Shown: one piece after another, positions 1 to 39,893 of the stretch
Layout of the letters: every line of letters starts with the position of its first letter
Numbering within the stretch: the stretch's first letter is position 1
UHGV virus genome: UHGV-0204626
From: a virus
Reading direction: 5' to 3' (one strand)
DNA: 39,893 nt
The notes under the pieces: generated by a model
The model's database searches: none
What the model was told of the DNA's origin: nothing
The model's input: only the letters and a program-made list of their open reading frames with translations
Made by a program: the position numbers and the translations under genes

Positions 1-9
1 ATATTATTT

Positions 10-1188
10 ATGGCTATAAGCGACACAAAACTGCGTACTATTTATGGTAAACCATATTCGGGCCCACAAGAAGTGGCTGATGCCGATGGCCTCAGCGTAC
101 GAATTTCACCGAAGGGGGTCATCCAGTTCCAGTACCGCTATCGCTGGCATGGCAAGCCTAATCGACTTGGGCTTGGTCGATACCCATCCCTGTCTTTGAA
201 GGACGCCAGACAGATCACTGCTGACTTGCGAAAGCTCTATTTCTCAGGAACGGATCCACGCACCTATTTTGAAGAGAAGGTGGAGAACTCCATGACGGTC
301 GCCCAGTGTCTCGACTACTGGTTCGACAACTACGTCTCTACAACTCTCAGAGAAAAGACCCAGGCACTTTACCGATCAACGGTTATGAAGCGCATGCATG
401 ACGCCTTTCCTAATCGTCCGGCATCTTCTATCACGGTTAAGCAATGGGTTGACCTGCTTACCGAAGAAGAAAGAGATAATCCACGCCGAGCAAGGCAGGT
501 GCTAAGTCAACTAAGATCAGCAATAAGTTGGTGCATGCGGCGTCAGTTGATAGATAGTTGCGCAATTATGAGCATCCAGCCAAGGGACTTCGGCTCACGC
601 GCTGAGGTAGGGGATCGGGTACTGTCGTATCACGAACTGGCTAAGATTTGGCTTGCTATTGAAAGAAGCCGTGCGTCTACGTCAAATAAGCTACTTCATC
701 AGATGCTTATGCTGTGGGGGGCGAGGCTCTCAGAGCTTAGGCTGGCAAAAAAGACAGAATTTGACCTGCTGGAAAACGTATGGACCGTACCGAAAGAGCA
801 TAGCAAGATGGGTAATGTTATCCGCCGTCCAATCTTCGAACAAATTAAGCCTTTCCTCGAAAAGGCCATGACAACGTACAATGATGTTCTTTTCCCTGGA
901 GAAGACATAAACAAACCGATCAGCATCGCTGCAGCCAACCGATTCGTAAATAGAATAAGGGGAGGGATGGATCTGGGTTACTGGCGAACACATGATTTCA
1001 GAAGAACGCTTGTTACACGTCTGTCCGAGATGAATGTCGAGCCTCATGTTACTGAGCGAATGCTCGGTCATGAACTTGGCGGGATAATGTCCGTGTACAA
1101 TAAACACGACTGGATAGAGGCTCAGCGCAAAGCGTATGAGCTTCACGCTGATAAATTGTTCTGGCACATCAGGAGCATTTCTGATTAA
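10..1188 (+). CDS. int: Tyrosine integrase (P4-like, with N-terminal arm-type DNA-binding domain)
   Basis: 392-aa ORF; N-terminus has the arm-binding domain pattern (GLSVRISPKG...FQYRYRWHGK...LGLGRYPSLSLKDAR) and the C-terminus has catalytic-domain motifs (HDFRRT...MLGHE...Y). It is the first gene in the window, as expected for a prophage or phage end. Confidence 0.9.
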   Translation: MAISDTKLRTIYGKPYSGPQEVADADGLSVRISPKGVIQFQYRYRWHGKPNRLGLGRYPSLSLKDARQITADLRKLYFSGTDPRTYFEEKVENSMTVAQCLDYWFDNYVSTTLREKTQALYRSTVMKRMHDAFPNRPASSITVKQWVDLLTEEERDNPRRARQVLSQLRSAISWCMRRQLIDSCAIMSIQPRDFGSRAEVGDRVLSYHELAKIWLAIERSRASTSNKLLHQMLMLWGARLSELRLAKKTEFDLLENVWTVPKEHSKMGNVIRRPIFEQIKPFLEKAMTTYNDVLFPGEDINKPISIAAANRFVNRIRGGMDLGYWRTHDFRRTLVTRLSEMNVEPHVTERMLGHELGGIMSVYNKHDWIEAQRKAYELHADKLFWHIRSISD

Positions 1189-1360
1189 CGCCACCGTTAA
1201 GAATCCACCCTTCAACAGCTTCACGAAGGTATGATTTGGGGTGGGTTCTGACTGGCTTCGGAAATCCGTGCCGTTTGGTATAGTTCCAGATTGTCTGACG
1301 TGATGAAACACCGAGCTTATTCATCACTTCTTTCTCAGGAATCAGGCTGGTATCGGTCAT
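1169..1360 (-). CDS. xis: Excisionase / AlpA-like helix-turn-helix DNA-binding protein
   Basis: 63-aa ORF convergent with int; the ...RHGFPKPVRTHPKSYLREAVEGWI pattern resembles AlpA/Xis-family HTH proteins. The true start may be the internal Met (MNKLG...). A hairpin plus T-run follows at about 1372-1395 on the minus strand. Confidence 0.55.
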   Translation of the reverse strand: MTDTSLIPEKEVMNKLGVSSRQTIWNYTKRHGFPKPVRTHPKSYLREAVEGWILNGGVNQKCS

Positions 1361-1460
1361 CTTAATTCTCCAGGCAAAAATAAACCGCCATATAGCGGCT
1401 CTATCAGATATGTACAGGCCTCATCGAGTGTGAGGCGGTGTGATTTCTTTATTTCCACTC

Positions 1461-1676
1461 TTAATGTTTGTCAGTGAATGGTTTCTCCATCTCCATTAAT
1501 GCCTTATTCATCTCATTTCGTAACTCTATAGCCATCCTGACGGCTTCAACTTGTGCAGGATGTCGGTTAATTGCTGGAGAATATCGTCGGGAGCGAAGGA
1601 TTGAGAAAACAAAGATAATGCAAGCAACTATCTGAATTGCATTGCATATTATTGATACAATGTGGATTGCAGCCAT
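1461..1676 (-). CDS. Hypothetical small membrane protein
   Basis: 71-aa ORF with a hydrophobic N-terminal segment (AAIHIVSIICNAIQIVACIIFVFSIL) and a charged C-terminus; weak ribosome-binding site. The call is uncertain. Confidence 0.3.
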   Translation of the reverse strand: MAAIHIVSIICNAIQIVACIIFVFSILRSRRYSPAINRHPAQVEAVRMAIELRNEMNKALMEMEKPFTDKH

Positions 1677-1702
1677 CTACTACCCCAAATAAAAAACCGC
1701 CA

Positions 1703-1870
1703 TCAGGCGTCTTGGTGTTCTTTCAGTTCTTCAATTCGAATATTGGTTACGTCTGCATGTGCTATCTGCGCCCATATCATCCAGTGGTTATAGCAGTCGT
1801 TGATGTCCTCTGCTTCGATAACCCTGTCGAATGGCTCTCCATTCCATTCACCTGTGACTCGGAAGTGCAT
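1703..1870 (-). CDS. Hypothetical small protein (55 aa)
   Basis: ORF below the 60-aa cutoff of the supplied track, found by manual translation (MHFRVTGEWNGEPFDRVIEAEDINDCYNHWMIWAQIAHADVTNIRIEELKEHQDA). It is followed on the minus strand by a hairpin and T-run (about 1683-1702). Confidence 0.35.
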   Translation of the reverse strand: MHFRVTGEWNGEPFDRVIEAEDINDCYNHWMIWAQIAHADVTNIRIEELKEHQDA

Positions 1871-1970
1871 TTATCATCTCCATAAAACAAAACCCGCCGT
1901 AGCGAGTTCAGATAAAAGAAATCCCCGCGAGTGCGAGGATTGTTATTCACCTTTAACGGCAAGTTGCAGG

Positions 1971-2681
1971 TTAGCCACGGTTAACCTCCTGCGGCGGTTC
2001 TGGTAGCGGCATCCAGTGTGACGGTTTCCACGACGCACCAGGAATTATCCAACCATCATTAGCGTCAGGATGCCCCGGTATGTAAGTCGCCCATTTCATT
2101 CGCCAGTCACCTTTCCTGTCAAACTCCCTGGCAACAAGAACGGCTGTTTTGCTATCCGGCATTCGCTCACTACAGCTTATCCAACCATCCGGAGTTACCG
2201 GATAGTTGCCAGCCAGTCTACGCAAAACAGCCTTAACAGCCTCAATACGCTCATCATCGCAACTTTCTGCAGTATCTATGCGGTCGAGCATGATGATGGC
2301 GTTATCAATATCAGGATTGCCGGTCCACTCATTACCGCGATTGGATTCGGCAGCCTGGTTGCGCATAATCTCAGGCGTAAGCTCTTTGTAAGCATAAGCA
2401 AGAGGCTCTGATGCATTATCCGGCACAACCGACGCAGGCGCGGCAGCATAAACAGGAATAACGTCCGGTTGCTCTTTATTGCTTTCATCCGTTAAAGCCC
2501 AGAATAATTTCCCGGCCGGATGTTTGAAAATATAAGCAACTGGTTCTGCTTCCAGCGATGCCAGAGCAATTCGTGCCAGTTCTTCCGCTTCTTCTGCTGG
2601 CAGTACAACGTTGCTACCAGGTCCGTATGTTTCGCGCCACTGCTTGATTGTCAGTAGTCGATCTTTGGTAATAGTGGTCAT
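1971..2681 (-). CDS. Early-region phage protein, DUF551-like C-terminus
   Basis: 236-aa ORF; the C-terminal stretch DGWISCSERMPD...VLVA...W...GWIIPG...SHWMPLPEPP is the pattern I associate with DUF551 prophage proteins. Confidence 0.65.
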   Translation of the reverse strand: MTTITKDRLLTIKQWRETYGPGSNVVLPAEEAEELARIALASLEAEPVAYIFKHPAGKLFWALTDESNKEQPDVIPVYAAAPASVVPDNASEPLAYAYKELTPEIMRNQAAESNRGNEWTGNPDIDNAIIMLDRIDTAESCDDERIEAVKAVLRRLAGNYPVTPDGWISCSERMPDSKTAVLVAREFDRKGDWRMKWATYIPGHPDANDGWIIPGASWKPSHWMPLPEPPQEVNRG

Positions 2682-2683
2682 AG

Positions 2684-3427
2684 CTATTTCACCTTAATCT
2701 CAACATTTCGCAGCTTTAGCTCTACTGGCAGGTCTGACTTTCCTGTTAATGCTAATGCGAGATTTTCTGGAGTAATGAGAGCAGTTATTGTTTTCCCCCT
2801 CGCCAGACGAATAATCATTCGTATCTCGCAATCGTCACATGCTCCCGGTCGAACAATTGATATTTGTCCATTCATCTCACTCTCCTTTGATGCGAAGCCT
2901 GTTGCAATGCTGCTTATGATGCTGTCAGTGCATGGTGTAGAAAGCTGGGCATCTCCAGCAATTTTCATGACCTCAACATCTGCATATCGAATACCGAGGT
3001 GTATCAGACCGGCTATGCCTGACTTAAGCCGAGCATTTTCCATAAACAGATCCTTTGCCCGCTGTTTTTCTGCCTCAAGCTCAACGCGCAGCTTCCCTAC
3101 CGTTAGCGCAATATCCTCGTTCTCCTGGTCACGGCGTTTGATGTATTGCTGTTTTCTTTCCAGCTCATCCAGCAGCGCCAAGACGGTAGCCGGATTGGCT
3201 GCGGCGATGAATTCAGCATTGGCCTGCTGTTCCATTTGGAAATCTTCATAGAAACGGCTTTCTGGATGCGCTCCTTCAATTCTGCAAATGGGAATATATC
3301 CAGCAACTTCACGATGAATTAGCGCATCATCACCATCAAATCGGCCCTCTCCATATTCGAGCGACCACACACCACACGTTGCTTTTTCTGCCTTAGCACG
3401 CAGTGCCTGATAATCAATCTTGCTCAT
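2684..3427 (-). CDS. Ead/Ea22-like early protein
   Basis: 247-aa ORF; N-terminus MSKIDYQALRAKAEKAT...ANAEFIAAANPATVLALLDELE followed by a coiled-coil stretch, typical of Ead/Ea22-family lambdoid early proteins. Confidence 0.65.
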   Translation of the reverse strand: MSKIDYQALRAKAEKATCGVWSLEYGEGRFDGDDALIHREVAGYIPICRIEGAHPESRFYEDFQMEQQANAEFIAAANPATVLALLDELERKQQYIKRRDQENEDIALTVGKLRVELEAEKQRAKDLFMENARLKSGIAGLIHLGIRYADVEVMKIAGDAQLSTPCTDSIISSIATGFASKESEMNGQISIVRPGACDDCEIRMIIRLARGKTITALITPENLALALTGKSDLPVELKLRNVEIKVK

Positions 3428-3428
3428 G

Positions 3429-3749
3429 TCACATCACCCTGAATCCGTTGCATTTACGTAAAAAATCGCAGATATAGCCCTTCATTTTTTCATGCCAATC
3501 TCGATCATTCCCATTGCACCAACCATCAGGTGGAGTCCAGTTTTCTATCAGAGCAGCCATTTTCTTTGCTTTCGCCGGAGTAGCTGTTGCGGTATCGCAG
3601 TAATGACGAGTGTCAACCAACGCATCCATACCATCGATATCAAGTACGCAAAACCATGTGTGATTCGGAATTCCTACAGGTGGTATTTGTTGCCCACGTC
3701 GACGTTTATCAATAAGATATACACTCACTGCTTGCCTCCTTTGCGCCAC
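3429..3749 (-). CDS. Hypothetical early protein
   Basis: 106-aa ORF in the leftward early operon, tightly packed with its neighbours. Start is uncertain because it overlaps the upstream ORF. Confidence 0.45.
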
Positions 3750-3925
3750 ATCGCATTCAGATATTTGTTTTGATTTACTGACGGAAAAGAATTTCTCTTA
3801 AGCAATTCCTCTCTCGATGGCATTGGCTTTACGCGTTGGCGAATAATCATTTCTGCCGGAAGAATGCCGGGATTGTATGCAAGTCCTCTCATTGTAAATT
3901 CCTCAGTCATTACTGATAGCGCCAT
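3725..3925 (-). CDS. Hypothetical early protein
   Basis: 66-aa ORF in the operon, overlapping neighbours at both ends; context only. Confidence 0.3.
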
Positions 3926-4199
3926 AGCGTGAGCGGTAATTACGCAGGCGCGGGTCGATATATTCAGGGAAGTGGGTATATGTGGATTTGCGGAATGGTC
4001 GGATTGATGTTTCGTTTATTCGGTCTTTTTCCTGTTTTTCTGCGAGTTGTATATCGCGTCGGTACTTCCGTTCTTCTTTTGTTTCTGGTGGCAGAGCAAG
4101 AAACGCGTCGAGATTATTCTTGATATTTTCCAGCACCTCAGATATGGAATTGCCGGAACAGCGGCGCGGGTCGTCCGCACCATATAGAGGCGCTGGCAT
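3903..4199 (-). CDS. Hypothetical early protein
   Basis: 98-aa ORF in the leftward operon, charged and lysine/arginine-rich. Confidence 0.45.
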
Positions 4200-4215
4200 G
4201 GTTTTCTCCTGTTGA

Positions 4216-4764
4216 TTATTTAGCTAACTTTTTCCAGATCGCTGAAACGTATTTGGCTTGGTGGATGGCATCATCAAGCGCGTTGTGGCGAGTTCCTTTG
4301 AATGGCATATCTCGCTTAGGATCGAATCCTATTACCTTCCCAAGTTCGACGATTGTTCTTACGTCGCGGTCATTCCACCACTGCCACGGAACTGGCTGCC
4401 CTGTCAGCGAATAACTGTTGCGGAGAATAACGCAGTCAAATGATGCTCCATTCCCCCAAACCTGAACGAGTTTGTGGTTGGCGTTCTTTATGATGAATTC
4501 AGATAACCATGAAAGAGCCGTTGAAAGCTCCTGAGTGTTGCTGGTTAGCGATTTTCTGGCTTCTTCACTCTGTTCCAGCCACCATAAAATCGTTGAAGCG
4601 TCAGGACGCGCCCGATATCGCATTGATGACTCAAGCGAGATATTTACCGAGAACTCTTCTCCTGTTTCTCCGGTATTCGGGTCAAAGAATACCGCCCCAA
4701 TAGAAATAACTGGCGCGTATGGCCCGTTGCCCATTGTTTCAAGGTCAACCATCAAGTGATTCAT
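4216..4764 (-). CDS. 3'-5' exonuclease (DnaQ-like / DEDD family)
   Basis: 182-aa ORF; N-terminal MVDLETMG motif (Exo I-like acidic DxE) and C-terminal H...D motif (TRHNALDDAIHQA) typical of DEDDh exonucleases found in prophage recombination modules. Confidence 0.75.
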   Translation of the reverse strand: MNHLMVDLETMGNGPYAPVISIGAVFFDPNTGETGEEFSVNISLESSMRYRARPDASTILWWLEQSEEARKSLTSNTQELSTALSWLSEFIIKNANHKLVQVWGNGASFDCVILRNSYSLTGQPVPWQWWNDRDVRTIVELGKVIGFDPKRDMPFKGTRHNALDDAIHQAKYVSAIWKKLAK

Positions 4765-4772
4765 GTAAGTCC

Positions 4773-5279
4773 TTAAATTGCGTGAATAGCGTGACGAGGG
4801 AAGGGGAGAGTTACTGGTGCAAAGGGTATATCGTCGTCAAAATCCATCGGAGGTTCGTTGTGTTGTGCTGGTGATGATTGCTGCTGTGGCTTCTGCGATT
4901 GCCTGCTGGCTGCTTGTTGTTTGCTGTCGCCAATTCCGCCAAGCATTTGCATCACGCCATTAATTCCGACATGAACCTCGGTTGTGTAACGGTCTTGCCC
5001 TGACTGGTCTTTCCACTTTCTGGTTCTCAGCATTCCCTCGAAATAAATCTGATCACCTTTTTTCACATACTGCCCCACGACCTCAGCCAGTTTCCCGGAT
5101 ACAGCAACACGATGCCATTCAGTCAATTCCTTTTGCTCGCCAGTATTTTTATCTCGCCATTGTTCTGACGTGGCTATTGTCAGGTTAGCGAACGCTGTTC
5201 CTGATGGTGAGTATCGAACTTCCGGGTCTTGTCCTACCCGACCAAGGATAATCACCTTATTTACGCCTCTGCTTGCCAT
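4773..5279 (-). CDS. ssb: Single-stranded DNA-binding protein
   Basis: 168-aa ORF; OB-fold SSB signature ([18 protein letters not shown]...TEWHRV...) with a Gln/Pro-rich linker and acidic C-terminal tail ending DDDIPF. Confidence 0.92.
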
Positions 5280-5987
5280 TTATGCCGCCTGTTTTAGCTC
5301 GTTAACTCTGATGTTCATTACCTGAACGCATTTAGCCTGCGCCTCCTCGTTGCCAGCCATTAATTGCCAGTCACGATGATAACGCTCGATGAGTTTTTTC
5401 TTGTCAGTTTCTGTTGACGCATAATCGCTGAAGTCTTTCAGGATTTGTTCGCAGTCAACCGATGGAGATTTCTGGTTGGTATTTTCTGGTGATGGTTTGT
5501 TATCTGATGCTGGGATTGCCCATCCCGGCAGCGATGGAGGGAGCCAGTAAAATCCTGTTCCATCCTTGAGTTTTGCCCTGTGCCATCCCTGCTTTTTATC
5601 GAGAGATGTTTGTGCAAAACCTTCCTCAAGGTTATACAGATACCGACCGATTCCCCACTGAACGGCAGCGCGCTTCATTGCACCGGAACGACCACCTTTG
5701 ACGGCTTCTACCTGCGTGTTTTCAGCAGCATCCCATTTGGTTACCCATTCGGAATCAATCTTTATTGATATGCCGCATTCAACGCCGCCGTTGTTGGGAA
5801 TATCGCGGTATTCATTGCGCCATCCTGCTTTGCCGCAAACATCGTCCAGGCGTTTCATGATTGCCCGGTTCGTGACATAAGCCAGCACCATAGCCCACAC
5901 TTTGCCATCGCGTGTTTTACCGCTTTGCTGTATTCGCCATTCGATATCTTCAGGGCTGAATGGCTCATCGAATTTATTCAAATCCAT
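5280..5987 (-). CDS. ssDNA-annealing recombinase with an Erf-like C-terminal domain
   Basis: 235-aa ORF directly upstream of ssb in the recombination module. The C-terminal ~55 aa (CEQILKDFSDYASTETDKKKLIERYHRDWQLMAGNEEAQAKCVQVMNIRVNELKQAA) match my recollection of the P22 Erf C-terminus; the N-terminal domain looks like a different annealing-protein family. Confidence 0.75.
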   Translation of the reverse strand: MDLNKFDEPFSPEDIEWRIQQSGKTRDGKVWAMVLAYVTNRAIMKRLDDVCGKAGWRNEYRDIPNNGGVECGISIKIDSEWVTKWDAAENTQVEAVKGGRSGAMKRAAVQWGIGRYLYNLEEGFAQTSLDKKQGWHRAKLKDGTGFYWLPPSLPGWAIPASDNKPSPENTNQKSPSVDCEQILKDFSDYASTETDKKKLIERYHRDWQLMAGNEEAQAKCVQVMNIRVNELKQAA

Positions 5988-5995
5988 AATTCACC

Positions 5996-6166
5996 TCAGA
6001 ATGGACATGGCCCAAGGAAATAACGCTGATTTAATACTTCAGTCTTTGCCGCATTCAAAAATACGCGAACACCTTCACGATCTCCCTTCTGGCGATACAT
6101 TAACGCCTGCTGCGTGTACATGCGCCTCTGTAACTTGCTCTCCTTCACTGTGGTTGCAAGTGACAT
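5996..6166 (-). CDS. Hypothetical small protein (56 aa)
   Basis: Manually found ORF with a strong ribosome-binding site (GAAGGAGATATTC-ATG), between kil and the recombinase. An alternative overlapping ORF in another frame (6075-6245, MSFTDNWSDEEF...) is coupled to the kil stop; only one is likely real. Confidence 0.3.
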   Translation of the reverse strand: MSLATTVKESKLQRRMYTQQALMYRQKGDREGVRVFLNAAKTEVLNQRYFLGPCPF

Positions 6167-6241
6167 GAATATCTCCTTCGTTACCGATTAATTCTTTCAT
6201 CTGACGAATGAATTCTTCGTCTGACCAGTTATCTGTAAAAC

Positions 6242-6394
6242 TCATTTCCTGCGATACCATGGAAGGTTGATAGCTGATTTCATCTCTTTATTTGCTTCAA
6301 GCCACATTTTGGAATCACCAATAAATCTGGCTATTACTGCTTTGTTTTGTGCCGCACGAAGCATCTGGTGATTGATGGCTATTTCATTGCGCAT
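6242..6394 (-). CDS. kil: Kil-like host-killing / cell-division inhibitor protein
   Basis: Manually found 50-aa ORF; the segment AAQNKAVIARFIGDSKMWLEA resembles the lambda Kil core (…FTIATFIGDEKMFREA…), and it sits immediately downstream of cIII as in lambda. Confidence 0.5.
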   Translation of the reverse strand: MRNEIAINHQMLRAAQNKAVIARFIGDSKMWLEANKEMKSAINLPWYRRK

Positions 6395-6510
6395 AATAAG
6401 ACCTCAACTCTTTTCCATCCGTCACGTAATTTACGGGTGATTCGTTCAAGTAAAGATTCATTTAGTTGGAAGGCACCCATGCGAGCGCCTCCCGCGATTG
6501 CGTAAATCAT
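6379..6510 (-). CDS. cIII: cIII-like protease inhibitor (FtsH inhibitor)
   Basis: Manually found 43-aa ORF (MIYAIAGGARMGAFQLNESLLERITRKLRDGWKRVEVLLCAMK) carrying the conserved cIII core ESLLERITRKLRDGWKR; ribosome-binding site AAGGAA upstream. Confidence 0.75.
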   Translation of the reverse strand: MIYAIAGGARMGAFQLNESLLERITRKLRDGWKRVEVLLCAMK

Positions 6511-6534
6511 GGGTGGTTCCTTATGTTGGTTTTA

Positions 6535-7500
6535 TTAGTAGGTTATTTTTGTTGCGAATACTTCGCCTTTTACGATGGCTGTTATGATATTTTTAGCAAC
6601 ATCTTCTGATGCGACAACCTTGATAAGGTCAGCAAGTATTTTGTTATTTACTTCTTTCCGGTGAGCTTTATCCTTTGCTCTACGCTCTTCTTCGTCCTTG
6701 ATTCTTTTTTCTTCTGCTATTCTGGCTTGCTCTTTTGCTTCAGCCTCGCGCAGGATTCGTTCTGCCTCCTCCTGTGCTTTACGGCGTTCTGCTTCAATTG
6801 CCGCATGCTTTTCTCTTTCAGCTCGTTCTGCCTCTTTTGCTTCGCGCTGTGCTCGTTGCTCGGCTTCAATGCGTTCACGCTCTGCACGTTCCGCTGCGGC
6901 CTTAGCTTCTGCTTCTCGCCTTGCTGCTGCTTCAATTTCGGCTTTTGCCTTTGCTTCGGCTTCAGCTCTGGCTTTCTCTTCAGCTTCTCTTTTTAAGCGT
7001 TCTTCATGCTCTCGCTTTTCCTGCTCAGCTTTGAGTCTTGCCTCTTCTCTTTGGCGGTCAAATTCTCGATCCATCAAAATCGCTATTTCATGGTCAGACT
7101 CAATTTGCTTTGCGAGAGCTTCGGCTGCTGCCTTAGCTTCTTCTTCGGCTTTAATCCGCGCCTGTTCCTCTTCATAATCAGTAAGAGGCTGGCGTGCCTT
7201 GGCTTTCAGTTCATCAAGGCGATCGCGCACTGTCTTGCGGTTGTTATCAATTAGCTTTGGAATTTCCTTCAGTTCAGCAACAAGGTCTTTGCCAAGACCA
7301 TCGAGATATGTTTTCGTCTGCGCAACTTTATACGCCAGAGAAGCGATCTCCTTTCTGCCCTTTGCCGTTGTGATATCAGGCACAAAGGACATAACTTCAC
7401 GTTCAACCTTTTGAAGGATTTCTTCAATCTGGTCGGCAGACTGAAATACAGTCATTGCATTTGCTTTTTCAATAACAACTAAATCTGTTACTTCACTCAT
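6535..7500 (-). CDS. ER/K-rich coiled-coil protein of unknown function
   Basis: Long ORF (6535-7554 in the track); the likely start is the Met at 7500, preceded by GGAGGA. A structured N-terminal ~130 aa is followed by ~150 aa of near-pure E/A/K/R repeats (EAKAKAEIEAAARREAEAKAAAERAERERIEAEQRAQREAKEAERAEREK...) and a short C-terminal domain. Confidence 0.7.
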   Translation of the reverse strand: MSEVTDLVVIEKANAMTVFQSADQIEEILQKVEREVMSFVPDITTAKGRKEIASLAYKVAQTKTYLDGLGKDLVAELKEIPKLIDNNRKTVRDRLDELKAKARQPLTDYEEEQARIKAEEEAKAAAEALAKQIESDHEIAILMDREFDRQREEARLKAEQEKREHEERLKREAEEKARAEAEAKAKAEIEAAARREAEAKAAAERAERERIEAEQRAQREAKEAERAEREKHAAIEAERRKAQEEAERILREAEAKEQARIAEEKRIKDEEERRAKDKAHRKEVNNKILADLIKVVASEDVAKNIITAIVKGEVFATKITY

Positions 7501-7643
7501 ATATCCTCCGTCAAAAAAATTGCCCTCACACTGGAGGGCAAAGAAGATTTCCAATAATCAGAACAAGTCGGCTCCTGTTTAGTTACGAGCGACATTGCTC
7601 CGTGTATTCACTCGTTGGAATGAATACACAGTGCTTACTCGTA

Positions 7644-8114
7644 CTAATAAAATACCCAATTTTCTGTTTCTTGGTTGTGCCCAAAGTTATATTCAATATC
7701 TGGTGTTGATGTATCAATATTCTTCATCCCATCAACAAGAGTTGATACAACAGCCAAATCTTGTTTGATTCTCATCAAATGGTATTTCTTCCGGCGCAAT
7801 AAACTTTCAATGGCAAGTTTCTTCGTCGGGAATGCAAAAGATCTTTCTGCATTTTTTGCTACTTTCTTAATTGCATATCTATTTCTCCTTTGTTTCCATT
7901 CCTGTAACCACTGATTTGGTGCTGGTTTAAAATTAACAATCCAATGCGCAGGAACCAACCATGCATAATGCTCTGTCTGATGAAAAGCTATATATTGAAG
8001 TGCGAATATTTTGATTCCATCTTCTTCAACTGTCGCTTGGAATCTCCAGAAAACAGGCATTCCATCATGTTCAGTTTCTGATTCAGGAAAAGGTACGCTC
8101 CATGATTTTGTCAT
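7644..8114 (-). CDS. Hypothetical protein (156 aa), accessory gene in the ral/sieB position
   Basis: ORF immediately downstream of the N-like gene in the leftward operon, with ribosome-binding site GAGGTGA. The local DNA is visibly AT-rich compared with its neighbours. I do not recognise the protein. Confidence 0.7.
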   Translation of the reverse strand: MTKSWSVPFPESETEHDGMPVFWRFQATVEEDGIKIFALQYIAFHQTEHYAWLVPAHWIVNFKPAPNQWLQEWKQRRNRYAIKKVAKNAERSFAFPTKKLAIESLLRRKKYHLMRIKQDLAVVSTLVDGMKNIDTSTPDIEYNFGHNQETENWVFY

Positions 8115-8122
8115 ATCTCACC

Positions 8123-8422
8123 TCAAATAAGTGGTTTGCTGCCTAATTTCATTTTCTGGCGACCAACACAAGTCACACCCATTTCACTGCGTGGCTTGCG
8201 GTAGTAAATACGGTTCTGTTTACGCTCGACTTCTTCTGCCTTCTTGCAGCGAAGGCTTCCGAGTGATGCTGCTTTATCTGCTCTGACGCAACCAGAGAGC
8301 TTTAGCGCAATTTTTCGCGCCAGTCGCTGTTCTTGCATCGCCTGTTCACGTTGAGCCTGTCTGCGTGCTCTGCGGCGATTTCTGGTGTTATCGTCAGCCA
8401 GATATGTAATGACTACTGTCAT
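8123..8422 (-). CDS. N: N-like transcription antitermination protein
   Basis: Arginine-rich motif near the N-terminus (DDNTRNRRRARRQAQREQ) like the lambda N RNA-binding motif. Start placed at the internal Met (MTVVITYLADD) preceded by GGAGGT; it is the first gene downstream of nutL. Confidence 0.7.
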   Translation of the reverse strand: MTVVITYLADDNTRNRRRARRQAQREQAMQEQRLARKIALKLSGCVRADKAASLGSLRCKKAEEVERKQNRIYYRKPRSEMGVTCVGRQKMKLGSKPLI

Positions 8423-8462
8423 GTTGACCTCCGGGTAGGTGCACATCCTTGTGTGTCGATGA

Positions 8463-8582
8463 TTATTTGTTTTTGCGTTGCCACATCCAGTCATCTACTT
8501 CAGACCAGATAGTGAAACCGAAGCCGATGGCGAATGTGGTAACTAAACCACCGAGAATTGGGTTGGTCATGATGTCTAACAT
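8463..8582 (-). CDS. Hypothetical small hydrophobic peptide (39 aa)
   Basis: Manually found ORF (MLDIMTNPILGGLVTTFAIGFGFTIWSEVDDWMWQRKNK) with ribosome-binding site GAGGA 7 nt upstream; predicted single transmembrane segment; lies between nutL and N. Confidence 0.3.
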   Translation of the reverse strand: MLDIMTNPILGGLVTTFAIGFGFTIWSEVDDWMWQRKNK

Positions 8583-8752
8583 TTTCTGTTCCTCAGATGA
8601 TTAGCTTTGGTGGTGTGGTAGGTGGGAGACCCATTTCGACCCGCTTCGTCCGACTTCAATTCGGCAATAGTCCCGCAGGCCTCGCCGCTTTACGTGCGAC
8701 ATATTCCCGTCCATGAACCCTTCACCACACCCCAAAGCCAACTACTCTTTGG

Positions 8753-8796
8753 TTCCCGCATTTCGGCGGGACAATCCCATCAATGTTAAAGAGCCT
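8753..8796 (-). promoter_or_regulatory. nutL (boxA plus boxB hairpin)
   Basis: On the minus strand: boxA-like GCTCTTTAACA, then 13 nt, then the hairpin CCCGC-cgaaat-GCGGG. The same boxA and an identical boxB occur at nutR on the plus strand. Confidence 0.6.
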
Positions 8797-8834
8797 GCCA
8801 ATCTGTTCCGTTTGGCTTCCAGCGTCCTGCTGAT

Positions 8835-8905
8835 GGCTTAAATTTAAGATCTCTTTAATTAATGGTCAAGGGTATTTTTGAAGAAAACTTAAATTTTCTT
8901 TCGTA
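8835..8905 (-). promoter_or_regulatory. Probable OL/pL operator-promoter region
   Basis: Contains near-palindromic ATTTAAGA...CTTTAAT sites resembling those between c2 and cro; it lies upstream of nutL and N. Exact -35/-10 not resolved. Confidence 0.4.
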
Positions 8906-8930
8906 ACTTAAGTTTGGCTTTGATTTTTAA

Positions 8931-8958
8931 AGGAAATAAAAAAAGGGGCGAATGCCCC
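8931..8958 (-). terminator. Rho-independent terminator after c2
   Basis: GGGGC-attc-GCCCC hairpin followed by a T-run on the minus strand, immediately after the c2 stop codon. Confidence 0.6.
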
Positions 8959-8959
8959 C

Positions 8960-9610
8960 TTATGGAAGGTTTGCTAGTTTTGCATCGACAACTACGCCGA
9001 TGATTTTGCAGTTTCCGTTGATCTCGATCATCGGATATTGTGGGTTAAGTGGTTTTAGAAACTTCCTGCCTGCATCAATAACTAACTTCTTGAAAGTTGC
9101 CTCGTTTTCTCCTTCGAGCTTTGCAACTACCAGTTTCCCGTTACGCGGCTCTACTTCAGGATCGACGAGTATTATCATTCCTTCAGGGATACTGAGACCG
9201 GCCGGAGCCGTCATTGAGTCTCCCTTCACGTCCAACCAAAACGAATCTTCTGAACAGTCTACGGTTGTATCGTACCAGTTATCTATTGCACGCTTATGAT
9301 ATGGTTCTACAGCTTCCATCCAGCATCCTGCGCTCACCCAGCTAATCAGAGGGTATGACCCTCTTGGATCATGCCTACTGTGATAGGCAATGTTTGAAAG
9401 ACTTTCCTCTCCTTTCATCAGATAGTCAGGGGAACACTTCAACGCATTAGCCAGGGCGAGAAGATTCTCTCCATTTGGCTCTGTCTCAGAGCGTTCCCAC
9501 TGAGATATGGCAACATTAGACACGCCGACCATCTTTCCAAGTGCGGACTGCCTGATCTTGAGTTCTTTTCTCCGAGCGCGAATGCGCTCTCCCATCAATT
9601 GAGTTTTCAT
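8960..9610 (-). CDS. c2: c2 (CI-type) repressor, LexA/S24-family
   Basis: 216-aa ORF that matches my memory of the P22 c2 repressor almost residue for residue: N-terminal HTH (IRQSALGKMVGVSNVAISQWER) and C-terminal self-cleavage domain (...GDSMTAPAGLSIPEGMIILVDPE...KLANLP). Confidence 0.95.
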   Translation of the reverse strand: MKTQLMGERIRARRKELKIRQSALGKMVGVSNVAISQWERSETEPNGENLLALANALKCSPDYLMKGEESLSNIAYHSRHDPRGSYPLISWVSAGCWMEAVEPYHKRAIDNWYDTTVDCSEDSFWLDVKGDSMTAPAGLSIPEGMIILVDPEVEPRNGKLVVAKLEGENEATFKKLVIDAGRKFLKPLNPQYPMIEINGNCKIIGVVVDAKLANLP

Positions 9611-9690
9611 AGTTAAGACATCTTAAATAAACTTGACTTAAGATTCCTTTAGTGGATAATTTAAGTGTTCTTTAATTTCGGAGCGAGTCT
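9611..9690. promoter_or_regulatory. OR operator region with divergent pRM/pR promoters
   Basis: Palindrome TTAAGAcaTCTTAA (9613-9626) and near-palindrome ATTTAAGtgttCTTTAAT (about 9657-9677); candidate pR -35 TTGACT (9633-9638) and -10 GATAAT (9655-9660); sits between divergent c2 and cro. Confidence 0.65.
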
Positions 9691-9876
9691 ATGTACAAGA
9701 AAGATGTTATCGACCACTTCGGAACCCAGCGTGCTGTAGCTAAAGCGTTAGGCATTAGCGACGCAGCAGTCTCTCAGTGGAAGGAAGTCATCCCAGAGAA
9801 AGACGCCTATCGACTGGAAGTCGTTACAGCTGGCGCCCTGAAGTATCAAGAAAGCGCTTACCGCAAAGCGGCATAA
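9691..9876 (+). CDS. cro: Cro repressor
   Basis: 61-aa ORF (MYKKDVIDHFGTQRAVAKALGISDAAVSQWKEVIPEKDAYRLEVVTAGALKYQESAYRKAA), near-identical to my memory of P22 Cro; divergent from c2. Confidence 0.95.
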   Translation: MYKKDVIDHFGTQRAVAKALGISDAAVSQWKEVIPEKDAYRLEVVTAGALKYQESAYRKAA

Positions 9877-9883
9877 GCAAATT

Positions 9884-9926
9884 GCTCTTTAACAGTCATG
9901 GTCCTCATTCCCGCCGAAATGCGGGA
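9884..9926 (+). promoter_or_regulatory. nutR (boxA plus boxB hairpin)
   Basis: boxA GCTCTTTAACA (9884-9894) then boxB hairpin CCCGC-cgaaat-GCGGG (9910-9925), directly after the cro stop. Confidence 0.65.
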
Positions 9927-9984
9927 ATACAACGCGCATAAGTTGATGCGCATAACTTCTTATTTGTTAAGGAAATACTTACAT

Positions 9985-10263
9985 ATGGAACTTACAAGTA
10001 CTCGCAAGAAAGCGAATGCAATTACAAGCAACATCCTGAATCGAATTGCTGTACGTGGTCAGCGAAAGGTTGCCGACGCGTTAGGGATTAATGAATCGCA
10101 AATTTCGCGATGGAAAGACAGCTTCATCCCAAAAATGGGAATGCTTCTGGCTGTTCTTGAATGGGGTGTTGAAGACGAGGAGTTGGCTGAACTGGCTAAG
10201 AAAGTAGCCAGAATGCTGACAAAAGAAAAAGCCCCGAAGAACGGCGAATTCTTCGAGGCCTGA
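9985..10263 (+). CDS. cII: CII-type transcriptional activator (P22 c1 equivalent)
   Basis: Internal Met of the 9898-10263 ORF, preceded by AAGGAAA; the protein carries the lambda CII motifs ...SQISRWKRDWIPK / MLLAVLEWGV... in the form ...ESQISRWKDSFIPKMGMLLAVLEWGVEDEE. Confidence 0.85.
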   Translation: MELTSTRKKANAITSNILNRIAVRGQRKVADALGINESQISRWKDSFIPKMGMLLAVLEWGVEDEELAELAKKVARMLTKEKAPKNGEFFEA

Positions 10264-10297
10264 TGTAGAAAGACTGGATCAATCCACAGGAGGAATT

Positions 10298-10453
10298 ATG
10301 ACAAAACGTCGTAAGAAATACCAGGAAAAAGAAGAGATTCGACACCCTGATTCACCTGAGGGATTAGTGGTAGCCGCAGCAAATAACAGGGCGTTCGCAG
10401 AGCGCCTTGTTGGTGTTTACAGACTAGCCAAAGCAGGAGTGAAACATGGGCGT
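10298..10453 (+). CDS. Hypothetical small basic protein (51 aa)
   Basis: Manually found ORF with a strong ribosome-binding site (ACAGGAGGAATT-ATG) between cII and O (MTKRRKKYQEKEEIRHPDSPEGLVVAAANNRAFAERLVGVYRLAKAGVKHGRR). Confidence 0.4.
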
Positions 10454-10508
10454 CGTTAAGTTAGCTGATTACAGGCATAACCCTGTACAACATCAGGAGG
10501 CATCCAGT

Positions 10509-11336
10509 ATGGGGTATGTCTCTATACACCGCCAGTTTATGGACAGCAGGCTCTATAAGGACTCTCAGGCAGTACATCTTTGGCTTCACTTAATCCTCAA
10601 GGCTAATCACGAATCTACTGTCGTCAATACGGATATCGGTCCGATAACTGTTGATCGCGGTCAGATGATAACTGGACGCCCGTCGCTGGTCAGAGAAACA
10701 TTCATCCCCGACAACAAAGTTCGGAGCTTATTACGGACTTTTGAGTCGAAAGGGATGCTTAATATTTGCTCGATGGGGAAGAAATTTAGCCTGTTTACAA
10801 TCGTTAAATATGACGATTTTCAGGCAAAAAATTGTCCAACGGTTGTCCAACGGTTGTCCAACGCAAACACCAGTAATGGCGCGGCTCTCAGCGGAGATTG
10901 TCCAACGGTTGTCCAACTGTTGTCCATAAACAATAATATAAATAATATCTCTAATACTGACGTATTAGAGAGTGCCACAGCAGACAAAAAGTCTGACAAG
11001 AAAAAACCTTCCGTTAGCTGTCAGGATGTTGTCGATGCTTACCACGAAATCCTTCCTGAAGCGCCAAGAATCCGCGCACTGAATGACAAGCGTAAAAACC
11101 AGATCCGAACGTTCTGGCGCAAAGCCGGAGTGATAACCCGCCAGCTTGACGGGCATGGGTTCACGATGCAGGACTGGAGAAATTATTTGAGCTACGTAGG
11201 CGAAAATTGCCGATGGATGTTCGAAGAACGCCCAAACCATCAACGCGGAACCGTCTGGCACAAAAAGGGATTTGATTTCCTGCTTAACGACAATACCTAC
11301 CTGAAAGTTCGTGAGGGTGAACACGATGACCGATAA
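10509..11336 (+). CDS. O: Replication initiator O (P22 gene 18 equivalent)
   Basis: ORF containing the origin iterons and AT-rich region inside its coding sequence, as in lambda O. Start placed at the Met preceded by CAGGAGG; an alternative upstream start exists at 10446. Confidence 0.8.
   Translation: MGYVSIHRQFMDSRLYKDSQAVHLWLHLILKANHESTVVNTDIGPITVDRGQMITGRPSLVRETFIPDNKVRSLLRTFESKGMLNICSMGKKFSLFTIVKYDDFQAKNCPTVVQRLSNANTSNGAALSGDCPTVVQLLSINNNINNISNTDVLESATADKKSDKKKPSVSCQDVVDAYHEILPEAPRIRALNDKRKNQIRTFWRKAGVITRQLDGHGFTMQDWRNYLSYVGENCRWMFEERPNHQRGTVWHKKGFDFLLNDNTYLKVREGEHDDR
10832..10965. repeat. Origin of replication: six 11-bp iterons plus AT-rich region
   Basis: TTGTCCAACGG repeated three times in tandem (10832-10864) and three more near-copies (about 10898-10930), followed by AT-rich DNA (AAACAATAATATAAATAATATCTCTAATA). 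Confidence 0.8.
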
Positions 11337-12762
11337 TTTTTATGCGCCGCCCCATAGCATCGAGGCAGAGCAGGCGGTTATTGGTGGATTGCTTCTGGAT
11401 GATGACAGCAGTGAGCGCGTCCGGAAAGTTCTGGCGATGCTGAAGCCTGATTCATTTTACAGCCGACCACACAAAATCATTTTCGATGAAATAACCAGAA
11501 TGCACCGGGAGCAAAAGCCAGTAGATGGGCTGACGCTTTTCGATGAACTGGAGCGCAAATCATTAACGGCGTCTGTTGGCGGTTTTGCTTATATCGCTGA
11601 GATCGCAAAGAACACGCCAAGCGCCGCAAACATCGTTGCCTATGCAATGCAGGTTCGTGAAACCGCAATGGAACGCTACGCCATCAACCGCATGACTGAA
11701 GCGACGGAATTGCTCTATTCCCGCAACGGAATGACTGCAACGCAGAAGTACGAAGCTATTCAGTCGATTTTCACGCAACTGACAGACCATGCAAAAACCG
11801 GATCGCGTCGCGGCCTTCGTTCATTTGGTGAGGTCATGGAAGACTGGGTTAGCGACCTTGAGAAGCGATTTGACCCATCAGGCGAACAACGGGGAATGAG
11901 CACAGGGATCCCATCGCTGGACAGGATGCTGTCACCGAAAGGTCTGGTGAAAGGCTCTCTGTTTGTCATTGGCGCTCGCCCTAAGATGGGGAAAACGACG
12001 CTATACAGCCAGATGGCAATCAACTGCGCAGTGCATGAGAAAAAGCCCGCTCTGATGTTCAGCCTTGAAATGCCCGGTGACCAGATACTGGAAAAACTGG
12101 TAGGGCAGAAGTCAGGTGTGAACCCGAATATTTTTTACCTTCCGGCGACAAATGACGCTGATGACGGCTATCAGGGTGATTACGATGGTGACTTCAACAG
12201 GGCGATCGAGACAGCCAATCGCTTGAGTGAAATCGACCTGCTTTACATCGACGACACGCCGGGATTATCTCTGGCTCAAATCGTCAGCGAAAGCCGTCGA
12301 ATCAAACGAGAAAAAGGATGCGTTGGCATGATTCTGGTCGATTACCTGACGCTAATGACCGCTGAAAAGGCCGATCGCAACGACCTTGCATACGGCATGA
12401 TCACCAAAGGACTGAAGAACCTTGCCAAAGAGCTTGATTGCGTTGTTGTGCTTCTGACACAGCTTAACCGCGCATTGGAAAGCCGAACCAATAAACGCCC
12501 ATTACCAAGTGACTCGCGCGATACAGGGCAGATTGAACAGGATTGCGATTACTGGGTGGGGATCCATCGGGAAGGTGCTTTTGATGACAGTGTTCCACCT
12601 GGTGAAACCGAACTAATCCTTCGTCTCAATCGTCATGGCAATACCGGCACGGTGTATTGCATTCAGGCAAATGGCGCTATTTATGACACAGACCAACAGT
12701 CTGCTGAAATGCGCCGACGTGAACGCGAGGAACCGCAGTCCAAGAAGAAAGGGGGATTCTGA
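11326..12762 (+). CDS. DnaB-family replicative helicase (P22 gene 12 equivalent)
   Basis: About 479-aa ORF; DnaB N-terminal domain motif (PHSIEAEQAVIGGLLLD) and Walker A (GARPKMGKTT) in a RecA-like domain. Start placed at MTDNFYAPP, overlapping the O stop. Confidence 0.9.
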   Translation: MTDNFYAPPHSIEAEQAVIGGLLLDDDSSERVRKVLAMLKPDSFYSRPHKIIFDEITRMHREQKPVDGLTLFDELERKSLTASVGGFAYIAEIAKNTPSAANIVAYAMQVRETAMERYAINRMTEATELLYSRNGMTATQKYEAIQSIFTQLTDHAKTGSRRGLRSFGEVMEDWVSDLEKRFDPSGEQRGMSTGIPSLDRMLSPKGLVKGSLFVIGARPKMGKTTLYSQMAINCAVHEKKPALMFSLEMPGDQILEKLVGQKSGVNPNIFYLPATNDADDGYQGDYDGDFNRAIETANRLSEIDLLYIDDTPGLSLAQIVSESRRIKREKGCVGMILVDYLTLMTAEKADRNDLAYGMITKGLKNLAKELDCVVVLLTQLNRALESRTNKRPLPSDSRDTGQIEQDCDYWVGIHREGAFDDSVPPGETELILRLNRHGNTGTVYCIQANGAIYDTDQQSAEMRRREREEPQSKKKGGF

Positions 12763-13031
12763 TGAATAAAAAACAATTAGCCATTCTCGAAAAGGCATGG
12801 GATGCACAAATATCATGCGCTTTGAAAGAACAGGCACTACCAATAATCCAGACCAAATCGAAAATAGCCAGGCAGTTATGCGATGACGGATTCCTGAACG
12901 AAGTTGAGATTACGCGCCAGATGGTAACGTTCAAAGGGTATGAGATAAATCATCATGGTATAGCGGCGTATTGCTCCCATCTTCCTGATGACGTTGACAT
13001 TGATGAAATGGAAAGGGAGATGAAGCAATGA
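12762..13031 (+). CDS. Hypothetical nin-region protein
   Basis: 89-aa ORF whose start overlaps the helicase stop (ATGA). Confidence 0.55.
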   Translation: MNKKQLAILEKAWDAQISCALKEQALPIIQTKSKIARQLCDDGFLNEVEITRQMVTFKGYEINHHGIAAYCSHLPDDVDIDEMEREMKQ

Positions 13032-13057
13032 CCATCTACATCACTGAGATAATAACA

Positions 13058-13087
13058 GGGGCTATTTACACAGTAGCCCTTTTTTAT
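13058..13087 (+). terminator. Rho-independent terminator (tR2-like) in the nin region
   Basis: GGGGCTA-tttacacag-TAGCCC hairpin followed by TTTTTTATT; position matches the terminator that lambda carries between P and the nin genes. Confidence 0.6.
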
Positions 13088-13109
13088 TGGATTAAGAACG
13101 AGGGGGATC

Positions 13110-13325
13110 ATGATGGACACTGTTAACGGAATGTGTTCAGACGCACCGCGTGCCAAAAAATGTAAATGCGGAAAATCACCGACAATATTTGACATGGAGA
13201 ACGGGTGCCAAATCTACTGCGCTAACCACGCCGCTGTGGCGGCCGCGAATTATCGCAGTGCGGTAACGGAGTGGAATAACCTGAAATCTGTTAGAGAGGG
13301 AAGTCATGAAAAAACTAACCTTTGA
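13110..13325 (+). CDS. Hypothetical small Cys-rich protein
   Basis: 71-aa ORF with a strong ribosome-binding site (GAGGGGGATC-ATG) and a CKCG...C...C cysteine cluster (possible zinc ribbon). Confidence 0.55.
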   Translation: MMDTVNGMCSDAPRAKKCKCGKSPTIFDMENGCQIYCANHAAVAAANYRSAVTEWNNLKSVREGSHEKTNL

Positions 13326-13746
13326 AATTCGATCTCCAGCACATCAGCAAAACGCTATTCACGCAGTACAGCAAATCCTTCCAGACCCAACCAAACCAAT
13401 CGTAGTAACCATTCAGGAACGCAACCGCAGCTTAGACCAGAATCGAAAGCTTTGGGCCTGCCTTGGTGACGTCTCTCGTCAGGTTGAATGGCATGGTCGC
13501 TGGCTGGATGCAGAAAGCTGGAAGTGTGTGTTTACCGCAGCATTAAAGCAGCAGGACGTTGTTCCTAACCTTGCCGGGAATGGCTTTGTGGTAATAGGCC
13601 AGTCAACCAGCAGGATGCGTGTAAGCGAATTTGCGGAGTTATTAGAGCTTATACAGGCATTCGGTACAGAACATGGCGTTAAGTGGTCAGACGAAGCGCG
13701 ACTGGCTCTGGAGTGGAAAGCGCGATGGGGAGAGCGGGCTGCATGA
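13306..13746 (+). CDS. ninB: NinB (Orf family recombination mediator)
   Basis: 146-aa ORF (MKKLTFEIRSPAHQQNAIHAVQQILPDPTKP...) that matches my memory of lambda NinB nearly exactly. Confidence 0.9.
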   Translation: MKKLTFEIRSPAHQQNAIHAVQQILPDPTKPIVVTIQERNRSLDQNRKLWACLGDVSRQVEWHGRWLDAESWKCVFTAALKQQDVVPNLAGNGFVVIGQSTSRMRVSEFAELLELIQAFGTEHGVKWSDEARLALEWKARWGERAA

Positions 13747-14270
13747 CTATCAAATCAAATACGCCAGCACACGACAAGGACTGCTGGCAAACGCCGCTTT
13801 GGCTTTTTGATGCACTGGATATTGAGTTTGGATTCTGGCTGGATTCGGCAGCGAGCGACAAAAATGCTCTGTGTGCTCACTGGCTAACTGAGGCCGACGA
13901 CGCGCTCAATTCTGAGTGGGTAAGCCACGGTGCAATCTGGAATAACCCACCGTACAGCAATATCAGGCCGTGGGTGGAAAAAGCCGCTGAGCAGTGCATA
14001 CAACAGCGACAGACGGTAGTTATGCTTGTGCCAGAGGATATGTCAGTCGGATGGTTCAGCAAGGCTCTGGAGAGTGTCGACGAAGTTCGCATTATCACTG
14101 ATGGACGGATTAATTTTATCGAACCATCGACAGGGCTGGAGAAGAAGGGAAACAGCAAAGGCTCCATGCTGCTGATTTGGCGACCGTTCATCAGTCCTCG
14201 ACGGATGTTTACTACCGTATCCAAAGCGGCATTGATGGCGATCGGGCAGGGCGTCAGGAGGGCGGCATGA
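13743..14270 (+). CDS. dam: Phage DNA N6-adenine methyltransferase (Dam-type)
   Basis: Start overlaps the ninB stop (ATGA); contains the catalytic NPPY motif (IWNNPPYS) and the CWQTP motif typical of phage N6A methyltransferases. Confidence 0.85.
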
Positions 14271-14443
14271 GGCGACAGCGACGAAGTATCACCGACATAA
14301 TCTGCGAAAACTGCAAATACCTTCCAACGAAACGCTCCAGAAATAAACGCAAGCCAATTCCAAAAGAATCTGACGTAAAAACCTTCAACTACACGGCTCA
14401 CCTGTGGGATATCCGGTGGCTAAGACATCGTGCGAGGAAATGA
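14267..14443 (+). CDS. ninE: NinE
   Basis: Internal start coupled to the methyltransferase stop; [58 protein letters not shown] matches my memory of lambda NinE. Confidence 0.8.
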
Positions 14444-14805
14444 CAATGGATTATTCACAGTTAAGTGATTTTGAAATTAACGTGGCGGTATTCGAAGCCA
14501 TTCATAACGGATCACCGGATTACAAAGAAGGTGAGAATGGCGCGATGGTGTTTATCTCATTTGAGGGAGACATTGTAAACGGAGACGCAGTTGAAGTAGA
14601 AGTTGAGCGCGGATCCTTTAACCCATGCGCAAACCCAGCAGACGCATGGCCGATTATTGAAAAATACAGGATTAGCATTATCAATCTCGATGAAGACGAG
14701 TGGGGTGCACGCGGTGTGGCCTACTGTAAATCTAAGCGAGCTATACATGAAAATCCCCTCCGCGCCGCCATGATTGTCTTTCTCATGATGCAGAGAATCC
14801 AATAA
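14440..14805 (+). CDS. Hypothetical nin-region protein
   Basis: About 121-aa ORF starting at MTMDYSQ, translationally coupled to the ninE stop. Confidence 0.6.
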
Positions 14806-14981
14806 TGCTTAGCCCATCCCAATCCATTCAATACCAGAAAGAAAGCGTCGAGCGAGCTTTAACGTGCGCTAACTGCGGTCAGAAGCTGCATGTGCTGGAA
14901 GTTCACGTGTGCTCAGATTGCTGCGCAGAACTGATGAGCGATCCGAATAGCTCAATGTACGAGGAAGAAGACGATGAATGA
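14805..14981 (+). CDS. ninF: NinF
   Basis: Manually found 58-aa ORF ([58 protein letters not shown]) that matches lambda NinF; the Cys4 pattern suggests zinc binding. Confidence 0.7.
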   Translation: MLSPSQSIQYQKESVERALTCANCGQKLHVLEVHVCSDCCAELMSDPNSSMYEEEDDE

Positions 14982-15699
14982 GTTAATAAATGGCAATGCC
15001 ATCAAAATGACAAGCATTGAAATCGCTGAGTTGGTAGAAAGCCGCCATAGCAATGTAAAAGTATCCATAGATAGATTGGTGAAACGTGGCGTTATCAAGC
15101 CTCCTGCATTGCAGCACACTAACATAATCAATGATTTAGGTGTTATTACCGGGAAGCGTGATTTCTACGTCTTCGAGGGCGAACAAGGTAAGCGAGACAG
15201 CATTATTGTCGTCGCTCAGTTGTCGCCGGAATTCACCGCTCGTCTTGTTGACCGTTGGCGAGAGCTTGAAGAAGCTGCGGTTAATATCCCCAAAACGCTA
15301 CCAGAAGCGTTGCGCCTTGCTGCTGATCTTGCTGAGCAGAAAATGCAACTGGAAAACCAGCTCGCAATTGCCGCACCTAAAGTTGAGTTTGCCGATCGCG
15401 TTGGCGAGGCCAGCGGAATTTTGATTGGAAACTTTGCAAAGGTTGTTGGAATTGGTCCAAACAAACTGTTTGCGTGGATGCGCGATCACAAAATCCTTAT
15501 TGCTTCAGGTTCCCGGCGCAATGTGCCAATGCAGGAATATATGGATCGCGGCTATTTCACAGTGAAAGAAACAGCGGTCAACACAAATCACGGAATACAG
15601 ATATCGTTCACCACAAAAATCACCGGGCGTGGTCAACAGTGGCTGACCAGAAAGCTGCTCGATAACGGAATGCTGAAAGTAACAGGGGAGGCTGCTTAA
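14974..15699 (+). CDS. Rha-family regulatory protein with a KilA-C/ANT-type C-terminal domain (antirepressor-like)
   Basis: 241-aa ORF; N-terminal Rha-type region and a C-terminal domain of the kind found in antirepressors. Domain assignment is from memory, not a profile search. Confidence 0.7.
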   Translation: MNELINGNAIKMTSIEIAELVESRHSNVKVSIDRLVKRGVIKPPALQHTNIINDLGVITGKRDFYVFEGEQGKRDSIIVVAQLSPEFTARLVDRWRELEEAAVNIPKTLPEALRLAADLAEQKMQLENQLAIAAPKVEFADRVGEASGILIGNFAKVVGIGPNKLFAWMRDHKILIASGSRRNVPMQEYMDRGYFTVKETAVNTNHGIQISFTTKITGRGQQWLTRKLLDNGMLKVTGEAA

Positions 15700-15989
15700 T
15701 GGCTAACCTACGCAAAGAAGCACGCGGCAGAGAATGCCAGGTACGTATTTACGGCGTATGCAATGGCAATCCTGAAACTACAGTTCTGGCACATTACCGG
15801 ATGGCTGGAATTTGCGGAACGGGAATGAAGCCTGACGACCTGATCGGCGCATGGGCTTGTAGTGACTGCCACGCGGAGATCGACCGACGCACCCGGATTC
15901 TCGACAACAAAGACGCCAGACTTTACCACCTCGAAGGCGTGATCAGGACGCAGGCGATACTGCTGAAGGAGGGGAAGATTAAGTCATGA
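15699..15989 (+). CDS. YbcO-like putative nuclease (DUF1364)
   Basis: 96-aa ORF with the conserved Cys/His pattern RECQVR...VCNGNPET...CSDCH seen in YbcO-family prophage proteins. Confidence 0.7.
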   Translation: MANLRKEARGRECQVRIYGVCNGNPETTVLAHYRMAGICGTGMKPDDLIGAWACSDCHAEIDRRTRILDNKDARLYHLEGVIRTQAILLKEGKIKS

Positions 15990-16348
15990 ACGAATATCAG
16001 TTTGTGCTTCCATACCCGCCGTCGGTGAATACCTACTGGCGAAGACGGGGAAGCCAATATTACATAAGCGATAAAGGCCAGAAATACCGAAAAGACGTTC
16101 AGCAAATCATCCACCAACTCAAGTTAGATATTTTCACCAAATCACGACTCCGCATCAAAGTCATCGCAGACGTTCCAGACTCCCGCCGCCGCGACCTCGA
16201 TAACATCCTGAAAGGTTTACTCGATTCCCTTATCCACGCCGGATTTGCGGAAGACGACGAGCAATTCGATGACATTCGCGTAATTCGTGGTGTGAAAGTA
16301 CCAGGCGGACGGCTTGGAATAAAAATCACCGAACTGGAGAACGCATGA
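15986..16348 (+). CDS. rusA: RusA Holliday-junction resolvase
   Basis: 120-aa ORF with RusA-like features (PPSVNTYW...DLDN...) in the nin region. Confidence 0.88.
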   Translation: MNEYQFVLPYPPSVNTYWRRRGSQYYISDKGQKYRKDVQQIIHQLKLDIFTKSRLRIKVIADVPDSRRRDLDNILKGLLDSLIHAGFAEDDEQFDDIRVIRGVKVPGGRLGIKITELENA

Positions 16349-16533
16349 ACGCCACAATTCAAACGATACCAGAGCTTCTTATCCAGACACGAGGCAATCA
16401 GACCGAAGTGGCGAGGATGCTTTCCTGTGCAAGAGGAACAGTGCTCAAGTACAACCGAGACAGCAAAGGCGAGCGTCATGTAATAGTTAACGGCGTCCTG
16501 ATGGTCAAACAGGGAAAGAGGGGAAGACGATGA
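16345..16533 (+). CDS. ninH: NinH-like protein
   Basis: 62-aa ORF with the core GNQTEVARML.C.RGTV.KY, as in lambda NinH. Confidence 0.75.
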   Translation: MNATIQTIPELLIQTRGNQTEVARMLSCARGTVLKYNRDSKGERHVIVNGVLMVKQGKRGRR

Positions 16534-17048
16534 GCATAAGAGAACTAAACCTCACCAAAGAACAGCACGATTGGCTGAATGGCTGGCTTGAACTGTGGGG
16601 CGCATGGGTTTATTCAGGCCGCCTGGAAAAGCGCATGAGCAGCGTAATAGCGAAATTCATGGAGAGCGTAGAGCCGGGAAGAGTTATGACAAGGCCAATG
16701 TGTAATGATGATGATGGAATGTTGATTTCTCAGGTCGTCGATTCCGTCATGTGCATTGACAAGAAAGCCTTTGGCATCCTCCTCAGCTACTACGCTCATG
16801 GTTCATCTAAGCGAGCAATTGCATCCTACTATCACGCGACTGCAAAGCCACGCAAGATGTGTGGACGTGGTGGCGAGGGATGGAGAAAACCTTCACTGGC
16901 AACCTGTAGAAACGAAATTGACGACATCCTGAAAGCGTCATTATTTGTTTTATACCAGCCGATGCAAAATGCTTTCAAAATGCGTAAACGTGTTGAGAAA
17001 GTTAAGCATGTTGCTGTTAAAAGCCTTGACATGCAATTAGCCATTTAG
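16530..17048 (+). CDS. Q: Late-gene antiterminator Q
   Basis: 172-aa ORF, last gene of the nin/early-right operon, immediately upstream of a promoter-terminator pair and the lysis cassette; Cys-containing; called by position and general resemblance to Q proteins. Confidence 0.7.
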   Translation: MSIRELNLTKEQHDWLNGWLELWGAWVYSGRLEKRMSSVIAKFMESVEPGRVMTRPMCNDDDGMLISQVVDSVMCIDKKAFGILLSYYAHGSSKRAIASYYHATAKPRKMCGRGGEGWRKPSLATCRNEIDDILKASLFVLYQPMQNAFKMRKRVEKVKHVAVKSLDMQLAI

Positions 17049-17056
17049 CCATAATT
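17026..17056 (+). promoter_or_regulatory. Candidate late promoter pR'
   Basis: -35 TTGACA (17026-17031) and a -10-like CATAAT/ATAATT (about 17050-17056) overlapping the end of Q. Confidence 0.45.
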
Positions 17057-17067
17057 AGAAGGTAAGC

Positions 17068-17107
17068 TGCCGTTAGTGACTCTTAAGTTGCAACGGTGGC
17101 TTTTTTA
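17068..17107 (+). terminator. Candidate tR' terminator (target of Q antitermination)
   Basis: Imperfect hairpin (GCTGCCGTT ... AACGGTGGC) followed by TTTTTTATTT just downstream of the candidate pR'. Confidence 0.45.
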
Positions 17108-17194
17108 TTTGCACAACAGGTAAGAGCATTGAACCCGCAGACCTCGCGGAATTGGCGGAAGGTGCCGCGCAGTGCTCTTATCGTTGTGGTGAAG

Positions 17195-17313
17195 CTCAAT
17201 GGCGAGCTAGCAGATAGGCGATAGTGAAAATACTAGTCATGTAGCTGACCGCCGCGCGTACTGCAATCGGCAGCGCACCGATGGAAGCCGGTTCGATTCC
17301 GGCCGCCACAACC
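17195..17313 (+). other. tRNA-like element (acceptor stem, D-arm and T-arm present; anticodon region aberrant)
   Basis: 5' strand TGTGGTG pairs with 3' strand CGCCACA; D-arm GCTC-aatggc-GAGC; canonical T-arm GCCGG-TTCGATT-CCGGC; but about 69 nt lie between the D-arm and T-arm instead of an anticodon/variable arm. Confidence 0.3.
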
Positions 17314-17556
17314 CAAACTGAGCCGTAGCCACTGGCTATCCTAGATTCATCAGTGATAGTTATGCTGCGGCCTTCTAAACATGACCTTCGTGAAAGCGGG
17401 TGGCAAGAGGCTGCGCTAACAACCTCATGCCGTTTTGCTCGTGCATATCGGTCACGAACAAATCTGATTACTAAACACAGTAGCCTGGATTTGTTCTATC
17501 AGTAATCGACCTTATTCCTAATTAAATAGAGCAAATCCCCTTATTGGGGGTAAGAC

Positions 17557-17880
17557 ATGAAGATGCCAGAAAAACATGACCTGTTAGCCGCCATTCTCGC
17601 GGCAAAGGAACAAGGCATCGGGGCAATCCTTGCGTTTGCAATGGCGTACCTTCGCGGCAGATATAATGGCGGTGCGTTTACAAAAACAGTAATCGACGCA
17701 ACGATGTGCGCCATTATCGCCTGGTTCATTCGTGACCTTCTCGACTTCGCCGGACTAAGTAGCAATCTCGCTTATATAACGAGCGTGTTCATCGGCTACA
17801 TCGGTACTGACTCGATTGGTTCGCTTATCAAACGCTTCGCTGCTAAAAAAGCCGGAGTAGAAGATGGTGGAAATCAATAA
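17557..17880 (+). CDS. S: Holin (lambda S type, class I, with dual-start MKM motif)
   Basis: 107-aa ORF essentially identical to my memory of lambda S ([39 protein letters not shown]...). Confidence 0.95.
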
Positions 17881-18340
17881 TCAACGTAAGGCGTTCCTCG
17901 ATATGCTGGCGTGGTCAGAGGGAACAGATAACGGACGTCAGAAAACCAGAAATCATGGTTATGACGTCATTGTAGGAGGAGAGCTATTCACTGATTACTC
18001 CGATCACCCTCGCAAACTTGTCACGCTAAACCCAAAGCTCAAATCAACAGCAGCCGGACGTTACCAGCTTCTTTCCCGTTGGTGGGATTCCTATCGTAAG
18101 CAGCTTGGCCTGAAAGACTTCTCTCCGAAAAGCCAAGACGCTGTGGCATTGCAGCAGATTAAAGAGCGTGGCGCTTTGCCGATGATTGATCGCGGTGATA
18201 TCCGTCAGGCAATCGACCGTTGCAGCAATATCTGGGCTTCACTGCCGGGCGCTGGTTTTGGTCAGTTCGAGCATAAGGCTGACAACCTGATTGCAAAATT
18301 CAAAGAAGCTGGCGGAACGGTCAGAGAGATTGAGGTATGA
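17864..18340 (+). CDS. R: Endolysin (lambda R-type lytic transglycosylase)
   Basis: 158-aa ORF essentially identical to my memory of lambda R ([53 protein letters not shown]...). Confidence 0.95.
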
Positions 18341-18774
18341 GCAAAGTAACCGCGATTATCTCCGCTCTGGTTATCTGCATCATCGTTTGCCTGTTATGGT
18401 CTGTTAATCATTACCGTGATAACGCCATCGCCTACAAAGAGCAGCGAGATAAAGCCACATCCACAATCGCTGACATGCAGGAGCGTCAACGTGATGTAGC
18501 AGAACTTGACGCCAGATACACAAAGGAGCTTGCTGATGCTAACGCGACTATCGAAAGTCTCCGTGCTGATGTTTCTGCTGGGAGTAAGCGCCTGCAAGTC
18601 GCCGCCACCTGTGCAAAGTCAACGACCGGAGCCAGCAGCATGGGCGATGGAGAAAGCCCAAGACTTACAGCAGATGCTGAACTCAATTATTACCGTCTCA
18701 GAAGTGGAATCGACAGGATAACCGCGCAGGTTAACTACCTGCAGGAGTACATCAGGACTCAGTGCCTGAAATAA
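18337..18774 (+). CDS. Rz: Rz i-spanin
   Basis: 145-aa ORF with an N-terminal transmembrane segment ([31 protein letters not shown]) and periplasmic coiled coil; homologous to lambda Rz. Confidence 0.9.
18536..18721 (+). CDS. Rz1: Rz1 o-spanin (lipoprotein embedded in the +1 frame of Rz)
   Basis: ORF nested within Rz; ribosome-binding site AGGAG 8 nt upstream; signal peptide with lipobox ([20 protein letters not shown]) followed by a proline-rich mature peptide. Confidence 0.8.
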
Positions 18775-18805
18775 TTTTTTTGCAAATCACAAAGTCCATT
18801 TAATG

Positions 18806-18830
18806 AGCCTCGCGATGCGGGGCTTTTTTA
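18806..18830 (+). terminator. Rho-independent terminator after the lysis cassette
   Basis: AGCCTCGC-gat-GCGGGGCT hairpin followed by TTTTTT. Confidence 0.55.
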
Positions 18831-18976
18831 TGTCCGCAGTAAACGCGCTTCACACGCGCGACTTATGAACACAGAGCCTTTCAGGATGACCCTTGAGGAT
18901 GCCGGTTTGGTTATCGGTGCCTTTCTGTGGGCCGGAATCCTGTGTGACAAGGTTCATCACTAAAAGGTAATTACCG

Positions 18977-19519
18977 ATGAATTATCCAACTATCGTTGAC
19001 GGCATTGATTTCAAAGAACTGGTTTTTATTACCAACAATGACCCTGTCACCGATTCATTTATGGTGGCGAAAGCATTTCGTAAGCGACATGACAACGTTG
19101 TGCGTGATGTAGAAAGAACTATCGCTGCTTGTCCTGAAGAGTTTGATACAAAACTCAATTTTGAGGTTTGCTATAAAAACAATGAGTTACAGAATGGTAA
19201 GCCACAAAAATTCTATCGGCTACGTAAGGATGGGTTGATGCTTTTGGTTATGTCCTACACCAAAAAAGAAGCAATGCGTATCAAAATTGCTTACATCAAC
19301 GCATTCAACTGGATGTACGCCATGCTTCAGGTTGGTAATCGTCAATTTGAAGAAGAGCGAAATTCCGTAATGCTGGAGTACATGAAAGAGAAGGATGTTG
19401 CCAGCATGTCAGGTCGCCTGCTTAATCGCTGGGGAAAAATTAAGAAGCCTCAGCTACTGGCGAGAATTGAACGCCTTGAACAGCACGGGCAAACCGTAAT
19501 CCCCGGACTCACTAATTAA
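18977..19519 (+). CDS. Rha-family phage regulatory protein
   Basis: 180-aa ORF between the lysis cassette and terminase; the N-terminal region resembles the Rha family. Assignment is from memory, not a profile search. Confidence 0.65.
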   Translation: MNYPTIVDGIDFKELVFITNNDPVTDSFMVAKAFRKRHDNVVRDVERTIAACPEEFDTKLNFEVCYKNNELQNGKPQKFYRLRKDGLMLLVMSYTKKEAMRIKIAYINAFNWMYAMLQVGNRQFEEERNSVMLEYMKEKDVASMSGRLLNRWGKIKKPQLLARIERLEQHGQTVIPGLTN

Positions 19520-19746
19520 CGGCAGTACCACGAAGCAACCCAAGCCAGTAAGTGGGGAAATAACACTGGCAGCCACTGAAAGATGAACATCCTGCCTTAT
19601 GGCAAAAAAGATTCTTTGTGGTGGCGGACTGATGGAAAGACATCGGTTATTGCAGAGACCATTCAATGAGTGGTCTCGACAATGGCTTATACCCTACACG
19701 GGATAACTTAACTGATATCCCTTTTAACGGATAAACGGAGCCAACA

Positions 19747-19989
19747 ATGGCAGAGATTATTCCCATGACTGAAGAACAGAAATTCCAGTTAGAGATTTAC
19801 AAACTGGTCATGAACCAGAACGCAGCCGCAGAAGAAGCATTTCAATTCATTGGCACTGACGAACTGAAGCTTGAGCTATTCAAAATTCACTTCCAGTCAG
19901 GTGGCGCTAATTCAGATATCACGATCCGCACATTTGAAGCGGTGCGTAAATCGAAGGAAGCGTTAGACCTGTTCACCACCGGAGCATAA
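19747..19989 (+). CDS. Hypothetical protein upstream of terminase
   Basis: 80-aa ORF with ribosome-binding site (AACGGAGCCAACA-ATG), directly preceding the small terminase gene. Confidence 0.5.
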   Translation: MAEIIPMTEEQKFQLEIYKLVMNQNAAAEEAFQFIGTDELKLELFKIHFQSGGANSDITIRTFEAVRKSKEALDLFTTGA

Positions 19990-19991
19990 AC

Positions 19992-20432
19992 ATGGCGCGC
20001 CCAACAAAGTATCAAGAGGCGTATGCCGAACAGGCACGCAAACTGTGCTTGCTGGGCTACACCGATGCAGAGCTTGCTGATTTCTTCGAAGTCAGTGAGT
20101 CAACTATTAACAAGTGGAAGCTTGATTATCCTGAGTTTTCGGAGTCCATAAAAAAGGGTAAGGCCGTCGCTGATGCAGAAGTTAGTGATCGTCTTTATCA
20201 ACGCGCTATGGGCTTCGTGGCTCCAGACATCGATATTCGTGTTATTGAAAACAGAATTGTCGAAACTCCGCTTGAGAAGTATTACCCGCCTGATACAACC
20301 GCCGCCATCTTCTGGCTTAAGAACCGACAGAAGGATAAATGGCGCGATAAGGTTGATCACGAGCTAACAGGCAAAGACGGCGGCGCAATCCAGATTGAAA
20401 CATCACCGATGAGCACTCTATTCGGAAAATGA
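19992..20432 (+). CDS. Terminase small subunit
   Basis: 146-aa ORF; the C-terminal LTGKDGGAIQIETSPMSTLFGK matches my recollection of the Sf6-type small terminase tail; coupled to the large subunit gene. Confidence 0.8.
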   Translation: MARPTKYQEAYAEQARKLCLLGYTDAELADFFEVSESTINKWKLDYPEFSESIKKGKAVADAEVSDRLYQRAMGFVAPDIDIRVIENRIVETPLEKYYPPDTTAAIFWLKNRQKDKWRDKVDHELTGKDGGAIQIETSPMSTLFGK

Positions 20433-21844
20433 CCTCGATTAATCCTATCTTTGAACCGTTCATTGAGGCGCATCGCTATAAAGTCGCCAAAGGCGGTCGA
20501 GGTAGCGGTAAGTCATGGGCAATCGCGAGGCTGCTTGTTGAAGCGGCGCGTCGGCAGCCGGTGCGTATTCTCTGCGCTCGTGAACTGCAAAACAGTATCA
20601 GCGATTCGGTAATCCGGTTGCTTGAAGACACCATAGAGCGGGAAGGGTATTCGGCTGAGTTTGAAATTCAGCGTTCAATGATTCGTCATCTCGGAACGAA
20701 TGCTGAGTTCATGTTCTACGGCATCAAAAACAACCCGACGAAGATTAAATCGCTCGAAGGCATTGATATCTGCTGGGTGGAGGAAGCGGAAGCGGTAACG
20801 AAGGAATCATGGGATATCCTGATACCAACCATCCGCAAGCCATTTTCCGAAATATGGGTGAGCTTCAACCCGAAAAACATCCTCGACGATACCTATCAGC
20901 GATTCGTAGTAAACCCTCCCGATGATATTTGTCTGCTGACGGTGAACTACACCGACAACCCGCACTTTCCTGAAGTTCTCTGTCTGGAGATGGAAGAGTG
21001 CAAACGCAGAAATCCGACACTGTATCGTCACATCTGGCTTGGTGAGCCGGTAAGCGCAAGTGATATGGCAATCATCAAACGTGAATGGCTTGAAGCTGCT
21101 ACCGATGCGCACAAGAAACTCGGATGGAAAGCGAAAGGTGCGGTTGTCTCTGCGCACGACCCATCAGATACAGGGCCGGATGCCAAAGGTTATGCATCGC
21201 GCCACGGTTCGGTAGTTAAGCGCATTGCCGAAGGTCTGCTGATGGACATCAACGAGGGTGCTGACTGGGCTACTTCGCTGGCGATTGAAGACGGCGCTGA
21301 CCACTACCTGTGGGATGGTGATGGTGTTGGTGCCGGGCTACGCAGGCAGACAACGGAAGCGTTCTCCGGCAAGAAAATCACCGCCACGATGTTCAAGGGC
21401 AGCGAATCGCCATTCGATGAAGATGCGCCATATCAGGCCGGAGCATGGGCTGATGAAGTCGTACAGGGCGACAATGTTCGCACTATTGGCGATGTATTCC
21501 GCAATAAGCGAGCGCAATTCTATTACGCGCTGGCTGACAGGCTGTATCTGACATATCGGGCGGTTGTCTACGGTGAGTATGCAGACCCAGACGACATGCT
21601 GAGTTTCGACAAAGAAGCGATAGGCGAGAAGATGCTGGAGAAGCTGTTTGCAGAACTGACGCAGATTCAGCGCAAATTCAATAATAACGGGAAGCTGGAG
21701 CTAATGACTAAGGTCGAAATGAAGCAGAAGCTCGGTATTCCATCTCCTAACCTGGCTGATGCGTTGATGATGTGTATGCATTGCCCGGAGTCGGCTGCGC
21801 AACCCGACTATTCCAGTTACTCAATTCCTTGTGGTGTAGGTTGA
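20429..21844 (+). CDS. Terminase large subunit
   Basis: 471-aa ORF with N-terminal Walker A (KGGRGSGKS) and a C-terminal nuclease-like domain, followed by the portal gene. Confidence 0.9.
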   Translation: MTSINPIFEPFIEAHRYKVAKGGRGSGKSWAIARLLVEAARRQPVRILCARELQNSISDSVIRLLEDTIEREGYSAEFEIQRSMIRHLGTNAEFMFYGIKNNPTKIKSLEGIDICWVEEAEAVTKESWDILIPTIRKPFSEIWVSFNPKNILDDTYQRFVVNPPDDICLLTVNYTDNPHFPEVLCLEMEECKRRNPTLYRHIWLGEPVSASDMAIIKREWLEAATDAHKKLGWKAKGAVVSAHDPSDTGPDAKGYASRHGSVVKRIAEGLLMDINEGADWATSLAIEDGADHYLWDGDGVGAGLRRQTTEAFSGKKITATMFKGSESPFDEDAPYQAGAWADEVVQGDNVRTIGDVFRNKRAQFYYALADRLYLTYRAVVYGEYADPDDMLSFDKEAIGEKMLEKLFAELTQIQRKFNNNGKLELMTKVEMKQKLGIPSPNLADALMMCMHCPESAAQPDYSSYSIPCGVG

Positions 21845-21845
21845 T

Positions 21846-24044
21846 ATGGCAGAAAAAAAGATGACTGACTGGCATCGCAAGGTGCTGTGCAACTTTGATA
21901 ATGCCTGGTCAGCAACGCAGGATATGCGTGAGCAGATTATAGAAGCTCAACGTTTCGTCCGGGTGTCCGGCGCACAGTGGGAAGGCAGCACAAACGCTGG
22001 TTACTCATTTGATGAAGGCAGGTTTGAGCATTACCCGCGCTTTGAACTGAATAAGATTGCCCGTGAATGTGATCGCATCATTGGCGAGTATCGACAGAAT
22101 CGCATCAGCGTTAAATTCAGGCCGAAGGATGACAAGGCATCGGAAGCGTTAGCCGAAAAGATGAACGGCAAATTCCGCGCTGACTATCAGGAAACATCCG
22201 GTGGCGAAGCGTGTGATAACGCATTTGATGATGCTGTAACGGGCGGATTCGGTTGTTTCCGCATGTGTGCCGATTACGAAGATGAAATGGATCCGAGTAA
22301 CGAGCAGCGACGCATCAGCCTTCTTCCTGTTTACGACCCAGCGACATGCGTCTTCTTCGATCATGACAGCAAGCAATATGACCGTTCTGATGCTATGTGG
22401 GCTATGGAAATGTTCTCCATGACGCCTAAAGCGTTCGAGGCTGAATACCCTGATTCCATCGCGGCAAGCCTTTCTCGTTATGACACTGGCACTCAATATG
22501 ATTGGTCAACGCCTGATGCCATCTATGTTGGACGCTACTACGAAGTTCGCATAGAGAAGGTGAAGCTCACAGCATGGCGTAACCCTGTTAGCGGAGAAAC
22601 GGCAATCTATGATGAAGAGCAAATCAAAGATATTGTTGACGAGCTAACCGATGGTGCATTCGAGCTGATCGGTGAGAGGACAGTGAAGAAACGCAGAGTT
22701 TATTGCGGTCTTCTGTCTGGCGCTGAATGGCTGGAAGAACCGAAGCGTATTCCGGGTGAACATATTCCTCTCATCCCGGTATATGGGCGTCGCTCATTTG
22801 TTGATAATCAGGAGCGAATCGAAGGCCACGCAGCAAAAGCGATGGATGCACAGCGTCTTGAGAACCTGATGGTTTCCATGATTGCAGATAACGCTACTCA
22901 GGCTGGCGGTGATGGCATTCCTATCGTGGATGTTGATTTCATTCCCGGCCCATTAATGAATCACTGGGCAGAGAGGAATAAGAAAAGACCTGCAGTTCTT
23001 CCCATGACCAGCAAGAAGGACAAAAACGGAACGGTCATTTCAGAGGCTCAGGTTGCTGGCTGGACACCTCCGACACAAATGCCTCCTGCTCTTGCCGGGC
23101 TATTGCAGTACACCGGAACGGCTATTCAGCAAATTACAGGTGCGTCGCAGCTTGAGAACATGCCGAGCAACGTCGCTACCGATACCGTTGATAGCATCTT
23201 TAACCGGATGGACACGCAGTCCTATATCTACATGGACAACATGGCTAAATCCATGCGCCGTGCTGGCGTCGTGTGGCTTTCTATGGCTCGTGAAGTCTAT
23301 GGCAGTGATACGCCGATGCGTATCGTTAATGAGGACGGCAGCGATGACGTGGCGCTGATGACTGGTGAAGTGGTTGACCGTCAGACAGGGCAGGTTATCG
23401 CGCTTAATGACCTTTCGCAGGGTAACTATGAAGTGACTGTCGATGTTGGCCAGTCGTTCGCTACTCGCCGTGATGCAACGGTTAAGTCGTTACTTTCCAT
23501 GCTGGCACTTATCCCACCAGGAACTCCGAAGCACGACCTTGTATCGTCGATGATTCTCGACAATATGGACGGCGAAGGGATGGACGACCTGAAAGAATAC
23601 AACCGCAATCACTTGCTTCTGTCTGGCGTTATCAAGCCGAGAACGCCTGAAGAGCAGCAGATGGTTGAACAGGCGAAACAACAACAGGCCAGTCAGCCAG
23701 ATCCGGCTATGGTTGCAGCGCAAGGTCAGCTTCTTGCTGGTCAGGCTGAATTGCAGAAAGCGCAGAACGAACAGGCAGCCATTCAGGTTAAAGCATTCCA
23801 GGCACAGACTGATGCTCAGGTTGCAGCGGCAAATGTTGTGAAAATACTCGCATCTGCCGATAGCCAGCAGAAATCTGATATCCGCGAGGCTCTGAAACTG
23901 CTCGGACAGTTCCAGCAACAGCAAGGAGACAATGCCCGTGCTGATGCAGAGCTTGTCCTGAAAAGTCAGGCACAGGGCCATGCGCAGCGCATGGACATCA
24001 GCAGCATCCTGCAAAAATCAACCCGGCAACAACCACAGCAGTAA
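21846..24044 (+). CDS. Portal protein (P22 gp1-like)
   Basis: 732-aa ORF in the P22 size range, with a long Gln/Ala-rich helical C-terminal tail as in the P22 portal barrel; positioned after terminase. Confidence 0.9.
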   Translation: MAEKKMTDWHRKVLCNFDNAWSATQDMREQIIEAQRFVRVSGAQWEGSTNAGYSFDEGRFEHYPRFELNKIARECDRIIGEYRQNRISVKFRPKDDKASEALAEKMNGKFRADYQETSGGEACDNAFDDAVTGGFGCFRMCADYEDEMDPSNEQRRISLLPVYDPATCVFFDHDSKQYDRSDAMWAMEMFSMTPKAFEAEYPDSIAASLSRYDTGTQYDWSTPDAIYVGRYYEVRIEKVKLTAWRNPVSGETAIYDEEQIKDIVDELTDGAFELIGERTVKKRRVYCGLLSGAEWLEEPKRIPGEHIPLIPVYGRRSFVDNQERIEGHAAKAMDAQRLENLMVSMIADNATQAGGDGIPIVDVDFIPGPLMNHWAERNKKRPAVLPMTSKKDKNGTVISEAQVAGWTPPTQMPPALAGLLQYTGTAIQQITGASQLENMPSNVATDTVDSIFNRMDTQSYIYMDNMAKSMRRAGVVWLSMAREVYGSDTPMRIVNEDGSDDVALMTGEVVDRQTGQVIALNDLSQGNYEVTVDVGQSFATRRDATVKSLLSMLALIPPGTPKHDLVSSMILDNMDGEGMDDLKEYNRNHLLLSGVIKPRTPEEQQMVEQAKQQQASQPDPAMVAAQGQLLAGQAELQKAQNEQAAIQVKAFQAQTDAQVAAANVVKILASADSQQKSDIREALKLLGQFQQQQGDNARADAELVLKSQAQGHAQRMDISSILQKSTRQQPQQ

Positions 24045-24134
24045 TTAACCCATAACGTGCAATGGCTGTCTTTATGAGGCCTGGCACGCTATTGCCTTCC
24101 GATGGGCTGAACATCGAGTAAACAGGGGTAACAA

Positions 24135-25031
24135 ATGGACCAGATGGCAGAAAACACACCAGAAGTTGAAATCGAAACCGACGCGTCAGAGCAGATTCCT
24201 GATGATGTCGAACTGGCTGAAGAAGTCGAAACAGAAGATGGCAGTGAGTCCTCTGGCAATGATGCAGAGGAAGCTACTGAAACTGATGACGACGAATCAG
24301 AACAGGAATTCTACTTTGGTGACGAAAAGCTGGATTCGCCAACCAGCGAAGATAGCGCAGAGCATGGACTGGTAAAACACCTGCGCAAGACGATTAAAGA
24401 GAAAGATCGCGAGCTGAAAGAGCTGATGCGTCAGTCTCAGAAACCCGTCGAGCAGCAGCCGGTAATCACTCAACCACCGCGAATGCCAAAACTGGATGAT
24501 GAGGACATCGGTTTCGATGAAGAAATCTATCAGCAACGCATGGCTAAGTGGGCAGAGGATAACGGAAAGTACCAGCAACAGGAGATGGCTCGCAAGCAGA
24601 AGGAGCAGGAGCTTCAGGCTGCTTATCAAGAGCGATTATCCAAATATCAGCAACGTGTTAAGGCTCTCAAGGTTCCTGGCTATCAGGAAGCAGAACAGGC
24701 CGTACTCGAGGAAATCCCCATCGAGACACAAAACGCGATCCTGTTTGAGTCAGAGAAGCCGGAAATCGTTGTTCTGGCGCTTGGTCGCAACGCTGAACTG
24801 CGCAAGCAACTGGCAGAAGCTACCAACCCCGTAGCAATTGGTCGTCTGCTGGAACGTATCGAATCGAAGGCCAGAATCATGCCAAAAGCAAAAACCACGG
24901 CAGCCACAACCCCGACAGTTAAGGGGAGCAACGGCGCAGTAATCAATAACCTCGACAAACTTCTCGAAAAAGCACGCGACACCGGTGATTACACCGAATA
25001 CCGGGCGGCGAAGAACAAAGCTAAAAAATAA
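24135..25031 (+). CDS. Scaffolding protein (P22 gp8-like)
   Basis: 298-aa ORF, highly charged with an acidic N-terminus, between portal and coat. Confidence 0.85.
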   Translation: MDQMAENTPEVEIETDASEQIPDDVELAEEVETEDGSESSGNDAEEATETDDDESEQEFYFGDEKLDSPTSEDSAEHGLVKHLRKTIKEKDRELKELMRQSQKPVEQQPVITQPPRMPKLDDEDIGFDEEIYQQRMAKWAEDNGKYQQQEMARKQKEQELQAAYQERLSKYQQRVKALKVPGYQEAEQAVLEEIPIETQNAILFESEKPEIVVLALGRNAELRKQLAEATNPVAIGRLLERIESKARIMPKAKTTAATTPTVKGSNGAVINNLDKLLEKARDTGDYTEYRAAKNKAKK

Positions 25032-25051
25032 TCCATCGGAGCTAAATACCT

Positions 25052-26311
25052 ATGTCTAACCAGTTAACCAAAGACCTCGAAATCCTCTTTGAGAGCGTCA
25101 TTGATAGTTTTGAGGCGTCCAATGTCGTTTCCCGCGAGTGCAGCAAGTTCCGACCGGGCGACATTGAAATGCAGCGCGCTGGCGACGTTGTTTATCGCCC
25201 TCAGGGCTACCACCTGAAAACCGTGAGCGGACTTGATCTGACTTCGGCCACTGCAAACTCACTCGTTCAGCGTCAGGTGCCTGCTCGCTTCCGCGAGCCA
25301 GAGAACGTCATCTACGAACTGGACGCAAAAGAAATGCGCGATCCGTGGCACAAAGAGCAGGCTGGCAAGGCGGCGGGTCGCCAGTTGGCGGCGTGGGTTG
25401 ATAACATGATCGTCGATGAGGTGGTCGCTCGCTCCACCAACGTGGTCACCATTAAATCGGCGTCCACCGGTAGCACTCTCGGCGAAGAACTCTGGAACGC
25501 ATCGGCTGACGTTGATGCAATGATGCTGTCCATTGGTGTGCCTCAGGGTGGTCAGCGCAAGGCGTTCTACAACCCGTTCAACTACAAAGACCTGGCTAAG
25601 GAGCTTGGCTCTCGCGCATATGCGGTCGGTGCAACTCTGACAGCCTATGAGAAAGCTCAGATTCCACCTGTGGCATCCTTCGACAGTTTCCGCGTTGATT
25701 ATGCTGGCGCAATGAAGGCTGGTTCAGCTACCGCTGTAACTCTCGGCGGCGCAGTAAAACACAAAGTTACCGCGATGGATTCCAACGGCGCGCCTACCGA
25801 TAACCGCCAGGGTGACATCACCGTATCCACTGCTGGCGTACTGGCTGTCGGCGATGCATTCACTATCGCAGGCGTTAACAGTGTCCACATGATCAAGAAG
25901 GTGGATACAGGTAAGCCGCAGGTATTCCGCGTCCTGGCAGTAAATGGCACTACCGTTACCATCAGCCCGAAAATTCTGCCACCAGACAACGCGGATAAGG
26001 CGTCTATTCCTTACCAGAACGTTACCGCCAATCCGGTGGCAAACGCGGCGATCACCATCCTCAACAAGAAGGCTGCGGCTTCCAACATCTTCTTCGCTGA
26101 GGGTTCTGTTGAGCTGATGTATGGCAAGTTGGCATTCCCTACCGGCCAGGGTCCGCAGGTTATGACCGCAAGGACCGAGCAGGGTGCGACCATCATCATG
26201 GCTTACCAGTTCGACGCTAAATCTGGCAAAACGTGGACTCGCTTCACCACGCTGGCTGGCGCAAGCGTACTGGTCCCGGAATTCACCGGCCTGGTACTGG
26301 CTAACCAGTAA
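25052..26311 (+). CDS. Major capsid (coat) protein
   Basis: 419-aa ORF in the P22/Sf6 coat size range at the conserved position, followed by a strong terminator. Confidence 0.9.
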   Translation: MSNQLTKDLEILFESVIDSFEASNVVSRECSKFRPGDIEMQRAGDVVYRPQGYHLKTVSGLDLTSATANSLVQRQVPARFREPENVIYELDAKEMRDPWHKEQAGKAAGRQLAAWVDNMIVDEVVARSTNVVTIKSASTGSTLGEELWNASADVDAMMLSIGVPQGGQRKAFYNPFNYKDLAKELGSRAYAVGATLTAYEKAQIPPVASFDSFRVDYAGAMKAGSATAVTLGGAVKHKVTAMDSNGAPTDNRQGDITVSTAGVLAVGDAFTIAGVNSVHMIKKVDTGKPQVFRVLAVNGTTVTISPKILPPDNADKASIPYQNVTANPVANAAITILNKKAAASNIFFAEGSVELMYGKLAFPTGQGPQVMTARTEQGATIIMAYQFDAKSGKTWTRFTTLAGASVLVPEFTGLVLANQ

Positions 26312-26316
26312 TCCAA

Positions 26317-26341
26317 GGGGCTTCGGCCCCTCTTTTTTTTT
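26317..26341 (+). terminator. Rho-independent terminator after the coat gene
   Basis: GGGGC-ttcg-GCCCC hairpin followed by an 11-nt T-run. Confidence 0.75.
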
Positions 26342-26350
26342 GGAGATCGA

Positions 26351-26540
26351 AATGTCTCAAATCATGCTTTATAAGCCGGGAACGATGATCACCTGCGGCC
26401 CCCACTCGCTGGATTACATCATCGTTGATGACGAAGAAGTTAAATCTCACCTGAAAAAAGGCTGGGTAAAAACTCCTGAAGAAACCGCAACGAAGCAAAA
26501 AGTGGCTAAGGCGGAAGAAGATGGCGAAAACGAAGGGTGA
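26351..26540 (+). CDS. Hypothetical small protein
   Basis: 63-aa internal ORF with GGAG ribosome-binding site (MSQIMLYKPGTMITCGPHSLDYIIVDDEEV...), between coat and gp4. Confidence 0.45.
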
Positions 26541-26982
26541 TCTCGTTCTAAAGGCTTTACGAAAAGCCGGGCTGTATTCCAATGCCACGTTGACAGATGC
26601 TGACCCTCAGGCAATTGAAGATGCCATTAATGACCTCGAAGACATGATGGCAGCATGGCAGGCTAAAGGTATCGAGCTTGGATATCAGTTTGCTGATACA
26701 GAAAACGGCATCATGCCGTTACCTGACGATGATTCAGGTATCCCTGCATGGGCAAATGATGGCGTCGCTTTGAAACTCGCTGTGCAAGTGTGCATGGATA
26801 ACGTCATTCAGCCGTCAGACGCTCTCCTTACCGCTGCTGACAGTGCATATCAAACAATCTGTATCGCTTTAACCAAAATACCACCACTTGAGCGACGAAA
26901 TGATATGCCTCGCGGGGCGGGGTTAAAAAGCGCGTTTACGTGGAATCGGTTTTACATCGAGAAAGATGATCCGAGTACGTGA
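26521..26982 (+). CDS. Head-to-tail connector / tail accessory factor (P22 gp4-like)
   Basis: 153-aa ORF at the conserved position after coat in the P22 gene order. Confidence 0.75.
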   Translation: MAKTKGDLVLKALRKAGLYSNATLTDADPQAIEDAINDLEDMMAAWQAKGIELGYQFADTENGIMPLPDDDSGIPAWANDGVALKLAVQVCMDNVIQPSDALLTAADSAYQTICIALTKIPPLERRNDMPRGAGLKSAFTWNRFYIEKDDPST

Positions 26983-26991
26983 GGTGAATAA

Positions 26992-28410
26992 ATGCCGATT
27001 CAGCAACTTCCGCTTATGAAAGGTGTCGGCAAAGACTTTAGAAACGCCGACTATATCGACTATCTGCCAATGAATATGTTGGCTACACCCAAAGAAATCC
27101 TGAACAGCAGCGGATATCTTCGCTCATTCCCTGGCATTGCCAAACGCTCTGATGTGAACGGTGTATCTCGCGGCGTCGAGTACAACATGGCGCAGAATGC
27201 TGTTTATCGCGTGTGTGGTGGCAAGCTCTACAAAGGCGAAAGCGAAGTAGGTGACGTCGCCGGAAGTGGTCGCGTATCAATGGCGCATGGTCGAACATCT
27301 CAGGCTGTAGGCGTTAATGGTCAACTGGTCGAGTATCGCTATGATGGCACGGTTAAAACCGTCTCAAACTGGCCTACAGACAGTGGATTCACGCAGTATG
27401 AGTTAGGCTCAGTCCGCGACATTACGCGCTTGCGTGGGCGTTATGCGTGGTCAAAAGACGGCACTGATTCATGGTTTATCACTGACCTTGAAGACGAATC
27501 TCATCCTGACCGCTACAGCGCACAATATCGCGCAGAATCGCAGCCTGACGGCATCATCGGCATCGGAACATGGCGAGACTTCATCGTATGCTTTGGTTCA
27601 TCAACGATTGAATATTTCTCCCTGACTGGCGCAACCACCGTTGGTGCCGCGTTGTATGTCGCACAGCCATCACTGATGGTGCAGAAAGGAATTGCCGGAA
27701 CCTACTGCAAAACGCCGTTTGCTGATTCGTATGCGTTCATCAGCAATCCGGCAACGGGTGCGCCGTCTGTGTACATCATCGGTTCCGGTCAGGTGTCACC
27801 AATCGCCAGCGCGAGCATTGAGAAAATCCTCCGCTCCTACACTGCTGATGAACTGGCTGATGGCGTGATGGAATCGTTGCGCTTTGATGCTCATGAGTTG
27901 CTGATTATCCACCTTCCGCGCCACGTCCTAGTATATGACGCATCTTCAAGCGCTAATGGTCCGCAATGGTGTGTGCTGAAAACAGGCTTGTATGACGATG
28001 TGTACCGCGCTATCGACTTCATTTACGAAGGCAATCAGATAACGTGCGGAGATAAGCTGGAATCGGTTATCGGCAAATTGCAGTTCGATATCAGCAGCCA
28101 GTATGGGCTACAGCAAGAACACCTGTTGTTTACACCACTCTTCAAAGCTGAGAACGCCAGATGTTTTGATCTGGAAGTTGAATCATCGACTGGTGTCGCT
28201 CAGTACGCTGACCGCCTGTTCCTCTCTGCAACCACTGACGGCATCAATTACGGACGTGAGCAGATGATTGAGCAGAATGAACCGTTCGTTTACGACAAAC
28301 GCGTTTTGTGGAAGCGAGTAGGGCGCATCAGGAAAAATGTCGGCTTCAAATTGCGCGTTATCACGAAGTCACCTGTCACTCTGTCTGGCGCTCAGATAAG
28401 GATCGAGTAA
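26992..28410 (+). CDS. Tail hub protein (P22 gp10-like)
   Basis: 472-aa ORF, the same length as P22 gp10, in the conserved order. Confidence 0.8.
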
Positions 28411-29111
28411 TGGCTGATTCGAATCTCAACACCCCTGTTATTGTGCAGGCGACGCGGCTCGATACATCAATCCTTCCACGCAATATATTCAGCCAGTCTT
28501 ACCTGCTGTATGTCATTAATCAGGGGGCTGATGTCGGCGCAATTGCCGGGAAGGCAAATCAGGCTGGTCAGGGCGCTTACGATGCTCAGGTGAAAAACGA
28601 TGAACAGGATGTCGAACTGGCTGATCACGACGCAAGAATCACCGCAAACACAAAAGCGATAAATCTCCTTGAGGTCAGGTTAACAACCGCCGAAGGGAAG
28701 ATAGTCGTACTGCGTAGCGATGTTGATTACTTGCTGGATGAGGTTATCGATATTCAGGGGCATCTGGTCACTGTTGACCAAAGACTGGATGACGTAGAAA
28801 ACGATGTCTCTGGCATTAAGAGTGATTACGTATCGAAAACCGTAACAGAATCGCAGTCTCTTGCGTCACCGCTGGATGTAAAAACATCATATTCAGTTGA
28901 TGGAATTCAGGTCGTTGGAGCAAGGCAGACCGGATGGACAGCGGCCACAGGCACACCACTTCTTGGCTCATTCAACGCTAACCAGTCATACACGGTCGGC
29001 ACTACGTACACACAATCCGAAGTCGCAGCTATCGCTACAGGTTTGGAGCAGGCGCGGCAGCGTATTCTGGCGCTTGAAACAGCACTTAGATTACATGGGC
29101 TGATTGACTGA
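28410..29111 (+). CDS. Tail needle / plug protein (P22 gp26-like)
   Basis: 233-aa product from the internal Met ([27 protein letters not shown]...), coupled to the gp10 stop; heptad-repeat coiled-coil core. Confidence 0.85.
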
Positions 29112-29566
29112 TGATTACATTCAAACCAACGCGAAACATCGACCTGATAGAAGCAGTCGGAAATCACCCTGACATTATTGCCGGGAGCAACAACGGTGAT
29201 GGATACGACTACAAGCCTGAATGCCGTTACTTTGAGGTTAACGTGCACGGTCAGTTCGGCGGAATTGTTTACTATCAGGAGATTCAGCCGCTGACCTTTG
29301 ATTGCCACGCCATGTACCTGCCAGAGATTCGCGGATTCAGCAAGGAAATAGGGCTGGCGTTCTGGCGATACATTCTGACTAACACCACTGTTCAGTGTGT
29401 CACATCGTTCGCTGCGCGCAAATTCCGCCACGGGCAGATGTACTGCGCAATGATTGGCCTTAATCGTGTAGGAACCATCAAGAAATACTTCAAAGGCGTG
29501 GATGACGTGACATTTTACAGCGCCACACGCGAAGAACTAATCGACTTCCTGAATCACGGGAGATAG
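29111..29566 (+). CDS. Head assembly / ejection-associated protein (P22 gp14-like)
   Basis: 151-aa ORF at the gp14 position (26-14-7-20-16 order). Confidence 0.6.
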   Translation: MITFKPTRNIDLIEAVGNHPDIIAGSNNGDGYDYKPECRYFEVNVHGQFGGIVYYQEIQPLTFDCHAMYLPEIRGFSKEIGLAFWRYILTNTTVQCVTSFAARKFRHGQMYCAMIGLNRVGTIKKYFKGVDDVTFYSATREELIDFLNHGR

Positions 29567-29568
29567 CC

Positions 29569-30261
29569 ATGTTATATGCATTTAAGCTGGGCAGAAAACT
29601 GCGCGGCGAGGAACCTTGGTGCCCTGAAAAAGGCGGGAAAGGTGGTAGCTCTGATAAAAGCGCAAAGTATGCAGCAGAAGCCCAGAAGTATGCCGCAGAC
29701 CTGCAAAATCAGCAGTTCAACACCATCATGAACAACCTGAAGCCGTTTACTCCTCTGGCTGATAAGTATGTCGGCAGCCTCGAGAACTTATCGTCTCTGG
29801 AAGGGCAAGGTCAGGCACTTAACCAGTATTACAACTCTCAGCAGTACAAAGATCTTGCTGGTCAGGCTCGCTATCAGAGTCTGGCGGCAGCGGAAGCAAC
29901 AGGTGGATTGGGTTCCACTGCAACCGGTAATCAGTTAGCAGCAATCGCACCAACGCTTGGTCAGCAATGGCTATCTGGACAAATGAACAATTACAACAAC
30001 CTGGCAAATATCGGTCTTGGCGCTCTTCAGGGGCAGGCAAACGCCGGGCAAACATATGCCAACAACATGAGTCAGATTTCACAGCAAAGCGCGGCGCTGG
30101 CTGCGGCAAACGCCAACCGACCGTCAGCATTGCAGCAGGGTGTTAGTGGTGCTGCATCCGGTGCGCTTTTGGGTGGTGGCATAGCCAGTGCTCTCGAGCT
30201 ATCAACTCCGTGGGGTGCTGGTATTGGTGCTGGTCTTGGTCTGCTTGGCTCGTTGTTTTAA
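29569..30261 (+). CDS. Ejection (internal virion) protein gp7-like
   Basis: 230-aa ORF, the same length class as P22 gp7; Gln/Ala/Gly-rich low-complexity with a hydrophobic Gly-rich C-terminus. Confidence 0.85.
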   Translation: MLYAFKLGRKLRGEEPWCPEKGGKGGSSDKSAKYAAEAQKYAADLQNQQFNTIMNNLKPFTPLADKYVGSLENLSSLEGQGQALNQYYNSQQYKDLAGQARYQSLAAAEATGGLGSTATGNQLAAIAPTLGQQWLSGQMNNYNNLANIGLGALQGQANAGQTYANNMSQISQQSAALAAANANRPSALQQGVSGAASGALLGGGIASALELSTPWGAGIGAGLGLLGSLF

Positions 30262-30271
30262 GGGGTAATCA

Positions 30272-31621
30272 ATGGCTACGTGGCAACAGGGTATTAATTC
30301 TGGTGGTTTTCTGGCTGGCATCGGTACGCAAAATGAGAATGCGCCAAAGGCAAGCGACATTAACGCAACGCTTGGTCTGATCCGCGAAAACAATGAACTG
30401 GCTCGCTCAGGTGCAAATAACGTTGGCCTGACCGCGTTACGTGGTCTGGCTGGAGTTGCTGATATTTACAATCAGGAACAGCAACAGAAAGCGATTAATG
30501 CGTTCAATAAGGTTCATGCTGATGCATGGGCTTCTGGTGATCCATCGGGACTATTTAAGTTTGCCCAGGAAAATCCAGCGTTTGTTGCACAGGCACAACA
30601 GGCGTTTTCCGGTCTTAATGAGCAGCAACGCAACGATATGGGCGATTTAGCCATGAGGGCTAACGTCGCTCTTTCTCAGGGACCGGAAGCCTACAGTAAA
30701 TTCATTACTGATAACAAGGACAGGTTAAATCGCGTGGGGGCGAATGCTGACTGGATGATTCAGACAGGTATCCAGAATCCAGAGCAGCTATCACACATGT
30801 TGACTACTATGTCTCTCGGTGCACTTGGGCCAGAAAAGGCGTTTGCTGTTCAGGATAAGATGGTTGGTCGCCAACTAGAGAAAGGGCGATTGGATGAAAG
30901 CATCCGTCAGGCTGATATGGAGAATGCGAGAGGATGGGCAAATATCCAGAACGCTCAACTAGACAGGACTCAGCGGGCACAAATGCATAATGATAACGTA
31001 GCCCTGAAGTTGCAGGAATTAGGGATGAAACAACAGGAAAGCGGAAAGATTGACCCAAAACTTGTTCGAGATCTGAATAGTGATATTAATGGGTTCTCAA
31101 AGAATTATTCTGCAATGCGCAGTGCTTCTGACAACCTACAAGCCCTTGGGAAGCGCAACACTCCAGCCGCGCAGTTGGGAATGATTTTCAACTATATGAA
31201 ATCGCTGGATCCGCAATCTGTGGTACGCGAAGGTGAGCAAGTGCAGGTAAAACGCACTGATGGAATATTCGGCACACTTGGTAACTATGTTAGCCAATTA
31301 TCTAACGGCAAGATGCTGAATAATGAGCAAGTCCAAGACTTAATCAACACCTCAAAACTGATGGCAAATACTGAAGGCGAAAAGTTTAACCAGCAAATGG
31401 ATGATTATCTTTCAACTTATGGAGATTCTCTCCCCAGCGGACTAACTAAGCAATTGCAATCCAGAAAAGCCAAGCTGTATGAAGATATTCAGCAGCCTGC
31501 GCAACAACAGACACAACAAGCAACATCTGGCGGTCAAACATTTCGAGAAGGTATGACCGCGAAAAATCCTAAAACTGGTCAGAAAATTATTTACAGGAAC
31601 GGACAATGGCAACCAATGTAG
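30272..31621 (+). CDS. Ejection protein gp20-like
   Basis: 449-aa ORF at the conserved position, Gln-rich. Confidence 0.8.
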
Positions 31622-33759
31622 GTTTACCAGAGGGGTTTGTTCTTGATGAACAGCCTGATAACTCACAGCTTCCTGATGGCTTTGTGCTTGATTCCCAACC
31701 AGAACAGCAGCAATCTCCTTTGGTTTCACCAGAGGAAAATTCCAGACAGGAAAACGTGGTTAATAAAGCCAACGGTTTCGACCGTTTTATGTTTGGCGTT
31801 CTCAGTGGGTTGATGGATGTTGGTAAAGGTGTTGGCCTATTTCAGGATATGACACCAGAAGAGCAAGCCGCAATTCAGTCTCTACAGCAGAAGTTAGCGG
31901 CAAAACCATCAACCGCACAAGATGTTGGTGAGTTTGTTGGACAAGCAGCACCATTTGTTAGTGGTGGTGGGATTATTTCTCAGGTTCCGAAAGGGGCGGC
32001 AAGGCTGGCTGCCGCCGCAGGGCTTGGTGCTGGAGAAGGGGCTATTGTAGCCAATGGAACAAATAGCGATGTTGCTTCCGGCGCTGCTATTGGCGCTGTG
32101 GCTGGCCCCGTAGCCGAGATTGTTGGTCCAGCGCTTGGGAAGATTGCAGGAAAAATTAAAAATAGTGCCGGAGATATTTACCGCTCATCCGTAGGGATGG
32201 GTAGTAAATCATCTAAAGCAACGTTAAAGAAAGCTGCTGGCGCAATGGATAATAAATTTATTGGCGGGCAACGAGCTATTCAAGATTTCGCCGATGAAGT
32301 TAATCCTGATTTTAACGCGATAAATGCTATTCGTGAGCTAGAACTGGAAAATTATGCCACTCCAGGCATGATCTCTAATAATCCTGCTGTCAGGGCTCTT
32401 GATAATGCAGTGGCAAGTCTTCCTGGAACAGAGATTAGTGAGGCGCATAAGCGTTTTATTACTGAATTAGGAAGAAAAGCTGATGAAATGATAACTTCAT
32501 TTGGGGGAAGCCTTGATAAGCAACTGGTTTCTGACAGGCTTGCAGATAATTTTGATAAAACCATTTCATCATTACAAAATCAGTCAGATAACATCTACAA
32601 CAAAATTGCCGAAAAGGTTCCGGTAAGAGACCGGATTGAGGCCACTAATACGTTGAATTTTTTAGAGGATTTTGCTGATGACATAGGGGGAATTGATGAA
32701 TTATCTCCAATAATGAAGCGGACATTGAACCGACTTGATCCAAACACCTTGCCAACGTATGGGCGTTTAGATCTCGCCAGAAAGCAGGTTGGGCAAGCTA
32801 TTGGCAAAGGCTCTGGCCCATTCAAGGATGAAGAAACAGGTGTTCTTAAAAAGTTATATGCAGCTATAACAGATGACCAACAGGCTGTCGCAGAAAAATA
32901 TGGCGCAGGGGAGTTATGGACGCTTGGTAAGGAGTTGGTAAAAAAACGAAAATCCATTGAAGATGATGCCGTAACCGTTTTGGGTAGAAAACTTCAGCAA
33001 TCAGCAATTCCAAAAGTTGAAAGTGCCGTTGTTAATATGGCAAAAGGAAACGGTGGTGACTTTAGGCAATTAATGAAGTCAATTCCAAAGGATATGCGGC
33101 AGGAAGTTGCGCTCACTTCAATGAATAAAGCATTTACCAGCTATGCTAAATCACCAGGTCAGCAATTAGGGGTTGATGGATTTGTAAAATGGTATAACGG
33201 AATGTCACGCAATGGGGCCAATATGAAGGCTCTCCGTGATGCTATTGGCACAGATGCATCAAAGCGCCTTGATACGATTTATCAAGCAGCCAAGGCTATG
33301 AATAGACTCAATACTGGTAAGCAGTATGCTAGCAGCCTTGTGGATCAGCAAGTTAATAACTTTCTGAAGGAAAAGGGTAGTCTAGCAAAAATTTATGGAA
33401 TAGCCTCAAAAGCTGCTGCGGCGGAAGGTGTTACAAGCTTATCTGGTCTTCCTGGTGTAGGTGCAACAGGGGTGATAACGTCCGCATTGATGTCAGGGAA
33501 AACAAGCAGGATAAAGGCTGCTGATGCTCTACTGTCTTCTCCTGAGTTTAAATCAATGCTATTTCGCCTGCAAAACGCACCAGTAGACAAAGCAGAAGTG
33601 AGACGCGCAATAGAAAGGAAACTGATGCAATCTGGGGCATTTAAGAGATGGGAGAAAACCCTATCAACAGATGAAGCAAAAACCATAGCTCGCACTGGCA
33701 TTATTACATGGTTATCTCAGCAAGATACTACAGCCAGTGACGGCGACCAAAAGATGTAA
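31606..33759 (+). CDS. Ejection protein gp16-like
   Basis: 717-aa ORF, the last structural gene before the immI-like region; contains Gly/Ala-rich hydrophobic stretches. Confidence 0.8.
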
Positions 33760-33819
33760 CAAGGAACGAGATAATCCAACCAGCCGTTACCATGTTAATC
33801 CCCATAAAGCCAAGGATGG

Positions 33820-34026
33820 CTATCTGTCAACTAAAGGACAATTGCTAATCCCCATGATCCCATTATCCGAGTACCAATAATTTCTGGAGAATTTTCCAGA
33901 AGCGCTTAGGTATTTACATTCAATCTTGTTACCGTCAGTTATTGATGAATATTTAACCCCATAACCAGTAAATGCAGACAAAACAAGTAAAAAGATTGCA
34001 AATAACCCAATAGTAAATTTTTTCAT
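33820..34026 (-). CDS. Hypothetical small secreted protein (signal peptide)
   Basis: 68-aa ORF with a classical N-terminal signal peptide (MKKFTIGLFAIFLLVLSAFTG); AT-rich gene. Confidence 0.5.
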   Translation of the reverse strand: MKKFTIGLFAIFLLVLSAFTGYGVKYSSITDGNKIECKYLSASGKFSRNYWYSDNGIMGISNCPLVDR

Positions 34027-34036
34027 ATCAACATCC

Positions 34037-34426
34037 TTAGCATTTTCTTTTTACTTTTCCAACAAAAGCTTTGGTTGAATCCATATTCCCATAACCAGAA
34101 ATGGTTTTCGACATTAAAACTGTTCCATTAGGATGTATTACCCATGAGTCGATAACTCGTTGAGTTTCGCCATTCGCGCCGATTCCAATGATGGAGTTTT
34201 TAGACAATGCTTTGTAAGCCATGCCGCCCGCATCTGTCCCAGAATATGTGATGCTGGCATCTTCACCGCTTGTCTTAATGATGAATGTTCCACTAAAACC
34301 ATCTTCTTCCGGATGGAAATTATTTCGTTCTGAATAGCTTATTCCGCGCATATCTCCAACGACCCAGCACTCTGCTGTAGCCCCAAAAGATATGAATAAG
34401 AACATAGCAGCAAGAAATTGCTTCAC
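34037..34426 (-). CDS. Hypothetical secreted / periplasmic protein
   Basis: Probable GTG start preceded by AAGAGG, giving the signal peptide (V/M)KQFLAAMFLFISFGATA; the six-frame ORF extends upstream to 34498. AT-rich; I do not recognise the protein. Confidence 0.55.
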   Translation of the reverse strand: MKQFLAAMFLFISFGATAECWVVGDMRGISYSERNNFHPEEDGFSGTFIIKTSGEDASITYSGTDAGGMAYKALSKNSIIGIGANGETQRVIDSWVIHPNGTVLMSKTISGYGNMDSTKAFVGKVKRKC

Positions 34427-34643
34427 ACCAACCTCTTTAGTTTTTCTAGTTACTTTGTCACGATAGGATATGCGAATTGATAAAACTAAATTGCGCACAT
34501 GATAACTCAGTAATAATTGTTAATGAAAACATGATCACCTATATTGCACAAGGCGAAACAGGAAGCATAATCTGGTTTCATGAGTGTGATCACGTTTGGG
34601 TAAATCAAAGTCAAGAGGAAATACTTGAAATTATCAAAAATAA

Positions 34644-35225
34644 CTATCTAAACGTTGCACACGACTCATCTATCCATTTTTCATAAAATTGTATACCGAG
34701 ATAGGCAAGAACAGATGGATGTATATCAACAAGCTTTTCGCCAAGATGTTCTGTTGGAGGTGGATAATCTTTGCCTTGGTTTCTTACGGTTATAGGCATA
34801 GTTGTTGCTGGATGAAACTCAACTATCATAGGGTCGCCTTCGTATTTTGCTATTTTCCCTGTTGAATCAATGATTAACTCTTTAATATAATGGCTTCTTG
34901 CTCCCGGAAATGCCCCAAGAGTAGTATAAGGAGGTTCAAGTTTTGAGATTTCCATAGTGGAATGATGATCAGCATTTCTTGCTTGGTGAAGGTAAGCAAG
35001 TGTTTTGTCTGTTTTTCTAAGCATGAACTTTTGGTTGAAGTGGCTGCTAAATTTTCCACTAACCGGCTTTGTTGCACAGAGCAACTTACTGAAAGACTTT
35101 TCTATATGCCCAAGACATTCTCGCCAGTGCATCTCAAAATCATCATGGTTTGTAGATGATTTCATCTGCTCTAGGCACTTTTTAGCTGCGATGATTTCTT
35201 TTTTTGCTGGGTTGTAATCGATCAT
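34644..35225 (-). CDS. Hypothetical protein (193 aa) co-transcribed with mnt
   Basis: Start ATG overlaps the mnt stop (ATGA), so translational coupling is likely; no signal peptide; AT-rich; I do not recognise the protein. Confidence 0.65.
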   Translation of the reverse strand: MIDYNPAKKEIIAAKKCLEQMKSSTNHDDFEMHWRECLGHIEKSFSKLLCATKPVSGKFSSHFNQKFMLRKTDKTLAYLHQARNADHHSTMEISKLEPPYTTLGAFPGARSHYIKELIIDSTGKIAKYEGDPMIVEFHPATTMPITVRNQGKDYPPPTEHLGEKLVDIHPSVLAYLGIQFYEKWIDESCATFR

Positions 35226-35470
35226 TTTGCATCCTTGCCATACATGGTTTTCAGCGTCTCAAGCAGCGCCTCTTTGAATTTATCAGCTTCTTGGTTAGCG
35301 AATCCTTCAAGTGAGCGAGAGCCATCAAGATTATCAACATGTTTTTGAAGGATAAGCACAATCTCTGAGTTCATTGATCTGCCGTTTTTATCCGCTTCTT
35401 GCTGAATGCGTTTCTTTAAATAGTCTGGAATCCTAATCCCCAATGGACTGATATCTCTTGCACCTTTCAT
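35222..35470 (-). CDS. mnt: Mnt-like ribbon-helix-helix repressor
   Basis: Internal Met start preceded by AGGAGGAGA; N-terminal RHH motif (...PLGIRIPDYLKKRIQQEADKNGRSMNSEIVLILQKH...) close to the P22 Mnt/Arc motif; divergent from the arc-ant pair. Confidence 0.75.
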   Translation of the reverse strand: MKGARDISPLGIRIPDYLKKRIQQEADKNGRSMNSEIVLILQKHVDNLDGSRSLEGFANQEADKFKEALLETLKTMYGKDAK

Positions 35471-35495
35471 TTCTCCTCCTGCACGCTGTGCGTAG

Positions 35496-35565
35496 CTACA
35501 CAGTGTAGGCAAAAAATTTTTGACTTTAAATAAACACGGTGTAGTATTTAGTTATCACGGTGTAG
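35496..35565. promoter_or_regulatory. immI-like operator/promoter region
   Basis: Perfect 13-bp palindrome CTACACAGTGTAG (35496-35508); candidate -35 TTGACT (35520-35525) and -10 TAGTAT (35542-35547); two direct repeats CACGGTGTAG (35535-35544, 35556-35565) that share the GTGTAG half-site. Confidence 0.55.
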
Positions 35566-35579
35566 CAAGTGAGGTGGAA

Positions 35580-35720
35580 ATGAAAGTTAGAGACATCGCT
35601 CCATTAGGGATTCGTATCCCGCCAGAGATTAAAGAAAAATTGAAGGAAAAGGCTAAGGAGGAGGGCAGGTCTTTAAATTCAGAAATAGTGCAGCGTCTTA
35701 TTCGCAGCCTAAAAAGTTGA
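35580..35720 (+). CDS. arc: Arc-like ribbon-helix-helix repressor
   Basis: 46-aa product from the internal Met (MKVRDIAPLGIRIPPEIKEKLKEKAKEEGRSLNSEIVQRLIRSLKS), preceded by GAGGTGG; RHH motif GRS.NSEI. Confidence 0.75.
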   Translation: MKVRDIAPLGIRIPPEIKEKLKEKAKEEGRSLNSEIVQRLIRSLKS

Positions 35721-35783
35721 AGCCCCAACTGCTGGAACAGTCAGGGCTTCGGTATCGTAAAACCACGCATAGGAATTAACGAC

Positions 35784-36707
35784 ATGAAAAGTATAGCAAC
35801 AGCAGTATCTACTATCAATGTACCATTCCACGGCGCAGAGCTTTATGTTGTCAATCACAACGGCGAACCGTATACCCCAATGAAACCTATCGTTGAGGGA
35901 ATGGGTATGGATTGGGCTTCACAGTTTACAAAGTTAAAACAAAGATTTGCTAAAGGTATTGTGGAAATCGCAATACCTTCAGTTGGCGGTGTGCAGACCA
36001 TGATTTGCCTTGCTTTACGTAAACTGAATGGCTGGTTGCAAACCATCAGCCCTAACAAAGTCCGCCCTGAAATCCGCGACAATGTAATCCAGTATCAAGA
36101 AGAGTGTGACGATGTGCTATACGAGTACTGGACTAAAGGCCATGTAGTTAACCCACGCAAAGCTAAAAAGGCGTTGCCTGGTAAAATCACTACTGAACAG
36201 CAGGAAGCCATTAAACAACTCGTCATGAGTCGCGGTCAGTCTCTGCCAAAAGAAAAACAGGCTAAGGCGATGATCACCATGTGGTCGTCACTGAAATCCC
36301 ATTTTGGATGTTCGTACAAAGAAATCAGTGAGGAGCAGTTTACCGAAGCACTGTCACTTGCAGCTCGAGTTCCGCTTGAAGGTGAGTTCATCGGCAAACA
36401 AGAGAAGAAAACCAACGAGCTTTCTGCAAAAGAAGCAAACAGCCTTGTATGGTTATGGGATTATGCCAACCGCTCACAGGCATTATTCCGCGAACTGTAT
36501 CCGGCGCTAAAACAAATTCAATCGAACTATTCCGGCAGATGTCATGACTGCGGTTATGAGTTCTCCCGTATTATCGATATAGCGAGAGATGTTTTAATCA
36601 ATCACACACGAGATGTTGATATCAATGAGCCAGACGGACCAACGAATCTTTCCGCATGGATGAGACTTAAGAATAAAGAATTACCTCCTTCAGTTCATAA
36701 CTACTGA
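35784..36707 (+). CDS. ant: Antirepressor Ant
   Basis: 307-aa ORF downstream of arc, in P22 immI arrangement and the P22 Ant size range; Cys/His motif near the C-terminus (CHDCGYEF). Confidence 0.8.
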   Translation: MKSIATAVSTINVPFHGAELYVVNHNGEPYTPMKPIVEGMGMDWASQFTKLKQRFAKGIVEIAIPSVGGVQTMICLALRKLNGWLQTISPNKVRPEIRDNVIQYQEECDDVLYEYWTKGHVVNPRKAKKALPGKITTEQQEAIKQLVMSRGQSLPKEKQAKAMITMWSSLKSHFGCSYKEISEEQFTEALSLAARVPLEGEFIGKQEKKTNELSAKEANSLVWLWDYANRSQALFRELYPALKQIQSNYSGRCHDCGYEFSRIIDIARDVLINHTRDVDINEPDGPTNLSAWMRLKNKELPPSVHNY

Positions 36708-36726
36708 CAGATAACCAACGCAACGA

Positions 36727-36749
36727 CCCAGCTTCGGCTGGGTTTTTTT
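36727..36749 (+). terminator. Rho-independent terminator after ant
   Basis: CCCAGC-ttcg-GCTGGG hairpin followed by a 7-nt T-run. Confidence 0.7.
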
Positions 36750-36807
36750 ATGCCCAAAATTCACCGTAGCCCCGCTGCGGCGATTCCTTGTATCTGGAGC
36801 AAATTAA

Positions 36808-39225
36808 ATGACAGACATTACAGCCAATGTGATCGTATCAATGCCTTCGCAACTCTTCACTATGGCGCGTTCTTTTAAAGCAGTAGCCAATGGCAAAATT
36901 TATATCGGTAAAATTGACACTGACCCGGTAAATCCTGATAACCAGATTCAGGTCTATGTTGAGAACGAAGATGGTTCTCACGTTCCTGTTGCACAGCCAA
37001 TCGTCATCAATGCCGCTGGGTATCCAGTATATAACGGACAGATTGCCAAATTCGTAACTGTGCAAGGCCATTCTATGGCTGTTTATGATGCGTATGGTGC
37101 GCAGCAGTTCTATTTTCCTAATGTGCTGAAGTATGACCCTGATCAGTTACGTCAGCAATTAGAAGACCCATATGGTGCGGAAAAATACCCTGAATTACAA
37201 ATAGCCAGATGGATAGATGATGGAGATGTAAGGGGGTGGGGGTTAAAACCAGGCTATTATTTTGATAATAGTTCTGTATGGGAAAATCTGTTAAATTCTG
37301 GACGCAAAGATTTTGTTGTGCCTTCTGGTGTTTTCAGATTTTCTAACGGAATTGATATACCAGGAGACTTTAGATTTATAGGGCAGGGCTCTCCTATTCT
37401 TGGTTTTGGCACAGATGATGATAAGCATTTTTTGTCTGAAGGAATTAAGCAAAACATGCCGGGTTCATCATTTATATTTTCTGGAAAAGGGACAAAAGAA
37501 GCCACGGCGTACAATCGCAATGACCAATTTTCAAGCGTAAGGTATTGTGTGCGAGTTATGTCACCAGAGTATGGTTCTAGTGGAGCCGTATTACGTGGTA
37601 TTGCAATAATTCAGGACATGGTCTGCTTTGATGGTGATGGTATTCCAACAACCCCTAATAATGATATGCGTTCAGATTATGAGTGTGGTGTTTATTACGA
37701 CGACTCTGCAAGAAATCTTCAGGAGGATGTTTGTGTATTCGGATACTTTTCAAAAGCAGGTACAATAATTCAGTCAAAGCAAGGAAACGATGACCCTGAT
37801 TACAATACCATTACTGGTGGGTCAACTATGGGGAGAGTCGGTTTAGCAATTCTTGGTTCAAACACTGGGCCTGCAAGTTATGGTCTCAGCGGAACTAGAG
37901 TAGATAAATGTGGTATTTATACCCTTGATCACCACAGTCGTGCATCAATGTCTCATGAAGGGCTTGTTTCTTATTACTCTAGCGCAAACACATGGCGATG
38001 CCTTTATATAGATGGTGATGTTAATGCGACATCCGCTGAAATAAATGGGCATTACTTTTATGGCTGTGAGTTTAGAACCAGAGCTAATCATGCATTAGAA
38101 TTTGATCACGCATCCAACATCCAGTTTTATGGTGGCGTGGTAGAGCAATCCCCTTATGGTATTACAAATTCAGATATTCCGACTTTTATTGGTTCTGAGA
38201 ATGTAAAGAGAGGCGTTGGTTTTTATGGCGTGCGCATGAATTATATTTCTCAGATATTTAATGACAATTTTGCTGGAGTGATTCCTGTAAAAATAATAGT
38301 TTCAGGCGATCCGCTAAACGGTAGATTTGGAGTTGTAGGTAAAGACCCAGCAGGCGGTTATACCGTTGCAATTCTTGGCTCTGATGGGAATATTGGTGAC
38401 GCATCAATTCAGTTTACGAAGAATGCTGCTGATGGGTCTACAGGATGGAAAGTGATGATGGATGCAAGCTCCGACAGACTATTGGTCAGCAAGGATGGAG
38501 AAACCATGACGTCACTCACTGAGACAGGAATGTACACTGTATCGGCTCCATCTGGTTCTGATGCTATGCTTGGCCTGCTCAGTAATGGCAACGCTACATC
38601 TTGGTTCATGAGAACACAATACAACAGTGTAGGTCAATTACAGTTCAGACATGGTGGGTCTGGAGCTACTCCAGCAATGCAAATAGCAACATCAGGGGGA
38701 ATCACTCCTGGAGCTGATGCCACTTCAAATATAGGTAGCGCATCACTACGATATAACATTGGTTATTTTGCCGGAGGAACCCAGTCAAGCTCTGATGCAA
38801 GACTTAAGGATCCGATAAGAGAAATGACAGATTCTGAAAAGTCAGCAGCTAAAGAAATAGGAGAAATGATTGGGTTTTGGACATGGATTGATGATGACTC
38901 AAAGCGTTTGCATGCAGGAATAACAGTTCAATCAGTTATATCTGTATTAGAAAAACATGGATTAAATTGGAAGAATTATTCATTTATAGGTTTTGATGAA
39001 TGGGATGACATATATGATGATGTAGTTAAAGACATCGAAGTTGAAGATGCGAATGGTAATAAAAAAATAATATCGGTTAATTCTGGAGAGAAAAGGCTTG
39101 TAAAAAAAGCAGGGAATCTTTTTCAATTTAGAGACCAAGAATTAGACAGATTTATAATGAGAGGGTTATCAGAAAGGATATCTGATATTGAAGATTTATT
39201 GATTAAAAAAGTTATTAAACAATAA
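36808..39225 (+). CDS. Tailspike protein (P22 gp9-type head-binding domain, divergent receptor-binding domain, C-terminal chaperone-like domain)
   Basis: 805-aa ORF; the first ~110 aa ([43 protein letters not shown]...[13 protein letters not shown]...NVLKYDPDQ) match the P22 tailspike head-binding domain; the central region is Gly-rich (beta-helix-like); the C-terminal ~145 aa begin with [10 protein letters not shown]. Confidence 0.9.
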
Positions 39226-39278
39226 TACAACAACAAAGCTTTGCACTGGATTGCAAGGCTTTGTGCTCTTCGATAGTT

Positions 39279-39300
39279 AAGGTGGATCACTCCACCTTTT
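39279..39300 (+). terminator. Candidate terminator after the tailspike gene
   Basis: GGTGGA-tcac-TCCACC hairpin followed by TTTT (short T-run). Confidence 0.45.
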
Positions 39301-39597
39301 CATCAATCCAGTCCGCCCACCATTGCATCATTTCTCTGCGCTTAACGTAGCGGATGCCTCACTATCACACGGTGATGGTTCATTACTGCTTTGTAGAATG
39401 GATAGAGAACTGAGGATAAAAAGATATCCCAAAACCCCAAAATCTCATCTTTAGGATTTGCAGAAAGGGAGGTGTGAACAGATACCTGCGCATGAAGACG
39501 GAACTAGTCCAGATGTGATATTTGTGGTGATCACATACATCATCAACGATGCTCGTTATGGTGAGTTTGATGACTACCCGCTGAAGTGAAAATTGTG

Positions 39598-39893
39598 TTG
39601 TGTACCAAATTGCGTACCAAACTAAAATCACAAATCATGAAATCCTTGTTCATGGCGGTTCTCAGGGGTGTTGCGCGTAATCGTGAAAGAGGAAGGTAGG
39701 TTGCTTATCTGTGTCTGTCATTGTCTAGCATTGTCCACTGTAGTTAATTAACTGTCTGTTATAACTCGAAAAACAACCCTTTTTTCACCTGAGTATGTCT
39801 ACGAACGTCAAATATAGTTGTTTACTGTGCGCTGTTGTCCATGTGATATTGTGTACCAGATGTGTACCAAACCATTATTTCTGAGCGTACCAA
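39598..39893. repeat. Clustered 11-12 bp direct repeats TGYGTACCARA (candidate integrase arm-type sites / att region)
   Basis: TGTGTACCAAAT and TGCGTACCAAAC in tandem (39598-39621); TGTGTACCAGA, TGTGTACCAAAC and GCGTACCAA (39850-39893, running to the window edge). Confidence 0.5.

Follow-up and report, generated by a model that had tools for sequence, protein, structure and literature searches.

A Rad52/Sak-type annealing domain joined to a P22 Erf-type C-terminal domain in the recombination module of a lambdoid phage genome

Erf domain swaps have been published for Sf6, ES18, epsilon34, and phage L (PMC2629481, PMC8022706): the epsilon34 genome paper (PMC2629481) discusses gene 36 in these terms, and the phage L paper (PMC8022706) repeats the point. 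Zheng, Casjens et al. 2025 catalogued the Rec modules of lambdoid phages and classed the annealases “by their strand-annealing domain” (PMC12315714); their list includes a class that combines an anti-RecBCD protein, an SSB, a nuclease, and a SAP, as well as DnaQ-like nucleases, e.g., that of epsilon34. At the level of families, Lopes et al. 2010 (PMC2896510) assign Sak, Erf, and Redbeta to a single superfamily of Rad52-like proteins.

Three known systems serve for comparison. Erf of the Salmonella phage P22 (ERF family, PF04404) has a two-domain plan, a ring-forming N-domain followed by a small C-domain, and its gene has abc1 downstream, with no ssb or nuclease. Sak of the Lactococcus phage ul36 is a Rad52 homologue (Ploquin et al. 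2008), and an SSB gene directly follows sak. Lambda Redbeta is an architectural analogue, with an N-terminal annealing core, a linker, and a small three-helix C-domain of ~60-70 residues, and its partner nuclease is the Exo-type 5'-3' enzyme.

Here, we describe an annealase gene from the UHGV virus genome UHGV-0204626; “the window” refers to the whole stretch of 39,893 nucleotides that was analysed. The gene lies within the early-left operon of a lambdoid E. coli phage or prophage, in the same genomic slot as P22 erf, and it encodes a mosaic protein, a Rad52/Sak body with a P22 Erf-type C-terminal domain (Table 1). The closest records for window positions 1-12000 are IME10, Huey, Sf6, N7, mEp234, mEpX2, and mEp235, each of which matches in mosaic patches. 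The reading frame opens with ATG and its stop codon TAA runs straight into the ATG of ssb (TAAATG), and its limits (5280-5987) agree exactly with those of the original prediction, which had been made from the sequence before any database search.

Table 1. Coordinates of the annealase gene, its domains, and its neighbours in the window
Feature	Coordinates	Strand	Extent	Evidence or remark
SSAP (single-strand annealing protein) gene	5280..5987	(-)	235 aa plus stop	PHROG 1097, full length, E 3.5e-130
Rad52/Sak-type annealing domain	5508..5987	(-)	residues 1-160	Pfam PF04098, ul36 Sak identity, family alignment
Variable low-complexity linker, Pro/Ser/Asn/Gln-rich	5454..5507	(-)	residues 161-178	variable alignment columns, pLDDT
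C-terminal domain common to P22 Erf	5283..5453	(-)	residues 179-235	BLASTP, DNA island, AF2, dN/dS
SSB	4773..5279	(-)		PF00436, E 1.6e-36; start codon abuts annealase stop
DEDDh (DnaQ-like, Rv2179c-like) 3'-5' exonuclease	4216..4764	(-)		PF16473, E 5.8e-73
Abc2 anti-RecBCD protein	3903..4199	(-)		PF11043, E 1.2e-43
Two overlapping small ORFs, different frames	5996..6166 and 6075..6260	(-)		upstream of annealase

By sequence similarity, the annealing domain belongs to the Rad52/Sak family and not to the ERF family. Residues 4-136 match Pfam Rad52_Rad22 (PF04098) at 91.9 bits, above the family cutoff of 20.3 (E 5e-26), over model positions 7-153 of 153. Residues 6-159 align with residues 11-164 of the experimentally characterised ul36 Sak at 59% identity over 155 residues (E 8e-67), and the two proteins share the blocks KGGxSGxMKRAAVQWGxGRYLY and WxxPxLPxWAxP. 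In the family alignment, the domain closes with a conserved FYWxPPxLPxWAxP block. The window protein has no match to Pfam ERF (PF04404) at E <= 0.01, a family that the P22, HK97, GZ7, EhrS_49, and Morganella proteins do match. Residues 1-156 have no similarity to P22 Erf by BLASTP or by family profile alignment, consistent with the different Pfam family of the P22 Erf N-domain. Among the other annealases proposed for comparison, RecT (Pfam) and lambda Bet (hhalign with the tail profile, prob 0.2%) were unmatched.

The N-terminal part is therefore unlike Erf, as had been predicted. The additional proposal of a different annealing-protein fold stands as to the family, whereas “different fold” is too strong: the family is different but perhaps not the fold, given the common Rad52-like superfamily described by Lopes et al. 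2010 (PMC2896510). A full-length AF2 model from the single sequence was poor (pLDDT 44), with an order of strands and helices compatible with the Rad52 beta-beta-beta-alpha core, which leaves sequence as the basis for assigning a Rad52 fold to the N-domain. HMMER and hhalign comparisons of the annealase with PDB or human RAD52 (the latter with an approximate RAD52 query) were not significant, and no significant match to PDB sequences was obtained with the protein itself or with either of the two profiles, tail and family.

One segment at the end of this domain drew a separate comparison. Residues 129-164 (window 5496-5603, minus strand; GWHRAKLKDGTGFYWLPPSLPGWAIP) have a WW-domain-like signature and a weak phmmer match to the Prp40 WW domain (E 0.1). 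A WW domain was rejected, as the family profile loses the Prp40 match and there is no Pfam match at E <= 10. The residues W148, P151, L153-P154, W156, and P159 are invariant through the annealase family, ul36 Sak included, and the segment is a conserved element outside the Pfam Rad52 core.

The C-terminal domain is where the protein resembles Erf. BLASTP against P22 Erf (AF217253) aligned residues 157-235 alone, to Erf 134-205 (62% identity, E 1e-29), and the final 56 residues have 73% identity at the protein level and 78% at the DNA level; the ~55-residue likeness to the P22 Erf C-terminus, as originally predicted, is real. The family profile likewise aligned to P22 Erf through the tail alone (prob 99.3%, E 9e-21), which leaves no full-length alignment to Erf by either method. 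In a tblastn search of 50,697 phage records, P22-type phages matched residues 157-235 only (E 4e-21). Judged by sequence similarity, the match of the tail to P22 Erf is far beyond chance.

AF2, run on the tail with a 42-sequence alignment, predicts a confident three-helix bundle (pLDDT 86.4; helices at 179-192, 196-209, and 214-234) with a disordered linker ahead of it. Compared with P22, dN is 0.13 and dS is 1.49 (dN/dS ~0.09), and the tail is under purifying selection. L183, F186, Y203, W207, G212, I226-R227, and E230-L231 are kept in homologues at 30-50% identity, a pattern that spans Erwinia, Klebsiella, Morganella, Serratia, Xenorhabdus, and other homologues. Pfam has no family for the tail. 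A tail-only homologue search, which returned short fragments only, served for reading the flanking Pfam domains; across the homologue searches, the N-terminal neighbour was always ERF or Rad52_Rad22, and all named sources were Enterobacterales. With phmmer against 1.84 billion representatives, the tail gave 16 matches, mostly fragments or assembly chimeras. Sak-type N-domains of Lactococcus, Vibrio, and Pseudoalteromonas bear other C-termini; the C-terminal 88 residues of ul36 Sak show no detectable relation to the tail of the Erf type, and hhalign of the tail against them gave no support for one. In a predicted 106-aa protein from public databases, the linker and Erf-type tail follow immediately on a lambda-N-type antiterminator N-terminal peptide (PF11438); this protein probably stems from a deletion in a prophage that reached from N into the gene for the annealase.

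Between the two domains, the linker columns of the family alignment vary in both length and sequence, and pLDDT is <50 where the C-domain model begins. The linker is a recombination-prone domain boundary, as the DNA comparisons demonstrate. The P22 homology takes the form of a 171-bp island (5280-5450, 78.4%) bordered on either side by unrelated sequence, and it begins just past the linker, at 5450. Homology to ST64T covers 5280-6004 (91.6%) and ends at the annealase stop codon, beyond which ST64T has abc1 and the window has ssb and the exonuclease. Homology to HK97 covers 5995-6396 (90%) and ends exactly at the annealase start, where HK97 has a true Erf. The DNA breakpoints coincide with domain and gene boundaries.

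The two domains also have incongruent histories. P22 and HK97 Erf are 92% identical in the N-domain and 40% in the tail, while the window protein and ES18 are 96% identical in the N-domain and 80% in the tail. ES18, which has a Sak N-domain with ssb downstream, and P22, which has an Erf N-domain with abc1 downstream, have unrelated N-domains and yet tails that are 93% identical in protein and DNA. Comparison of the window with ST64T gives a dS of 0.25 for the N-domain, against 0.59 for the tail. Together, the incongruent domain histories and the sharp DNA breakpoints show recombination and not uneven divergence, in agreement with the predicted domain swap within the recombination module. The tail variant follows the Salmonella-phage and E. 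coli/Shigella-phage pools; the idea that it tracks the downstream gene (abc1 or ssb) was rejected, and it does not track the N-domain family either. This distribution indicates repeated recombination at the linker, and the P22/HK97 comparison implies that the linker is a breakpoint within the ERF family too.

The hybrid is common. At E <= 1e-5, the full-length protein has 5593 homologues; the best 120 of these are 57-98% identical, mostly over the whole length, come from many enterobacterial genera, and all contain PF04098. Single 90% clusters of the hybrid have 1495 and 3531 members, and NCBI names the homologues “recombinase” or “Rad52/Rad22 family DNA repair protein.” The proteins of the Shigella phage Sf6 (gene 28), HK75, mEp235, mEpX2, and IME10 are 98-99% identical to that of the window over all 235 residues, and the likeness extends to the DNA; their genes also occupy the same slot, downstream of gp42/42.1-like ORFs, kil, and cIII. 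ES18 gp49, epsilon34 gp36, and ST64T Orf-235, all from Salmonella phages, are alike in architecture and length, with a Sak-type N-domain 95-96% identical to that of the window and the Salmonella variant of the tail (80-84% to the window, 86-93% to P22). Because the Erf swaps and the module had already been published, and the gene order of epsilon34 (annealase-ssb-exonuclease-abc2) is identical to that of the window, the finding is correct but not new: the Sak/Erf hybrid is a widespread enterobacterial phage family, published years ago and not unique to the window.

The genes downstream of the annealase complete a recognizable module. Abc2, the exonuclease, SSB, and the annealase are all encoded on the minus strand and abut, making a contiguous anti-RecBCD/nuclease/SSB/SAP module that fits the ES18-type functional class of lambdoid Rec modules (Zheng et al. 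2025, PMC12315714). An SSB and a DEDD exonuclease do lie beside the annealase, as first proposed. The exonuclease has DLET ... HNALDD motifs and is the same gene as epsilon34 gene 34; the partner nuclease in the window is this 3'-5' DEDDh enzyme or RecBCD-Abc2, in contrast to the 5'-3' Exo-type enzyme of lambda. The abc2 DNA is 75-84% identical to abc2 of P22, HK97, and Sf6, and beyond Abc2 on the minus strand are a DUF7739 protein and an Ead/Ea22 protein.

The SSB extends for 15 aa beyond an acidic DFDDDIPF motif (3' end of ssb, window 4773-4820), such that the tip Phe is not C-terminal. The protein is identical in HK75, mEp235, and mEpX2, and extended SSBs are also found in epsilon34 and g341c, whereas those of Sf6, ES18, and IME10 stop at IPF. 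The last 46 nt of ssb match the end of Sf6 gene 26, which encodes an HNH-type protein, at 100% identity, and this stretch looks like a shared module-boundary block. Downstream of the annealase, Sf6 has ssb and the HNH gene 26, while the window has the extended ssb and the DEDDh exonuclease.

On the other side of the annealase, the two small ORFs are counterparts of HK97 gp42/42.1 and Sf6 genes 29/30; P22 has arf there. The string “SDEEFI” in their N-terminal part is also present in P22 Arf, so they may represent an Arf-like accessory gene. Jointly, the two ORFs match a single 84-aa HK97 protein, HK97p32. At 6535-7554 on the same strand, the window encodes a 339-aa protein whose centre is a long coiled coil rich in Glu, Ala, Lys, and Arg, assigned to PHROG 1376 (unknown function) with no Pfam match. 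It is the equivalent of Sf6 gene 33, and its homologue in Erwinia phage EhrS_49 is annotated “anti-toxin for Gam [phi80].”

Taking the family assignments, breakpoints, incongruence, purifying selection, and helical fold as direct results, we consider it very probable that the protein is a two-domain SSAP of an established, widespread enterobacterial family, a hybrid formed by recombination at the linker, and we propose a docking role for the tail. By homology with ul36 Sak and RAD52, residues 1-160 would form oligomeric rings, bind ssDNA, and anneal complementary strands, and annealing would in turn lead to RecA-independent recombination and to genome circularisation or concatemer formation. 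The flexible linker tethers a 57-residue three-helix bundle homologous to the P22 Erf C-domain. The hybrid originated through linker recombination between lambdoid phages with Erf-type and Sak-type annealases, and recurrent exchange at this position gave the N- and C-domains their different histories.

The C-domain would act outside annealing itself, as a peripheral docking module that brings the ring to a partner, with the lambda Redbeta C-domain as the model. On this analogy, we favour a tail that docks the annealase, with SSB ranked first among its possible partners and Abc2-RecBCD second. The docking role is favoured on the basis of several published systems. In an Erf-like ring solved in 2026, the three-helix C-domain appears as loose density at the apex, and recognition of the ring does not require it (PMC13017515). 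The C-domain of Redbeta first engages lambda Exo and subsequently the SSB tail, and the C-domains of other annealases are believed to bind such partners (PMC11611040). Phage SSBs encoded beside annealases stimulate them via the SSB tails (PMC5928155). The predicted structure of the tail is mildly supportive: Erf, Sak3, and RecT proteins (12-17% identity) are over-represented among its top BFVD neighbours, at non-significant E-values of 0.2 or higher and for an unspecified part of each target; the BFVD matches include A0A6J5LSX4, A0A6J5P4S1, and A0A8S5V349.

Several observations speak against applying the Redbeta model unchanged. Besides the dissimilarity to Bet, a Foldseek search of PDB with the tail returned generic helical bundles as top matches, with no significant E-values, and the Redbeta C-domain (PDB 6M9K) was absent from the top structural matches. 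The 15 residues after DDDIPF in the SSB would mask the free C-terminal Phe used by canonical SSB-tail binders. The tail is also present in phages that have no SSB or Abc2 genes, e.g., EhrS_49 (Table 1 of PMC12315714), so no phage-encoded partner is universal.

The C-domain might instead dock the annealase on Abc2-modified RecBCD and not on SSB, in which case the host nuclease would load the annealase on the ssDNA that it makes, as lambda Exo loads Redbeta. Abc2 is encoded in the window and in the tail-bearing phages P22, ST64T, HK97, Sf6, ES18, and epsilon34; P22, with no nuclease of its own, depends on Abc2-hijacked RecBCD (Murphy 2000, as cited in PMC5928155), and the exonuclease binding of the Redbeta C-domain (PMC11611040) offers a precedent. 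We nevertheless regard RecBCD docking as unlikely, as the EhrS_49 and mEp234 classes, which are listed as having no anti-RecBCD gene (Table 1 of PMC12315714), include phages with the tail, and HK620 has Abc2 with a Sak4 annealase that lacks the tail (PMC5928155).

A further alternative is that the 171-bp segment is kept mainly as a DNA “boundary sequence” for lambdoid module swapping and that its peptide has little function. Alternative modules do flank the island, with the N-domain of Erf or of Sak on its upstream side and abc1 or ssb on the downstream side, such sequences were annotated by Casjens in Sf6, and the 46-nt block at the ssb end is similar. This is highly improbable, however, given the low dN/dS with synonymous sites saturated relative to P22, the confident three-helix model with its invariant W, G, IR, and EL pattern, and the persistence of the domain in different genera, with 30-50% identical proteins long after DNA homology has gone. 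Poteete and colleagues are also said to have found in 1983 that Erf fragments without this domain form rings and bind DNA and are non-functional in vivo, which argues in the same direction.

The least tenable reading, that there was no swap and that Erf and the window protein descend vertically from one ancestor, with an N-domain diverged past recognition and a conserved tail, could appeal to the shared Rad52-like superfamily of Erf and Sak (Lopes et al. 2010, PMC2896510) but is already refuted by the incongruent domain identities, including the 59% match of the N-domain to a tail-less Lactococcus phage Sak, the 92% and 40% of P22/HK97, and the 93% tail DNA identity of ES18/P22 with unrelated N-domains, as well as by the abrupt break in DNA homology at 5450, so we give it practically no weight.

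The gene is often labelled “Erf” or “Erf-like,” and its annotation is corrected here: the catalytic domain is of the Rad52/Sak type. We also raise, tentatively and as a possible extension, that the tail is a portable docking module, kept constant by enterobacterial lambdoid phages and tuned to their gene pool or host while Erf and Sak cores exchange. If so, the ring, which is sensed by defences (AbiK, RAZR, SaPI Stl2), could be replaced without rewiring the contacts with SSB or RecBCD-Abc2, and structurally similar tails on Sak3 and RecT proteins, if borne out, would point to a general plug-in architecture for annealases. What the tail binds is a question that reportedly dates to Poteete in 1983 and is not specific to the window. 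Knowing the tail's binding partner would account for annealases working in some hosts and not in others, could allow the rational design of recombineering chimeras, and could show how phages swap recombinase cores that are targeted by anti-phage defence.

Follow-up and report, generated by a model that had tools for sequence, protein, structure and literature searches.

Single alpha helices of the ER/K type have been studied extensively in eukaryotic motors and also serve as engineered linkers, and to our knowledge few have been described in bacteria or phages. The eukaryotic helices of myosin VI and X, caldesmon, MAP7 and the DBHS proteins (for the last, an ER/K single alpha helix domain has been reported; PMC4647456) are high in Glu, Arg and Lys, place opposite charges at i/i+4 with a period of ~8 residues, have no hydrophobic seam, are predicted to be uninterrupted and serve as a spacer between two folded modules. 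A second group of described systems is defined by gene position: lambda Gam, Mu Gam, Sipho_Gp157, DUF1351 and DUF2483 occupy the slot directly upstream of the SSAP, exonuclease and SSB genes, whatever the SSAP family. Phages of Firmicutes carry Mu Gam, DUF2483, DUF1351 or gp157 in the slot ahead of erf/sak4-ssb, and the authors read the functions of these genes as analogous (PMC8093625). Here we describe a gene in a 39,893-nt stretch of viral DNA (UHGV-0204626; hereafter the window) whose product resembles the first group in its predicted helix and the second in its genomic slot. The phage/prophage helix is Ala-richer (25%) than its eukaryotic counterparts and long (family median 152, here up to ~180 residues), and the likeness is one of convergent composition, not homology. 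Compared with the proteins of the second group, the product has no detectable sequence or fold similarity.

The gene occupies 6535..7500 on the minus strand, as do all features given below unless otherwise noted, and encodes 321 aa plus a stop (ATG 7500-7498, stop 6537-6535). A Shine-Dalgarno sequence, GGAGG (7505..7509), lies 4 nt 5´ of the ATG. A longer, TTG-initiated ORF reaches 7554, but the ATG is preferred since the TTG ORF would cross a terminator hairpin and the homologs all start with MSEVTDL. This intrinsic terminator, found by a terminator scan directly upstream of the gene (7513..7541), has an 8-bp stem (TTGCCCTC/GAGGGCAA) followed by T7 and is equivalent to the Sf6 element annotated as 'terminator; homology to phage lambda; tL2A'. 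No promoter-like site was detected on the minus strand between the terminator and the upstream ORF. Lying behind a tL2-type terminator, the gene should need N antitermination from pL for its expression; it would be a delayed-early gene of the pL operon, expressed only once N has acted.

The next gene downstream, after a 24-nt gap, is cIII (6379..6510; Pfam Lambda_CIII, 4e-15), followed by kil (6242..6394; Pfam Lambda_Kil, 6e-19). The Rec module then starts with a predicted Rad52/22-type single-strand annealing protein (5280..5987; Pfam Rad52_Rad22, 5e-26) and continues with SSB (4773..5279; Pfam SSB, 1.6e-36), a 3´-5´ exonuclease of the Rv2179c-like, DEDD type (4216..4764; Pfam PF16473, 6e-73) and the anti-RecBCD protein Abc2 (3903..4199; Pfam Anti-RecBCD_p2, 1e-43). 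In the window, cIII, kil and two small ORFs separate the gene from the annealing protein. Sf6 gene 33 likewise lies between a tL2-type terminator and cIII, and in the window, Sf6 and diverse other loci the gene belongs to the early-left operon, with the repressor/N region on one side and the Rec module on the other.

The window protein matched phrog_1376 along its whole length (residues 1-321, profile positions 1-362, E=2e-105), and the gene is 98% identical in DNA to Sf6; these matches identify the product as the ortholog of Sf6 gene 33 (PHROG 1376). As Casjens et al. are said to have noted, the Sf6 gene 33 protein is similar to Orf53 of Pseudomonas phage D3. The gene is also present in CUS-3, HK544, HK633, mEp234, mEp213, Sf101, IME10 and many Stx1/Stx2 phages. 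For 325 of the 327 matching phage records, Sf6 gene 33 among them, DNA identity to the window gene was 95-99%, and 530 of 5,426 complete E. coli genomes (~10%) carry the gene. A helix of this kind had been described in the earlier note as unusual for a lambdoid early gene, which, given these counts, overstates its rarity.

Despite this abundance, no homolog of known function was found among the families and structures searched. Pfam, NCBIfam and PADLOC searches with the window protein and 57 relatives returned no meaningful family; for the window protein itself, Pfam gave 0 families at E<=1 and PADLOC no match. Sequence searches of the PDB with the single sequence and with a 40-sequence profile gave nothing below E=0.2, and Foldseek against the PDB gave E>2. 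The homologs returned by a further database search, mostly partial proteins, were named only 'hypothetical' or 'TolA', and no paper on the protein was found in the literature on Sf6 gp33, prophage TolA, single alpha helices in prophages and mEp234. The Sf6 gp33 family is also absent as a Rec gene from a survey of 325 lambdoid Rec modules (PMC12315714).

The low-complexity sequence raises the question of whether the ORF is real. An artefact, namely a frameshifted or mis-assembled low-complexity region, or else a genuine TolA paralog, is suggested by the state of the records: the gene is split in CUS-3 (two hypothetical proteins under the match), PHROGs 17211 and 21365 are two halves of it, BFVD holds a 116-aa fragment and contig ends cut off many of the homologs in the databases. 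Of practical note, the low-complexity DNA of the gene breaks short-read assemblies, which accounts for many of these fragments. In 496 complete E. coli genomes, the ORF nevertheless remained intact over 80% or more of its length, and an unbroken ORF of 322 aa was present in 76 of 80 IMG/VR loci (from a scan that covered near-identical relatives only and was used for allele lengths, not context). Among 71 alleles, pN/pS was 0.34 in the charged tract and 0.25 in the N-terminal domain, showing that the gene is under purifying selection. Natural alleles of 245, 275, 290, 296, 300, 309, 322 and 333 aa (322 aa is the mode, from which the others depart by indels of -77, -47, -32, -26, -22, -13 and +11) show ~96-99% identity with the window protein over shared residues and differ by in-frame indels only; the window allele is one codon under the mode. 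The possibilities raised earlier, that the ORF is a product of frameshifting or mis-assembly or that it belongs to a family with a known role, were thus not borne out.

We also examined the repetitive character of the DNA. The claim that it generates spurious ORFs holds for both strands, as seen in the low-complexity translations of 6698-7177 (plus strand, 159 aa), 6661-6996 (plus, 111 aa) and 6717-6935 (minus, 72 aa), but the repetition in the DNA is far from clean. A degenerate GCTTCT hexamer (61% matches) was all that Tandem Repeats Finder reported, and a repeat search gave a weak 24-nt register. A true tandem DNA repeat was therefore rejected.

In NCBI records the protein goes by the name TolA ('cell envelope biogenesis protein TolA'), and PGAP sometimes calls it 'coiled-coil domain-containing protein'. 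TolA domain II is indeed similar in being a long Ala/Lys/Glu-rich helical low-complexity region, but TolA has a membrane anchor and a C-terminal domain that are lacking here, and the window product is predicted to be a cytoplasmic phage early protein. The Pfam result above includes no TolA domain, and no NCBIfam TolA model matched. No signal peptide or membrane segment was found in the window protein: its N-terminus is polar, and its maximum 19-aa Kyte-Doolittle hydropathy is 1.27, in a segment of the C-terminal knob. The label fails on both counts, and the name, judged by domain content, is a compositional mis-annotation. Taken with the intact ORFs, the pN/pS values below 0.35 and an architecture conserved across phyla (below), these data refute the artefact or TolA reading, which we consider extremely improbable, and a TolA paralog was rejected.

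The defining feature of the protein is its charged tract. The main tract, aa 151-285 (135 aa; 6646..7050), is 84% Glu, Ala, Arg and Lys (E 30%, A 25%, R 18%, K 12%) with a net charge of -2, and, in the allele alignment, is the site of all in-frame length variation. It is preceded by a first E/A-rich, putatively helical segment, aa 107-130 (7111..7182), also enriched for i/i+4 opposite-charge pairs (z=3.1), and by a non-repetitive interruption, aa 131-150 (KQIESDHEIAILMDREFDRQ; 7051..7110), that is missing in the natural 245-aa allele. This interruption is possibly what is left of the helical 'W(Q/E)EF' modules, of which larger family members have 1-4 copies. Residues 1-106 and 286-321 are ordinary in composition, so that the earlier description, with ~150 residues of Glu/Ala/Lys/Arg placed after an N-terminal and before a short C-terminal domain, was accurate.

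The earlier note had left the choice between a stable single alpha helix and a long coiled-coil spacer. Within aa 151-285, we counted 50 i/i+4 opposite-charge pairs against 24.3+-3.7 in shuffled sequences (z=6.9) and 5 same-charge pairs against 23.8 (z=-5), with no enrichment of i/i+3 opposite-charge pairs (z=-0.1). The charge periodicity of the tract is 8 residues, exceeded at that period by 0 of 1000 shuffles. A heptad hydrophobic seam was not found in the same residues (a/d occupancy 0.17 versus 0.18 in shuffles, z=-0.5), in a test for which tropomyosin, the positive control, gave z=7.7. In an AlphaFold2 monomer model, residues 46-295 form one continuous helix with pLDDT of ~90 over 81-200, 75-86 over 201-270 and 62-68 over 271-300. 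The charge statistics and the model together support a single alpha helix, predicted at ~20 nm for the main tract, and disfavor a coiled coil for the ER/K tract; of the two options, the first was retained and the second rejected. We infer that the helix would behave as a monomeric single alpha helix in solution.

The helix might still act in pairs. In a dimeric or oligomeric scaffold, the 250-residue helix would pair, parallel or antiparallel and 'alacoil'-like, into a bivalent rod. A heptad-like hydrophobic pattern is present in the N-terminal helix (aa 46-130, z=4.2), a quarter of the tract is Ala, the PGAP name sometimes invokes a coiled coil and the AlphaFold2 model, being of a monomer, leaves room for a dimer formed through the amphipathic N-terminal domain or through antiparallel pairing of the Ala-rich tract. 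Within the tract, however, counting Ala as well leaves a/d occupancy at the shuffle level (z=1.3), bulky hydrophobics account for 7%, global 3.5-residue power equals background and the allelic indels are mostly not multiples of 7. We therefore regard such a scaffold, which by analogy with CtIP or SbcC would bridge two DNA molecules or two protein complexes, as unlikely.

Flanking the helix are two conserved ends. The N-terminal domain, aa 1-106 (7183..7500), carries the family signature VPDxTTxKGRxxIASxAxKVAxxKTxLDxxGKxL...IDxxRKxxRxxLDxxxxxxRxPLTxWE, and all of the invariant alignment columns (D42, T45, K47, G48, R49, A56, K63, G70, L73, R88, R103, P105, L106 and E110) are present in the window protein. 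Its helix is amphipathic and its core is basic (aa 40-106, pI 9.7), while the whole protein has a pI of 5.5. The C-terminal knob, aa 286-321 (6538..6645), is covered by a family motif that begins at H280, HRKxINNxxxxxLxxxGxxExxAKxxxxAIxKGxIPxxxIx(Y/F)-COOH; the window protein, ending in ...KGEVFATKITY, fits this motif, and AlphaFold2 predicted the knob confidently (pLDDT 95).

Across the family, this three-part architecture is retained. A profile search with the N-terminal domain matched 5,746 clusters at 50% identity, and distant members likewise match phrog_1376. EKRA-rich residues numbered 100 or more in 108 of the 124 full-length representatives. Among 69 species-level homologs, tract length had a median of 152 aa (range 112-219), and the single alpha helix charge pattern was retained in 64. 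The helix and the Tyr/Phe-ending C-terminal knob are conserved across Proteobacteria, Planctomycetes and Acidobacteria. This family-wide conservation of architecture, together with the link to recombination modules described below, is new.

We examined gene context at 64 diverse genome loci. A Rec gene was encoded within six genes downstream on the same strand in 43, compared with an upstream Rec gene in 10 only; these counts are lower bounds, because the greedy ORF calling used here cannot be relied on where GC content is high, and this partly accounts for the roughly one third of loci that had no recognizable Rec gene downstream. The downstream genes counted were ERF, RecT, Rad52, Sak4/AAA_24, YqaJ, DUF3799 PDDEXK, DnaQ-like exonuclease and SSB. 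Of the 19 loci where the Rec gene was directly next, 17 had a gap between -20 and +11 nt. The synteny persists in phyla without cIII and kil. In phage early operons, guilt by association is weak evidence, as gene order is conserved for modular reasons.

The position relative to the annealing-protein, exonuclease and SSB genes invites comparison with Gam. As the proteobacterial counterpart of lambda Gam, Mu Gam, gp157 and DUF1351, the latter types filling the equivalent slot in Firmicutes phages (see above), the protein would protect DNA ends or inhibit RecBCD, shielding linear phage DNA from host nucleases. Also compatible with this is mEp234, a carrier of the gene that is assigned to group D ('other') and not to the anti-RecBCD group C, and that apparently has no recognized anti-RecBCD gene (PMC12315714). 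The gene and anti-RecBCD genes are not mutually exclusive, however: Abc2 is present in the window and in two other loci (L095 and L134), and in another (L092) the gene immediately downstream is a homolog of lambda Gam (72% identity). This co-occurrence suggests that the protein is probably not a RecBCD inhibitor and not simply a substitute for the Gam-slot genes, and a Gam substitute was rejected. Nor did Pfam scans (those of 40 N-terminal domains at E<=1 among them), PDB searches or Foldseek relate the protein to Gam (PF06064) or Mu Gam (PF07352) in sequence or fold, apart from one isolated Pfam match (E=0.095) in one distant member. HMMER searches with the window protein, 17 homologs and 40 N-terminal domains gave no match to DUF1351, Sipho_Gp157 or DUF2483 (PF07083, PF05565) at E<=1. 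Nor is the protein strongly acidic, as DNA mimics are, given the pI and tract charge above. A Gam-like function thus seems quite improbable to us.

The immediate neighbors point in another direction. The gene sits beside cIII and kil in the lambdoid N-to-cIII accessory region (in lambda: ea10, ral, sieB), which is mosaic and rich in host-modulating genes, and its absence from many lambdoid phages, lambda included, indicates that the basic life cycle does not depend on it. These observations would fit a host-takeover or accessory ('moron-like') role outside DNA metabolism, like that of kil and cIII, in which the helix would extend the protein's reach or act sterically; the protein might, for example, interfere with a host factor for the envelope, division or proteolysis, or have an anti-defense or decoy role. 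Such a role is plausible but, in our view, rather unlikely: there was no PADLOC match, no signal peptide or membrane segment and no promoter of its own, the Rec synteny holds where cIII and kil are missing, and purifying selection with cross-phyla conservation is atypical of fast-turnover morons.

We tentatively favor, with somewhat less than even confidence, an accessory role in the early-left recombination/replication module: the protein would act as a rigid spacer whose two ends bind different partners. The spacer or tether mechanism, the role in recombination and the partners are what we infer from architecture and gene context. Elongated in shape, the protein would begin with an amphipathic, basic, all-helical head of ~110-125 aa bearing the family signature. 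An ER/K(A) single alpha helix would follow (135 aa for the main tract, ~180 aa as 107-285; roughly 20-27 nm), held by i/i+4 Glu-Arg/Lys salt bridges and not by a hydrophobic seam, and the protein would close with a C-terminal knob of ~40 aa ending in an invariant aromatic residue. The two conserved ends may bind two partners, either DNA or proteins of the Rec module or of host DNA metabolism, which the charged helix would keep a set distance apart. Variation of -77 to +11 residues among alleles argues against a precise ruler, not against a spacer.

A broader reading, possible but doubtful at present, is that thousands of prophage lineages, from Proteobacteria to Planctomycetes and Acidobacteria, carry in Sf6 gp33/PHROG 1376 an unrecognized component of phage recombination modules. 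Its ER/K helix, a true single alpha helix, would be a rigid spacer of 17-33 nm separating a head that binds DNA or protein from a C-terminal knob used for docking. That the 'TolA' mis-annotation and assemblies breaking in low-complexity DNA have so far hidden this component is a suggestion we make with the same reserve. We know of no earlier spacer based on a single alpha helix in bacterial or phage DNA metabolism.

These findings bear on a very large family that has neither a Pfam model nor a described function and on a gene, misnamed TolA, that is found in roughly a tenth of complete E. coli genomes, many Stx-converting prophages included. With only charge pattern and approximate length conserved over huge evolutionary distances, the family offers a clean natural test of what such helices are for, and the natural alleles of 245-333 aa provide a ready-made series of spacer lengths. 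If the link to the Rec module is functional, the lambdoid catalog of annealing protein, nuclease, SSB and anti-RecBCD protein would be missing a fifth, widespread component, and recombineering toolkits derived from these modules could be affected.

The gene at 6535-7500 on the minus strand, the ortholog of Sf6 gene 33, runs from an ATG at 7500-7498 to a stop codon at 6537-6535, encodes 321 aa and has, as read from the sequence, a GGAGG Shine-Dalgarno element 4 nt 5´ of the ATG. A mechanical ORF list gives a longer ORF starting from a TTG at 7554, a start that we rejected because the extension crosses a terminator hairpin and all homologs start MSEVTDL. Residues 151-285 (the ER/K tract) are 84% Glu/Ala/Arg/Lys with a net charge of -2; residues 107-130, likewise rich in Glu and Ala, are divided from the tract by residues 131-150, of normal composition. 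The N-domain (residues 1-106) and the C-terminal knob (residues 286-321) are ordinary in composition, which confirms the Glu/Ala/Lys/Arg stretch between a structured N-terminal domain and a short C-terminal domain described in the earlier note. The spurious overlapping ORFs that it reported on both strands are also present in the ORF list, and we attribute them to the dominant tract codons, which give no stop codons on the opposite strand (the commonest are GAA, GCA, GAG and AAA). What had been called repeat DNA is low in complexity but not a true repeat, as Tandem Repeats Finder returned only a degenerate GCTTCT hexamer with 61% matches.

The earlier note left the tract as either a single alpha helix or a long coiled coil. 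Opposite-charge i/i+4 pairs number 50 in residues 151-285, versus 24.3±3.7 in shuffled sequences (z=6.9), with just five same-charge pairs versus 23.8 (z=-5). In the Fourier spectrum of signed charge, the strongest signal falls at a period of eight residues, where the power is 4.8 versus 0.6 in shuffles and none of 1000 shuffles was higher; when the maximum is taken over all periods, 2.4% of shuffles exceed the peak. Bulky hydrophobics account for 7% of tract residues. No heptad seam was detected, the best-register a/d occupancy being that of shuffles (z=-0.5, or 1.3 counting Ala), versus z=7.7 (13.2 counting Ala) for tropomyosin, the positive control for the same script. An AlphaFold2 model of the monomer, built from an alignment of 28 sequences, has residues 46-295 as one unbroken helix (mean pLDDT 80; ~90 across residues 81-200 and 62-86 beyond 200), with predicted lengths at 1.5 Å per residue of ~20 nm for the main tract, ~27 nm for residues 107-285 and ~37 nm for the whole helix. 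The coiled-coil alternative is therefore disfavoured for the tract, and a single alpha helix has such support as sequence statistics and structure prediction can give. The helix of the N-domain (residues 46-130) carries a heptad-like hydrophobic stripe (z=4.2), and the N-domain core is basic (pI 9.7); this end probably packs against itself, a second chain or a partner. A protein acting as a bivalent coiled-coil bridge might draw on that stripe but finds no seam in the tract, and we regard it as improbable.

The earlier note had also allowed that the gene might be a product of mis-assembly or frameshift. By megablast, the region matches 327 phage records (325 at 95-99% identity), including Sf6, CUS-3, HK544, mEp234, mEp213, Sf101, IME10 and many Stx phages. 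Among complete E. coli genomes, 530 of 5,426 carry the gene, with at least 80% of it covered in 496. An intact 322-aa protein, one codon longer than the window allele, is encoded at 76 of 80 IMG/VR loci. Rarer alleles of 245, 275, 290, 296, 300, 309 and 333 aa differ by in-frame tract indels only and share 96-99% identity with the window protein across aligned residues, and a crude count over 71 distinct 322-aa alleles gave pN/pS values of 0.25 for the N-domain and 0.34 for the ER/K tract. These observations exclude an artefact. Discrete spacer lengths recur: 245 aa in P0166 and ~16 more clusters from E. coli and Salmonella, 300 aa in P0071-P0077 and 333 aa in P0069. The 245-aa allele lacks 77 residues, among them the entire 131-150 interruption. 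Together, these alleles form a natural length series that is directly testable.

Short-read assemblies often stop within the ER/K-coding DNA, and truncated entries of the family ("partial" proteins) are numerous and located at contig ends, leaving public protein sets rich in N-terminal fragments. In some phage records, such as CUS-3 (CP000711), the gene is split into 116-aa N-terminal and 214-aa C-terminal ORFs, likely by a frameshift or sequencing error where the low-complexity tract starts. The gene halves also form separate families, PHROGs 17211 and 21365, probably explained by such records, and BFVD A5VWA2 is a 116-aa fragment. A different product, P0016 (111 aa; a 415-kb E. coli contig), has the first 80 residues of the ER/K protein fused in frame to the last ~31 of Abc2, the junction being ...KDLVAELKEI followed by 31 residues (not shown), which implies a prophage deletion that took out the entire Rec module along with cIII and kil. 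The database name of the protein, "cell envelope biogenesis protein TolA", was rejected on both defining tests, as there is neither a membrane anchor nor a TolA C-terminal domain.

Sequence searches of Pfam, NCBIfam, PADLOC and PDB gave no family match, and the protein falls in phrog_1376, annotated in PHROGs as of unknown function. When 1.84 billion representative proteins were searched with a profile restricted to the N-domain, 5,746 clusters were recovered at E≤1e-3 (1,919 at E≤1e-30), mostly of 300-390 aa. Among the 124 full-length representatives from the best 150 clusters, 108 have at least 100 residues within windows rich in Glu, Lys, Arg and Ala, and 106 terminate in the sequence motif ...G(L/M)(T/S)EExAKxxxxxIAxGxIPxxxIx(Y/F). 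The knob was modelled with a pLDDT of 95 from 68 diverse sequences as the last part of the long helix followed by a short helix and an extended tail; no informative structural neighbours of it were found. In larger members, the N-domain and charged tract are separated by one to four copies of a helical "W(Q/E)EF" module, as in the distant homologs P0299, P0205 and P0211 (conserved motif D/R-x-W-(Q/E)-E-(F/Y)); no Pfam family match to this module was found. Two chimeric candidates were noted: P0186 (299 aa), whose N-domain and partial tract lead into a C-terminus of another kind, rich in Ala and Gly (precomputed PF26808), and P0236 (427 aa), with tract and knob replaced by a region carrying a Walker-A-like GFTGSGKS. 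Across 69 complete homologs, the tract has a median length of 152 aa (range 112-219), and 64 keep the i/i+4 opposite-charge enrichment (median z=5.0). The sequence therefore drifts while the charge pattern and, roughly, the length stay conserved, as would be expected of a selected single-alpha-helix spacer.

The window resembles a complete P22/Sf6-like temperate phage genome (1-39893), with a putative integrase by position (392 aa, 10-1188, plus strand), an Ead/Ea22-like gene (2684-3427) and a DUF7739 gene (3429-3749) on the minus strand, and, by size and order, putative terminase-to-tail genes among long plus-strand ORFs (20429-33759) and a putative tailspike (805 aa, 36808-39225). On the minus strand, an S24/HTH repressor (8960-9610), an N-like gene (8123-8494) and a 156-aa ORF (7644-8114) precede the ER/K gene. 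The 156-aa ORF matches phrog_1636 (unknown function, 2.7e-112), with no Pfam or PADLOC family found; Sf6 holds other genes (34, ral and 36) in this slot, which is therefore a mosaic accessory position. A strong intrinsic terminator (7541-7513, minus strand; 8-bp GC-rich stem and T7), whose equivalent is annotated as tL2A in Sf6, lies a few bases before the Shine-Dalgarno element, and a scan found no promoter-like site ahead of the gene, which should therefore be a delayed-early, N-dependent one. Downstream follow cIII, kil, two small ORFs, a Rad52-type annealing protein, SSB, an Rv2179c-like 3´-5´ exonuclease and Abc2.

This placement recurs. Scanning a single genome for each species gave 80 loci from Gamma-, Beta-, Alpha- and Deltaproteobacteria, Planctomycetes and Acidobacteria, and neighbours were identified by ORF clustering with Pfam confirmation of cluster representatives. 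Genes found repeatedly downstream on the same strand are YqaJ exonuclease (16 loci), SSB (15), ERF (14), DUF3799 PDDEXK nuclease (12), RecT (~10), AAA_24/Sak4 (4) and DnaQ-like exonucleases. A Rec gene lies within six genes downstream at 43 of the 64 loci whose downstream sequence reaches 4 kb or more, and within six genes upstream at 10 of the 64 whose upstream sequence does so, both lower bounds because ORF calling fails in high-GC DNA. A Rec gene follows the family gene directly at 19 loci, 17 of which show a spacing of -20 to +11 nt between the two; a cI-like repressor is common two to seven genes upstream. The partner annealing protein can come from any of four families; any functional link would therefore be to a process or host factor and not to one recombinase. 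A host-directed accessory role unrelated to recombination or replication is conceivable, if rather unlikely given how often Rec genes follow.

A survey of annealing proteins in Firmicutes reported genes for Mu Gam, DUF2483, DUF1351 or gp157 ahead of erf-ssb and sak4-ssb modules, and its authors inferred analogous functions from this shared position (PMC8093625). The ER/K family fills the same slot in Proteobacteria and beyond; the likeness is one of slot, with no relatedness to these four detected by HMMER or fold. Gam-like protection might be read from that slot, yet the window phage and two other loci also carry Abc2, and a Raoultella lignicola prophage (L092) has a lambda Gam homolog (8549-8839, 72% identity) immediately 3´ of the family gene, in the compact order ER/K gene, gam, recT, exo (YqaJ). 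We rejected the protein as an anti-RecBCD stand-in on these grounds and consider Gam-like protection quite improbable. An analysis of 325 lambdoid Rec modules recognised annealing proteins, nucleases, SSBs and anti-RecBCD proteins and treated other candidate early-left DNA-transaction proteins, with no mention of this family (PMC12315714).

Taken alone, the window protein is an unremarkable ortholog of a gene sequenced long ago but uncharacterised. The novelty lies at the level of the family, which is very large and systematically mis-annotated and has a conserved tripartite architecture, a selected ER/K helix and a conserved position heading phage recombination modules. We infer, tentatively, that its most likely function would be an accessory role as a rigid spacer in recombination or replication.

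What the first reader, a model, noticed from the sequence alone, without database searches (positions are those of the whole stretch)
7644..8114. AT-rich 156-aa gene directly downstream of N, in the ral/sieB anti-restriction and exclusion slot
This is the first gene after the N-like antiterminator in the pL operon. In lambda and P22 that position carries ral, sieB/esc or other host-interaction genes. The gene is much more AT-rich than its neighbours and encodes a soluble, basic protein that I do not recognise.
Basis: partly seen in the sequence, partly recalled or inferred. Interest (0 to 1): 0.6.

Follow-up and report, generated by a model that had tools for sequence, protein, structure and literature searches.

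The report
Unknown early gene in ral slot
This is a real phage gene of unknown function, already seen (as "hypothetical protein") in phages 933W and HK97. It sits exactly where related phages carry the anti-restriction gene ral, so it is a good but untested candidate for a host-interaction or counter-defence function.

Summary
A 156-aa ORF lies at 7644..8114 on the minus strand, 8 nt after the stop of an N-like antiterminator. Its GC is 36% against 47% for the window, and the protein is basic (pI 9.1).

It is 100% identical to 933W ST933Wp19 and 99.4% to HK97 gp45 (phrog_1636, unknown function). About 11% of complete E. coli genomes carry it, always as "hypothetical". It has no Pfam, NCBIfam, PADLOC or PDB sequence match.

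The "ral slot" reading is directly supported. A 64-nt 5' flank and a 120-nt 3' flank (long hairpin plus intrinsic terminator) are about 98% identical in phages that carry orf28-ral, an 83-aa ORF or other cargo instead. In 100 IMG/VR slots I found 26 cargo combinations; this gene and ral almost never co-occur.

The function is not established. My best guess is an immediate-early, non-catalytic binder used for counter-defence or host takeover (about 0.4). Verdict: a known but uncharacterised family, moderately interesting.

The parts
7644..8114 (-). The gene: a 156-aa protein of the HK97 gp45 / 933W ST933Wp19 family (phrog_1636). It is the cargo of the slot.
   Evidence: ORF list. phrog_1636 E=2.7e-112 over the full length. 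100% identity to 933W and 99.4% to HK97. Conserved family. AF2 model pLDDT 95.7.
8112..8175 (-). Conserved 5' flank of the slot. It encodes the last 17 codons of the lambda-type N C-terminus (VTCVGRQKMKLGSKPLI*), the SD GAGGTGA that overlaps the N stop, and the cargo's ATG. Homology to other phages ends at the ATG.
   Evidence: blastn of the window against phage 2851 and HK544, 98.4-98.6%. Three-way alignment with 933W and HK97. N C-terminus comparison.
8123..8422 (-). N-like antiterminator, probably 99 aa from ATG 8422 with SD GGAGG. It carries an arginine-rich stretch, NRRRARRQAQREQ.
   Evidence: phrog_271 E=1.7e-36; Pfam N_peptide is below threshold at 17.5 bits. Sequence. C-terminal homology to lambda and HK544 N.
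7514..7634 (-). Conserved 3' flank of the slot. It has a long RNA hairpin (main stem 7600-7631) followed by an intrinsic terminator. The same segment lies between ral and ea10 in lambda.
   Evidence: blastn 98-99% to lambda, HK544, 2851 and 933W. RNA fold -47.7 kcal/mol, z=-4.94. Lambda map.
7520..7541 (-). Intrinsic terminator (8-bp GC-rich stem plus T7), the first one downstream of pL. The gene therefore lies in the promoter-proximal transcription unit that also holds N.
   Evidence: Terminator scan. The same site is annotated 'terminator, putative' after gene 45 in HK97. The same hairpin is found in lambda.
8841..8869 (-). pL-like promoter (TTGACC-17-TAAATT), downstream of the cI terminator. 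No other minus-strand promoter-like site was found between it and the gene.
   Evidence: Promoter scan. Consensus match only.
6535..7500 (-). The next gene, downstream of the terminator: a 321-aa coiled-coil protein (Sf6 gp33-like, annotated 'TolA', phrog_1376), followed by cIII and kil. This is context, not part of the cargo.

Best explanation
The ORF is a translated, non-essential accessory gene of the HK97 gp45 / 933W p19 family. It is one of many interchangeable cargoes of the lambdoid slot between the end of N and the first intrinsic terminator of the pL operon.

Shown: it shares its transcription unit with N. Its start is 8 nt after the N stop, and its SD overlaps that stop. It therefore lies upstream of the terminator that N antitermination has to overcome.

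Inferred: it is made from pL immediately on infection or induction, independently of N.

Predicted: the product is an 18.6-kDa soluble protein with a confidently modelled alpha/beta fold that has no solved analogue. It has an acidic N-terminal three-stranded sheet, a very basic central beta-beta-helix segment (residues 75-120, net +12, carrying the family motif K-K/R-I/V-x-K...RFAFxTKxxAxxSLxxRK), a 33-residue helix, and an acidic aromatic C-terminal tail. No catalytic motif was recognised.

Inferred mechanism: it acts stoichiometrically, binding a nucleic acid or a nucleic-acid-handling host complex early in infection. The most likely purpose is to blunt a host defence, making it a functional alternative to orf28-Ral. 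A broader host-takeover role is the other possibility within this reading.
For: - Real and conserved.
- Clean cassette swap in near-isogenic backgrounds. HK544 has the same N C-terminus, the same terminator flank and the same downstream Sf6 gp33-like, cIII and kil genes, but carries orf28-ral instead.
- The slot is hypervariable. In 100 IMG/VR slots there are 26 cargo combinations, with inserts of 216-1466 nt.
- Near mutual exclusion with ral: 32 slots have the gene, 35 have ral, 1 has both. Dereplicated, Fisher p=8.7e-5.
- Independent of N allele: 16 slots behind H-19B-type N and 14 behind lambda-C-terminus-type N. This argues against an N-specific cofactor role.
- The only cargoes of this slot with known activities concern host defence. 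Ral is anti-type I R-M, and the 107-aa orf184 triggers the gop-beta-cII abortive system (preprint 10.1101/2023.04.06.535777).
- Low GC is typical of exchanged accessory genes.
- Relatives elsewhere sit at or near the start of early operons, or as a lone opposite-strand gene among tail genes, as morons do. A 58%-identical Cronobacter homologue is again between N and cIII.
- Confident model without a solved analogue, and structural relatives only among uncharacterised phage proteins, including virulent phages.
Against: There is no functional evidence at all. It has no match to any anti-defence, defence or regulator family.

The exclusion with ral could be purely architectural: both cassettes are fused to the same conserved ATG. 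It could also be inflated by related prophages in the sample.

The protein is basic, unlike the DNA-mimic anti-restriction proteins.

Promoter and terminator calls are consensus scans, and N-independent expression was not measured.

The protein was not in the 200-gene functional screen of accessory regions. Several other cargoes of this slot that were in that library are not among its named hits.
Confidence: 0.4

Rival explanations
1. It is a prophage-benefit gene: a superinfection-exclusion or defence protein (like sieB, rex or other lambdoid morons), or a protein that mainly matters as a trigger of host abortive-infection systems.
For: The same region of lambda and P22 carries sieB/esc (lambda map; HK140 annotation). 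A membrane-protein cargo (phrog_3054) is common in the slot. Another cargo, orf184, is known only as a trigger of gop-beta-cII. About 11% of complete E. coli genomes keep the gene intact in prophages, with up to 4 copies.
Against: No promoter-like site of its own lies between pL and the gene, so it should be repressed in a lysogen. It has no PADLOC match above noise and no membrane segment. Structural relatives occur in virulent phages.
Confidence: 0.15
2. It is a nucleic-acid-binding factor serving the phage's own early programme, for example modulating transcription, termination or RNA processing of the pL transcript, or assisting recombination or replication. That would make it a semi-housekeeping function rather than an arms-race one.
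Against: Close relatives that keep the same flanks and hairpin do without it (HK544, lambda, 2851). It assorts independently of N type. Its position differs in Pectobacterium, where it is next to xis-int, and in other phages. The fold echoes are far below significance.
Confidence: 0.25
3. It is a host-killing or growth-arrest factor, like Kil or other early lambdoid toxic genes. It would shut down a host process without targeting a defence system.
For: It is an immediate-early gene repressed in the lysogen. It is small, has no enzymatic motif, and lies in an operon that also carries kil and cIII.
Against: No similarity to any known inhibitor. No direct indication of toxicity. The gene is maintained intact in many prophages.
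Confidence: 0.1
4. The ORF is not a functional protein gene. The segment would act as RNA or DNA (a spacer or structured leader), or be a decaying remnant.
For: AT-rich DNA, and no annotation beyond 'hypothetical' anywhere.
Against: Protein-level conservation holds down to 20-25% identity across 87 representative clusters, with a conserved motif. Co-evolution in that alignment is enough for a pLDDT 95.7 model. It has a good SD, no premature stops in 36 copies and no Rfam hit.
Confidence: 0.02

Closest known systems
HK97 gp45 / 933W ST933Wp19 (NP_049479) / phi24B vb_24B_11c / H-19B ORF after N; PHROG phrog_1636
   Same: The same protein at 99-100% identity and the same position after N. Full-length HMM match.
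   Different: Nothing differs except the N allele upstream. Here the lambda-type N C-terminus reads into the flank, leaving an 8-nt gap. In 933W and HK97 the flank is a 58-nt non-coding remnant. No function is recorded for any member.
Lambda Ral with orf28, restriction alleviation (phrog_1055)
   Same: They occupy the identical slot between identical flanks and lie in the same promoter-proximal transcription unit. The two are nearly mutually exclusive across slots. Both are small, non-enzymatic, non-essential early proteins.
   Different: No sequence similarity. Ral is 66 aa and Cys-rich, this protein is 156 aa. The ral cassette has its own weak terminator-like hairpin. Ral's activity, enhancing type I methylation, is untested for this protein.
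orf184 of Silas et al. 2023 (AFM76385.1), the trigger of the gop-beta-cII abortive system
   Same: Another cargo of the same slot: the 107-aa MEALVVERSEDGYW protein, found in classes 12 and 23 of my census. It shows that the slot's cargo interacts with host immunity.
   Different: Unrelated sequence (phrog_1372). It is acidic, and its phenotype is known.
DNA-mimic anti-restriction proteins (T7 Ocr, ArdA)
   Same: The logic of being the first gene expressed on entry.
   Different: Those proteins are strongly acidic (pI about 4, as quoted in the preprint text). This one has pI 9.07 and a +12 basic segment. No Pfam match.
SieB/Esc superinfection exclusion (lambda, P22)
   Same: The same general region downstream of N.
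   Different: I found no PHROG or Pfam link to a SieB family. This protein has no hydrophobic segment and no promoter-like site of its own. That SieB has membrane segments and its own promoter is from memory.

Membership tests
HK97 gp45 / 933W p19 family (phrog_1636) | Full-length sequence match to the family profile | tested here: met
   E=2.7e-112 over residues 1-156 of a 156-position profile. 100% and 99.4% identity to the 933W and HK97 proteins.
HK97 gp45 / 933W p19 family (phrog_1636) | Located directly downstream of N and upstream of the first pL terminator | tested here: met
Cargo of the lambdoid N-to-terminator accessory region (the 'ral' accessory region) | Variable content between conserved flanks in otherwise related phages | tested here: met
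   Flanks are about 98% identical and cargo differs. 26 cargo combinations in 100 slots.
Cargo of the lambdoid N-to-terminator accessory region (the 'ral' accessory region) | Dispensable: close relatives lack it | tested here: met
   HK544, lambda and 2851 lack it. 68 of 100 slots lack it.
Ral (restriction alleviation) | Sequence membership in the Ral family (phrog_1055) | tested here: not met
   No hit to phrog_1055 or any Ral model. The Ral cargo itself scores 1.7e-49 to phrog_1055.
Ral (restriction alleviation) | Alleviates type I restriction or enhances modification | not testable with these tools
   Needs plating of unmodified phage on EcoKI/EcoBI hosts that express the gene.
DNA-mimic anti-restriction proteins (Ocr/ArdA) | Strongly acidic surface (pI about 4) and a family profile match | tested here: not met
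   pI 9.07. No Pfam or PDB sequence hit.
SieB/Esc exclusion proteins | Profile match to a SieB family; membrane segments; own promoter active in the lysogen | tested here: not met
   No such family among the hits. No hydrophobic segment, and the model is globular. No promoter-like site upstream (consensus scan only).
Known anti-phage defence systems (PADLOC) | Match to a defence-system protein model | tested here: not met
   Only a noise-level hit: Cas1_II, E=0.018, 12 bits.
AP2-like, Tudor/KOW-like or dsRBD-like nucleic-acid-binding folds | Significant structural superposition on a solved member | tested here: inconclusive

The most novel reading that the evidence does not exclude
The family is a new class of phage counter-defence protein with a previously unseen fold. 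It would be spread across temperate and virulent phages of several bacterial phyla, and would act immediately on genome entry by binding a nucleic acid or a defence complex through its basic beta-beta-helix segment. In lambdoid phages it would be the functional alternative to orf28-Ral.
Probability: 0.3. Interest if true: 0.7.

Novelty: new member of a known kind. Interest (0 to 1): 0.45.

Why it matters
The gene is in about one in nine complete E. coli genomes. It is also in the best-studied Shiga-toxin phages (933W, H-19B, phi24B) and in HK97, yet it has no assigned function.

This work places it precisely. It is a cargo of a defined exchange slot whose only characterised cargoes deal with host immunity, and it is almost never found together with ral. 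That makes it a cheap, well-posed experimental target: swap the cassette between near-isogenic phages, or express it in trans.

If it proves to be a counter-defence or defence factor, it would add a new fold to that repertoire. It could also bear on how Stx phages spread between E. coli strains. If it has no phenotype, it remains one of many unexplained lambdoid accessory genes.

Tried and rejected
**Database searches of the protein that found nothing useful**
- Pfam, NCBIfam and PADLOC scans of the protein.
- Pfam scan of 41 family members.
- PDB sequence searches with the single sequence and with the 94-sequence profile.

**Structure**
- The first AF2 model, built from 20 close homologues, was poor (pLDDT 60) and I did not use it.
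- The afdb50 library was not available.
- All BFVD matches are uncharacterised proteins.

**Apparent domain fusions**
- The apparent fusions in the representative search (P0066, 940 aa; P0080, 444 aa) look like repeat or low-complexity artefacts.

**Literature**
- Searches for HK97 gp45, NP_049479, vb_24B_11c and phrog_1636 returned nothing relevant.
- I suspected the gene might be orf184 of Silas et al. Reading that paper's AlphaFold file showed orf184 is a different cargo of the same slot.
- The gene's sequence is absent from their library table and from the supplements of the 2025 paper.

**RNA**
- Rfam found no RNA family in 6300-9700.

**Readings rejected**
- A non-coding or remnant reading, because of the family conservation.
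- An N-specific cofactor role, because the gene assorts with both N types.

Full report
**1. Observation**

The ORF exists as described: 7644..8114 on the minus strand, ATG start, 156 aa.

Read on the minus strand, the region runs as follows.
- cI-type repressor (8960-9610) with its terminator.
- A pL-like promoter (8869-8841).
- A long leader shared with 933W and HK97.
- A 39-aa membrane-type ORF (8463-8582).
- An N-like gene, probably starting at ATG 8422 and stopping at 8123.
- The gene.
- A long hairpin and an intrinsic terminator (7541-7520).
- A 321-aa coiled-coil gene, then cIII, kil, an Arf-like gene, a single-strand annealing protein and ssb.

The N-like assignment rests on three results. 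It matches phrog_271 at E=1.7e-36. It carries an arginine-rich motif. Its C-terminal 35 residues are 57% identical to the C-terminus of lambda N and 83% identical to that of HK544 N.

The gene's ATG is 8 nt after the N stop, and that stop lies inside the gene's Shine-Dalgarno sequence GAGGTGA.

GC is 36.3% against 47.0% for the window, the 1.2 percentile of 471-nt windows. The protein has pI 9.07 and no hydrophobic segment.

**2. It is a real protein gene, and a known one**

The protein is 100% identical to the hypothetical protein after N in 933W (ST933Wp19). The same protein is in phi24B, Min27, BP-4795 and many Stx1 and Stx2 phages. It is 99.4% identical to HK97 gp45 and to the unannotated ORF of H-19B.

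It matches phrog_1636 (unknown function) end to end. 598 of 5426 complete E. coli genomes carry it, with up to four copies, always annotated "hypothetical protein". All cluster members carry the same kind of name.

Homologues of 55-85% identity occur in Cronobacter, Pectobacterium, Brenneria, Rosenbergiella, a Salmonella phage and metagenomes. They share 40 invariant positions.

An exhaustive profile search found 87 representative clusters. Most are 130-150 aa and share a motif close to K-[KR]-[IV]-x-K...S-R-F-A-F-x-T-K-x-x-A-x-x-S-L-x-x-R-K-x-x-Q-L-x-H-L-K-R-D.

None of the family has a Pfam, NCBIfam or PADLOC assignment or a PDB sequence relative.

**3. Structure**

With only close homologues the AlphaFold2 model was poor (pLDDT 60). 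With the 94-sequence alignment it became confident (pLDDT 95.7, pTM 0.83).

The model has these elements:
- three long antiparallel strands (19-30, 33-46, 50-55);
- two short helices;
- a short strand (83-86);
- a 33-residue helix (98-130);
- an extended C-terminal tail carrying conserved aromatic residues.

The charge is segregated: residues 1-60 net -5, residues 75-120 net +12, and the tail net -4.

In BFVD there are 14 matches at E<1e-3. All are uncharacterised phage proteins, from Erwinia, Achromobacter, Delftia, Rhizobium, Sinorhizobium, Cellulophaga and Tenacibaculum phages.

As far as these libraries go, this is a phage-specific fold with no solved or characterised representative. The AlphaFold database library was not available.

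**4. The slot**

Aligning the window with 933W and HK97 shows that identity starts about 50 nt before the window's N stop. It runs through the gene and ends just after the terminator. The N genes themselves are unrelated.

Pairwise comparison with HK544, phage 2851 and lambda sharpens this.
- The 5' flank (window 8112-8175) is 98% identical and stops exactly at the cargo's ATG.
- The 3' flank (7514-7634) is 98-99% identical and starts 10 nt after the stop codon.
- Between the flanks, HK544 and lambda carry orf28 (a 28-aa acidic peptide) plus ral.
- Phage 2851 carries an unrelated 83-aa ORF there.

HK544 also shares the downstream coiled-coil gene, cIII and kil with the window. The two phages therefore differ here by a clean cassette swap.

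The 5' flank encodes the C-terminus of lambda-type N proteins. In 933W and HK97, whose H-19B-type N stops just before it, the same 58 nt survive as non-coding sequence.

The 3' flank folds into a long hairpin followed by the terminator (-47.7 kcal/mol, z=-4.94). In lambda it lies between ral and ea10. From memory that is the position usually given for tL1; HK97's record annotates the site as a putative terminator.

**5. Census of the slot**

I scanned IMG/VR for a 26-mer of the 5' flank.

Inserts range from 216 to 1466 nt. They fall into 29 sequence classes, or 26 combinations of 12 recognisable cargo proteins.
- The gene is present in 32 slots, and alone in 29 of them.
- ral is present in 35 slots.
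- Both are present in 1 slot (L091), and neither in 34.
- After removing identical inserts the counts are 24, 30, 1 and 30 of 83 (Fisher p=8.7e-5).

The gene follows H-19B-type N in 16 slots and lambda-C-terminus-type N in 14.

Of the other cargoes only Ral has an annotated function in PHROGs.

Caveats: the sample is truncated, it requires an exact 26-mer, it is not corrected for phylogeny, and both cassettes join the same ATG.

**6. Literature**

I found no paper on the protein itself.

Silas et al. (bioRxiv 10.1101/2023.04.06.535777) describe an accessory region containing ral. They report that orf184 from that region triggers the gop-beta-cII abortive system. Their AlphaFold file and library table show that orf184 is the 107-aa MEALVVERSEDGYW protein, one of the cargo classes in my census.

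Their library also included three other cargoes of this slot: UDP0047, UDP0057 and UDP0060. The gene studied here is not in their table, so it is untested.

**7. Context elsewhere**

- A 58%-identical Cronobacter homologue again lies between N and cIII.
- A Pectobacterium homologue lies next to xis-int.
- In Salmonella phage NX263 it is the first gene of an early operon.
- In a Vibrio phage and in metagenomic phages it sits at or near the head of early or replication modules.
- In one contig it is a lone opposite-strand gene among tail genes.

This is how a mobile accessory gene behaves, not a fixed core function.

**8. Interpretation**

Shown:
- it is a conserved, real gene;
- it is a member of a known but uncharacterised family;
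- it is the cargo of a defined exchange slot, in the same promoter-proximal unit as N;
- close relatives do without it;
- the model is confident and has no solved analogue.

Inferred:
- immediate-early, N-independent expression, with possible translational coupling to N;
- stoichiometric binding through the basic segment;
- a counter-defence or host-takeover role.

I put about 0.4 on the counter-defence or host-takeover reading. The rivals are a phage-programme nucleic-acid-binding factor (0.25), exclusion, defence or trigger (0.15), host toxicity (0.1) and non-coding (0.02).

**9. Verdict**

The finding is not new as a sequence, since it has been annotated as hypothetical since the 933W and HK97 genomes. 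Its function remains open.

It is a well-defined, moderately interesting candidate. What this analysis adds is the exact slot anatomy, the near-exclusion with ral, and a confident orphan-fold model.

Noticed in passing
window 8463-8582 (-): A 39-aa ORF with a hydrophobic core (MLDIMTNPILGGLVTTFAIGFGFTIWSEVDDWMWQRKNK) and a good SD sits between the shared pL leader and N. It is absent at this place in 933W and HK97, and it matches phrog_7482 (unknown function, E=3e-23).
   Followed up: partly
window 8112-8175 (-); L001 2443-2500 (933W): The 58-nt 'intergenic' sequence between N and the gene in 933W and HK97 is a non-coding remnant of the 3' end of a lambda-type N gene. In the window and in HK544 the same sequence is read as the N C-terminus, VTCVGRQKMKLGSKPLI. 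It acts as a recombination linker between N alleles and cargo.
   Followed up: yes
window 7580-7646 (-): A long, nearly perfect RNA hairpin (about 14-bp main stem plus an outer stem) lies just after the stop codon and before the terminator. It is conserved at 98-99% in lambda (between ral and ea10), HK544, 933W and P22-like Salmonella phages. The fold z-score is -4.9 and there is no Rfam family. It might be an RNA processing or stability element of the pL transcript.
   Followed up: partly
window 8600-8800 (-): The pL leader between the promoter and N is shared with 933W and HK97, although the N coding sequence that follows differs. Whether the nut site and the arginine-rich motif of this N match each other was not examined.
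   Followed up: no
window 5996-6166 (-): The 56-aa ORF MSLATTVKESKLQRR... is identical to UDP0168 (AFH20475.1) in the accessory-gene library of Silas et al. 2023. It matches phrog_1723.
   Followed up: partly
window 6535-7500 (-): A 321-aa protein with an extremely charged E/A/K/R-rich coiled-coil centre (phrog_1376; annotated 'TolA' or Sf6 gp33-like in other phages) follows the terminator. In 933W and lambda, ea10/ssb takes its place, so this is a second variable position in the operon.
   Followed up: no
IMG/VR loci L012-L131 (slot between the flanks): The slot holds at least a dozen other cargo proteins. All but Ral have no annotated function: an 83-aa protein (phrog_2471), 121-149-aa membrane proteins (phrog_3054), a 207-aa protein (phrog_1965), and 98-, 62-, 108-, 67- and 46-aa proteins. 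Nine slots carry orf28 without ral.
   Followed up: partly
window about 38790-39260: The lowest-GC stretch of the window (31.6% over 471 nt) lies at the 3' end of an 805-aa ORF (36808-39225, +) and just beyond it. I did not examine it.
   Followed up: no

Follow-up and report, generated by a model that had tools for sequence, protein, structure and literature searches.

A tRNA-like element between the Q and holin genes

The window analysed here is a stretch of viral DNA of 39,893 nucleotides. It carries a Q-family antiterminator ORF at positions 16530-17048 (PF06530) and a lambda-type holin gene at 17557-17880 (PF05106), and between the two, where the first-pass annotation had placed it, lies a tRNA-like element. 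The strand of the element is that of late transcription, and the late-leader terminator tR′ lies directly upstream of it. The feature is real and more than a chance resemblance. Positions 17183-17315 score 173 bits with our covariance model R1, and each phage that carries the element has a single copy. The locus is organised as follows.

17066-17106, + strand: late-leader terminator tR′, hairpin GCTGCCGTT...AACGGTGGC plus a T run, immediately 5′ of the element
17112-17188, + strand: upstream stem module of ~19 bp, CACAACAGGTAAGAGCATTG (17112-17131) paired with CAGTGCTCTTATCGTTGTG (17170-17188)
17183-17315, + strand: whole tRNA-like RNA gene, from the acceptor 5′ strand through the encoded CCA

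The sequence at 17066-17106 is the one that carries the tR′ annotation in Sf6 and HK75; tR′ is the context of the element and the left border of a cassette slot. The long hairpin noticed earlier upstream of the element was found as AAGAGCATTG (17122-17131) and CAGTGCTCTT (17170-17179), and is part of the upstream stem, which encloses a variable interior (17132-17169). This stem is retained around at least eight unrelated interiors. In the alignment 93.8% of its cells are paired, and both sides have changed in 6 of 18 pairs, compared with 1.2 in shuffles (0/500). The 3′ strand of the upstream stem shares its final 6 nt with the 5′ strand of the acceptor stem, so that the two helices compete for GTTGTG, and the tRNA fold may not be the sole conformer. 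The motif CACAAC is repeated at the ends of the element (17112-17117 and 17307-17312). The same stem is present in lambda and CUS-3, where the slot is filled with unrelated sequence and neither cassette matched model R1.

Anatomy of the element

We collected 49 distinct variants from lambdoid/P22-like prophages, virulent Salmonella siphophages, a Pantoea phage and metagenomes. The parts of the window copy are listed below.

17183-17191, + strand: acceptor stem 5′ strand, GTTGTGGTG, pairing with 17304-17312 over 9 bp (8 bp in the ARAGORN drawing)
17193-17208, + strand: D arm, AGCTC / loop AATGGC (containing GG) / GAGCT
17209-17264, + strand: extra arm of 56 nt at the D/anticodon junction (tRNA position 26)
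17210-17213 and 17261-17264, + strand: extra-arm helix A, GCAG / CTGC, 3 of 4 pairs compensatory
17214-17216 and 17254-17260, + strand: extra-arm internal loop, ATA / GCGCGTA, invariant
17217-17224 and 17245-17253, + strand: extra-arm helix B, GGCGATAG / CTGACCGCC, 7 of 7 pairs compensatory
17225-17244, + strand: extra-arm apical loop, 20 nt
17232-17237, + strand: palindromic hexamer ACTAGT within the apical loop, possible site of kissing-loop dimerisation
17266-17282, + strand: anticodon-type arm, ATCGG / loop CAGCGCA (17271-17277) / CCGAT, 5 bp with a 7-nt loop
17283-17286, + strand: variable loop GGAA, 4 nt, kept as GGAA or GGGA
17287-17303, + strand: T arm, GCCGG / TTCGATT / CCGGC
17304-17315, + strand: acceptor 3′ strand CGCCACAAC (17304-17312), then encoded CCA (17313-17315)

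The acceptor, D, anticodon and T arms of a tRNA cloverleaf are all present and covary, and ARAGORN draws a standard cloverleaf once the extra arm is removed in silico. The pairing of TGTGGTG with CGCCACA (17304-17310) that had been proposed for the acceptor exists, with TGTGGTG at 17185-17191 and not at 17195-17201, which reads CTCAATG. The acceptor helix described as intact is indeed there, at 8-9 bp rather than 7: the end of the window copy can be read as 8 bp plus C plus CCA, which is how ARAGORN draws it, or as 9 bp plus CCA. The stem measures 9 bp in 41 of the 49 variants, CCA lies no more than 5 nt past it in 39, and five of the nine pairs show compensatory changes (e.g., GGTGAGGTG/CACCTCACC and TGAGTGGTG/CACCACTCA). 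Both the D arm (GCTC-AATGGC-GAGC, 17194-17207) and the T arm (GCCGG-TTCGATT-CCGGC, 17287-17303) were recovered as first described. The D arm is nearly invariant (98.8% paired in the 49 variants), and in the copy of Pantoea phage PdC23 the Rfam tRNA model places the tRNA D arm on it. The T arm has compensatory changes in three of five pairs, its middle pair being CG in 24 variants, UA in 13 and AU in 10, with an invariant loop.

The region between these two arms had been given as ~69 nt that fold into neither an anticodon nor a variable arm. It is 79 nt long, and it does contain a canonical hairpin of 5 bp and 7 nt (17266-17282) and a variable loop whose length of 4 nt, in the ARAGORN drawing, fits a class I tRNA. 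The anticodon-type stem has compensatory forms (ATTGG/CCAAT and ATAGG/CCTAT), and genuine tRNAs aligned under model R1 place their anticodon arm on these positions. The anticodon position reads GCG, preceded by A at position 33 and followed by C at position 37. The loop is CAGCGCA in 42 variants, CATCGCA in 4 and TAGCGCA in 2; the form C-A-N-C-G-C-A, with A33 and C37, accounts for 48 of the 49, and a relative from soil (L105) has CACCGCA.

Covariation and distribution

RNAalifold independently gave a six-helix fold (five arms, the extra arm contributing helices A and B), with compensatory changes in 18 of 34 pairs. In our structure 97.5% of the cells are paired over the 49 variants, compared with 88.7% in shuffled alignments (0/500), and both sides have changed in 21 of 38 pairs, compared with 10.4 (0/500). 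Control structures slid along the alignment were paired at 25-50%. Across the helices G·U occurs 93 times and A·C 3 times, and the RNA is therefore read from the + strand. The loops contain 1-nt indels, and the two ORFs that overlap the element (42 and 37 aa) had no Pfam match. Some GenBank records have ORFs annotated over the region, sometimes as a mis-annotation. We conclude that the element is very probably a functional structured RNA, and there is also a strong case that it consists of a tRNA body plus an extra arm.

Copies were counted in 112 phage records; of 5426 complete E. coli genomes, 313 (∼6%) have the element, which is annotated in none of them. The virulent Salmonella siphophages Skate, Akira and seszw and the Pantoea phage PdC23 have copies of 79-82% identity within unrelated flanks, and the soil relative scores 75 bits with model R1. 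A scan of species-representative genomes gave one match, in a MAG. Among patterns written for distant relatives, ATGGRAGNNNGTTCGAWTC matched mostly jumbo-phage tRNAs, and AATGGNGAGCTAGNNNATAG added no member to the set. No description of the element turned up in the literature, whether the search was by topic or by exact sequence string. All listed genome-reduced mutants of seszw keep it, which is uninformative since the method targeted annotated genes only.

Behaviour towards tRNA detectors

Standard detectors overlook the intact element: ARAGORN made no call on the window at default thresholds, with or without the intron option, and Rfam at the gathering threshold matched neither the window nor 16 other variant loci. 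Only at its pseudogene threshold did ARAGORN return a class II tRNA-Ala(ggc) with a 38-nt intron, or a partial Arg(gcg). At E≤10 over positions 16950-17600, Rfam gave only a weak, partial tmRNA match and chance matches. The PdC23 copy scored 37.4 bits with the Rfam tRNA model, for a gathering threshold of 29 (small E-value search).

When positions 17209-17264 were removed in silico, ARAGORN at default settings called tRNA-Arg(GCG or UCG) in 43 of the 49 variants, including the window copy. Shifting the deletion by one base at one end reduced this to 8 of 49. In the remaining six variants point changes abolish the call. The idea of a tRNA interrupted by an insertion is thus borne out as far as an insertion exists whose removal restores a tRNA-Arg. 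The anatomy is another one: the anticodon arm is intact, and the insert sits at the D/anticodon junction, is itself a conserved and covarying arm and disrupts nothing. A class II reading, with helix A as the anticodon stem and 17266-17282 as the variable arm (the solution that the Rfam tRNA model adopts for PdC23), was rejected on the basis of the 5-bp/7-nt/4-nt geometry, the alignment of real tRNAs under R1 and the deletion test.

The anticodon-type loop lacks U33 and a purine at position 37. The A33 and C37 found there make decoding unlikely. In addition, A20, the main determinant for E. coli ArgRS, is absent from the D loop AAUGGC. From the missing A20 and U33 we infer that the RNA is probably neither aminoacylated nor decoding.

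A palindromic loop in the extra arm

The apical hexamer is a palindrome in every one of the 49 variants and occurs in five versions (ACTAGT in 37, GCTAGC in 4, TCTAGA in 4, TCGCGA in 2 and ACCGGT in 2). In 20000 column shuffles the highest count was 35. The calculated free energy of the hexamer duplexes ranges from −4.8 to −8.3 kcal/mol, compared with −7.9 kcal/mol for GUGCAC, the hexamer of the HIV-1 DIS. Partners within the same molecule were considered and discarded. The invariant GCTAGC at 17206-17211 stays unchanged when the loop is TCGCGA or ACCGGT; the GCGCG of the internal loop showed no covariation with the hexamer when the alignment was inspected by eye; and for a pseudoknot between the anticodon-like loop and the internal loop no consistent covariation was seen. 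A palindrome that persists through five versions suggests that the RNA may form kissing-loop dimers. The distant soil relative keeps the extra arm and lacks the palindrome, hence dimerisation may not be universal.

Genomic contexts

The first-pass suggestion of a structured RNA in the late leader is right about the RNA and too narrow about the place, as copies also lie in pL/nutL-N leaders and in antisense islands of virulent phages. At six loci (L050, L100, L102, L107, L114 and L118) the element follows nutL and precedes an N-like ORF by ∼25 nt. One of these, L118, has its flanks in common with the lambda N leader, that is, nutL, then AGCATTCAAAGCAGAAGGCTTTGGGGTGTG ... CACACCACCAAAGCTAACTGACAGGAG-ATG, and the element there accordingly lies within the stem that in lambda forms the N-leader hairpin. 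The acceptor stem of the pL-leader group extends to ∼16 bp. In Skate-like phages the element lies 100 nt upstream of a tRNA on the same strand, is preceded by a promoter-like TTGACA-17-TAGATT and is, together with that tRNA, antisense to tail genes. Other copies are found beside baseplate-like genes on the opposite strand, and those of virulent siphophages lie in antisense noncoding islands with no downstream mRNA.

As had been surmised for lambdoid phages, the interval is also a site of tRNA genes: Sf6, SPN9CC and others carry tRNA-Asn and tRNA-Thr in the same post-tR′ slot. At two loci (L112 and L136) a tRNA-Thr lies 127 nt downstream of the element. Canonical tRNAs were within 1 kb of the element at only 8 of 140 loci, and the neighbourhood survey showed no protein gene consistently linked to it. 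The slot is a mosaic junction, with flanks marked as boundary sequences by the CUS-3 annotators, and holds different cassettes in different phages; one locus (L115) resembles a recombinant across the element. The element travels as a cassette between phage leader regions.

Proposed function

Our best explanation, which taken as a whole we rate at even chances, is that the element encodes an excised, non-decoding and dimerising tRNA mimic that acts in trans. The window copy would belong to the Q-dependent late transcript, and the copies of other phages would be transcribed within the pL transcript or from a promoter of their own. The enzymes that mature host tRNAs (RNase P and 3′ trimming) would excise a stable RNA of ∼130 nt, RNase III may assist at the long flanking stems, and the tRNA shape would confer stability, as it does in engineered tRNA scaffolds. 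With A33/C37 instead of U33/purine, and with the ArgRS determinant A20 missing, the RNA would not decode. Two such RNAs would then pair through the palindromic hexamers of their extra arms into a kissing-loop homodimer, a step that might equally well occur or not.

The dimer would act in trans on a tRNA-binding factor. Its most likely role would be that of a decoy or inhibitor of a tRNA-targeting defence nuclease of the host or a prophage, or of a tRNA-processing enzyme. We offer the decoy role tentatively, on the ground that the element shares its genomic niche with tRNAs of phages (Thr, Asn, Ile), and that such nucleases cut tRNAs of these kinds. In Salmonella, anticodon nucleases encoded by prophages cleave tRNA-Thr, Ile and Ser (PMC13043305), and changes in the anticodon loop have been proposed as a means by which phage tRNAs escape nucleases of this type (PMC10264068). 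A phage-defence nuclease specific for tRNA-Arg was not identified in this analysis. Several observations count against the proposal. Neither the window copy nor the 16 other variant loci reach the gathering score of the Rfam tRNA model, the upstream stem competes with the acceptor for GTTGTG, and the soil relative has no palindrome. RNase P normally measures an acceptor of 7 bp, whereas this one has 8-9 bp (∼16 bp in the pL-leader group), and a position right after nutL or tR′ suits a cis-acting role equally well.

It is conceivable, though rather doubtful, that the element represents a class of mobile phage RNA not described before. As in a tRNA scaffold, but a natural one, a body that resembles tRNA-Arg and does not decode would present the extra arm, and the self-complementary loop of this arm would link two molecules into a homodimer of RNA only. 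The dimer would serve as a bivalent decoy or inhibitor, directed at an immunity nuclease that targets tRNA and is itself oligomeric, or at some other tRNA-binding factor. In this reading host tRNA enzymes would excise the RNA from leader transcripts, and the stem-flanked slot would be a general plug-in site for small RNAs, lambda N and late leaders included.

Alternative explanations

The alternative that survives best, although we consider it unlikely, is a processing module that acts in cis, in which the tRNA shape and the flanking stems would be nothing other than cleavage signals for RNase P and RNase III. The cuts would part the antitermination RNA (nutL, or the qut/tR′ leader) from the mRNA of N or of the lysis genes, and would set the translation or stability of the downstream mRNA, as RNase III does at the lambda N-leader hairpin. 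The lambda N-leader hairpin is an RNase III site, and the L118 copy sits in its stem; moreover, six copies stand between nutL and an N-like ORF only ∼25 nt away, the window copy comes right after tR′, and the ∼19-bp upstream stem covaries and is long enough for RNase III. Such a module does not account for the copies of virulent siphophages, which lie in antisense islands near a tRNA with no downstream mRNA, or for those beside baseplate-like genes on the opposite strand. A cleavage signal would need no invariant anticodon-type loop, no invariant internal loop and no palindrome in five versions, and in lambda and CUS-3 the same slot holds unrelated sequence.

A decoding tRNA-Arg (GCG, UCG or CCG), whose 56-nt insert is removed after transcription, is improbable. 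It would supplement the decoding of CGN codons or replace a host tRNA-Arg cut by a nuclease. The deletion test (43 of 49 variants called tRNA-Arg), an anticodon-like triplet that varies at the wobble position only (G, U or C, with C35 and G36 fixed), a CCA encoded in most copies and a slot common to real phage tRNAs all agree with it. Against it, the only introns that bacteria are known to remove from tRNAs are self-splicing group I (or II) introns of more than 200 nt in the anticodon loop, whereas the insert is 56 nt long, lies at position 26 and has no features of group I; no intron family matched it in Rfam at E≤10, and the intron mode of ARAGORN was empty at default thresholds. The loops and the internal loop of the insert are strongly constrained, which would not be expected of a spacer to be discarded. 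Furthermore, the anticodon-type loop has A33 and C37 where nearly all tRNAs have U33 and a purine at 37, and the D loop AAUGGC is without A20.

That the element is a decaying tRNA pseudogene or a recombination scar, carried without function between lambdoid boundary sequences, is very improbable and already contradicted by the covariation. The mosaic nature of the slot with its CUS-3 boundary marks, the various cassettes that fill it, the recombinant appearance of L115 and the loss by point changes of the post-deletion ARAGORN call in 6 of 49 variants would fit. A decayed tRNA, as had been suggested, would not keep every helix through compensatory changes in 49 distinct variants (21 of 38 pairs, 97.5% of cells paired), nor show G·U over A·C at 93 to 3, nor persist at 79-82% identity in unrelated phage types despite unrelated flanks, nor have a 75-bit relative in soil. 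Least probable of all is a DNA-level element (a protein-binding palindrome, an att or recombination site, or an origin) or a small protein gene: the hexamers are indeed DNA palindromes, CACAAC recurs at both ends and some GenBank records place ORFs here, but a sequence-specific DNA-binding protein would not tolerate a hexamer that changes wholly (ACTAGT, TCGCGA, ACCGGT) and stays self-complementary, helices that accept G·U and not A·C point to one-strand selection as RNA, 1-nt indels break all reading frames, and the 42- and 37-aa ORFs are without a Pfam match.

We retain the excised, dimerising tRNA mimic as the working explanation. Few genomes have been studied as closely as those of lambdoid and P22-like phages, yet the element is unannotated in them, absent from Rfam and invisible to tRNA finders. 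A five-armed tRNA with a palindromic-loop arm would add a new architecture to the short list of tRNA mimics, and its small size puts direct structural and biochemical tests within reach. The niche that it has in common with phage tRNAs, which are now thought to counter anticodon-nuclease immunity, makes it a concrete candidate for RNA-based counter-defence. Finally, the stems around the lambda N-leader hairpin and the post-tR′ region of lambda prove to be exchangeable cassette slots, which offer a handle on the shuffling of small RNAs among phage leaders.

Comparison with known systems

Of a class I tRNA (RF00005) the element has the acceptor, a D arm with GG, the 5-bp/7-nt anticodon-type arm, the 4-nt variable loop, the T arm with TTCGATT and the CCA. 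It differs in the 56-nt fifth arm at position 26, in the acceptor of 8-9 bp, in A33/C37 and in the 6-nt D loop that lacks A20. The tRNA genes that phages carry after Q/tR′ (phage 21, tRNA-Asn/tRNA-Thr of Sf6, and ileZ-argN-argO of Stx-phages) have the slot, the strand and the downstream flank AACTGAGCCGTAGCC in common with it, but are ordinary tRNAs of 75-76 nt that every detector recognises. The species 1 and 2 RNAs of T4 (rnaC and rnaD, beside tRNA-Arg in the T4 tRNA cluster) are likewise stable phage RNAs of ∼120-140 nt among tRNA genes, and rnaC has a T arm and an acceptor-like stem. With model R1, however, rnaC scored 16.3 bits, within the range of ordinary tRNAs and thus no sign of specific homology, and rnaD gave only a 20-nt fragment at 6.5 bits; no extra arm or palindrome equivalent to those of the element was seen in either RNA.

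The lambda N-leader hairpin resembles the L118-type copies, which lie between nutL and N inside the stem GCTTTGGGGTGTG / CACACCACCAAAGC. The interior in lambda is unrelated (∼100 nt, no R1 match), and the window copy is in a late leader. The small RNAs of EHEC prophages AgvB and AsxR, considered on account of the C/A-rich CACAAC motifs, were set aside, being convergent anti-sRNAs of 51-60 nt at a different position, and the Pas sRNAs are unrelated to the element.

tmRNA (RF00023) and the bacterial Y RNA YrlA are also non-decoding and imitate the acceptor/T-arm half of a tRNA. The Rfam tmRNA model gave 20.2 bits, for a gathering threshold of 47, on the T arm and acceptor only; the element has no mRNA-like ORF and no pseudoknots, and the tmRNA mode of ARAGORN was empty. 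In YrlA the two ends of the RNA belong to the Ro-binding stem rather than to an acceptor stem, whereas those of the element form the acceptor stem. There was no family of the Y-RNA type among the Rfam matches at E≤10, and no rsr gene nearby.

In the HIV-1 DIS a 6-nt palindrome, GCGCGC or GUGCAC, in a hairpin loop mediates kissing-loop dimerisation. The element likewise has a self-complementary 6-mer in an apical loop and always keeps its self-complementarity; its loop is of 20 nt instead of 9, and its dimer is a candidate proposed from sequence. ROOL, GOLLD and OLE are reported to be homo-oligomeric RNAs of bacteria and phages (PMC12286853). Compared with ROOL and GOLLD the element is much smaller.

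The closest designed counterparts are the engineered tRNA scaffolds of Ponchon and Dardel, in which a tRNA body with a foreign hairpin is reportedly processed and stabilised like a tRNA. Their insert replaces the anticodon loop, whereas the element, which is natural and evolving, keeps its anticodon arm and has the extra arm branch from the D/anticodon junction.

Genomic setting of the tRNA-like element

The window comes from an E. coli phage or prophage of P22-like, CUS-3-like type; a gene for the sar RNA, which regulates the P22 immI region as an antisense RNA, marks it as P22-like. The tRNA-like RNA analyzed here (the element, plus strand) lies between an antiterminator ORF and a holin gene. 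Since tR' ends at ~17106, the element starts a few bases past this terminator, on the late-transcript strand.

16530-17048, Q-family antiterminator ORF (PF06530), 5' neighbour of the element
about 17030-17106, pR', qut and tR' terminator, placed by sequence identity to Sf6 and HK75, where they are annotated
17557-17880, lambda-type holin (PF05106), 3' neighbour of the element
35715-35782, minus strand, sar RNA gene (RF00262, 81 bits, full length)

The motifs named in the first-pass annotation are all present, but TGTGGTG is at 17185-17191 rather than 17195-17201, and the D and T arms are separated by 79 nt, not ~69 nt. As it remarked, lambdoid phages do carry tRNA genes in the Q-to-lysis interval: Sf6, SPN9CC, Oslo and others have tRNA-Asn and tRNA-Thr there. 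ARAGORN found neither a tRNA nor a tmRNA in the window, intron option included, and no Rfam family matched the element at the gathering threshold; at E<=10 the sole relevant match was a 20-bit partial tmRNA over the T arm and acceptor. The lack of a covariance-model hit, along with that of a stable small RNA, had been proposed as a refutation of the tRNA-like element. ARAGORN and Rfam alone point that way, but the comparative evidence points the other way.

The element is a conserved structured RNA

Pattern scans of IMG/VR and metagenomes brought the collection to 49 distinct sequences of the element (variants). From these, RNAalifold predicted six helices, with compensatory changes in 18/34 pairs. 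With the structure listed below, 97.5% of the paired cells could pair (88.7% in shuffled alignments), 21/38 pairs had changed on both sides (10.4 in shuffles), and the covariation score was 0.272 (0.114 shuffled); each value was reached in 0/500 shuffles. Slid-register controls gave only 25-50% pairing. The excess of G.U cells (93) over A.C cells (3) indicates selection on the plus-strand RNA, and 1-base indels in loops are incompatible with a conserved reading frame. No Pfam match was obtained for ORFs overlapping the element. We conclude that the element is a conserved, mobile and structured RNA of the plus strand, made up of a tRNA body and one extra arm.

17183-91 / 17304-12, acceptor stem, GTTGTGGTG / CGCCACAAC
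17193-17208, D arm, AGCTC-AATGGC-GAGCT
17210-13 / 17261-64, helix A, GCAG / CTGC
17214-16 / 17254-60, invariant internal loop, ATA / GCGCGTA
17217-24 / 17245-53, helix B, GGCGATAG / CTGACCGCC
17225-44, apical loop, 20 nt, TGAAAATACTAGTCATGTAG
17266-82, anticodon-type hairpin, ATCGG-CAGCGCA-CCGAT
17283-86, variable loop, GGAA
17287-17303, T arm, GCCGG-TTCGATT-CCGGC
17313-15, encoded 3' end, CCA

A complete tRNA body carries a fifth arm

The first-pass annotation saw no standard anticodon arm. The hairpin at 17266-82, however, is canonical in its 5-bp stem and 7-nt loop, with a 4-nt variable loop after it, and genuine jumbo-phage tRNAs, which match our covariance model of the element (R1), align their anticodon arm on it. 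When alignment columns 32-88 (window 17209-17264) were deleted, ARAGORN with default settings called tRNA-Arg in 43/49 variants (GCG in 39, UCG in 4), the window copy being a tRNA-Arg of 76 nt with an 8-bp acceptor and a C-CCA end; moving one end of the deletion by a single base reduced the calls to 8/49. Taken together, the geometry, the tRNA alignment and the deletion test argue that the tRNA body is complete and that a fifth arm branches from it where the D and anticodon arms meet. A soil relative has this extra arm too.

The copy of Pantoea phage PdC23 scores 37.4 bits with the Rfam tRNA model. In that alignment helix A serves as the anticodon stem, its loop enlarged by a 45-nt insertion, and 17266-82 becomes a long variable arm. 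The same three observations disfavour this assignment.

The anticodon-type loop, C-A-N-C-G-C-A (N = G, U or C), is Arg-like but has A33 and C37, and the D loop is without A20. U33 and a purine at 37 are near-universal in tRNAs. By established tRNA rules, A33, C37 and the absent A20 make decoding and charging by ArgRS unlikely.

The apical loop contains a palindrome

In 49/49 variants the extra arm has a self-complementary hexamer in its apical loop, in five versions (ACTAGT 37, GCTAGC 4, TCTAGA 4, TCGCGA 2, ACCGGT 2). None of 20000 column shuffles reached 49 palindromes, the maximum being 35. No covariation partner for the hexamer was found elsewhere in the molecule in the alignment of the 49 variants, and a protein that binds a specific DNA sequence would not accept such changes. 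The 6-bp duplex has a predicted energy of -4.8 to -8.3 kcal/mol, comparable with the -7.9 of the HIV-1 DIS hexamer GUGCAC. The simplest reading of the palindrome, judging from these sequences, would be an intermolecular kissing-loop homodimer. The palindrome is absent from the single distant (soil) relative.

Distribution of the element

By megablast, 252 phage records share the flanks of the slot, the interval after tR', around a variable interior; HK75 and a few others hold the window's element in it. A more sensitive search (query 17170-17312) detected the element in 112 phage records, among them the virulent Salmonella siphophages Skate, Akira, seszw and INT55 (92-95% identity). The copies of ST1UNAM and gmqsjt-1 are about 81% identical to that of the window, and that of PdC23 79%. 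The element is present in 313/5426 complete E. coli genomes and annotated in none; RefSeq E. coli genomes leave the region blank. Spurious ORFs ('polyubiquitin-A', 'hypothetical protein') are annotated over it in ON470589.1 (19946-20152), OP745620.1 and MH321493.1. The soil relative (locus L105) scores 75 bits, and species-representative genomes yielded one carrier, a Cellvibrionaceae MAG. Rfam and the open-access literature searched hold no description of the element; a prior description elsewhere is possible.

Flanking stems and cassette slots

The long hairpin reported upstream in the first-pass annotation was confirmed as a ~19-bp stem (17112-31 / 17170-88), kept around at least 8 unrelated interiors and supported by covariation (93.8% paired; 6/18 pairs doubly changed vs 1.2 shuffled). 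CACAAC (17112-17117), GTTGTG (17183-17188) and CACAAC (17307-17312) form an X...X'...X layout, whose topology recurs in the pL-leader group and lambda. Because the upstream stem's 3' strand and the acceptor's 5' strand overlap, and one copy of CACAAC stands upstream and another at the 3' end, two helices compete for GTTGTG, one within the upstream stem and one involving the 3' end of the tRNA-like RNA.

CUS-3 (L003 about 650-1010) has the upstream hairpin as well as the two ends (TGTGGTGAA ... CCGCCACAACCC), which enclose a different interior, annotated only as 'boundary sequences'. In lambda (L151, NC_001416, about 285-470), the upstream stem follows tR', then come GTTGTGCTGAA, a cassette and CACAACCCAAACTGAGCC. 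Both phages retain the window's upstream stem and GTTGTG...CACAAC ends. The tR'-to-AACTGAGCCGTAGCC slot holds interchangeable cassettes, of 72 nt in lambda, ~200 nt in CUS-3, and tRNA-Asn plus tRNA-Thr in Sf6 (L001 662-817). The lambda cassette (TTAAGCGAATACCGGAAGCAGAACCGGAT...GCGTCATCGCCGCC, L151 about 355-430) recurs inside the upstream stem of the unrelated, virulent Salmonella phage ST1UNAM (L005 about 2400-2500); hence cassettes move between different stem-enclosed slots. Two upstream-stem interiors (L086, L018), ~100 nt 5' of the element, contain perfect T-arm-like hairpins, GCGG-TTCGATT-CCGC and GCAGAG-TTCGATT-CTCTGC, which hints that the upstream module itself can hold tRNA-derived pieces.

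In a second phage group the element lies past nutL, about 25 nt ahead of an N-like gene. One such locus (L118 8250-8500, minus strand) has lambda N-leader flanks, with the element in place of the lambda N-leader hairpin interior. The lambda N-leader hairpin (L150 330-560, minus strand) and the phages with the element at this place have the enclosing stem and the flanks, nutL ... GCTTTGGGGTGTG / CACACCACCAAAGCTAACTGACAGGAG, in common. This hairpin is the well-known lambda RNase III site, and that site occupies a cassette slot. A further member of the group, a human-gut contig (L115 60-330), has exact lambda boxA and boxB (nutL) 5' of the element and the late-region CCAAACTGAGCCGTAGC 3' of it; it arose either by natural recombination across the element or by chimeric assembly. 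Another locus with the element in the pL leader (L087) carries the lambda cIII thermoregulator element (RF01804, 57 bits) at 6913-6972 (minus strand).

In Skate-like phages the element lies in an 800-nt noncoding island antisense to tail genes (L006 2250-2850; L007 2200-2830), downstream of a promoter-like TTGACA-17-TAGATT and 100 nt 5' of a same-strand tRNA-Ile or tRNA-Met(CAT). The island order in Skate and Akira is promoter-like site, stem-enclosed cassettes, tRNA-like RNA, stem-enclosed cassette TTAATATCCAGC...GCTGGATGTTAA, and tRNA-Ile(AAT) or tRNA-Met(CAT). Weak permuted-tmRNA-like matches (27-29 bits, below gathering) lie upstream within this island in Akira (L007 2223-2363) and ST1UNAM (L005 2000-2123). 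In the neighbourhood survey of the loci, no protein gene was consistently linked to the element.

Possible function

We propose that the element would be excised by tRNA-maturation enzymes, RNase III possibly acting at the flanking stems, and that the excised, non-decoding RNA would dimerise via its palindrome and act in trans on a tRNA-binding factor. Anticodon nucleases carried by prophages cleave tRNA-Thr, Ile and Ser (PMC13043305), and a role in countering such enzymes has been suggested for phage tRNAs (PMC10264068). Phage tRNA-Thr, Asn and Ile occupy the niche of the element, and together with the nuclease findings this makes a decoy or counter-defence role the most attractive guess, though one of low probability. 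Its main rival, that the element is a cis-acting processing module in leaders, we consider slightly less likely still. That it is spliced to a decoding tRNA-Arg is improbable, and no mechanism for this is known. The covariation pattern contradicts the readings as a pseudogene (including the decayed tRNA first suggested), as a DNA site or as a coding gene.

Comparison with known RNAs

The finding holds up, and is of more interest than a decayed tRNA would be. The element would work as a tRNA mimic does and represents a new architectural variant of that kind, widespread and unannotated, whose putative dimerisation feature is testable. By an operational definition it differs from tRNAs, failing the detectors and U33/R37, and from tmRNA, with 20 bits against 47 and no ORF. 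Nor does it qualify as an intron-containing tRNA or as a relative of T4 rnaC/rnaD (16 bits). The T4 species 1 and 2 stable RNAs come nearest to it in kind, and engineered tRNA scaffolds in design.

Follow-up and report, generated by a model that had tools for sequence, protein, structure and literature searches.

Three accessory genes downstream of mnt in a P22-like E. coli (pro)phage: a candidate HEPN-type protein, a Hex homologue and a YobH-family protein

A P22-like E. coli (pro)phage carries three leftward genes downstream of the repressor gene mnt. They lie in the leftward half of its "ant moron", and their distribution indicates that they are separately acquired accessory genes rather than a functional cluster. 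We lean, with slightly better than even confidence, towards the following overall explanation: ORF193 would encode a HEPN-type abortive-infection (Abi) protein, ORF129 a Hex homologue acting in superinfection exclusion and ORF68 a copy of YobH, with the three genes acquired independently and expressed in the lysogen. The initial annotation had considered the region a candidate for an undescribed module; however, the fast-changing variable region of P22-like phages was already on record under the name "ant moron" (PMC2629481).

Gene layout, mosaic structure and transcription

The window, i.e., the whole stretch of 39,893 nt that was analyzed, contains at positions 33820–35225 three leftward ORFs coding for proteins of 193, 129 and 68 aa (Table 1). 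The genes are real, and their arrangement was confirmed as annotated initially, with the ATG of ORF193 overlapping the TGA of mnt as ATGA. Translation of mnt starts from an ATG at 35470 preceded by an AGGAGG ribosome-binding site (RBS), with arc, sar and ant found alongside.

Table 1. Features of the ant moron (leftward half) and its context in the window.
Feature	Position	Strand	Description
mnt	35222..35470	-	82-aa Arc/Mnt-family ribbon-helix-helix (RHH) repressor, immI region; Pfam Arc PF03869, E 8.7e-8
ORF193	34644..35225	-	Cytoplasmic protein encoded as a solo gene; family unannotated; HEPN-like bundle of four helices predicted
Spacer	34427..34643	-	217 nt, 33% GC; travels with ORF193; ends in GAGG RBS
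ORF129	34037..34426	-	Hex-family protein, predicted to be exported; sieA position; GTG start at 34426
ORF68	33820..34026	-	YobH-family small protein; starts 10 nt past the ORF129 stop
sar antisense RNA, immI region	35715..35782	-	Rfam RF00262, 81.2 bits, E 1.2e-16; context, outside the cluster

The 1.4-kb stretch has a GC content of 37.7%, as compared to a mean of 47.0% for the window, and this value is the lowest among all stretches of 1406 nt. Thus, the conspicuous AT-richness noted earlier was confirmed. The neighbors mnt, arc and the tailspike gene likewise have only 40–41% GC.

ORF193 was found in 21 of 5426 complete E. coli genomes, and just 2 of these 21 held all three genes together. 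In E. coli prophages, ORF129 occurred without ORF68, and ORF129 and ORF68 occurred together without ORF193. The genes therefore assort independently among E. coli prophages, which argues against the three-gene accessory cluster proposed initially. Mosaic breakpoints were located at 34038, 34424–34444 and 35262. The last 12 codons of mnt (ETLKTMYGKDAK) are part of the ORF193 mosaic module and are common to four otherwise different Mnt alleles. In EC416 and Emek, the position of ORF193 is occupied by a Panacea-domain pair instead.

ORF193 is translationally coupled to mnt via the 4-nt overlap, and all 21 E. coli copies of ORF193 overlap an Arc-family gene. Since mnt is the maintenance repressor gene, constitutive production of ORF193 is expected in lysogens. 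Co-transcription with mnt, which had been assumed for all three genes, is well supported for ORF193 only; for ORF129 and ORF68 it is possible, since no terminator was predicted on the - strand of the spacer. The spacer, which is common to sieA-bearing prophages, may also hold a promoter of its own, and a promoter scan of it revealed a weak candidate (TTCATT-17-TATCAT, 34527..34499) and no convincing one. All three genes are probably expressed in the lysogen. A comparison of the spacer with the experimentally functional sieA upstream fragment of HS1 was rejected, as the HS1 upstream region is unrelated. Likewise, ORF69 on the + strand (34477–34686), which appeared FlbD-like by eye, was discarded, as it gave no Pfam match, no significant PHROG match and no phage tblastn match.

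ORF193 and its family

Over its full length, ORF193 matches PHROG 23516 (E 7e-120). It belongs to a family comprising 1777 or more clusters of solo proteins of about 195 aa; every member examined bears the label 'hypothetical protein'. Aligned relatives share 22–46% identity with ORF193. None of 124 sequences deviates from R83 and H88 (Rx4H), and the motif was present in all 150 of 150 representatives. The residue following R83 is N in 67 sequences, D in 30, H in 13 and G in 13, so that 110 of the 124 carry N, D or H here. Position 42 is E or D in 81 of 124 sequences and is followed by K/R43 and K47, a spacing that differs from the canonical Ex3K. In the AF2 model, ORF193 forms a four-helix up-down bundle in which helix 3 ends with Rx4H, and a beta-rich insert of about 60 residues (approximately 94–154) is predicted between the motif and the last helix.

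An Rx4-6H motif with a polar residue after R, located at the end of helix 3, is the defining catalytic signature of HEPN proteins (PMC3710099). Consequently, ORF193 is best read as the putative representative of a new HEPN-superfamily RNase family. Neither ORF193 nor its 124 relatives nor two family consensus sequences matched any Pfam, NCBIfam or PADLOC profile, HEPN profiles included; a PDB sequence profile search with ORF193 returned nothing, and a Foldseek search of its model against the PDB returned nothing significant. Since these searches were silent, the HEPN assignment rests on motif and topology. It is rather unlikely that ORF193 is instead a non-nuclease, i.e., a helical adaptor or regulator such as an anti-defence factor or a modulator of immI, in which Arg and His serve binding and not catalysis. 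Against such a role, R and H are absolutely invariant at a spacing of exactly four residues, and N/D/H after R and the position at the end of helix 3 complete the HEPN signature (PMC3710099); moreover, homologues exist in many non-P22 contexts without immI.

The HEPN superfamily (Anantharaman et al. 2013) includes the MNT-associated HEPN toxins 7ae2, 8xdj and 5yep as well as AbiV and AbiU2. Common to ORF193 and the superfamily are the four-helix up-down bundle, Rx4H ending helix 3, the polar residue after R and the location on mobile elements; the partly conserved acidic residue in helix 2 may correspond to that of the superfamily. By contrast, ORF193 is unmatched by existing profiles, contains the beta insert of about 60 residues and shows an additional invariant PPxxHLG element. 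A precedent is provided by HepS of Gifsy-1, a solo prophage-encoded HEPN Abi tRNase (Nature 2026; PMC13043305). As with HepS, ORF193 is a solo, prophage-encoded protein of about 200 aa with Rx4H and beta elements beside a helical core, and it has no conserved partner gene, an accessory locus and predicted constitutive expression. Neither sequence homology nor close structural homology was found between ORF193 and HepS, the gene of which is absent from the LT2 Gifsy-1 record.

Regarding genomic context, the family occurs as a single, frequently prophage-borne gene, and four distinct phage contexts were seen. In enterobacterial phages, the homologues occupy moron positions: the gap separating the lysis genes from terminase, sites within the tail genes, or the end of a prophage. 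No conserved neighbor was found in 19 alphaproteobacterial loci or in five others (L004, L008, L010, L011 and L014), and the small ORFs flanking five homologues showed no mutual similarity. The 106 neighbors in the 19 alphaproteobacterial loci included no recurrent Pfam family and gave almost no PADLOC matches; they are mostly housekeeping genes, with few defence genes (one AbiEi, mad3/mad8), which speaks against a defence role of ORF193. Longer family members that were checked for fusion partners contained no informative domains.

These contexts bear on the alternative that mnt and ORF193 constitute a toxin-antitoxin-like pair, which would act as a prophage stabilizer or as a two-gene Abi system, with the C-terminal tail of the RHH antitoxin binding a HEPN-like toxin. 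RHH antitoxins typically neutralize toxins via their C-terminal tails, and the 12 shared C-terminal residues of Mnt travel with ORF193 across four N-terminal alleles. In addition to the overlap seen in all E. coli copies, the ATGA is kept in a 62%-identical homologue located beside a divergent 83-aa Mnt-like RHH gene (L013). However, most family members are solo, without an upstream RHH gene or a conserved neighbor; the conservation of the pair across the family that characterizes type II toxin-antitoxin systems was not seen, as the large majority of the sampled ORF193 homologues lack an upstream RHH gene. Furthermore, Mnt already has a defined role as ant repressor, and arc, sar and ant accompany it. 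The shared Mnt C-terminus closely resembles what we take to be the ordinary tetramerization tail of P22 Mnt; physical linkage and recombination within conserved sequence therefore explain the sharing. We consider a toxin-antitoxin-like pair very improbable.

As a solo HEPN-type protein, ORF193 would most likely function in single-protein abortive infection or defence against competitor phages, similar to HepS. The four-helix bundle would carry the catalytic Rx4H motif, and the beta-rich insert could act as a sensor. ORF193 would be inactive until a phage component binds and would then cleave tRNA or mRNA. Should ORF193 prove to be an active nuclease of the solo HEPN type, a widespread family invisible to Pfam, NCBIfam and PADLOC 2.0 would join the short list of one-protein abortive-infection systems. 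The family would then also offer a natural setting that is easy to manipulate, namely a P22-like prophage in which expression is linked to mnt.

The sieA slot and the Hex homologue

E. coli MB53 and YA-1 carry the same ORF193 and spacer, followed by a gene for a SieA-type protein; the sequence match is perfect through the GTG start codon, with which the SieA-type gene begins there. Thus, the position of sieA, to which the genes had been assigned initially, was confirmed. Alternative cassettes at the shared GTG are SieA in MB53 and YA-1, a 105-aa single-TM protein in SCAID URN1, ORF129 alone, or ORF129 with YobH. As judged from these alignments, ORF129 has replaced sieA precisely at the shared RBS and GTG start. 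SieA is a proven exclusion protein and carries an FxRYPxEAxxFNK motif (PMC10883804), which is present in the slot protein of MB53 and YA-1 and absent from ORF129. P22 SieA and ORF129 correspond in position and, as seen for the SieA-type gene of MB53 and YA-1, in upstream spacer, RBS and start codon; both are taken to be envelope proteins, and both are expected to be produced in the lysogen. They differ in that they share no homology and in that SieA is a multi-pass inner-membrane protein, whereas ORF129 is predicted to be a soluble-looking exported beta-barrel. The exact swap at the start codon suggests that these unrelated envelope proteins, SieA, the Hex homologue and a third small membrane protein, are functional alternatives.

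The GTG start of ORF129 is backed by the GAGG RBS, by 129-aa calls in homologues and by the 'orf129' of phage Emek; PGAP calls a shorter version of 122 aa for genes of this type. ORF129 matches PHROG 2651 and 24 homologues, and the copies examined likewise bear the label 'hypothetical protein'. It possesses a classical signal peptide (MKQFLAAMFLFISFGATA, with ECW after the cleavage site), as had been annotated for both ORF129 and ORF68; for the latter, it is not established (see below). ORF129 is predicted to be all-beta and to form a small beta-barrel of 8–9 strands.

Comparison of the ORF129-family alignment with Hex of phage 434 by hhalign yielded a match with a probability of 98.9% (E 2.4e-17, 128 aligned columns), and tblastn revealed 26.7% identity over 99% of the query. 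ORF129, 14 aligned homologues and Hex all have an N-terminal signal peptide, after which ECW follows, and all have a Cys at the C-terminus. These comparisons identify ORF129 as a full-length homologue of 434 Hex, the product of a genetically defined exclusion gene. The initial annotation recognized none of the three proteins; with ORF129 assigned to Hex and ORF68 to the YobH family, this holds for the unannotated ORF193 only. Relatives of Hex include gene 38 of Sf6 and homologues in HK446, HK633 and Sf101. Hex and ORF129 share the end of the signal peptide followed by ECW(V/I)V, a C-terminal STKxFVGxV..C segment, a similar length (134 vs. 129 aa) and a slot expected to be prophage-expressed. 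In contrast, identity is only about 27%, and ORF129 takes the place of sieA within the ant moron, whereas Hex-type genes directly follow cI. In HK446, Chlobot and 434 itself, the Hex-type gene overlaps the cI stop codon (P RM operon); in Sf6, the homologue is found between P RM and O L. It is known that hex is co-transcribed with cI and that hex- mutants no longer exclude P22 (PMC3564112).

The sole biochemical study of Hex proposed that it blocks RecA-stimulated repressor cleavage in the cytoplasm (Shkilnyj et al. 2013, PMC3564112), and ORF129 could work accordingly, shielding the prophage repressor from RecA-stimulated autocleavage and stabilizing lysogeny. In that study, recA-dependent spontaneous induction was 30-fold higher in hex- lysogens, and in vitro, a fragment of Hex impeded the cleavage of both the 434 repressor and the P22 repressor (Shkilnyj et al. 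2013). However, a cytoplasmic anti-RecA mechanism conflicts with the export signals of ORF129 and Hex, i.e., a canonical signal peptide with a conserved Cys after it, and a further Cys at the C-terminus. The fragment 'sHex' starts at E43 of a 158-aa ORF, which equals E19 of the annotated 134-aa Hex (158 - 134 = 24) and coincides with the predicted signal-peptidase site. Overexpression of full-length Hex was toxic, as is often the case for exported proteins. Moreover, the sieA slot in which ORF129 resides is far away from the repressor gene, and its alternative occupants are membrane proteins. A cytoplasmic action of ORF129 is thus considered quite improbable.

The preferred reading is that ORF129 would be exported to the periplasm, where it would fold as a small disulfide-closed beta-barrel and, most likely, exclude superinfecting P22-like phages at the envelope or at the DNA-entry step. 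If the Hex family is periplasmic and blocks P22-type DNA delivery, the published cytoplasmic anti-RecA model would be overturned. The start-codon swap is a natural experiment on exclusion and offers a direct route to revisit the exclusion of P22 by Hex, a question dating from 1980.

An alternative for all three genes is that they are not anti-phage but host-directed lysogenic-conversion or fitness factors, e.g., envelope proteins for invasion, stress, or lysozyme or antimicrobial resistance. This is decidedly unlikely, since phage exclusion and lysogen stability are the only phenotypes attached to the Hex family and since SieA, for which exclusion is proven (PMC10883804), is an alternative occupant of the slot. 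In addition, no Pfam match to MliC, PliC or PagP was found, and ORF193 is cytoplasmic with a nuclease-type motif. The role in exclusion, defence or conversion envisaged initially remains the most reasonable reading. Only tentatively do we propose the joint scenario in which ORF193 founds a single-protein HEPN RNase family of at least 1777 clusters, with the insert as phage sensor and the coupling to Mnt yielding a constitutively armed Abi protein, and in which the Hex family comprises periplasmic blockers of P22-type DNA delivery.

The YobH-family protein ORF68

ORF68 matches Pfam PF13996 (YobH) over profile positions 10–68 of 70 (E 7.6e-10; 39.2 bits vs. a gathering cutoff of 27) and PHROG 21022 over its full length, and an orthologue is named 'YobH family protein' by PGAP. 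The protein has a hydrophobic N-terminus and two Cys. Since this N-terminus might serve as a signal anchor or else be cleaved off as a signal peptide, a 'classical' signal peptide is not established. A single related phage record was found (65% identity). With ORF68, the prophage has its own copy of YobH, a small envelope protein; ORF68 is a candidate lysogenic-conversion factor. The chromosomal YobH of E. coli and Salmonella shares with it the hydrophobic N-terminus, a GYG segment and the two Cys; in contrast to YobH, with about 79 aa, ORF68 has 68 aa and is prophage-borne.

Position and composition of the three genes

The window represents an E. coli phage or prophage of the P22-like type, related most closely to CUS-3, phiv205-1 and IME10 over its first 25 kb; a P22-type head-binding domain is present at the tailspike N-terminus. 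Since mnt, arc, sar and ant were all found, immI is complete in this phage, and it sits between the gene-16-type DNA-transfer gene and the tailspike gene. Within the latter, the GC content falls to 32% near 38800-39200.

Features of the immI region and its flanks
Feature	Coordinates	Strand	Remarks
Gene-16-type DNA-transfer gene	31606-33759	+	
ORF68	33820-34026	-	Start 10 nt past ORF129 stop
ORF129	GTG 34426 to end 34037	-	GAGG ahead of start
ORF193	34644-35225	-	ATG overlaps mnt stop as ATGA
mnt	35222-35470	-	Arc-family RHH protein
arc	35580-35720	+	
sar antisense RNA	35715-35782	-	Rfam RF00262, 81.2 bits; between arc and ant
sar terminator hairpin, 14-bp	35750-35719		
ant	35784-36707	+	PHROG anti-repressor
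Tailspike gene	36808-39225	+	P22 head-binding N-terminus; Peptidase_S74 intramolecular-chaperone domain (residues 662-719)

The initial annotation had described three conspicuously AT-rich leftward ORFs after mnt. This is confirmed: ORF193 is coupled to mnt, and the 1406-nt stretch has a GC content of 37.7% (window mean 47.0%), the minimum among all windows of the same size. All three are genes with homologues elsewhere. The spacer between ORF193 and ORF129 comprises 217 nt with 33% GC; no terminator was predicted in it, and its promoter candidate is weak. Expression of ORF129 and ORF68 would depend on this candidate or on read-through transcription from Pmnt. On the + strand, an ORF of 69 codons (34477-34686) occupies the AT-rich spacer and runs convergently into the 3' end of ORF193. 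This ORF gave no Pfam match, no significant PHROG match and no phage tblastn match, and is probably not a gene.

Mosaic structure and cassette exchange at the start codon

Megablast comparison with 5426 complete E. coli genomes placed breakpoints at 34038, 34424-34444 and 35262. ORF193 was found in 21 of these genomes, its start overlapping an Arc-family gene in every case, and all three genes occurred together in only two of them (PSJ-36 and LR-25). Thus, the single cluster that had been assumed resolves into three independent morons. Downstream of ORF193 and the spacer, MB53 and YA-1 encode a SieA-type protein with the motif FxRYPxEAxxFNK, and SCAID URN1 a 105-aa single-pass membrane protein. 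In E7476, ORF129 and ORF68 adjoin a different mnt without ORF193, and in phage Emek and strain EC416 a rightward gene pair, of Panacea-domain type in EC416, parts ORF129 from mnt. The window and MB53 share identical sequence from the spacer through RBS and GTG, and diverge from the second codon. ORF129 has therefore taken the place of sieA with start-codon precision and in an unchanged expression context. The whole region is the 'ant moron', for which rapid flux was described, with ten types in sixteen genomes (Villafane et al. 2008; PMC2629481). The exchange of sieA, hex and third-gene cassettes is new, as is the unannotated HEPN-like family of ORF193.

The third alternative cassette on the shared sieA/ORF129 start codon lies at 1963-2283 (-) of the SCAID URN1-2021 locus; its protein of about 105 aa has one N-terminal transmembrane segment and no Pfam match. 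The rightward two-gene pair stands in for ORF193, with mnt on one side and the Hex-like gene on the other (3270-4137 in the EC416 locus, 3758-4631 in the Emek locus). Its first gene in EC416 carries a Panacea-domain annotation, pointing to a TA-type cassette; the Emek pair, orf149/orf161, is of similar size and in the same position. The sub-slot is a possible hotspot for cargo of the defence type.

The breakpoint next to ORF193 falls inside mnt, about 40 nt ahead of its stop. Four Mnt alleles (window 35222-35262 (-), L001, L002 and L038, the last three from comparison loci) have very different N-terminal DNA-binding halves and the common end ETLK(T/N)MYGK(D/N)AK. That the part shared in E. coli is only these last 12 residues, within the ORF193 module, could hint at a toxin-antitoxin-like relationship between mnt and ORF193, as could locus L013, a contig of only 2.5 kb in which a 62%-identical ORF193 homologue is likewise joined by an ATGA overlap to a Mnt-like gene of divergent sequence. 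However, linkage together with recombination within the conserved mnt end is the simpler explanation, because many ORF193 homologues are solo. At 1015-1257 (-), the L013 pair adjoins a possible fragment of a UmuC/ImpB-type protein, judged by eye.

The ORF193 family

A word-indexed search returned only seven relatives of ORF193, whereas an exhaustive profile search yielded 1777 clusters at E<=1e-3. With few exceptions these are solo proteins 190-200 aa long; their sources include Enterobacterales, Vibrio, Providencia, Acinetobacter, Pseudomonas and many Alphaproteobacteria. The members checked were all annotated as hypothetical, and no Pfam, NCBIfam or PADLOC model matched ORF193, the family consensus or 124 relatives. 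Across 124 aligned sequences (22-46% identical to ORF193), W34, Y78, R83, H88 and P157 were invariant and R70, D73, A82 and H160 nearly so; the motif xAR[N/D/H/G]x[D/E]xH was present in 150 of 150 representatives. The AlphaFold model (pLDDT 88.8, pTM 0.79) predicts helices at 5-23, 27-52, 60-83 (kinked) and, finally, 170-191, with a beta-rich insert at about 94-154. The R83-H88 motif lies at the end of the predicted third helix and has a polar residue after the arginine, both hallmarks of HEPN RNases (Anantharaman et al. 2013). We consider it fairly probable that ORF193 belongs to the HEPN superfamily; it would then be a lysogen-expressed RNase in abortive infection or phage competition.

In enterobacterial phages, ORF193-type genes run opposite to the phage genes on either side and lie where morons classically do: in a lambdoid phage between lysis genes and terminase (L011), amid the tail genes of a siphovirus (L014) and at a prophage end beside a tailspike (L004). 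The small ORFs flanking the homologues showed no mutual similarity. At 19 alphaproteobacterial loci no neighbour family recurred; besides one AbiEi and a few transposases and relaxases, the neighbours were ordinary genes. ORF193 and its relatives are thus solo, a trait also reported for HepS, the single-protein HEPN Abi of Gifsy-1, which responds to a tail-tip protein by cleaving tRNA (PMC13043305); no sequence link between ORF193 and HepS was detectable.

ORF129, ORF68 and the role of Hex

All three proteins had initially gone unrecognised, but two belong to named families. Searched by tblastn against the phage collection, ORF129 aligned over its full length, though at only about 27% identity, with Sf6 gene 38, with the phage 434 gene whose annotation reads 'repressor protection protein', and with homologues in HK446, HK633, Sf101, Huey and Chlobot. 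When ORF129 and 14 relatives were combined in a profile, this matched 434 Hex over 128 columns (98.9% probability, E 2.4e-17). Both proteins have a signal peptide ending just ahead of ECW(V/I)V and a C-terminal STKxFVGxV..C; by sequence, ORF129 is homologous to Hex. The hex-type genes in the 434, HK446 and Chlobot records overlap the stop of an imm434-type cI gene, which makes them part of the P RM operon; in Sf6, the annotated P RM and O L flank gene 38, at the place expected for the repressor gene (gene 39).

The name Hex denotes heterologous exclusion: P22 is excluded by lambda imm434 lysogens of Salmonella, but not by hex- lysogens, and hex and cI are co-transcribed (PMC3564112). The same study proposed a cytoplasmic role, guarding repressor from RecA, and reported toxicity on overexpression of full-length Hex and an active fragment, 'sHex', starting at E43 of a 158-aa ORF. 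Reckoned from the two lengths (158-134), that ORF has 24 extra N-terminal residues, so that E43 corresponds to E19 in the annotated Hex of 134 aa (434 locus, 2495-2899), exactly at the predicted signal-peptidase site, ANS|ECW. This coincidence and the toxicity suggest that the Hex family is exported, at odds with the cytoplasmic anti-RecA mechanism; the cassette exchange incidentally challenges the published model. ORF129 would then be a periplasmic exclusion protein that, like its slot-mates, works at the envelope to counter superinfection by P22-like phages.

The kind of biology foreseen, exclusion, defence or conversion, was probably guessed rightly. We rate slightly above even the combined picture of a mosaic of independent genes with ORF193 as lysogen-expressed RNase, ORF129 in periplasmic exclusion and ORF68 as conversion factor. 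ORF68 scored above the Pfam YobH threshold, its orthologue is also named YobH by PGAP, and a relative was found in only one phage record. Chromosomal YobH is required for host-cell invasion by Salmonella and may be secreted (PMC6726612); ORF68 is a putative conversion factor. The N-terminus of ORF68 is hydrophobic and, instead of a cleaved signal peptide, may form a signal anchor.

Follow-up and report, generated by a model that had tools for sequence, protein, structure and literature searches.

In P22, the slot of interest here lies between the leftward gene sieA and orf59a, and 85 bp of DNA upstream of sieA were found to be enough for SieA function (PMC10461980). The P22 annotation places PsieA 31–61 bp upstream of sieA, inside the 5′ end of a rightward ORF of 121 aa that occupies the same slot and corresponds to hkcC of HK620 (phrog_1365, E 1e-39); homologues of hkcC, 32–40% identical, are present in many phages. 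The P22 copy lies at positions 13861-14226 of BK000583 / NC_002371 (L057:662-1027, plus strand), where it is missing from the reference annotations; it encodes a HECAH (HExxH-like) motif and is introduced by AGGATA-N5-ATG. In phage L, the slot carries a rightward lipoprotein ORF. The region lies inside a single-promoter late operon (doi 10.1101/2020.10.05.325894).

The DNA analyzed in this study, a stretch of 39,893 nucleotides referred to below as the window, is a P22-like E. coli prophage, and the presence of a clear sar RNA between arc and ant confirms that it has an immI region of the P22 type (Table 1). An AT-rich spacer (33% GC vs. 47% for the window) separates the leftward cargo gene of this prophage, encoding a secreted protein, from a leftward gene for a protein of 193 aa, and a rightward frame of 69 codons, hereafter ORF69, runs through it from a TTG start to a TAA stop, as given in a program-made ORF listing. 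A preliminary description of this DNA had reported this frame; its position was confirmed, with a translation identical to that quoted, as was its overlap with the 3′ end of the 193-aa gene, which amounts to 43 nt. The gap had rightly been called AT-rich, but the length of 145 bp assigned to it would need the cargo GTG to be at 34498, and the actual length is approximately 217 bp. Our leading interpretation, to which we attach a probability of about 0.5, is that ORF69 is a coding sequence by descent, at present under weak constraint or none. Its main competitor, a serious one that we place somewhat short of even odds, holds that ORF69 is a chance ORF, and that the spacer is kept for its leftward signals (RBS, start, 5′ UTR and probably a PsieA-type promoter).

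Table 1. Features of the window in and around ORF69; the strand is left empty for features that have none.
Feature	Position	Strand	Remarks
gp16-type ejection protein	31606-33759	+	
YobH-like 68-aa gene	33820-34026	-	Pfam PF13996, E 8e-10; directly downstream of the secreted-protein gene
Secreted-protein gene	34037-34426	-	cargo of this window; 129 aa from GTG; phrog_2651
Cargo translation start	34424..34437	-	GTG 34426-34424, SD AAGAGG 34437-34432, 5-nt spacing; mosaic junction
AT-rich spacer	34427..34643		217 bp; common upstream region of the attached leftward cargo gene
Block retained in rearranged relatives	34458..34641		97.8% identity beside the secreted gene in L050-L052
AGGA Shine-Dalgarno-like core	34465..34468	+	8 nt upstream of the ORF69 start
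ORF69	34477-34686	+	TTG start, 69 aa, TAA stop
ORF69, domain-like part	codons 1-58	+	Lak-family match and model
ORF69, tail	codons 57-69	+	runs into the 3′ end of the 193-aa gene
Sigma-70-like TTCATT-17-TATCAT	34499..34527	-	8/12; only minus-strand match of the spacer
Promoter-like TTGTTA-17-TATATT	34517..34545	+	9/12; inside ORF69; best of the spacer
35-bp segment, 3′ end of 193-aa gene	34635..34669		perfect inverted copy after the block in L050-L052
193-aa gene	34644-35225	-	phrog_23516; last gene of the mnt-side operon; P22 orf59a position
sar antisense RNA	35715-35782	-	Rfam RF00262, 81 bits; between arc and ant
Further right-hand features			Mnt-like repressor, Arc repressor, Ant, tailspike gene

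The module extending from 34424 to 35262, which consists of the spacer, the gene for the 193-aa protein and the terminal part of the mnt-like gene, was found without gaps and at 98.8–99.5% identity in 21 complete genomes of E. coli, 15 contigs from IMG/VR and 4 contigs from metagenomes. Three alternative leftward cargoes abut the spacer exactly at the GTG, namely the secreted protein, SieA and a membrane protein of 106 aa, and the SieA of these sister prophages is 91% identical to that of P22. This mosaic junction, the SD AAGAGG and the alignment of the sister-prophage SieA with the 164-aa SieA of P22 place the start of the cargo at GTG 34424-34426. PGAP places the start of the window's cargo gene at ATG at 34405; it begins SieA (188 aa; L002:2009-2575, L038:1956-2522) and similar cargo ORFs at a GTG that lies 24 codons ahead of what is probably the true start. 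The resulting upstream extension, MRNLVLSIRISYRDKVTRKTKEVG, is probably 5′ UTR since it is common to three unrelated cargo genes. The spacer is a shared upstream platform for swapped cargo genes, comparable to the PsieA region of P22, and both the use of one start codon by three cargoes and the P22 precedent (PMC10461980) count in favor of ORF69 being a chance ORF laid over leftward signals.

The signals themselves are less persuasive. The spacer and the PsieA region of P22 have the RBS and start sequence AAACTAA(G/A)GAGGTTGGTGTG in common, but they are unrelated beyond approximately 20 nt upstream of the start, and the spacer has no good -35/-10 pair at the position of P22 PsieA. The minus-strand TTCATT-17-TATCAT, with its -10 located 73 nt upstream of the cargo GTG and its hexamers invariant in 44 loci, is predicted to be a weak candidate for a PsieA-type promoter; this one minus-strand match of 8/12 compares with 2.9 per strand expected by chance. 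Whereas an intrinsic terminator follows orf59a in P22, none was seen after the 193-aa gene, folding of the spacer gave unremarkable z-scores of -0.4 and -0.8 for the two strands, and a search against Rfam returned only the sar RNA, outside the spacer. The unconvincing promoter and terminator and the lack of RNA structure weigh against a spacer retained for its leftward signals. The earlier proposal that the gap holds a promoter for the downstream secreted genes thus draws its support from context, i.e., the three cargoes, PsieA of P22 and the retention of part of the spacer by phages without immI (see below), and not from the sequence, with its single 8/12 site at a frequency below chance; by analogy with P22, a leftward promoter within the spacer is plausible.

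Three Logan contigs (L050-L052) are missing the 193-aa gene and the entire immI region. The block that they retain beside the secreted gene consists of 19 nt that include the AGGA, together with codons 1-55 of ORF69, and it is followed by the inverted copy of the 35-bp segment (L050:3164-3198; likewise in L051 and L052), which is flanked by CAAAAAT/ATTTTTG. The ORF takes its tail, ending in ...ESCATFR, from this inverted copy and has a length of 62 aa; in L050, two terminator-like hairpins and then the tailspike gene come after the block and inverted copy. The inverted copy resembles the scar of a template switch or of an inversion-deletion, and as ESCATFR is native to the 193-aa family, the arrangement is considered to be derived. 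In these contigs the block is almost the sole room for a leftward promoter, and its retention by phages devoid of immI is a further argument that the spacer serves leftward signals and that ORF69 arose by chance.

The layout of ORF69 is that of hkcC. Each is flanked by a leftward cargo of the sieA type and by the final gene of the mnt operon, points rightward on the late strand, diverges from the cargo start, has an AGGA sequence upstream (AGGATA for hkcC), and is overlapped at its 5′ end by the cargo promoter region, a putative one in the case of ORF69. The existence of a precedent for a rightward gene in the slot counts toward a coding origin of ORF69. The two differ in that they have no sequence similarity and in that hkcC has many diverged homologues in phages while ORF69 has none; the lipoprotein ORF of phage L is likewise without similarity to ORF69. 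Given its location within the late operon, the plus strand should be transcribed regardless of the status of ORF69. Plus-strand RNA therefore cannot decide this status, and a lack of plus-strand transcription, offered in the preliminary description as a refutation, is a weak test.

As ORFs of at least 69 aa are common by chance, the length of ORF69 is uninformative. The window has 49 shadow ORFs (out-of-frame or antisense) of this size, and Markov-1 random sequence yields 39–90 of them per 39.9 kb, or approximately 1 per kb, in line with a chance origin. Also in line with it is the silence of PGAP, which left ORF69 uncalled in the seven RefSeq loci inspected; an extra annotated feature under the module match was absent from 21/21 matching genomes. 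Some pipelines do call ORF69, these being DFAST-type submissions (e.g., BEA27979.1) and metagenome gene callers, and this was counted on the coding side. The start codon is TTG in the window and in most copies, and ATG in 7 of the approximately 29 independent copies. The AGGA core preceding it is invariant in all copies, amid flanking positions (34457-34474) that vary. With 0.121 per codon, the codon log-odds of ORF69 exceed those of all 77 shadow ORFs, correspond to the 84th–95th percentile of composition-matched random ORFs and fall slightly under those of the adjoining accessory genes (0.16–0.22); GC content by codon position follows the order GC1 > GC3 > GC2. Both the SD-like AGGA and a codon score above that of every shadow ORF speak against chance.

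The variation among copies points in the opposite direction. Codons 2-55 of ORF69 show 1 synonymous, 8 missense and 1 nonsense change in approximately 29 independent copies, and two more missense changes fall in the overlap with the 193-aa gene; neutral expectation for ORF69 is 21% synonymous, 74.5% missense and 4.5% nonsense. The 193-aa gene, with 13 synonymous to 10 nonsynonymous changes (omega 0.23), is under purifying selection, and at its omega the probability of no more than 1 synonymous change in 10 is 0.006 for ORF69 (Fisher p = 0.02). Neither purifying selection on ORF69 nor an excess of synonymous changes was seen among the approximately 29 copies, and the species-representative genomes and viral and metagenome contigs scanned contained only module copies of 98–100% identity, with nothing more diverged for a selection test. 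The nonsense allele, W33 to TAG (G-to-A, equivalent to window position 34574), occurs in one metagenome contig (L055; ERZ808028 NODE-767) whose module is otherwise intact. The C-terminus is variable, with versions of 62, 69 and 105 aa. The neutral spectrum, nonsense allele and variable tail, together with the orphan status of ORF69 and its TTG start, argue against a selected gene, and the first three are also what a chance ORF would present. On the coding side were counted the integrity of the frame in all but one of the 29 independent copies and its persistence in the second genomic context of L050-L052.

When 1.84 billion representatives were searched exhaustively with phmmer, no relatives of ORF69 with more than 50% identity turned up beyond its own cluster; the output was composed of that cluster, repeat-driven artefacts and one short protein, P0016. 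The top matches (E 5e-9 to 1e-3) were to beta-propeller repeat proteins and were rejected as an artefact of summed copies of a YALNGEDGSLLW-type motif. P0016 belongs to a family (P0016/P0020) of uncharacterized proteins of approximately 140 aa from Prevotella Lak megaphages that consist of two tandem domains of approximately 68 aa; examples are Lak-B8 (MK250027.1 174849-175274, complement; L061:200-625) and L030-L033:4001-4429. The domain has the consensus FLKLHDADDNSVIIVN..ITL....T.IYI....I.VNE.PEKIY, and the tandem-domain gene has a TelA-like gene on its upstream side and nrdD on its downstream side. The E-value of 1e-4 listed for P0016 is the sum of two repeats, that of a single unit being 6–150 in the 1.84 billion proteins. 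A search of this extent that returns the cluster itself, a borderline family and repeat artefacts is what may be expected of a chance ORF.

The comparison with the Lak family as a whole gives evidence to the contrary. A profile of 12 Lak units scored 29.3 bits on ORF69, with 3.2 bits for the runner-up among 752 six-frame segments of the window, and hhalign matched ORF69 to the family with 96% probability over 57 columns (residues 2-58). For the profile score, composition-matched shuffles gave P ~3e-9, a value of doubtful significance at a database scale of ~1e9 sequences, and this composition-corrected value is consistent with a chance ORF. The profile score tops the best single-unit score by 5.7 bits. 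Shuffles scoring well on one unit drop by 6–7 bits on the profile, with 0/1685 reaching +5.7, while partial-copy decoys, carrying random positions of one unit, drop by approximately 10 bits and 0.3–0.5% of them reach +5.7; in evenness of similarity across all 12 units, 0/620 decoys match ORF69. The decoy test of the profile gain thus gave p ~0.001–0.005, and it is this gain that indicates that the similarity sits on conserved columns, as in true distant homology. A match that is equally good to all 12 units and rare among decoys is difficult to reconcile with chance, as is the end-to-end alignment, in which the Lak domain begins where the open frame has its first start codon.

ORF69 and the Lak unit are of equal length and 30–35% identical over residues 2-58, including KL..A.DNSVIIVN..(M/L)IT and V.VN....E.I., but the nine invariant residues of the Lak domain (L4, H5, D8, N10, T34, T47, N49, E50 and Y56) are largely replaced. 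ORF69 keeps three of them, L4, N10 and N43 (= N49), the last of which is S in L050-L052, the others being changed (H5 to N, D8 to H, T34 to S, T47 to W, E50 to Q and Y56 to L), and its beta3-beta4 loop is shorter. Moreover, ORF69, from a P22-like prophage of enterobacteria, has only one domain, whereas the Lak proteins are tandem two-domain proteins of approximately 140 aa; Lak-family entries of 68–81 aa are few and mostly from short contigs. When ORF69 was added to the profile, the search returned no intermediates beyond the Lak-like lineage, and searches of Pfam, NCBIfam, PADLOC and the sequences of the PDB gave nothing for ORF69. A match to phrog_3240 (E 0.035) was discarded, as it was gone with the 62-aa variant and had no fold tie.

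An AlphaFold model computed from 13 sequences (ORF69, two variants and ten single-domain Lak members) had a pLDDT of 87 and a pTM of 0.72, and is composed of five beta strands and a C-terminal helix. This pLDDT reflects the supplied family alignment rather than ORF69 alone; with a thinner alignment of 7 sequences the value was 55, too poor to use. When this alignment-dependent model was compared with viral models using Foldseek, it matched phage proteins of 59–81 aa described as ‘flagellar and swarming motility protein’ (TM 0.73–0.87, 20–29% identity), while Foldseek against the PDB returned only Sac7d-like matches with E ~0.3. The predicted fold, beta1-beta5 plus a helix, and the size of the protein are like those of FlbD/SwrD small phage proteins (e.g., N4 gp27) and of the RemA / LytTR-like small beta fold. 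ORF69 differs from the FlbD/SwrD proteins in having no sequence match, PF06289 (FlbD) matching neither ORF69, its variants nor the 10 Lak members even at E <= 10, and no link to the PHROG of N4 gp27, and its setting is a prophage accessory region flanked by the ejection-protein gene and the mnt operon rather than a flagellar one. As the resemblance is one of fold only, and the phage homologues have no known role, it says nothing on flagella.

A coding origin for ORF69 is favored because chance would seldom yield the match to conserved columns, the SD and the codon score; for the homology evidence, we estimate a probability of about 0.005–0.02 were ORF69 a chance ORF. Descent from a coding sequence combined with little constraint is preferred because it accounts for both the homology and the neutral variation. 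The preliminary description had considered a chance ORF to be more likely. Length, neutral variants, the lack of relatives above 50% identity and the silence of PGAP bear this judgement out, while the full-length match to conserved columns of the Lak domain and the FlbD-like model go against it, leaving the question near even, with a real but unconstrained or decaying small gene slightly more likely than a chance ORF. If the frame did arise by chance, its Lak resemblance would be a database-scale coincidence helped by a composition rich in N, I and D.

As a coding sequence by descent, ORF69 would be a single-domain and very distant relative of the tandem Lak domain. It may be expressed through read-through late transcription, with initiation at AGGA-N8-TTG/ATG, and by analogy of fold its product could be a small protein of the cytoplasm that binds DNA or a protein partner. 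It would be no more than a marginal accessory gene, possibly one in decay; the role of the same DNA that appears conserved is the leftward one, in which it serves the cargo, a gene expressed in the lysogen, as upstream platform with the RBS and start seen in the sequence and, presumably, a PsieA-type promoter. Within this interpretation, continued function and decay of ORF69 are about equally probable, with continued function slightly ahead.

The specific proposal that ORF69 encodes a micro-protein that is functional and expressed late, and that is truly homologous, as a single domain, to the Lak proteins, with the gene divergent over the cargo promoter and 5′ UTR as hkcC is over PsieA, we regard as unlikely; if true, it would define a new and very divergent FlbD/RemA-like branch common to a 40-kb enterobacterial podophage and to 550-kb megaphages of Bacteroidota. 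Very improbable, finally, is that the functional product is a rightward RNA from TTGTTA-17-TATATT, acting antisense to the 3′ end of the 193-aa gene or disturbing leftward transcription into the cargo and ending, in L050-type phages, at a hairpin-plus-T-run approximately 150 nt downstream: this promoter-like match ranks first in the spacer, the L050 block is followed by two terminator-like hairpins and the adjoining immI already has an antisense RNA in sar, but matches of 9/12 quality occur in the region at chance frequency (5 found vs. 6.1 expected), individual copies are altered in one or other hexamer, the L050 terminators belong to a derived rearrangement, and the spacer offers neither unusual folding nor an Rfam match.

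Little depends on ORF69 itself, and the more useful results concern its context. Were it real, it would add another small protein to the variable region between the ejection-protein and tailspike genes of P22-like phages, and would link that region to the Lak domain family with its FlbD-like predicted fold. The spacer emerges as an ‘expression platform’ where the cargo, be it SieA, the secreted protein or the small membrane protein, is exchanged exactly at the start codon, and hkcC, missing from the reference annotation, proves to be a conserved rightward gene in the equivalent slot of P22. The case also illustrates the inflation of E-values by tandem repeats in searches of very large protein collections.

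With respect to the flanking genes, the secreted-protein module alone (34033-34447) is present in approximately 250 of 5426 complete E. coli genomes, and also in Salmonella phages Emek and ST-35. The 193-aa protein is rare, being found in 7 clusters among 5.8 billion, with no match in Pfam, NCBIfam or PADLOC and none in isolated phage genomes; its invariant residues are W34, R70, D73, Y78, QAR81-83, D86, H88, PP156-157, H160 and G162, and it is a candidate for a lysogen-expressed function. The convergent neighbors of its distant homologues (62–30% identity) are unrelated, and hence ORF69 does not travel with the 193-aa family. Two TGATCA palindromes, at 34532-34537 and 34587-34592, each with a Dam GATC site, are located 55 nt apart in the spacer; they sit in GTGATCA repeats and are invariant in all copies.

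Follow-up and report, generated by a model that had tools for sequence, protein, structure and literature searches.

What do two ribbon-helix-helix repressors read in the short gap between their divergent genes? The Arc and Mnt proteins of phage P22 are textbook models of DNA reading by a beta sheet, in which short N-terminal segments set specificity. In P22, Mnt holds the antirepressor gene ant off in the lysogen, and after infection it is Arc that keeps ant in check and turns mnt off. We analyzed a viral stretch of 39,893 nucleotides (UHGV virus genome UHGV-0204626; the window, meaning this whole stretch) in which an Mnt-like and an Arc-like gene diverge from a 109-bp gap at 35471-35579. The initial annotation had reported the half-site GTGTAG in this gap in both inverted and direct orientation, and had suggested that related ribbon-helix-helix (RHH) proteins recognise it in different geometries.

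The gap and its surroundings contain the following genes and signals:

35222..35470, minus strand: mnt-like gene, an open reading frame for an RHH repressor of 82 aa with its ATG at 35470
35475-35480: Shine-Dalgarno sequence AGGAGG of the mnt-like gene
35571-35577: Shine-Dalgarno sequence GAGGTGG of the arc-like gene
35580..35720, plus strand: arc-like gene, an open reading frame for an RHH protein of 46 aa with its ATG at 35580
35715..35782, minus strand: sar antisense RNA (Rfam RF00262)
35750..35719: stem of the sar terminator, from a terminator scan
35818..35790, minus strand: sar promoter TTGATA-17-TATACT, from a promoter scan
35784..36707, plus strand: antirepressor gene ant (307 aa), assigned by Pfam domains, the regulated output
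36808-39225: tailspike gene (Head_binding, E 5e-66)

Both small proteins matched the Pfam Arc family (PF03869) at 32.8 and 49.1 bits against a cut-off of 20.4, with E 6e-8 for the Mnt-like and E 5e-13 for the Arc-like protein. The ant product contains the domains P22_AR_N (E 3e-44) and P22_AR_C (E 9e-29), and its gene starts 63 bp past the arc stop, with arc leading into ant in one operon. The sar RNA was matched over its full length (1-68; 81.2 bits with a gathering score of 43, E 4e-17) across the arc-ant junction, and was found in every one of the nine related module types examined. Based on the two Pfam Arc proteins, the Ant domains, the sar RNA and the adjoining tailspike, the 109-bp gap is the predicted control region of a P22-type immunity-I (immI) module comprising mnt, arc, sar and ant, as had been proposed. 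The module occupies the 'ant moron' slot of a P22-like late operon (PMC2629481), and the morphogenetic genes of the window are 95% identical to those of CUS-3. A prophage of E. coli W4 shows 99.6% identity. A 717-aa open reading frame upstream of the module had no Pfam match that would identify it as gene 16. The same immI module is also present outside this slot, in PhiR12 siphoviruses.

Candidate promoters face outward in both directions from the gap:

35520..35547, plus strand: candidate arc-ant promoter (Pant analogue), TTGACT at 35520-35525, a 16-bp spacer and TAGTAT at 35542-35547
35502..35530, minus strand: candidate mnt promoter, -35 TTTAAA at 35530-35525, 17 bp and -10 TACACT at 35507-35502

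The first of these is the best sigma-70-like match toward arc in the promoter scan (9/12 matches) and is preceded by an A6T5 tract. Groups A, B and C of immI modules have it at one and the same intergenic coordinate, and the Pant hexamers of P22, as annotated in X01916, occupy the matching position. The mnt promoter, with 8/12 matches in a relaxed scan, is a weak candidate: its bottom-strand TACACT is kept in groups A, B and C despite differing operator half-sites, and the assignment fails in the Paraburkholderia locus. We also looked on the bottom strand for a P22-like Pmnt fully overlapping Pant and obtained no acceptable hexamer pair, the best being TTTAAA-17-TACACT.

Between and over these promoters lie three operator-like sites and a possible fourth:

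35496..35508, no strand assigned: O1, CTACACAGTGTAG, a perfect 13-bp palindrome (CTACAC-A-GTGTAG), Omnt-type, with two consensus half-sites
35532..35544, no strand assigned: O2, AAACAC-G-GTGTAG, with both of its 2 mismatches in the left outer triplet
35553..35565, no strand assigned: O3, TATCAC-G-GTGTAG, 3 mismatches, in the left outer triplet
35479..35491: O0, a possible weak fourth site of low confidence over the mnt leader, CTGCAC-G-CTGTGC, 4 mismatches to consensus

The palindrome and both 10-bp repeats were thus located where the initial annotation had placed them. O1 begins 25 bp from the mnt ATG, and the 10-mer CACGGTGTAG occurs at 35535-35544 and 35556-35565, 21 bp from start to start. 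The proposed overlap with arc-ant initiation signals also held up, the first repeat falling on TAGTAT, where the TAG of O2's right arm supplies the first three bases of the -10 of Pant, and the second on the expected Pant start site, which O3 covers. The -10 of the candidate mnt promoter falls inside O1. Because each 'direct repeat' contains CAC-N-GTG, whose CAC is the inner part of the opposite arm, O2 and O3 are degenerate copies of the O1 palindrome, in which one arm matches the consensus and the other, weak arm retains only the inner CAC. The three predicted operators are one sequence family, CTACAC-N-GTGTAG, with a free centre base. Counterparts of O0 are found at the same relative place in lineages L001 (2 mismatches), L098 (CTACAC-T-GTGATT, 3 mismatches) and L101 (4 mismatches), and several lineages have none. 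Two other interpretations of the 13-mer were rejected. A larger palindrome, GCGTAG|CTACAC centred at 35495/35496, would extend O1 leftwards, and its left part is unconserved in L001, L011 and L029; an RNA hairpin or terminator would need a 6-bp stem with a 1-nt loop, which cannot form, and no T run follows. A full-text literature search for the operator sequences returned unrelated matches only, mostly eukaryotic studies and a DNA-storage method.

Could such repeats lack operator function, as products of chance, by-products of promoter elements or a small local duplication? O1 alone is at chance level, since the window contains 10 perfect 6+1+6 palindromes compared to 9.8 +/- 3.2 in shuffles, in line with the roughly 10 expected for a 13-bp palindrome in 40 kb. 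Parts of O1 and O2 moreover coincide with candidate -10 hexamers (TAG of TAGTAT; AGTGTA, the complement of the mnt -10). The clustering of GTGTAG, however, is above chance. Of its 16 copies in the window, four are packed into 64 bp (P about 2e-5 if copies were placed uniformly), and no other non-homopolymer hexamer in the window has four copies as close together. With up to one mismatch allowed, the 10-mer occurs 6 times in the window against 1.04 expected, a number reached in 0 of 100 shuffles, and four of these copies are inside the gap; further copies of the 13-mer with up to two mismatches were absent from the window. These statistics, together with strong conservation of the footprints, the recurrence of three sites at 36 and 21 bp amid unrelated sequence and the joint change of sites and repressor head in sister modules, all described below, make an origin without operator function highly improbable.

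We collected related loci by a scan of viral contigs and a protein search with contig look-ups, and a single-protein scan of genome contigs yielded 4 loci. The resulting 11 lineages range from Escherichia to Photorhabdus and Paraburkholderia and include Tatumella, Serratia, Salmonella and Pluralibacter. All 11 have three sites of the form CTACA(C/T)-N-(G/A)TGTAG, including the Paraburkholderia locus, where the neighbouring genes differ. The spacing between the centres of O1 and O2 is 36 bp in every lineage, and that between O2 and O3 is 21 bp in nine, 22 bp in one and 18 bp in one, so the 21-bp interval noted in the window is conserved. In Photorhabdus and Paraburkholderia the sequence between the sites is unrelated while the 36 and 21 bp are retained. 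Pooling the arms gave G61 T66 G66 T56 A46 G42, out of 66. O1 is perfect in 9 of the 11 lineages and invariant in all 12 distinct group-A intergenic variants, among which the DNA immediately to its left is scrambled. Across these 12 group-A sequences, 9 of 39 columns vary within sites versus 38 of 72 outside (Fisher p = 0.003). The right arm of O2 and the right half of O1 overlap -10 hexamers, and their perfect conservation is partly confounded by this.

The same alignments bear on geometry. In the arrangement first proposed, the Mnt-like protein, presumed to be a tetramer, would bind the inverted O1, and the Arc-like protein would bind GTGTAG direct repeats two turns apart. Such a division of labour would account for 10-mers that in the window are exact, in the same sense and 21 bp apart, for the spacing kept in nine lineages, and for the shared centre change from G to C in both copies of L029 and L101. 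It also has parallels elsewhere: L067 of group D, an unrelated immI type, has a different 9-mer, ATGCGTACC, repeated in the same orientation on either side of the -10 at a spacing of 21 bp, and the RHH protein ParG uses both direct and inverted boxes (PMC3413123). However, CAC mirrors GTG in both 'repeats' of every lineage, and in Photorhabdus O2 and O3 are nearly full palindromes (TTACAC-G-GTGTAG and CAACAC-G-GTGTAG, 12 of 13 each). In Serratia L100 (CAACAC-A-GTGATG), L102 and L104 the better O3 arm is the left one, so that the two copies no longer read in the same sense although their positions and spacing are unchanged. No constraint is seen on the centre base, which is A, G or C across lineages, and the identical heads of the two proteins leave nothing to tie one geometry to one protein. 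We consider two geometries unlikely, and the supposed direct repeats are better described as degenerate palindromes whose better arm flips between lineages.

The second part of the original suggestion, that related RHH proteins read a common half-site, agrees with the protein sequences. Both carry the recognition strand (S/A)PLGIRIP, and P-x-G-x-R is present in both divergent RHH proteins in every one of the 11 lineages. The Mnt-like protein has the N-terminal head A4-R-D-I-S-P-L-G-I-R-I-P15, aligns over residues 4-74 to residues 1-75 of PDB 1mnt (E 5e-5, HMMER) and matches phrog_2685 over residues 1-81 (E 1e-30); by homology, it is an RHH domain followed by a C-terminal domain related to the P22 Mnt oligomerisation domain. 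The Arc-like protein displays an Mnt-type head, R4-D-I-A-P-L-G-I-R-I-P14, on an Arc-type helical scaffold. It matched the PDB entries for pArc (E 6e-10, residues 10-45) and Mnt (E 1.5e-5, residues 4-40), with residues 4-14 aligning to Mnt R2-P12 and residues 10-45 fitting Arc best, and at 46 aa it is without the last seven residues of P22 Arc and without the C-terminal Mnt domain. When the heads are compared, 10 of 11 residues are identical, 5 of these through different codons (for example, Arg as AGG versus CGT), and the two genes have 56% overall nucleotide identity. This use of different codons for identical residues, at such low nucleotide identity, argues that the common head is kept by selection and not by recent gene conversion.

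Relative to Mnt, the window proteins keep Arg2 and Arg10, and both have Pro in place of His6 and Gly in place of Asn8. The DNA contacts of Mnt are reportedly Arg2, His6, Asn8 and Arg10, from Knight and Sauer's work, and a His6-to-Pro mutant of Mnt is said to have altered operator specificity. The two replacements are consistent with the changed outer half-site in the window. As Pro and Gly at DNA-facing positions provide no side-chain hydrogen bonds, specificity may depend on the N-terminal arms, MKGARDIS in the Mnt-like and MKVRDIA in the Arc-like protein, and the differences between these arms could give the two proteins unlike preferences among O1-O3. An Arc scaffold with an Mnt-type head is plausible given that Arc and Mnt specificity resides in a short N-terminal region, according to the title of Knight and Sauer 1989 (cited in PMC3413123).

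These arm differences also bear on whether the Mnt-like protein alone uses the three sites, with the Arc-like protein having another target or mode of action, or acting through mixed oligomers or competition. Between the arms there are two substitutions and a deletion, the Arc-like protein is small, and DNA-facing Pro, Gly and Arg would leave much specificity to other parts of the protein; in the six other immI types that we compared, moreover, the two proteins have differing heads. Against an Mnt-like-only use of the sites, the gap contains no second repeated or palindromic element that might serve as a separate Arc operator, nor P22 Oarc, and an identical head under purifying selection in both proteins across 11 lineages would be hard to explain. 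We judge exclusive use by the Mnt-like protein to be quite improbable.

We instead favor, as the probable explanation, three Omnt-type operators at which the Mnt-like and Arc-like proteins both read GTGTAG and so control the arc-ant and mnt promoters. The same half-site most likely serves both because they have an identical beta strand, P-L-G-I-R, in which Pro, Gly and Arg would face the DNA, and because their N-terminal arms are alike (R-D-I). From these features we infer occupancy, stoichiometry, promoter positions and direction of regulation as follows. O2 over the -10 and O3 over the start site of the arc-ant promoter, two helical turns apart, would lie on the same face, and their occupation would exclude RNA polymerase and thereby silence arc and ant. 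Occupation of O1, which overlaps the probable -10 of the mnt promoter, would limit mnt. By homology with P22, each 13-mer would receive a tetramer. A reading with only one RHH dimer on each 13-mer, sitting over the free base, was set aside as less likely, since P22 Mnt uses a separate dimer for each half-site (PMC3176789). P22 logic would in this way run on a single DNA specificity where P22 itself uses two, and the two repressors would differ in timing, in oligomeric state (a C-terminal Mnt domain or none) and in graded site quality.

The distances from O1 to O2 (36 bp) and from O1 to O3 (57 bp) are non-integral numbers of helical turns, which does not account for any cooperation between O1 and O2/O3.

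A more specific and tentative extension, which we would not yet expect to hold, is that the module is a single-specificity RHH switch, in which repressors with the same head, the Mnt-like protein with a tetramerisation domain and the Arc-like protein as a bare 46-aa dimer, compete or co-assemble on three graded operators spaced 36 and 21 bp apart. If so, promoter outcome would follow from concentration and cooperativity rather than from sequence specificity, and a design resembling lambda OR would have been built from RHH parts and conserved from Enterobacterales to Burkholderiales.

A strand common to both repressors was seen only in the window's type among the seven immI types compared. Across these sister modules, the sequence of the predicted sites tracks the repressor head. 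Phage 611R6, whose Mnt head is P-Y-S-V-R, carries sites of the type TATCAC-N-GTGATA, and their intergenic coordinates, 26-38 and 62-74, are the same as in the window; H-F-N-F-R of P22 is paired with GTGGACC, Q-F-K-L-R of L066 with GTGGTTC, and Q-I-N-I-R of the Kapi1 group with GTTATACC. A simple code in which the conserved Arg corresponds to a conserved GTG core was rejected, as the Arg is retained in group B and the Kapi1 group, whose cores are TTG and GTT.

The locus would provide a natural counterpart to engineered Arc/Mnt hybrids, with one head on two scaffolds, a predicted half-site GTGTAG and a three-site layout. It is a system for asking how specificity arises when two of three groove-facing residues are without a hydrogen-bonding side chain, and how two repressors of the same specificity give different regulatory outcomes. 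The table of heads against half-sites (outer triplets GAC, GTT, TAG and ATA) is a start for an RHH recognition code. We further predict that phages with this immI type share antirepressor immunity mutually and not with P22-type or other phages, and the module moves between podoviruses and siphoviruses.

Compared to P22, the window matches immI in gene content, order and orientation, in the position of sar at the arc-ant junction and in its location just upstream of the tailspike. In P22 both arc and ant are repressed by Mnt, and Arc acts as an inhibitor of mnt and a moderator of ant (PMC11016777). O3 lies at the position of Omnt, at the Pant start, and O2 at that of Oarc, in the spacer and -10. 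The gap is longer (109 bp versus 90 bp in P22), with the extra perfect site O1 and the A/T tract upstream of the Pant -35, and the candidate mnt promoter and Pant stand back-to-back, whereas in P22 the two fully overlap. P22 has two specificities and two unrelated operators; the window has one head and three sites of the same type, perhaps with a weak fourth, and it is this difference that marks the locus as a variant. The initial annotation had regarded the elements as unlike P22 Oarc and Omnt. This was correct for the sequences themselves, as both operators are absent from the window at up to three mismatches, but not for their arrangement. P22 Omnt, AGGTCCAC-G-GTGGACCT, is like O1 an odd-centred inverted repeat with a CAC-N-GTG core, the two are identical at 8/13 positions (10/17), and GTGTAG(G) is in the register of the P22 half-site GTGGACC, a 7-bp sequence that is bound by one dimer of the Mnt tetramer (PMC3176789). 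Based on the inverted arrangement, core and register, the element of the window is plainly a putative Omnt-type operator, with the outer triplet TAG in place of GAC and, unlike Omnt, in three copies of graded quality.

The Arc-like protein differs from P22 Arc sensu stricto, which has the strand PQFNLRWP and a 21-bp Oarc, in having APLGIRIP and no Oarc on an Arc-like scaffold. It resembles the engineered Arc/Mnt hybrid repressors (Knight and Sauer 1989; Raumann, Knight and Sauer 1995; both as cited in PMC3413123) as a natural Arc scaffold with an Mnt-type head, but unlike them it is conserved across genera and paired with an Mnt-like partner and three sites. A working likeness, and not homology, connects the layout to OR1-OR2-OR3 of lambda, where three graded, related palindromes likewise lie between divergent promoters (PRM and PR) and where, as expected by analogy for the window, two proteins read the same sites. 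The lambda proteins are helix-turn-helix and those of the window ribbon-helix-helix, with sites 36 and 21 bp apart, and lambda OR controls the primary lysis-lysogeny choice whereas this module controls an antirepressor. Set against these known systems, the locus represents natural variation on the classic P22 antirepressor switch and does not amount to a new kind of system.

The two small divergent genes flanking the gap belong to a complete immunity I (immI) module, as the initial annotation had supposed, since Arc-family genes, antirepressor domains, the sar RNA and a tailspike gene are all present.

Features of the immI module
35471-35579: mnt-arc gap, 109 bp, separating two small divergent genes
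35470 (ATG) to 35222, minus strand: Mnt-like gene, 82 aa; SD AGGAGG; protein begins MKGARDISPLGIRIPDYLKK
Start 35580, plus strand: Arc-like gene, 46 aa; SD GAGGTGG; protein begins MKVRDIAPLGIRIPPEIKEK
35784-36707, next after arc: ant gene; two P22 antirepressor domains
35715-35782, minus strand: sar antisense RNA; Rfam RF00262, full length, 81 bits (gathering score 43)
Within 35715-35818, minus strand: sar promoter-like (TTGATA-17-TATACT) and terminator-like (14-bp stem) sites
36808-39225, plus strand: tailspike gene; P22 head-binding (Head_binding) domain and C-terminal Peptidase_S74 (endosialidase chaperone)

Both Mnt-like and Arc-like pass the Pfam Arc (PF03869) cut-off, and each of the nine related immI types tested has sar, even where the repressor heads (the N-terminal DNA-reading segments) are quite different. 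Taken whole, the window is a P22-type phage resembling CUS-3; the domain make-up of its tailspike suggests a capsule-degrading spike and agrees with this kinship.

Within the gap, we recovered the perfect palindrome CTACACAGTGTAG at 35496-35508 and two copies of CACGGTGTAG, 21 bp apart, at 35535-35544 and 35556-35565. The palindrome carries no weight by itself because perfect 6+1+6 palindromes occur in the window at chance frequency (10 observed, 9.8 expected). Clustering is another matter: 4 of the 16 window copies of GTGTAG fall inside 64 bp (P about 2e-5), no other non-homopolymer hexamer in the window has four copies packed so closely, and the 10-mer with at most one mismatch occurs six times against about one expected, four of them within the gap. 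The best arc-ward promoter match, TTGACT (35520-35525), a 16-bp spacer and TAGTAT (35542-35547), keeps its intergenic coordinate in sister modules; from its position it follows that one repeat overlaps the -10 of this candidate arc-ant promoter (Pant) and the other lies over the expected start, as had been proposed. Each 10-mer opens with CAC, mirroring the GTG one base further on, and the three elements are a single palindrome, perfect in one copy and half-degenerate in the other two.

Palindromic sites in the mnt-arc gap
O1: CTACAC-A-GTGTAG, centre 35502, perfect palindrome
O2: AAACAC-G-GTGTAG, centre 35538, half-degenerate copy
O3: TATCAC-G-GTGTAG, centre 35559, half-degenerate copy

A possible weak fourth operator, CTGCAC-G-CTGTGC (35479-35491; 4 mismatches), lies over the mnt leader, 16-18 bp left of O1. 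The related loci L001, L098 and L101 have a possible counterpart in the equivalent place, with better copies in L001 (CTGCAC-G-CTGTAG) and L098 (CTACAC-T-GTGATT).

Related loci were drawn from phage genomes, E. coli prophages, species genomes and IMG/VR, and from contigs encoding homologues of the Arc-like protein. In all 12 distinct intergenic sequences of the window's immI type (group A), O1 is invariant while the DNA immediately to its left is scrambled, and variable columns number 9 of 39 in the sites versus 38 of 72 outside (p = 0.003). The sites CTACA(C/T)-N-(G/A)TGTAG are present, three per gap, in each of 11 lineages (Escherichia podovirus and siphovirus contexts, Salmonella, Tatumella, Pluralibacter, two Serratia, two metagenomic contigs, Photorhabdus, and a Paraburkholderia locus with different neighbouring genes). 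The centres of O1 and O2 are 36 bp apart in every lineage; those of O2 and O3 are 21 bp apart in nine, and 22 and 18 bp apart in the remaining two. A chance origin of the sites, which this conservation excludes, is hardly credible.

The initial annotation had read the gap as two binding geometries, a palindrome for one protein and direct repeats for another. The 21-bp spacing is real and conserved, and the two-turn layout recurs with unrelated sequence, since in group D, an unrelated immI type (L067 and relatives, IMG/VR; heads PQVNLRLP in Mnt and VKTLRMP in Arc), two direct copies of a different 9-mer, ATGCGTACC, flank the Pant -10 at the same place exactly 21 bp apart. The repeats themselves, however, have CAC cores, and the better arm flips among lineages: the left arm of O3 equals or exceeds the right in L100, L102 and L104. 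We therefore consider two geometries unlikely. The recurring sites, the free centre base (A, G or C), these flipping arms and the Photorhabdus O2 and O3, both 12-of-13 palindromes, favour three inverted-repeat operator copies; on this reading O2 and O3 look same-sense in the window through a lineage-specific accident of arm decay. Pooling the 66 arms of the 11 lineages gave G61 T66 G66 T56 A46 G42.

Residues 4-74 of the Mnt-like protein align by HMMER to residues 1-75 of the solved Mnt, with Arg2 and Arg10 retained, His6 replaced by Pro and Asn8 by Gly. The helices of the Arc-like protein match Arc best (pArc, E 6e-10). Its N-terminal stretch R-D-I-A-P-L-G-I-R-I-P, however, aligns with the head of Mnt, so the two repressors have one head in common. 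The earlier proposal of related ribbon-helix-helix (RHH) proteins with a shared half-site thus gains support, as 10 of 11 head residues are identical and P-x-G-x-R is present in both repressors in 11 of 11 lineages. Five of the ten identical residues use different codons (including Arg AGG versus CGT), and overall mnt-like and arc-like nucleotide identity is 56%; selection, and not recent gene conversion, maintains the common head. The heads of the two repressors differ from each other in six other immI types (P22, L066, the Kapi1 group and groups B, C and D). From type to type, half-site sequence tracks the Mnt head.

Mnt heads and half-sites in five immI types
P22: H-F-N-F-R, GTGGACC
L066: Q-F-K-L-R, GTGGTTC
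Kapi1 group: Q-I-N-I-R, GTTATACC
611R6 (group C): P-Y-S-V-R, GTGATA; site coordinates equal those of O1 and O2
Window type (group A): P-L-G-I-R, GTGTAG

That the Mnt-like protein alone uses O1-O3 is distinctly improbable, given that Arc-like has long kept an identical head and that the gap holds no second element.

The Paraburkholderia locus (L095, DASXHA010000114.1) has A, not G, as its innermost half-site base (ATGTAG), and the Arg of the N-terminal R-D-I arm is missing from both of its proteins (A-H-I, N-Q-I); this single lineage hints that the arm Arg may read the innermost G. In a decayed module (L018, IMGVR_UViG_2675903606_000016), promoter, operator and reader are mutated together (Pant -35 TCGACT, O2 right arm GTATAG, Arc-like recognition Arg to His). 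PHROGs phrog_2685 and phrog_795 and many RefSeq phage records (e.g. NC_004348, NC_011976) give Mnt-family repressors the name 'partition protein ATPase', which for an RHH protein of 82 aa is almost certainly a mis-annotation that has spread.

In P22, Mnt represses arc and ant, and Arc inhibits mnt and moderates ant (PMC11016777). The window module could run this logic with one DNA specificity. O2 and O3 between them cover the candidate Pant -10 and start on a single helix face, and whichever repressor is present would exclude RNA polymerase there. The best -10 candidate on the bottom strand, TACACT (35507-35502), is overlapped by O1 and is kept in groups A, B and C despite their differing half-sites; mnt would be controlled through O1. 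The contrast between perfect O1 and half-degenerate O2 and O3, and whether a repressor has the Mnt C-terminal domain, would make occupancy graded and protein-specific. It is very likely that the adjacent RHH repressors use O1-O3 as operator sites; the overall picture of three operators and a single specificity is somewhat probable.

A 193-aa ORF (34644-35225, minus strand) probably shares a prophage transcript with mnt, since its start overlaps the mnt stop codon (ATGA). It gave no Pfam match and matched phrog_23516 (unknown function); in sister modules its slot is taken by a ClpP-like protease gene (L002-L004, L100, L103) or by other cargo. The variable cargo region between a 717-aa ORF and mnt also contains a 68-aa membrane-like ORF (33820-34026, minus strand) with a YobH-like Pfam match (E 8e-10). 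A 94% identical mnt-arc-sar-ant module occurs in Escherichia phage PhiR12_1 (L001; PV340549.1 39120-41132), placed between the tail assembly genes L and K within the tail cluster of lambda-like siphoviruses, so the module moves between phage morphotypes as a unit. Elsewhere in the window, a 296-aa ORF (10446-11336, plus strand) contains six 11-bp iterons, TTGTCCAACGG, arranged as two sets of three (10833-10921) with an AT-rich stretch after them. They make up the second-tightest hexamer cluster of the window, and the region looks like a lambdoid replication origin in an O-like initiator gene.

A full-text literature search returned no description of these operator sequences, and a review of 'ant morons' describes great variability in the region, leaving operators unanalysed (PMC2629481). 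The P22 gap (X01916) contains one perfect palindrome, AGGTCCAC-G-GTGGACCT, directly before arc, which is Omnt, the operator of Mnt. The window sites had been said to differ from P22 Omnt and Oarc (the Arc operator), and neither sequence occurs in the window at up to 3 mismatches, but O1 has the odd-centred layout and CAC-N-GTG core of Omnt and its half-site GTGTAG(G) keeps that register. O1 and Omnt are identical at 8/13 positions, or 10/17 with flanks, and O1 departs symmetrically, at the outer triplet. By position, O3 corresponds to Omnt (Pant start region) and O2 to Oarc (spacer and -10), whereas P22 has no counterpart to O1. The window system belongs to the classic immI family, from which it differs in the one head common to both repressors, in its three operators, perhaps four, of a single type, and in a site layout held at 36/21 bp across two bacterial orders.
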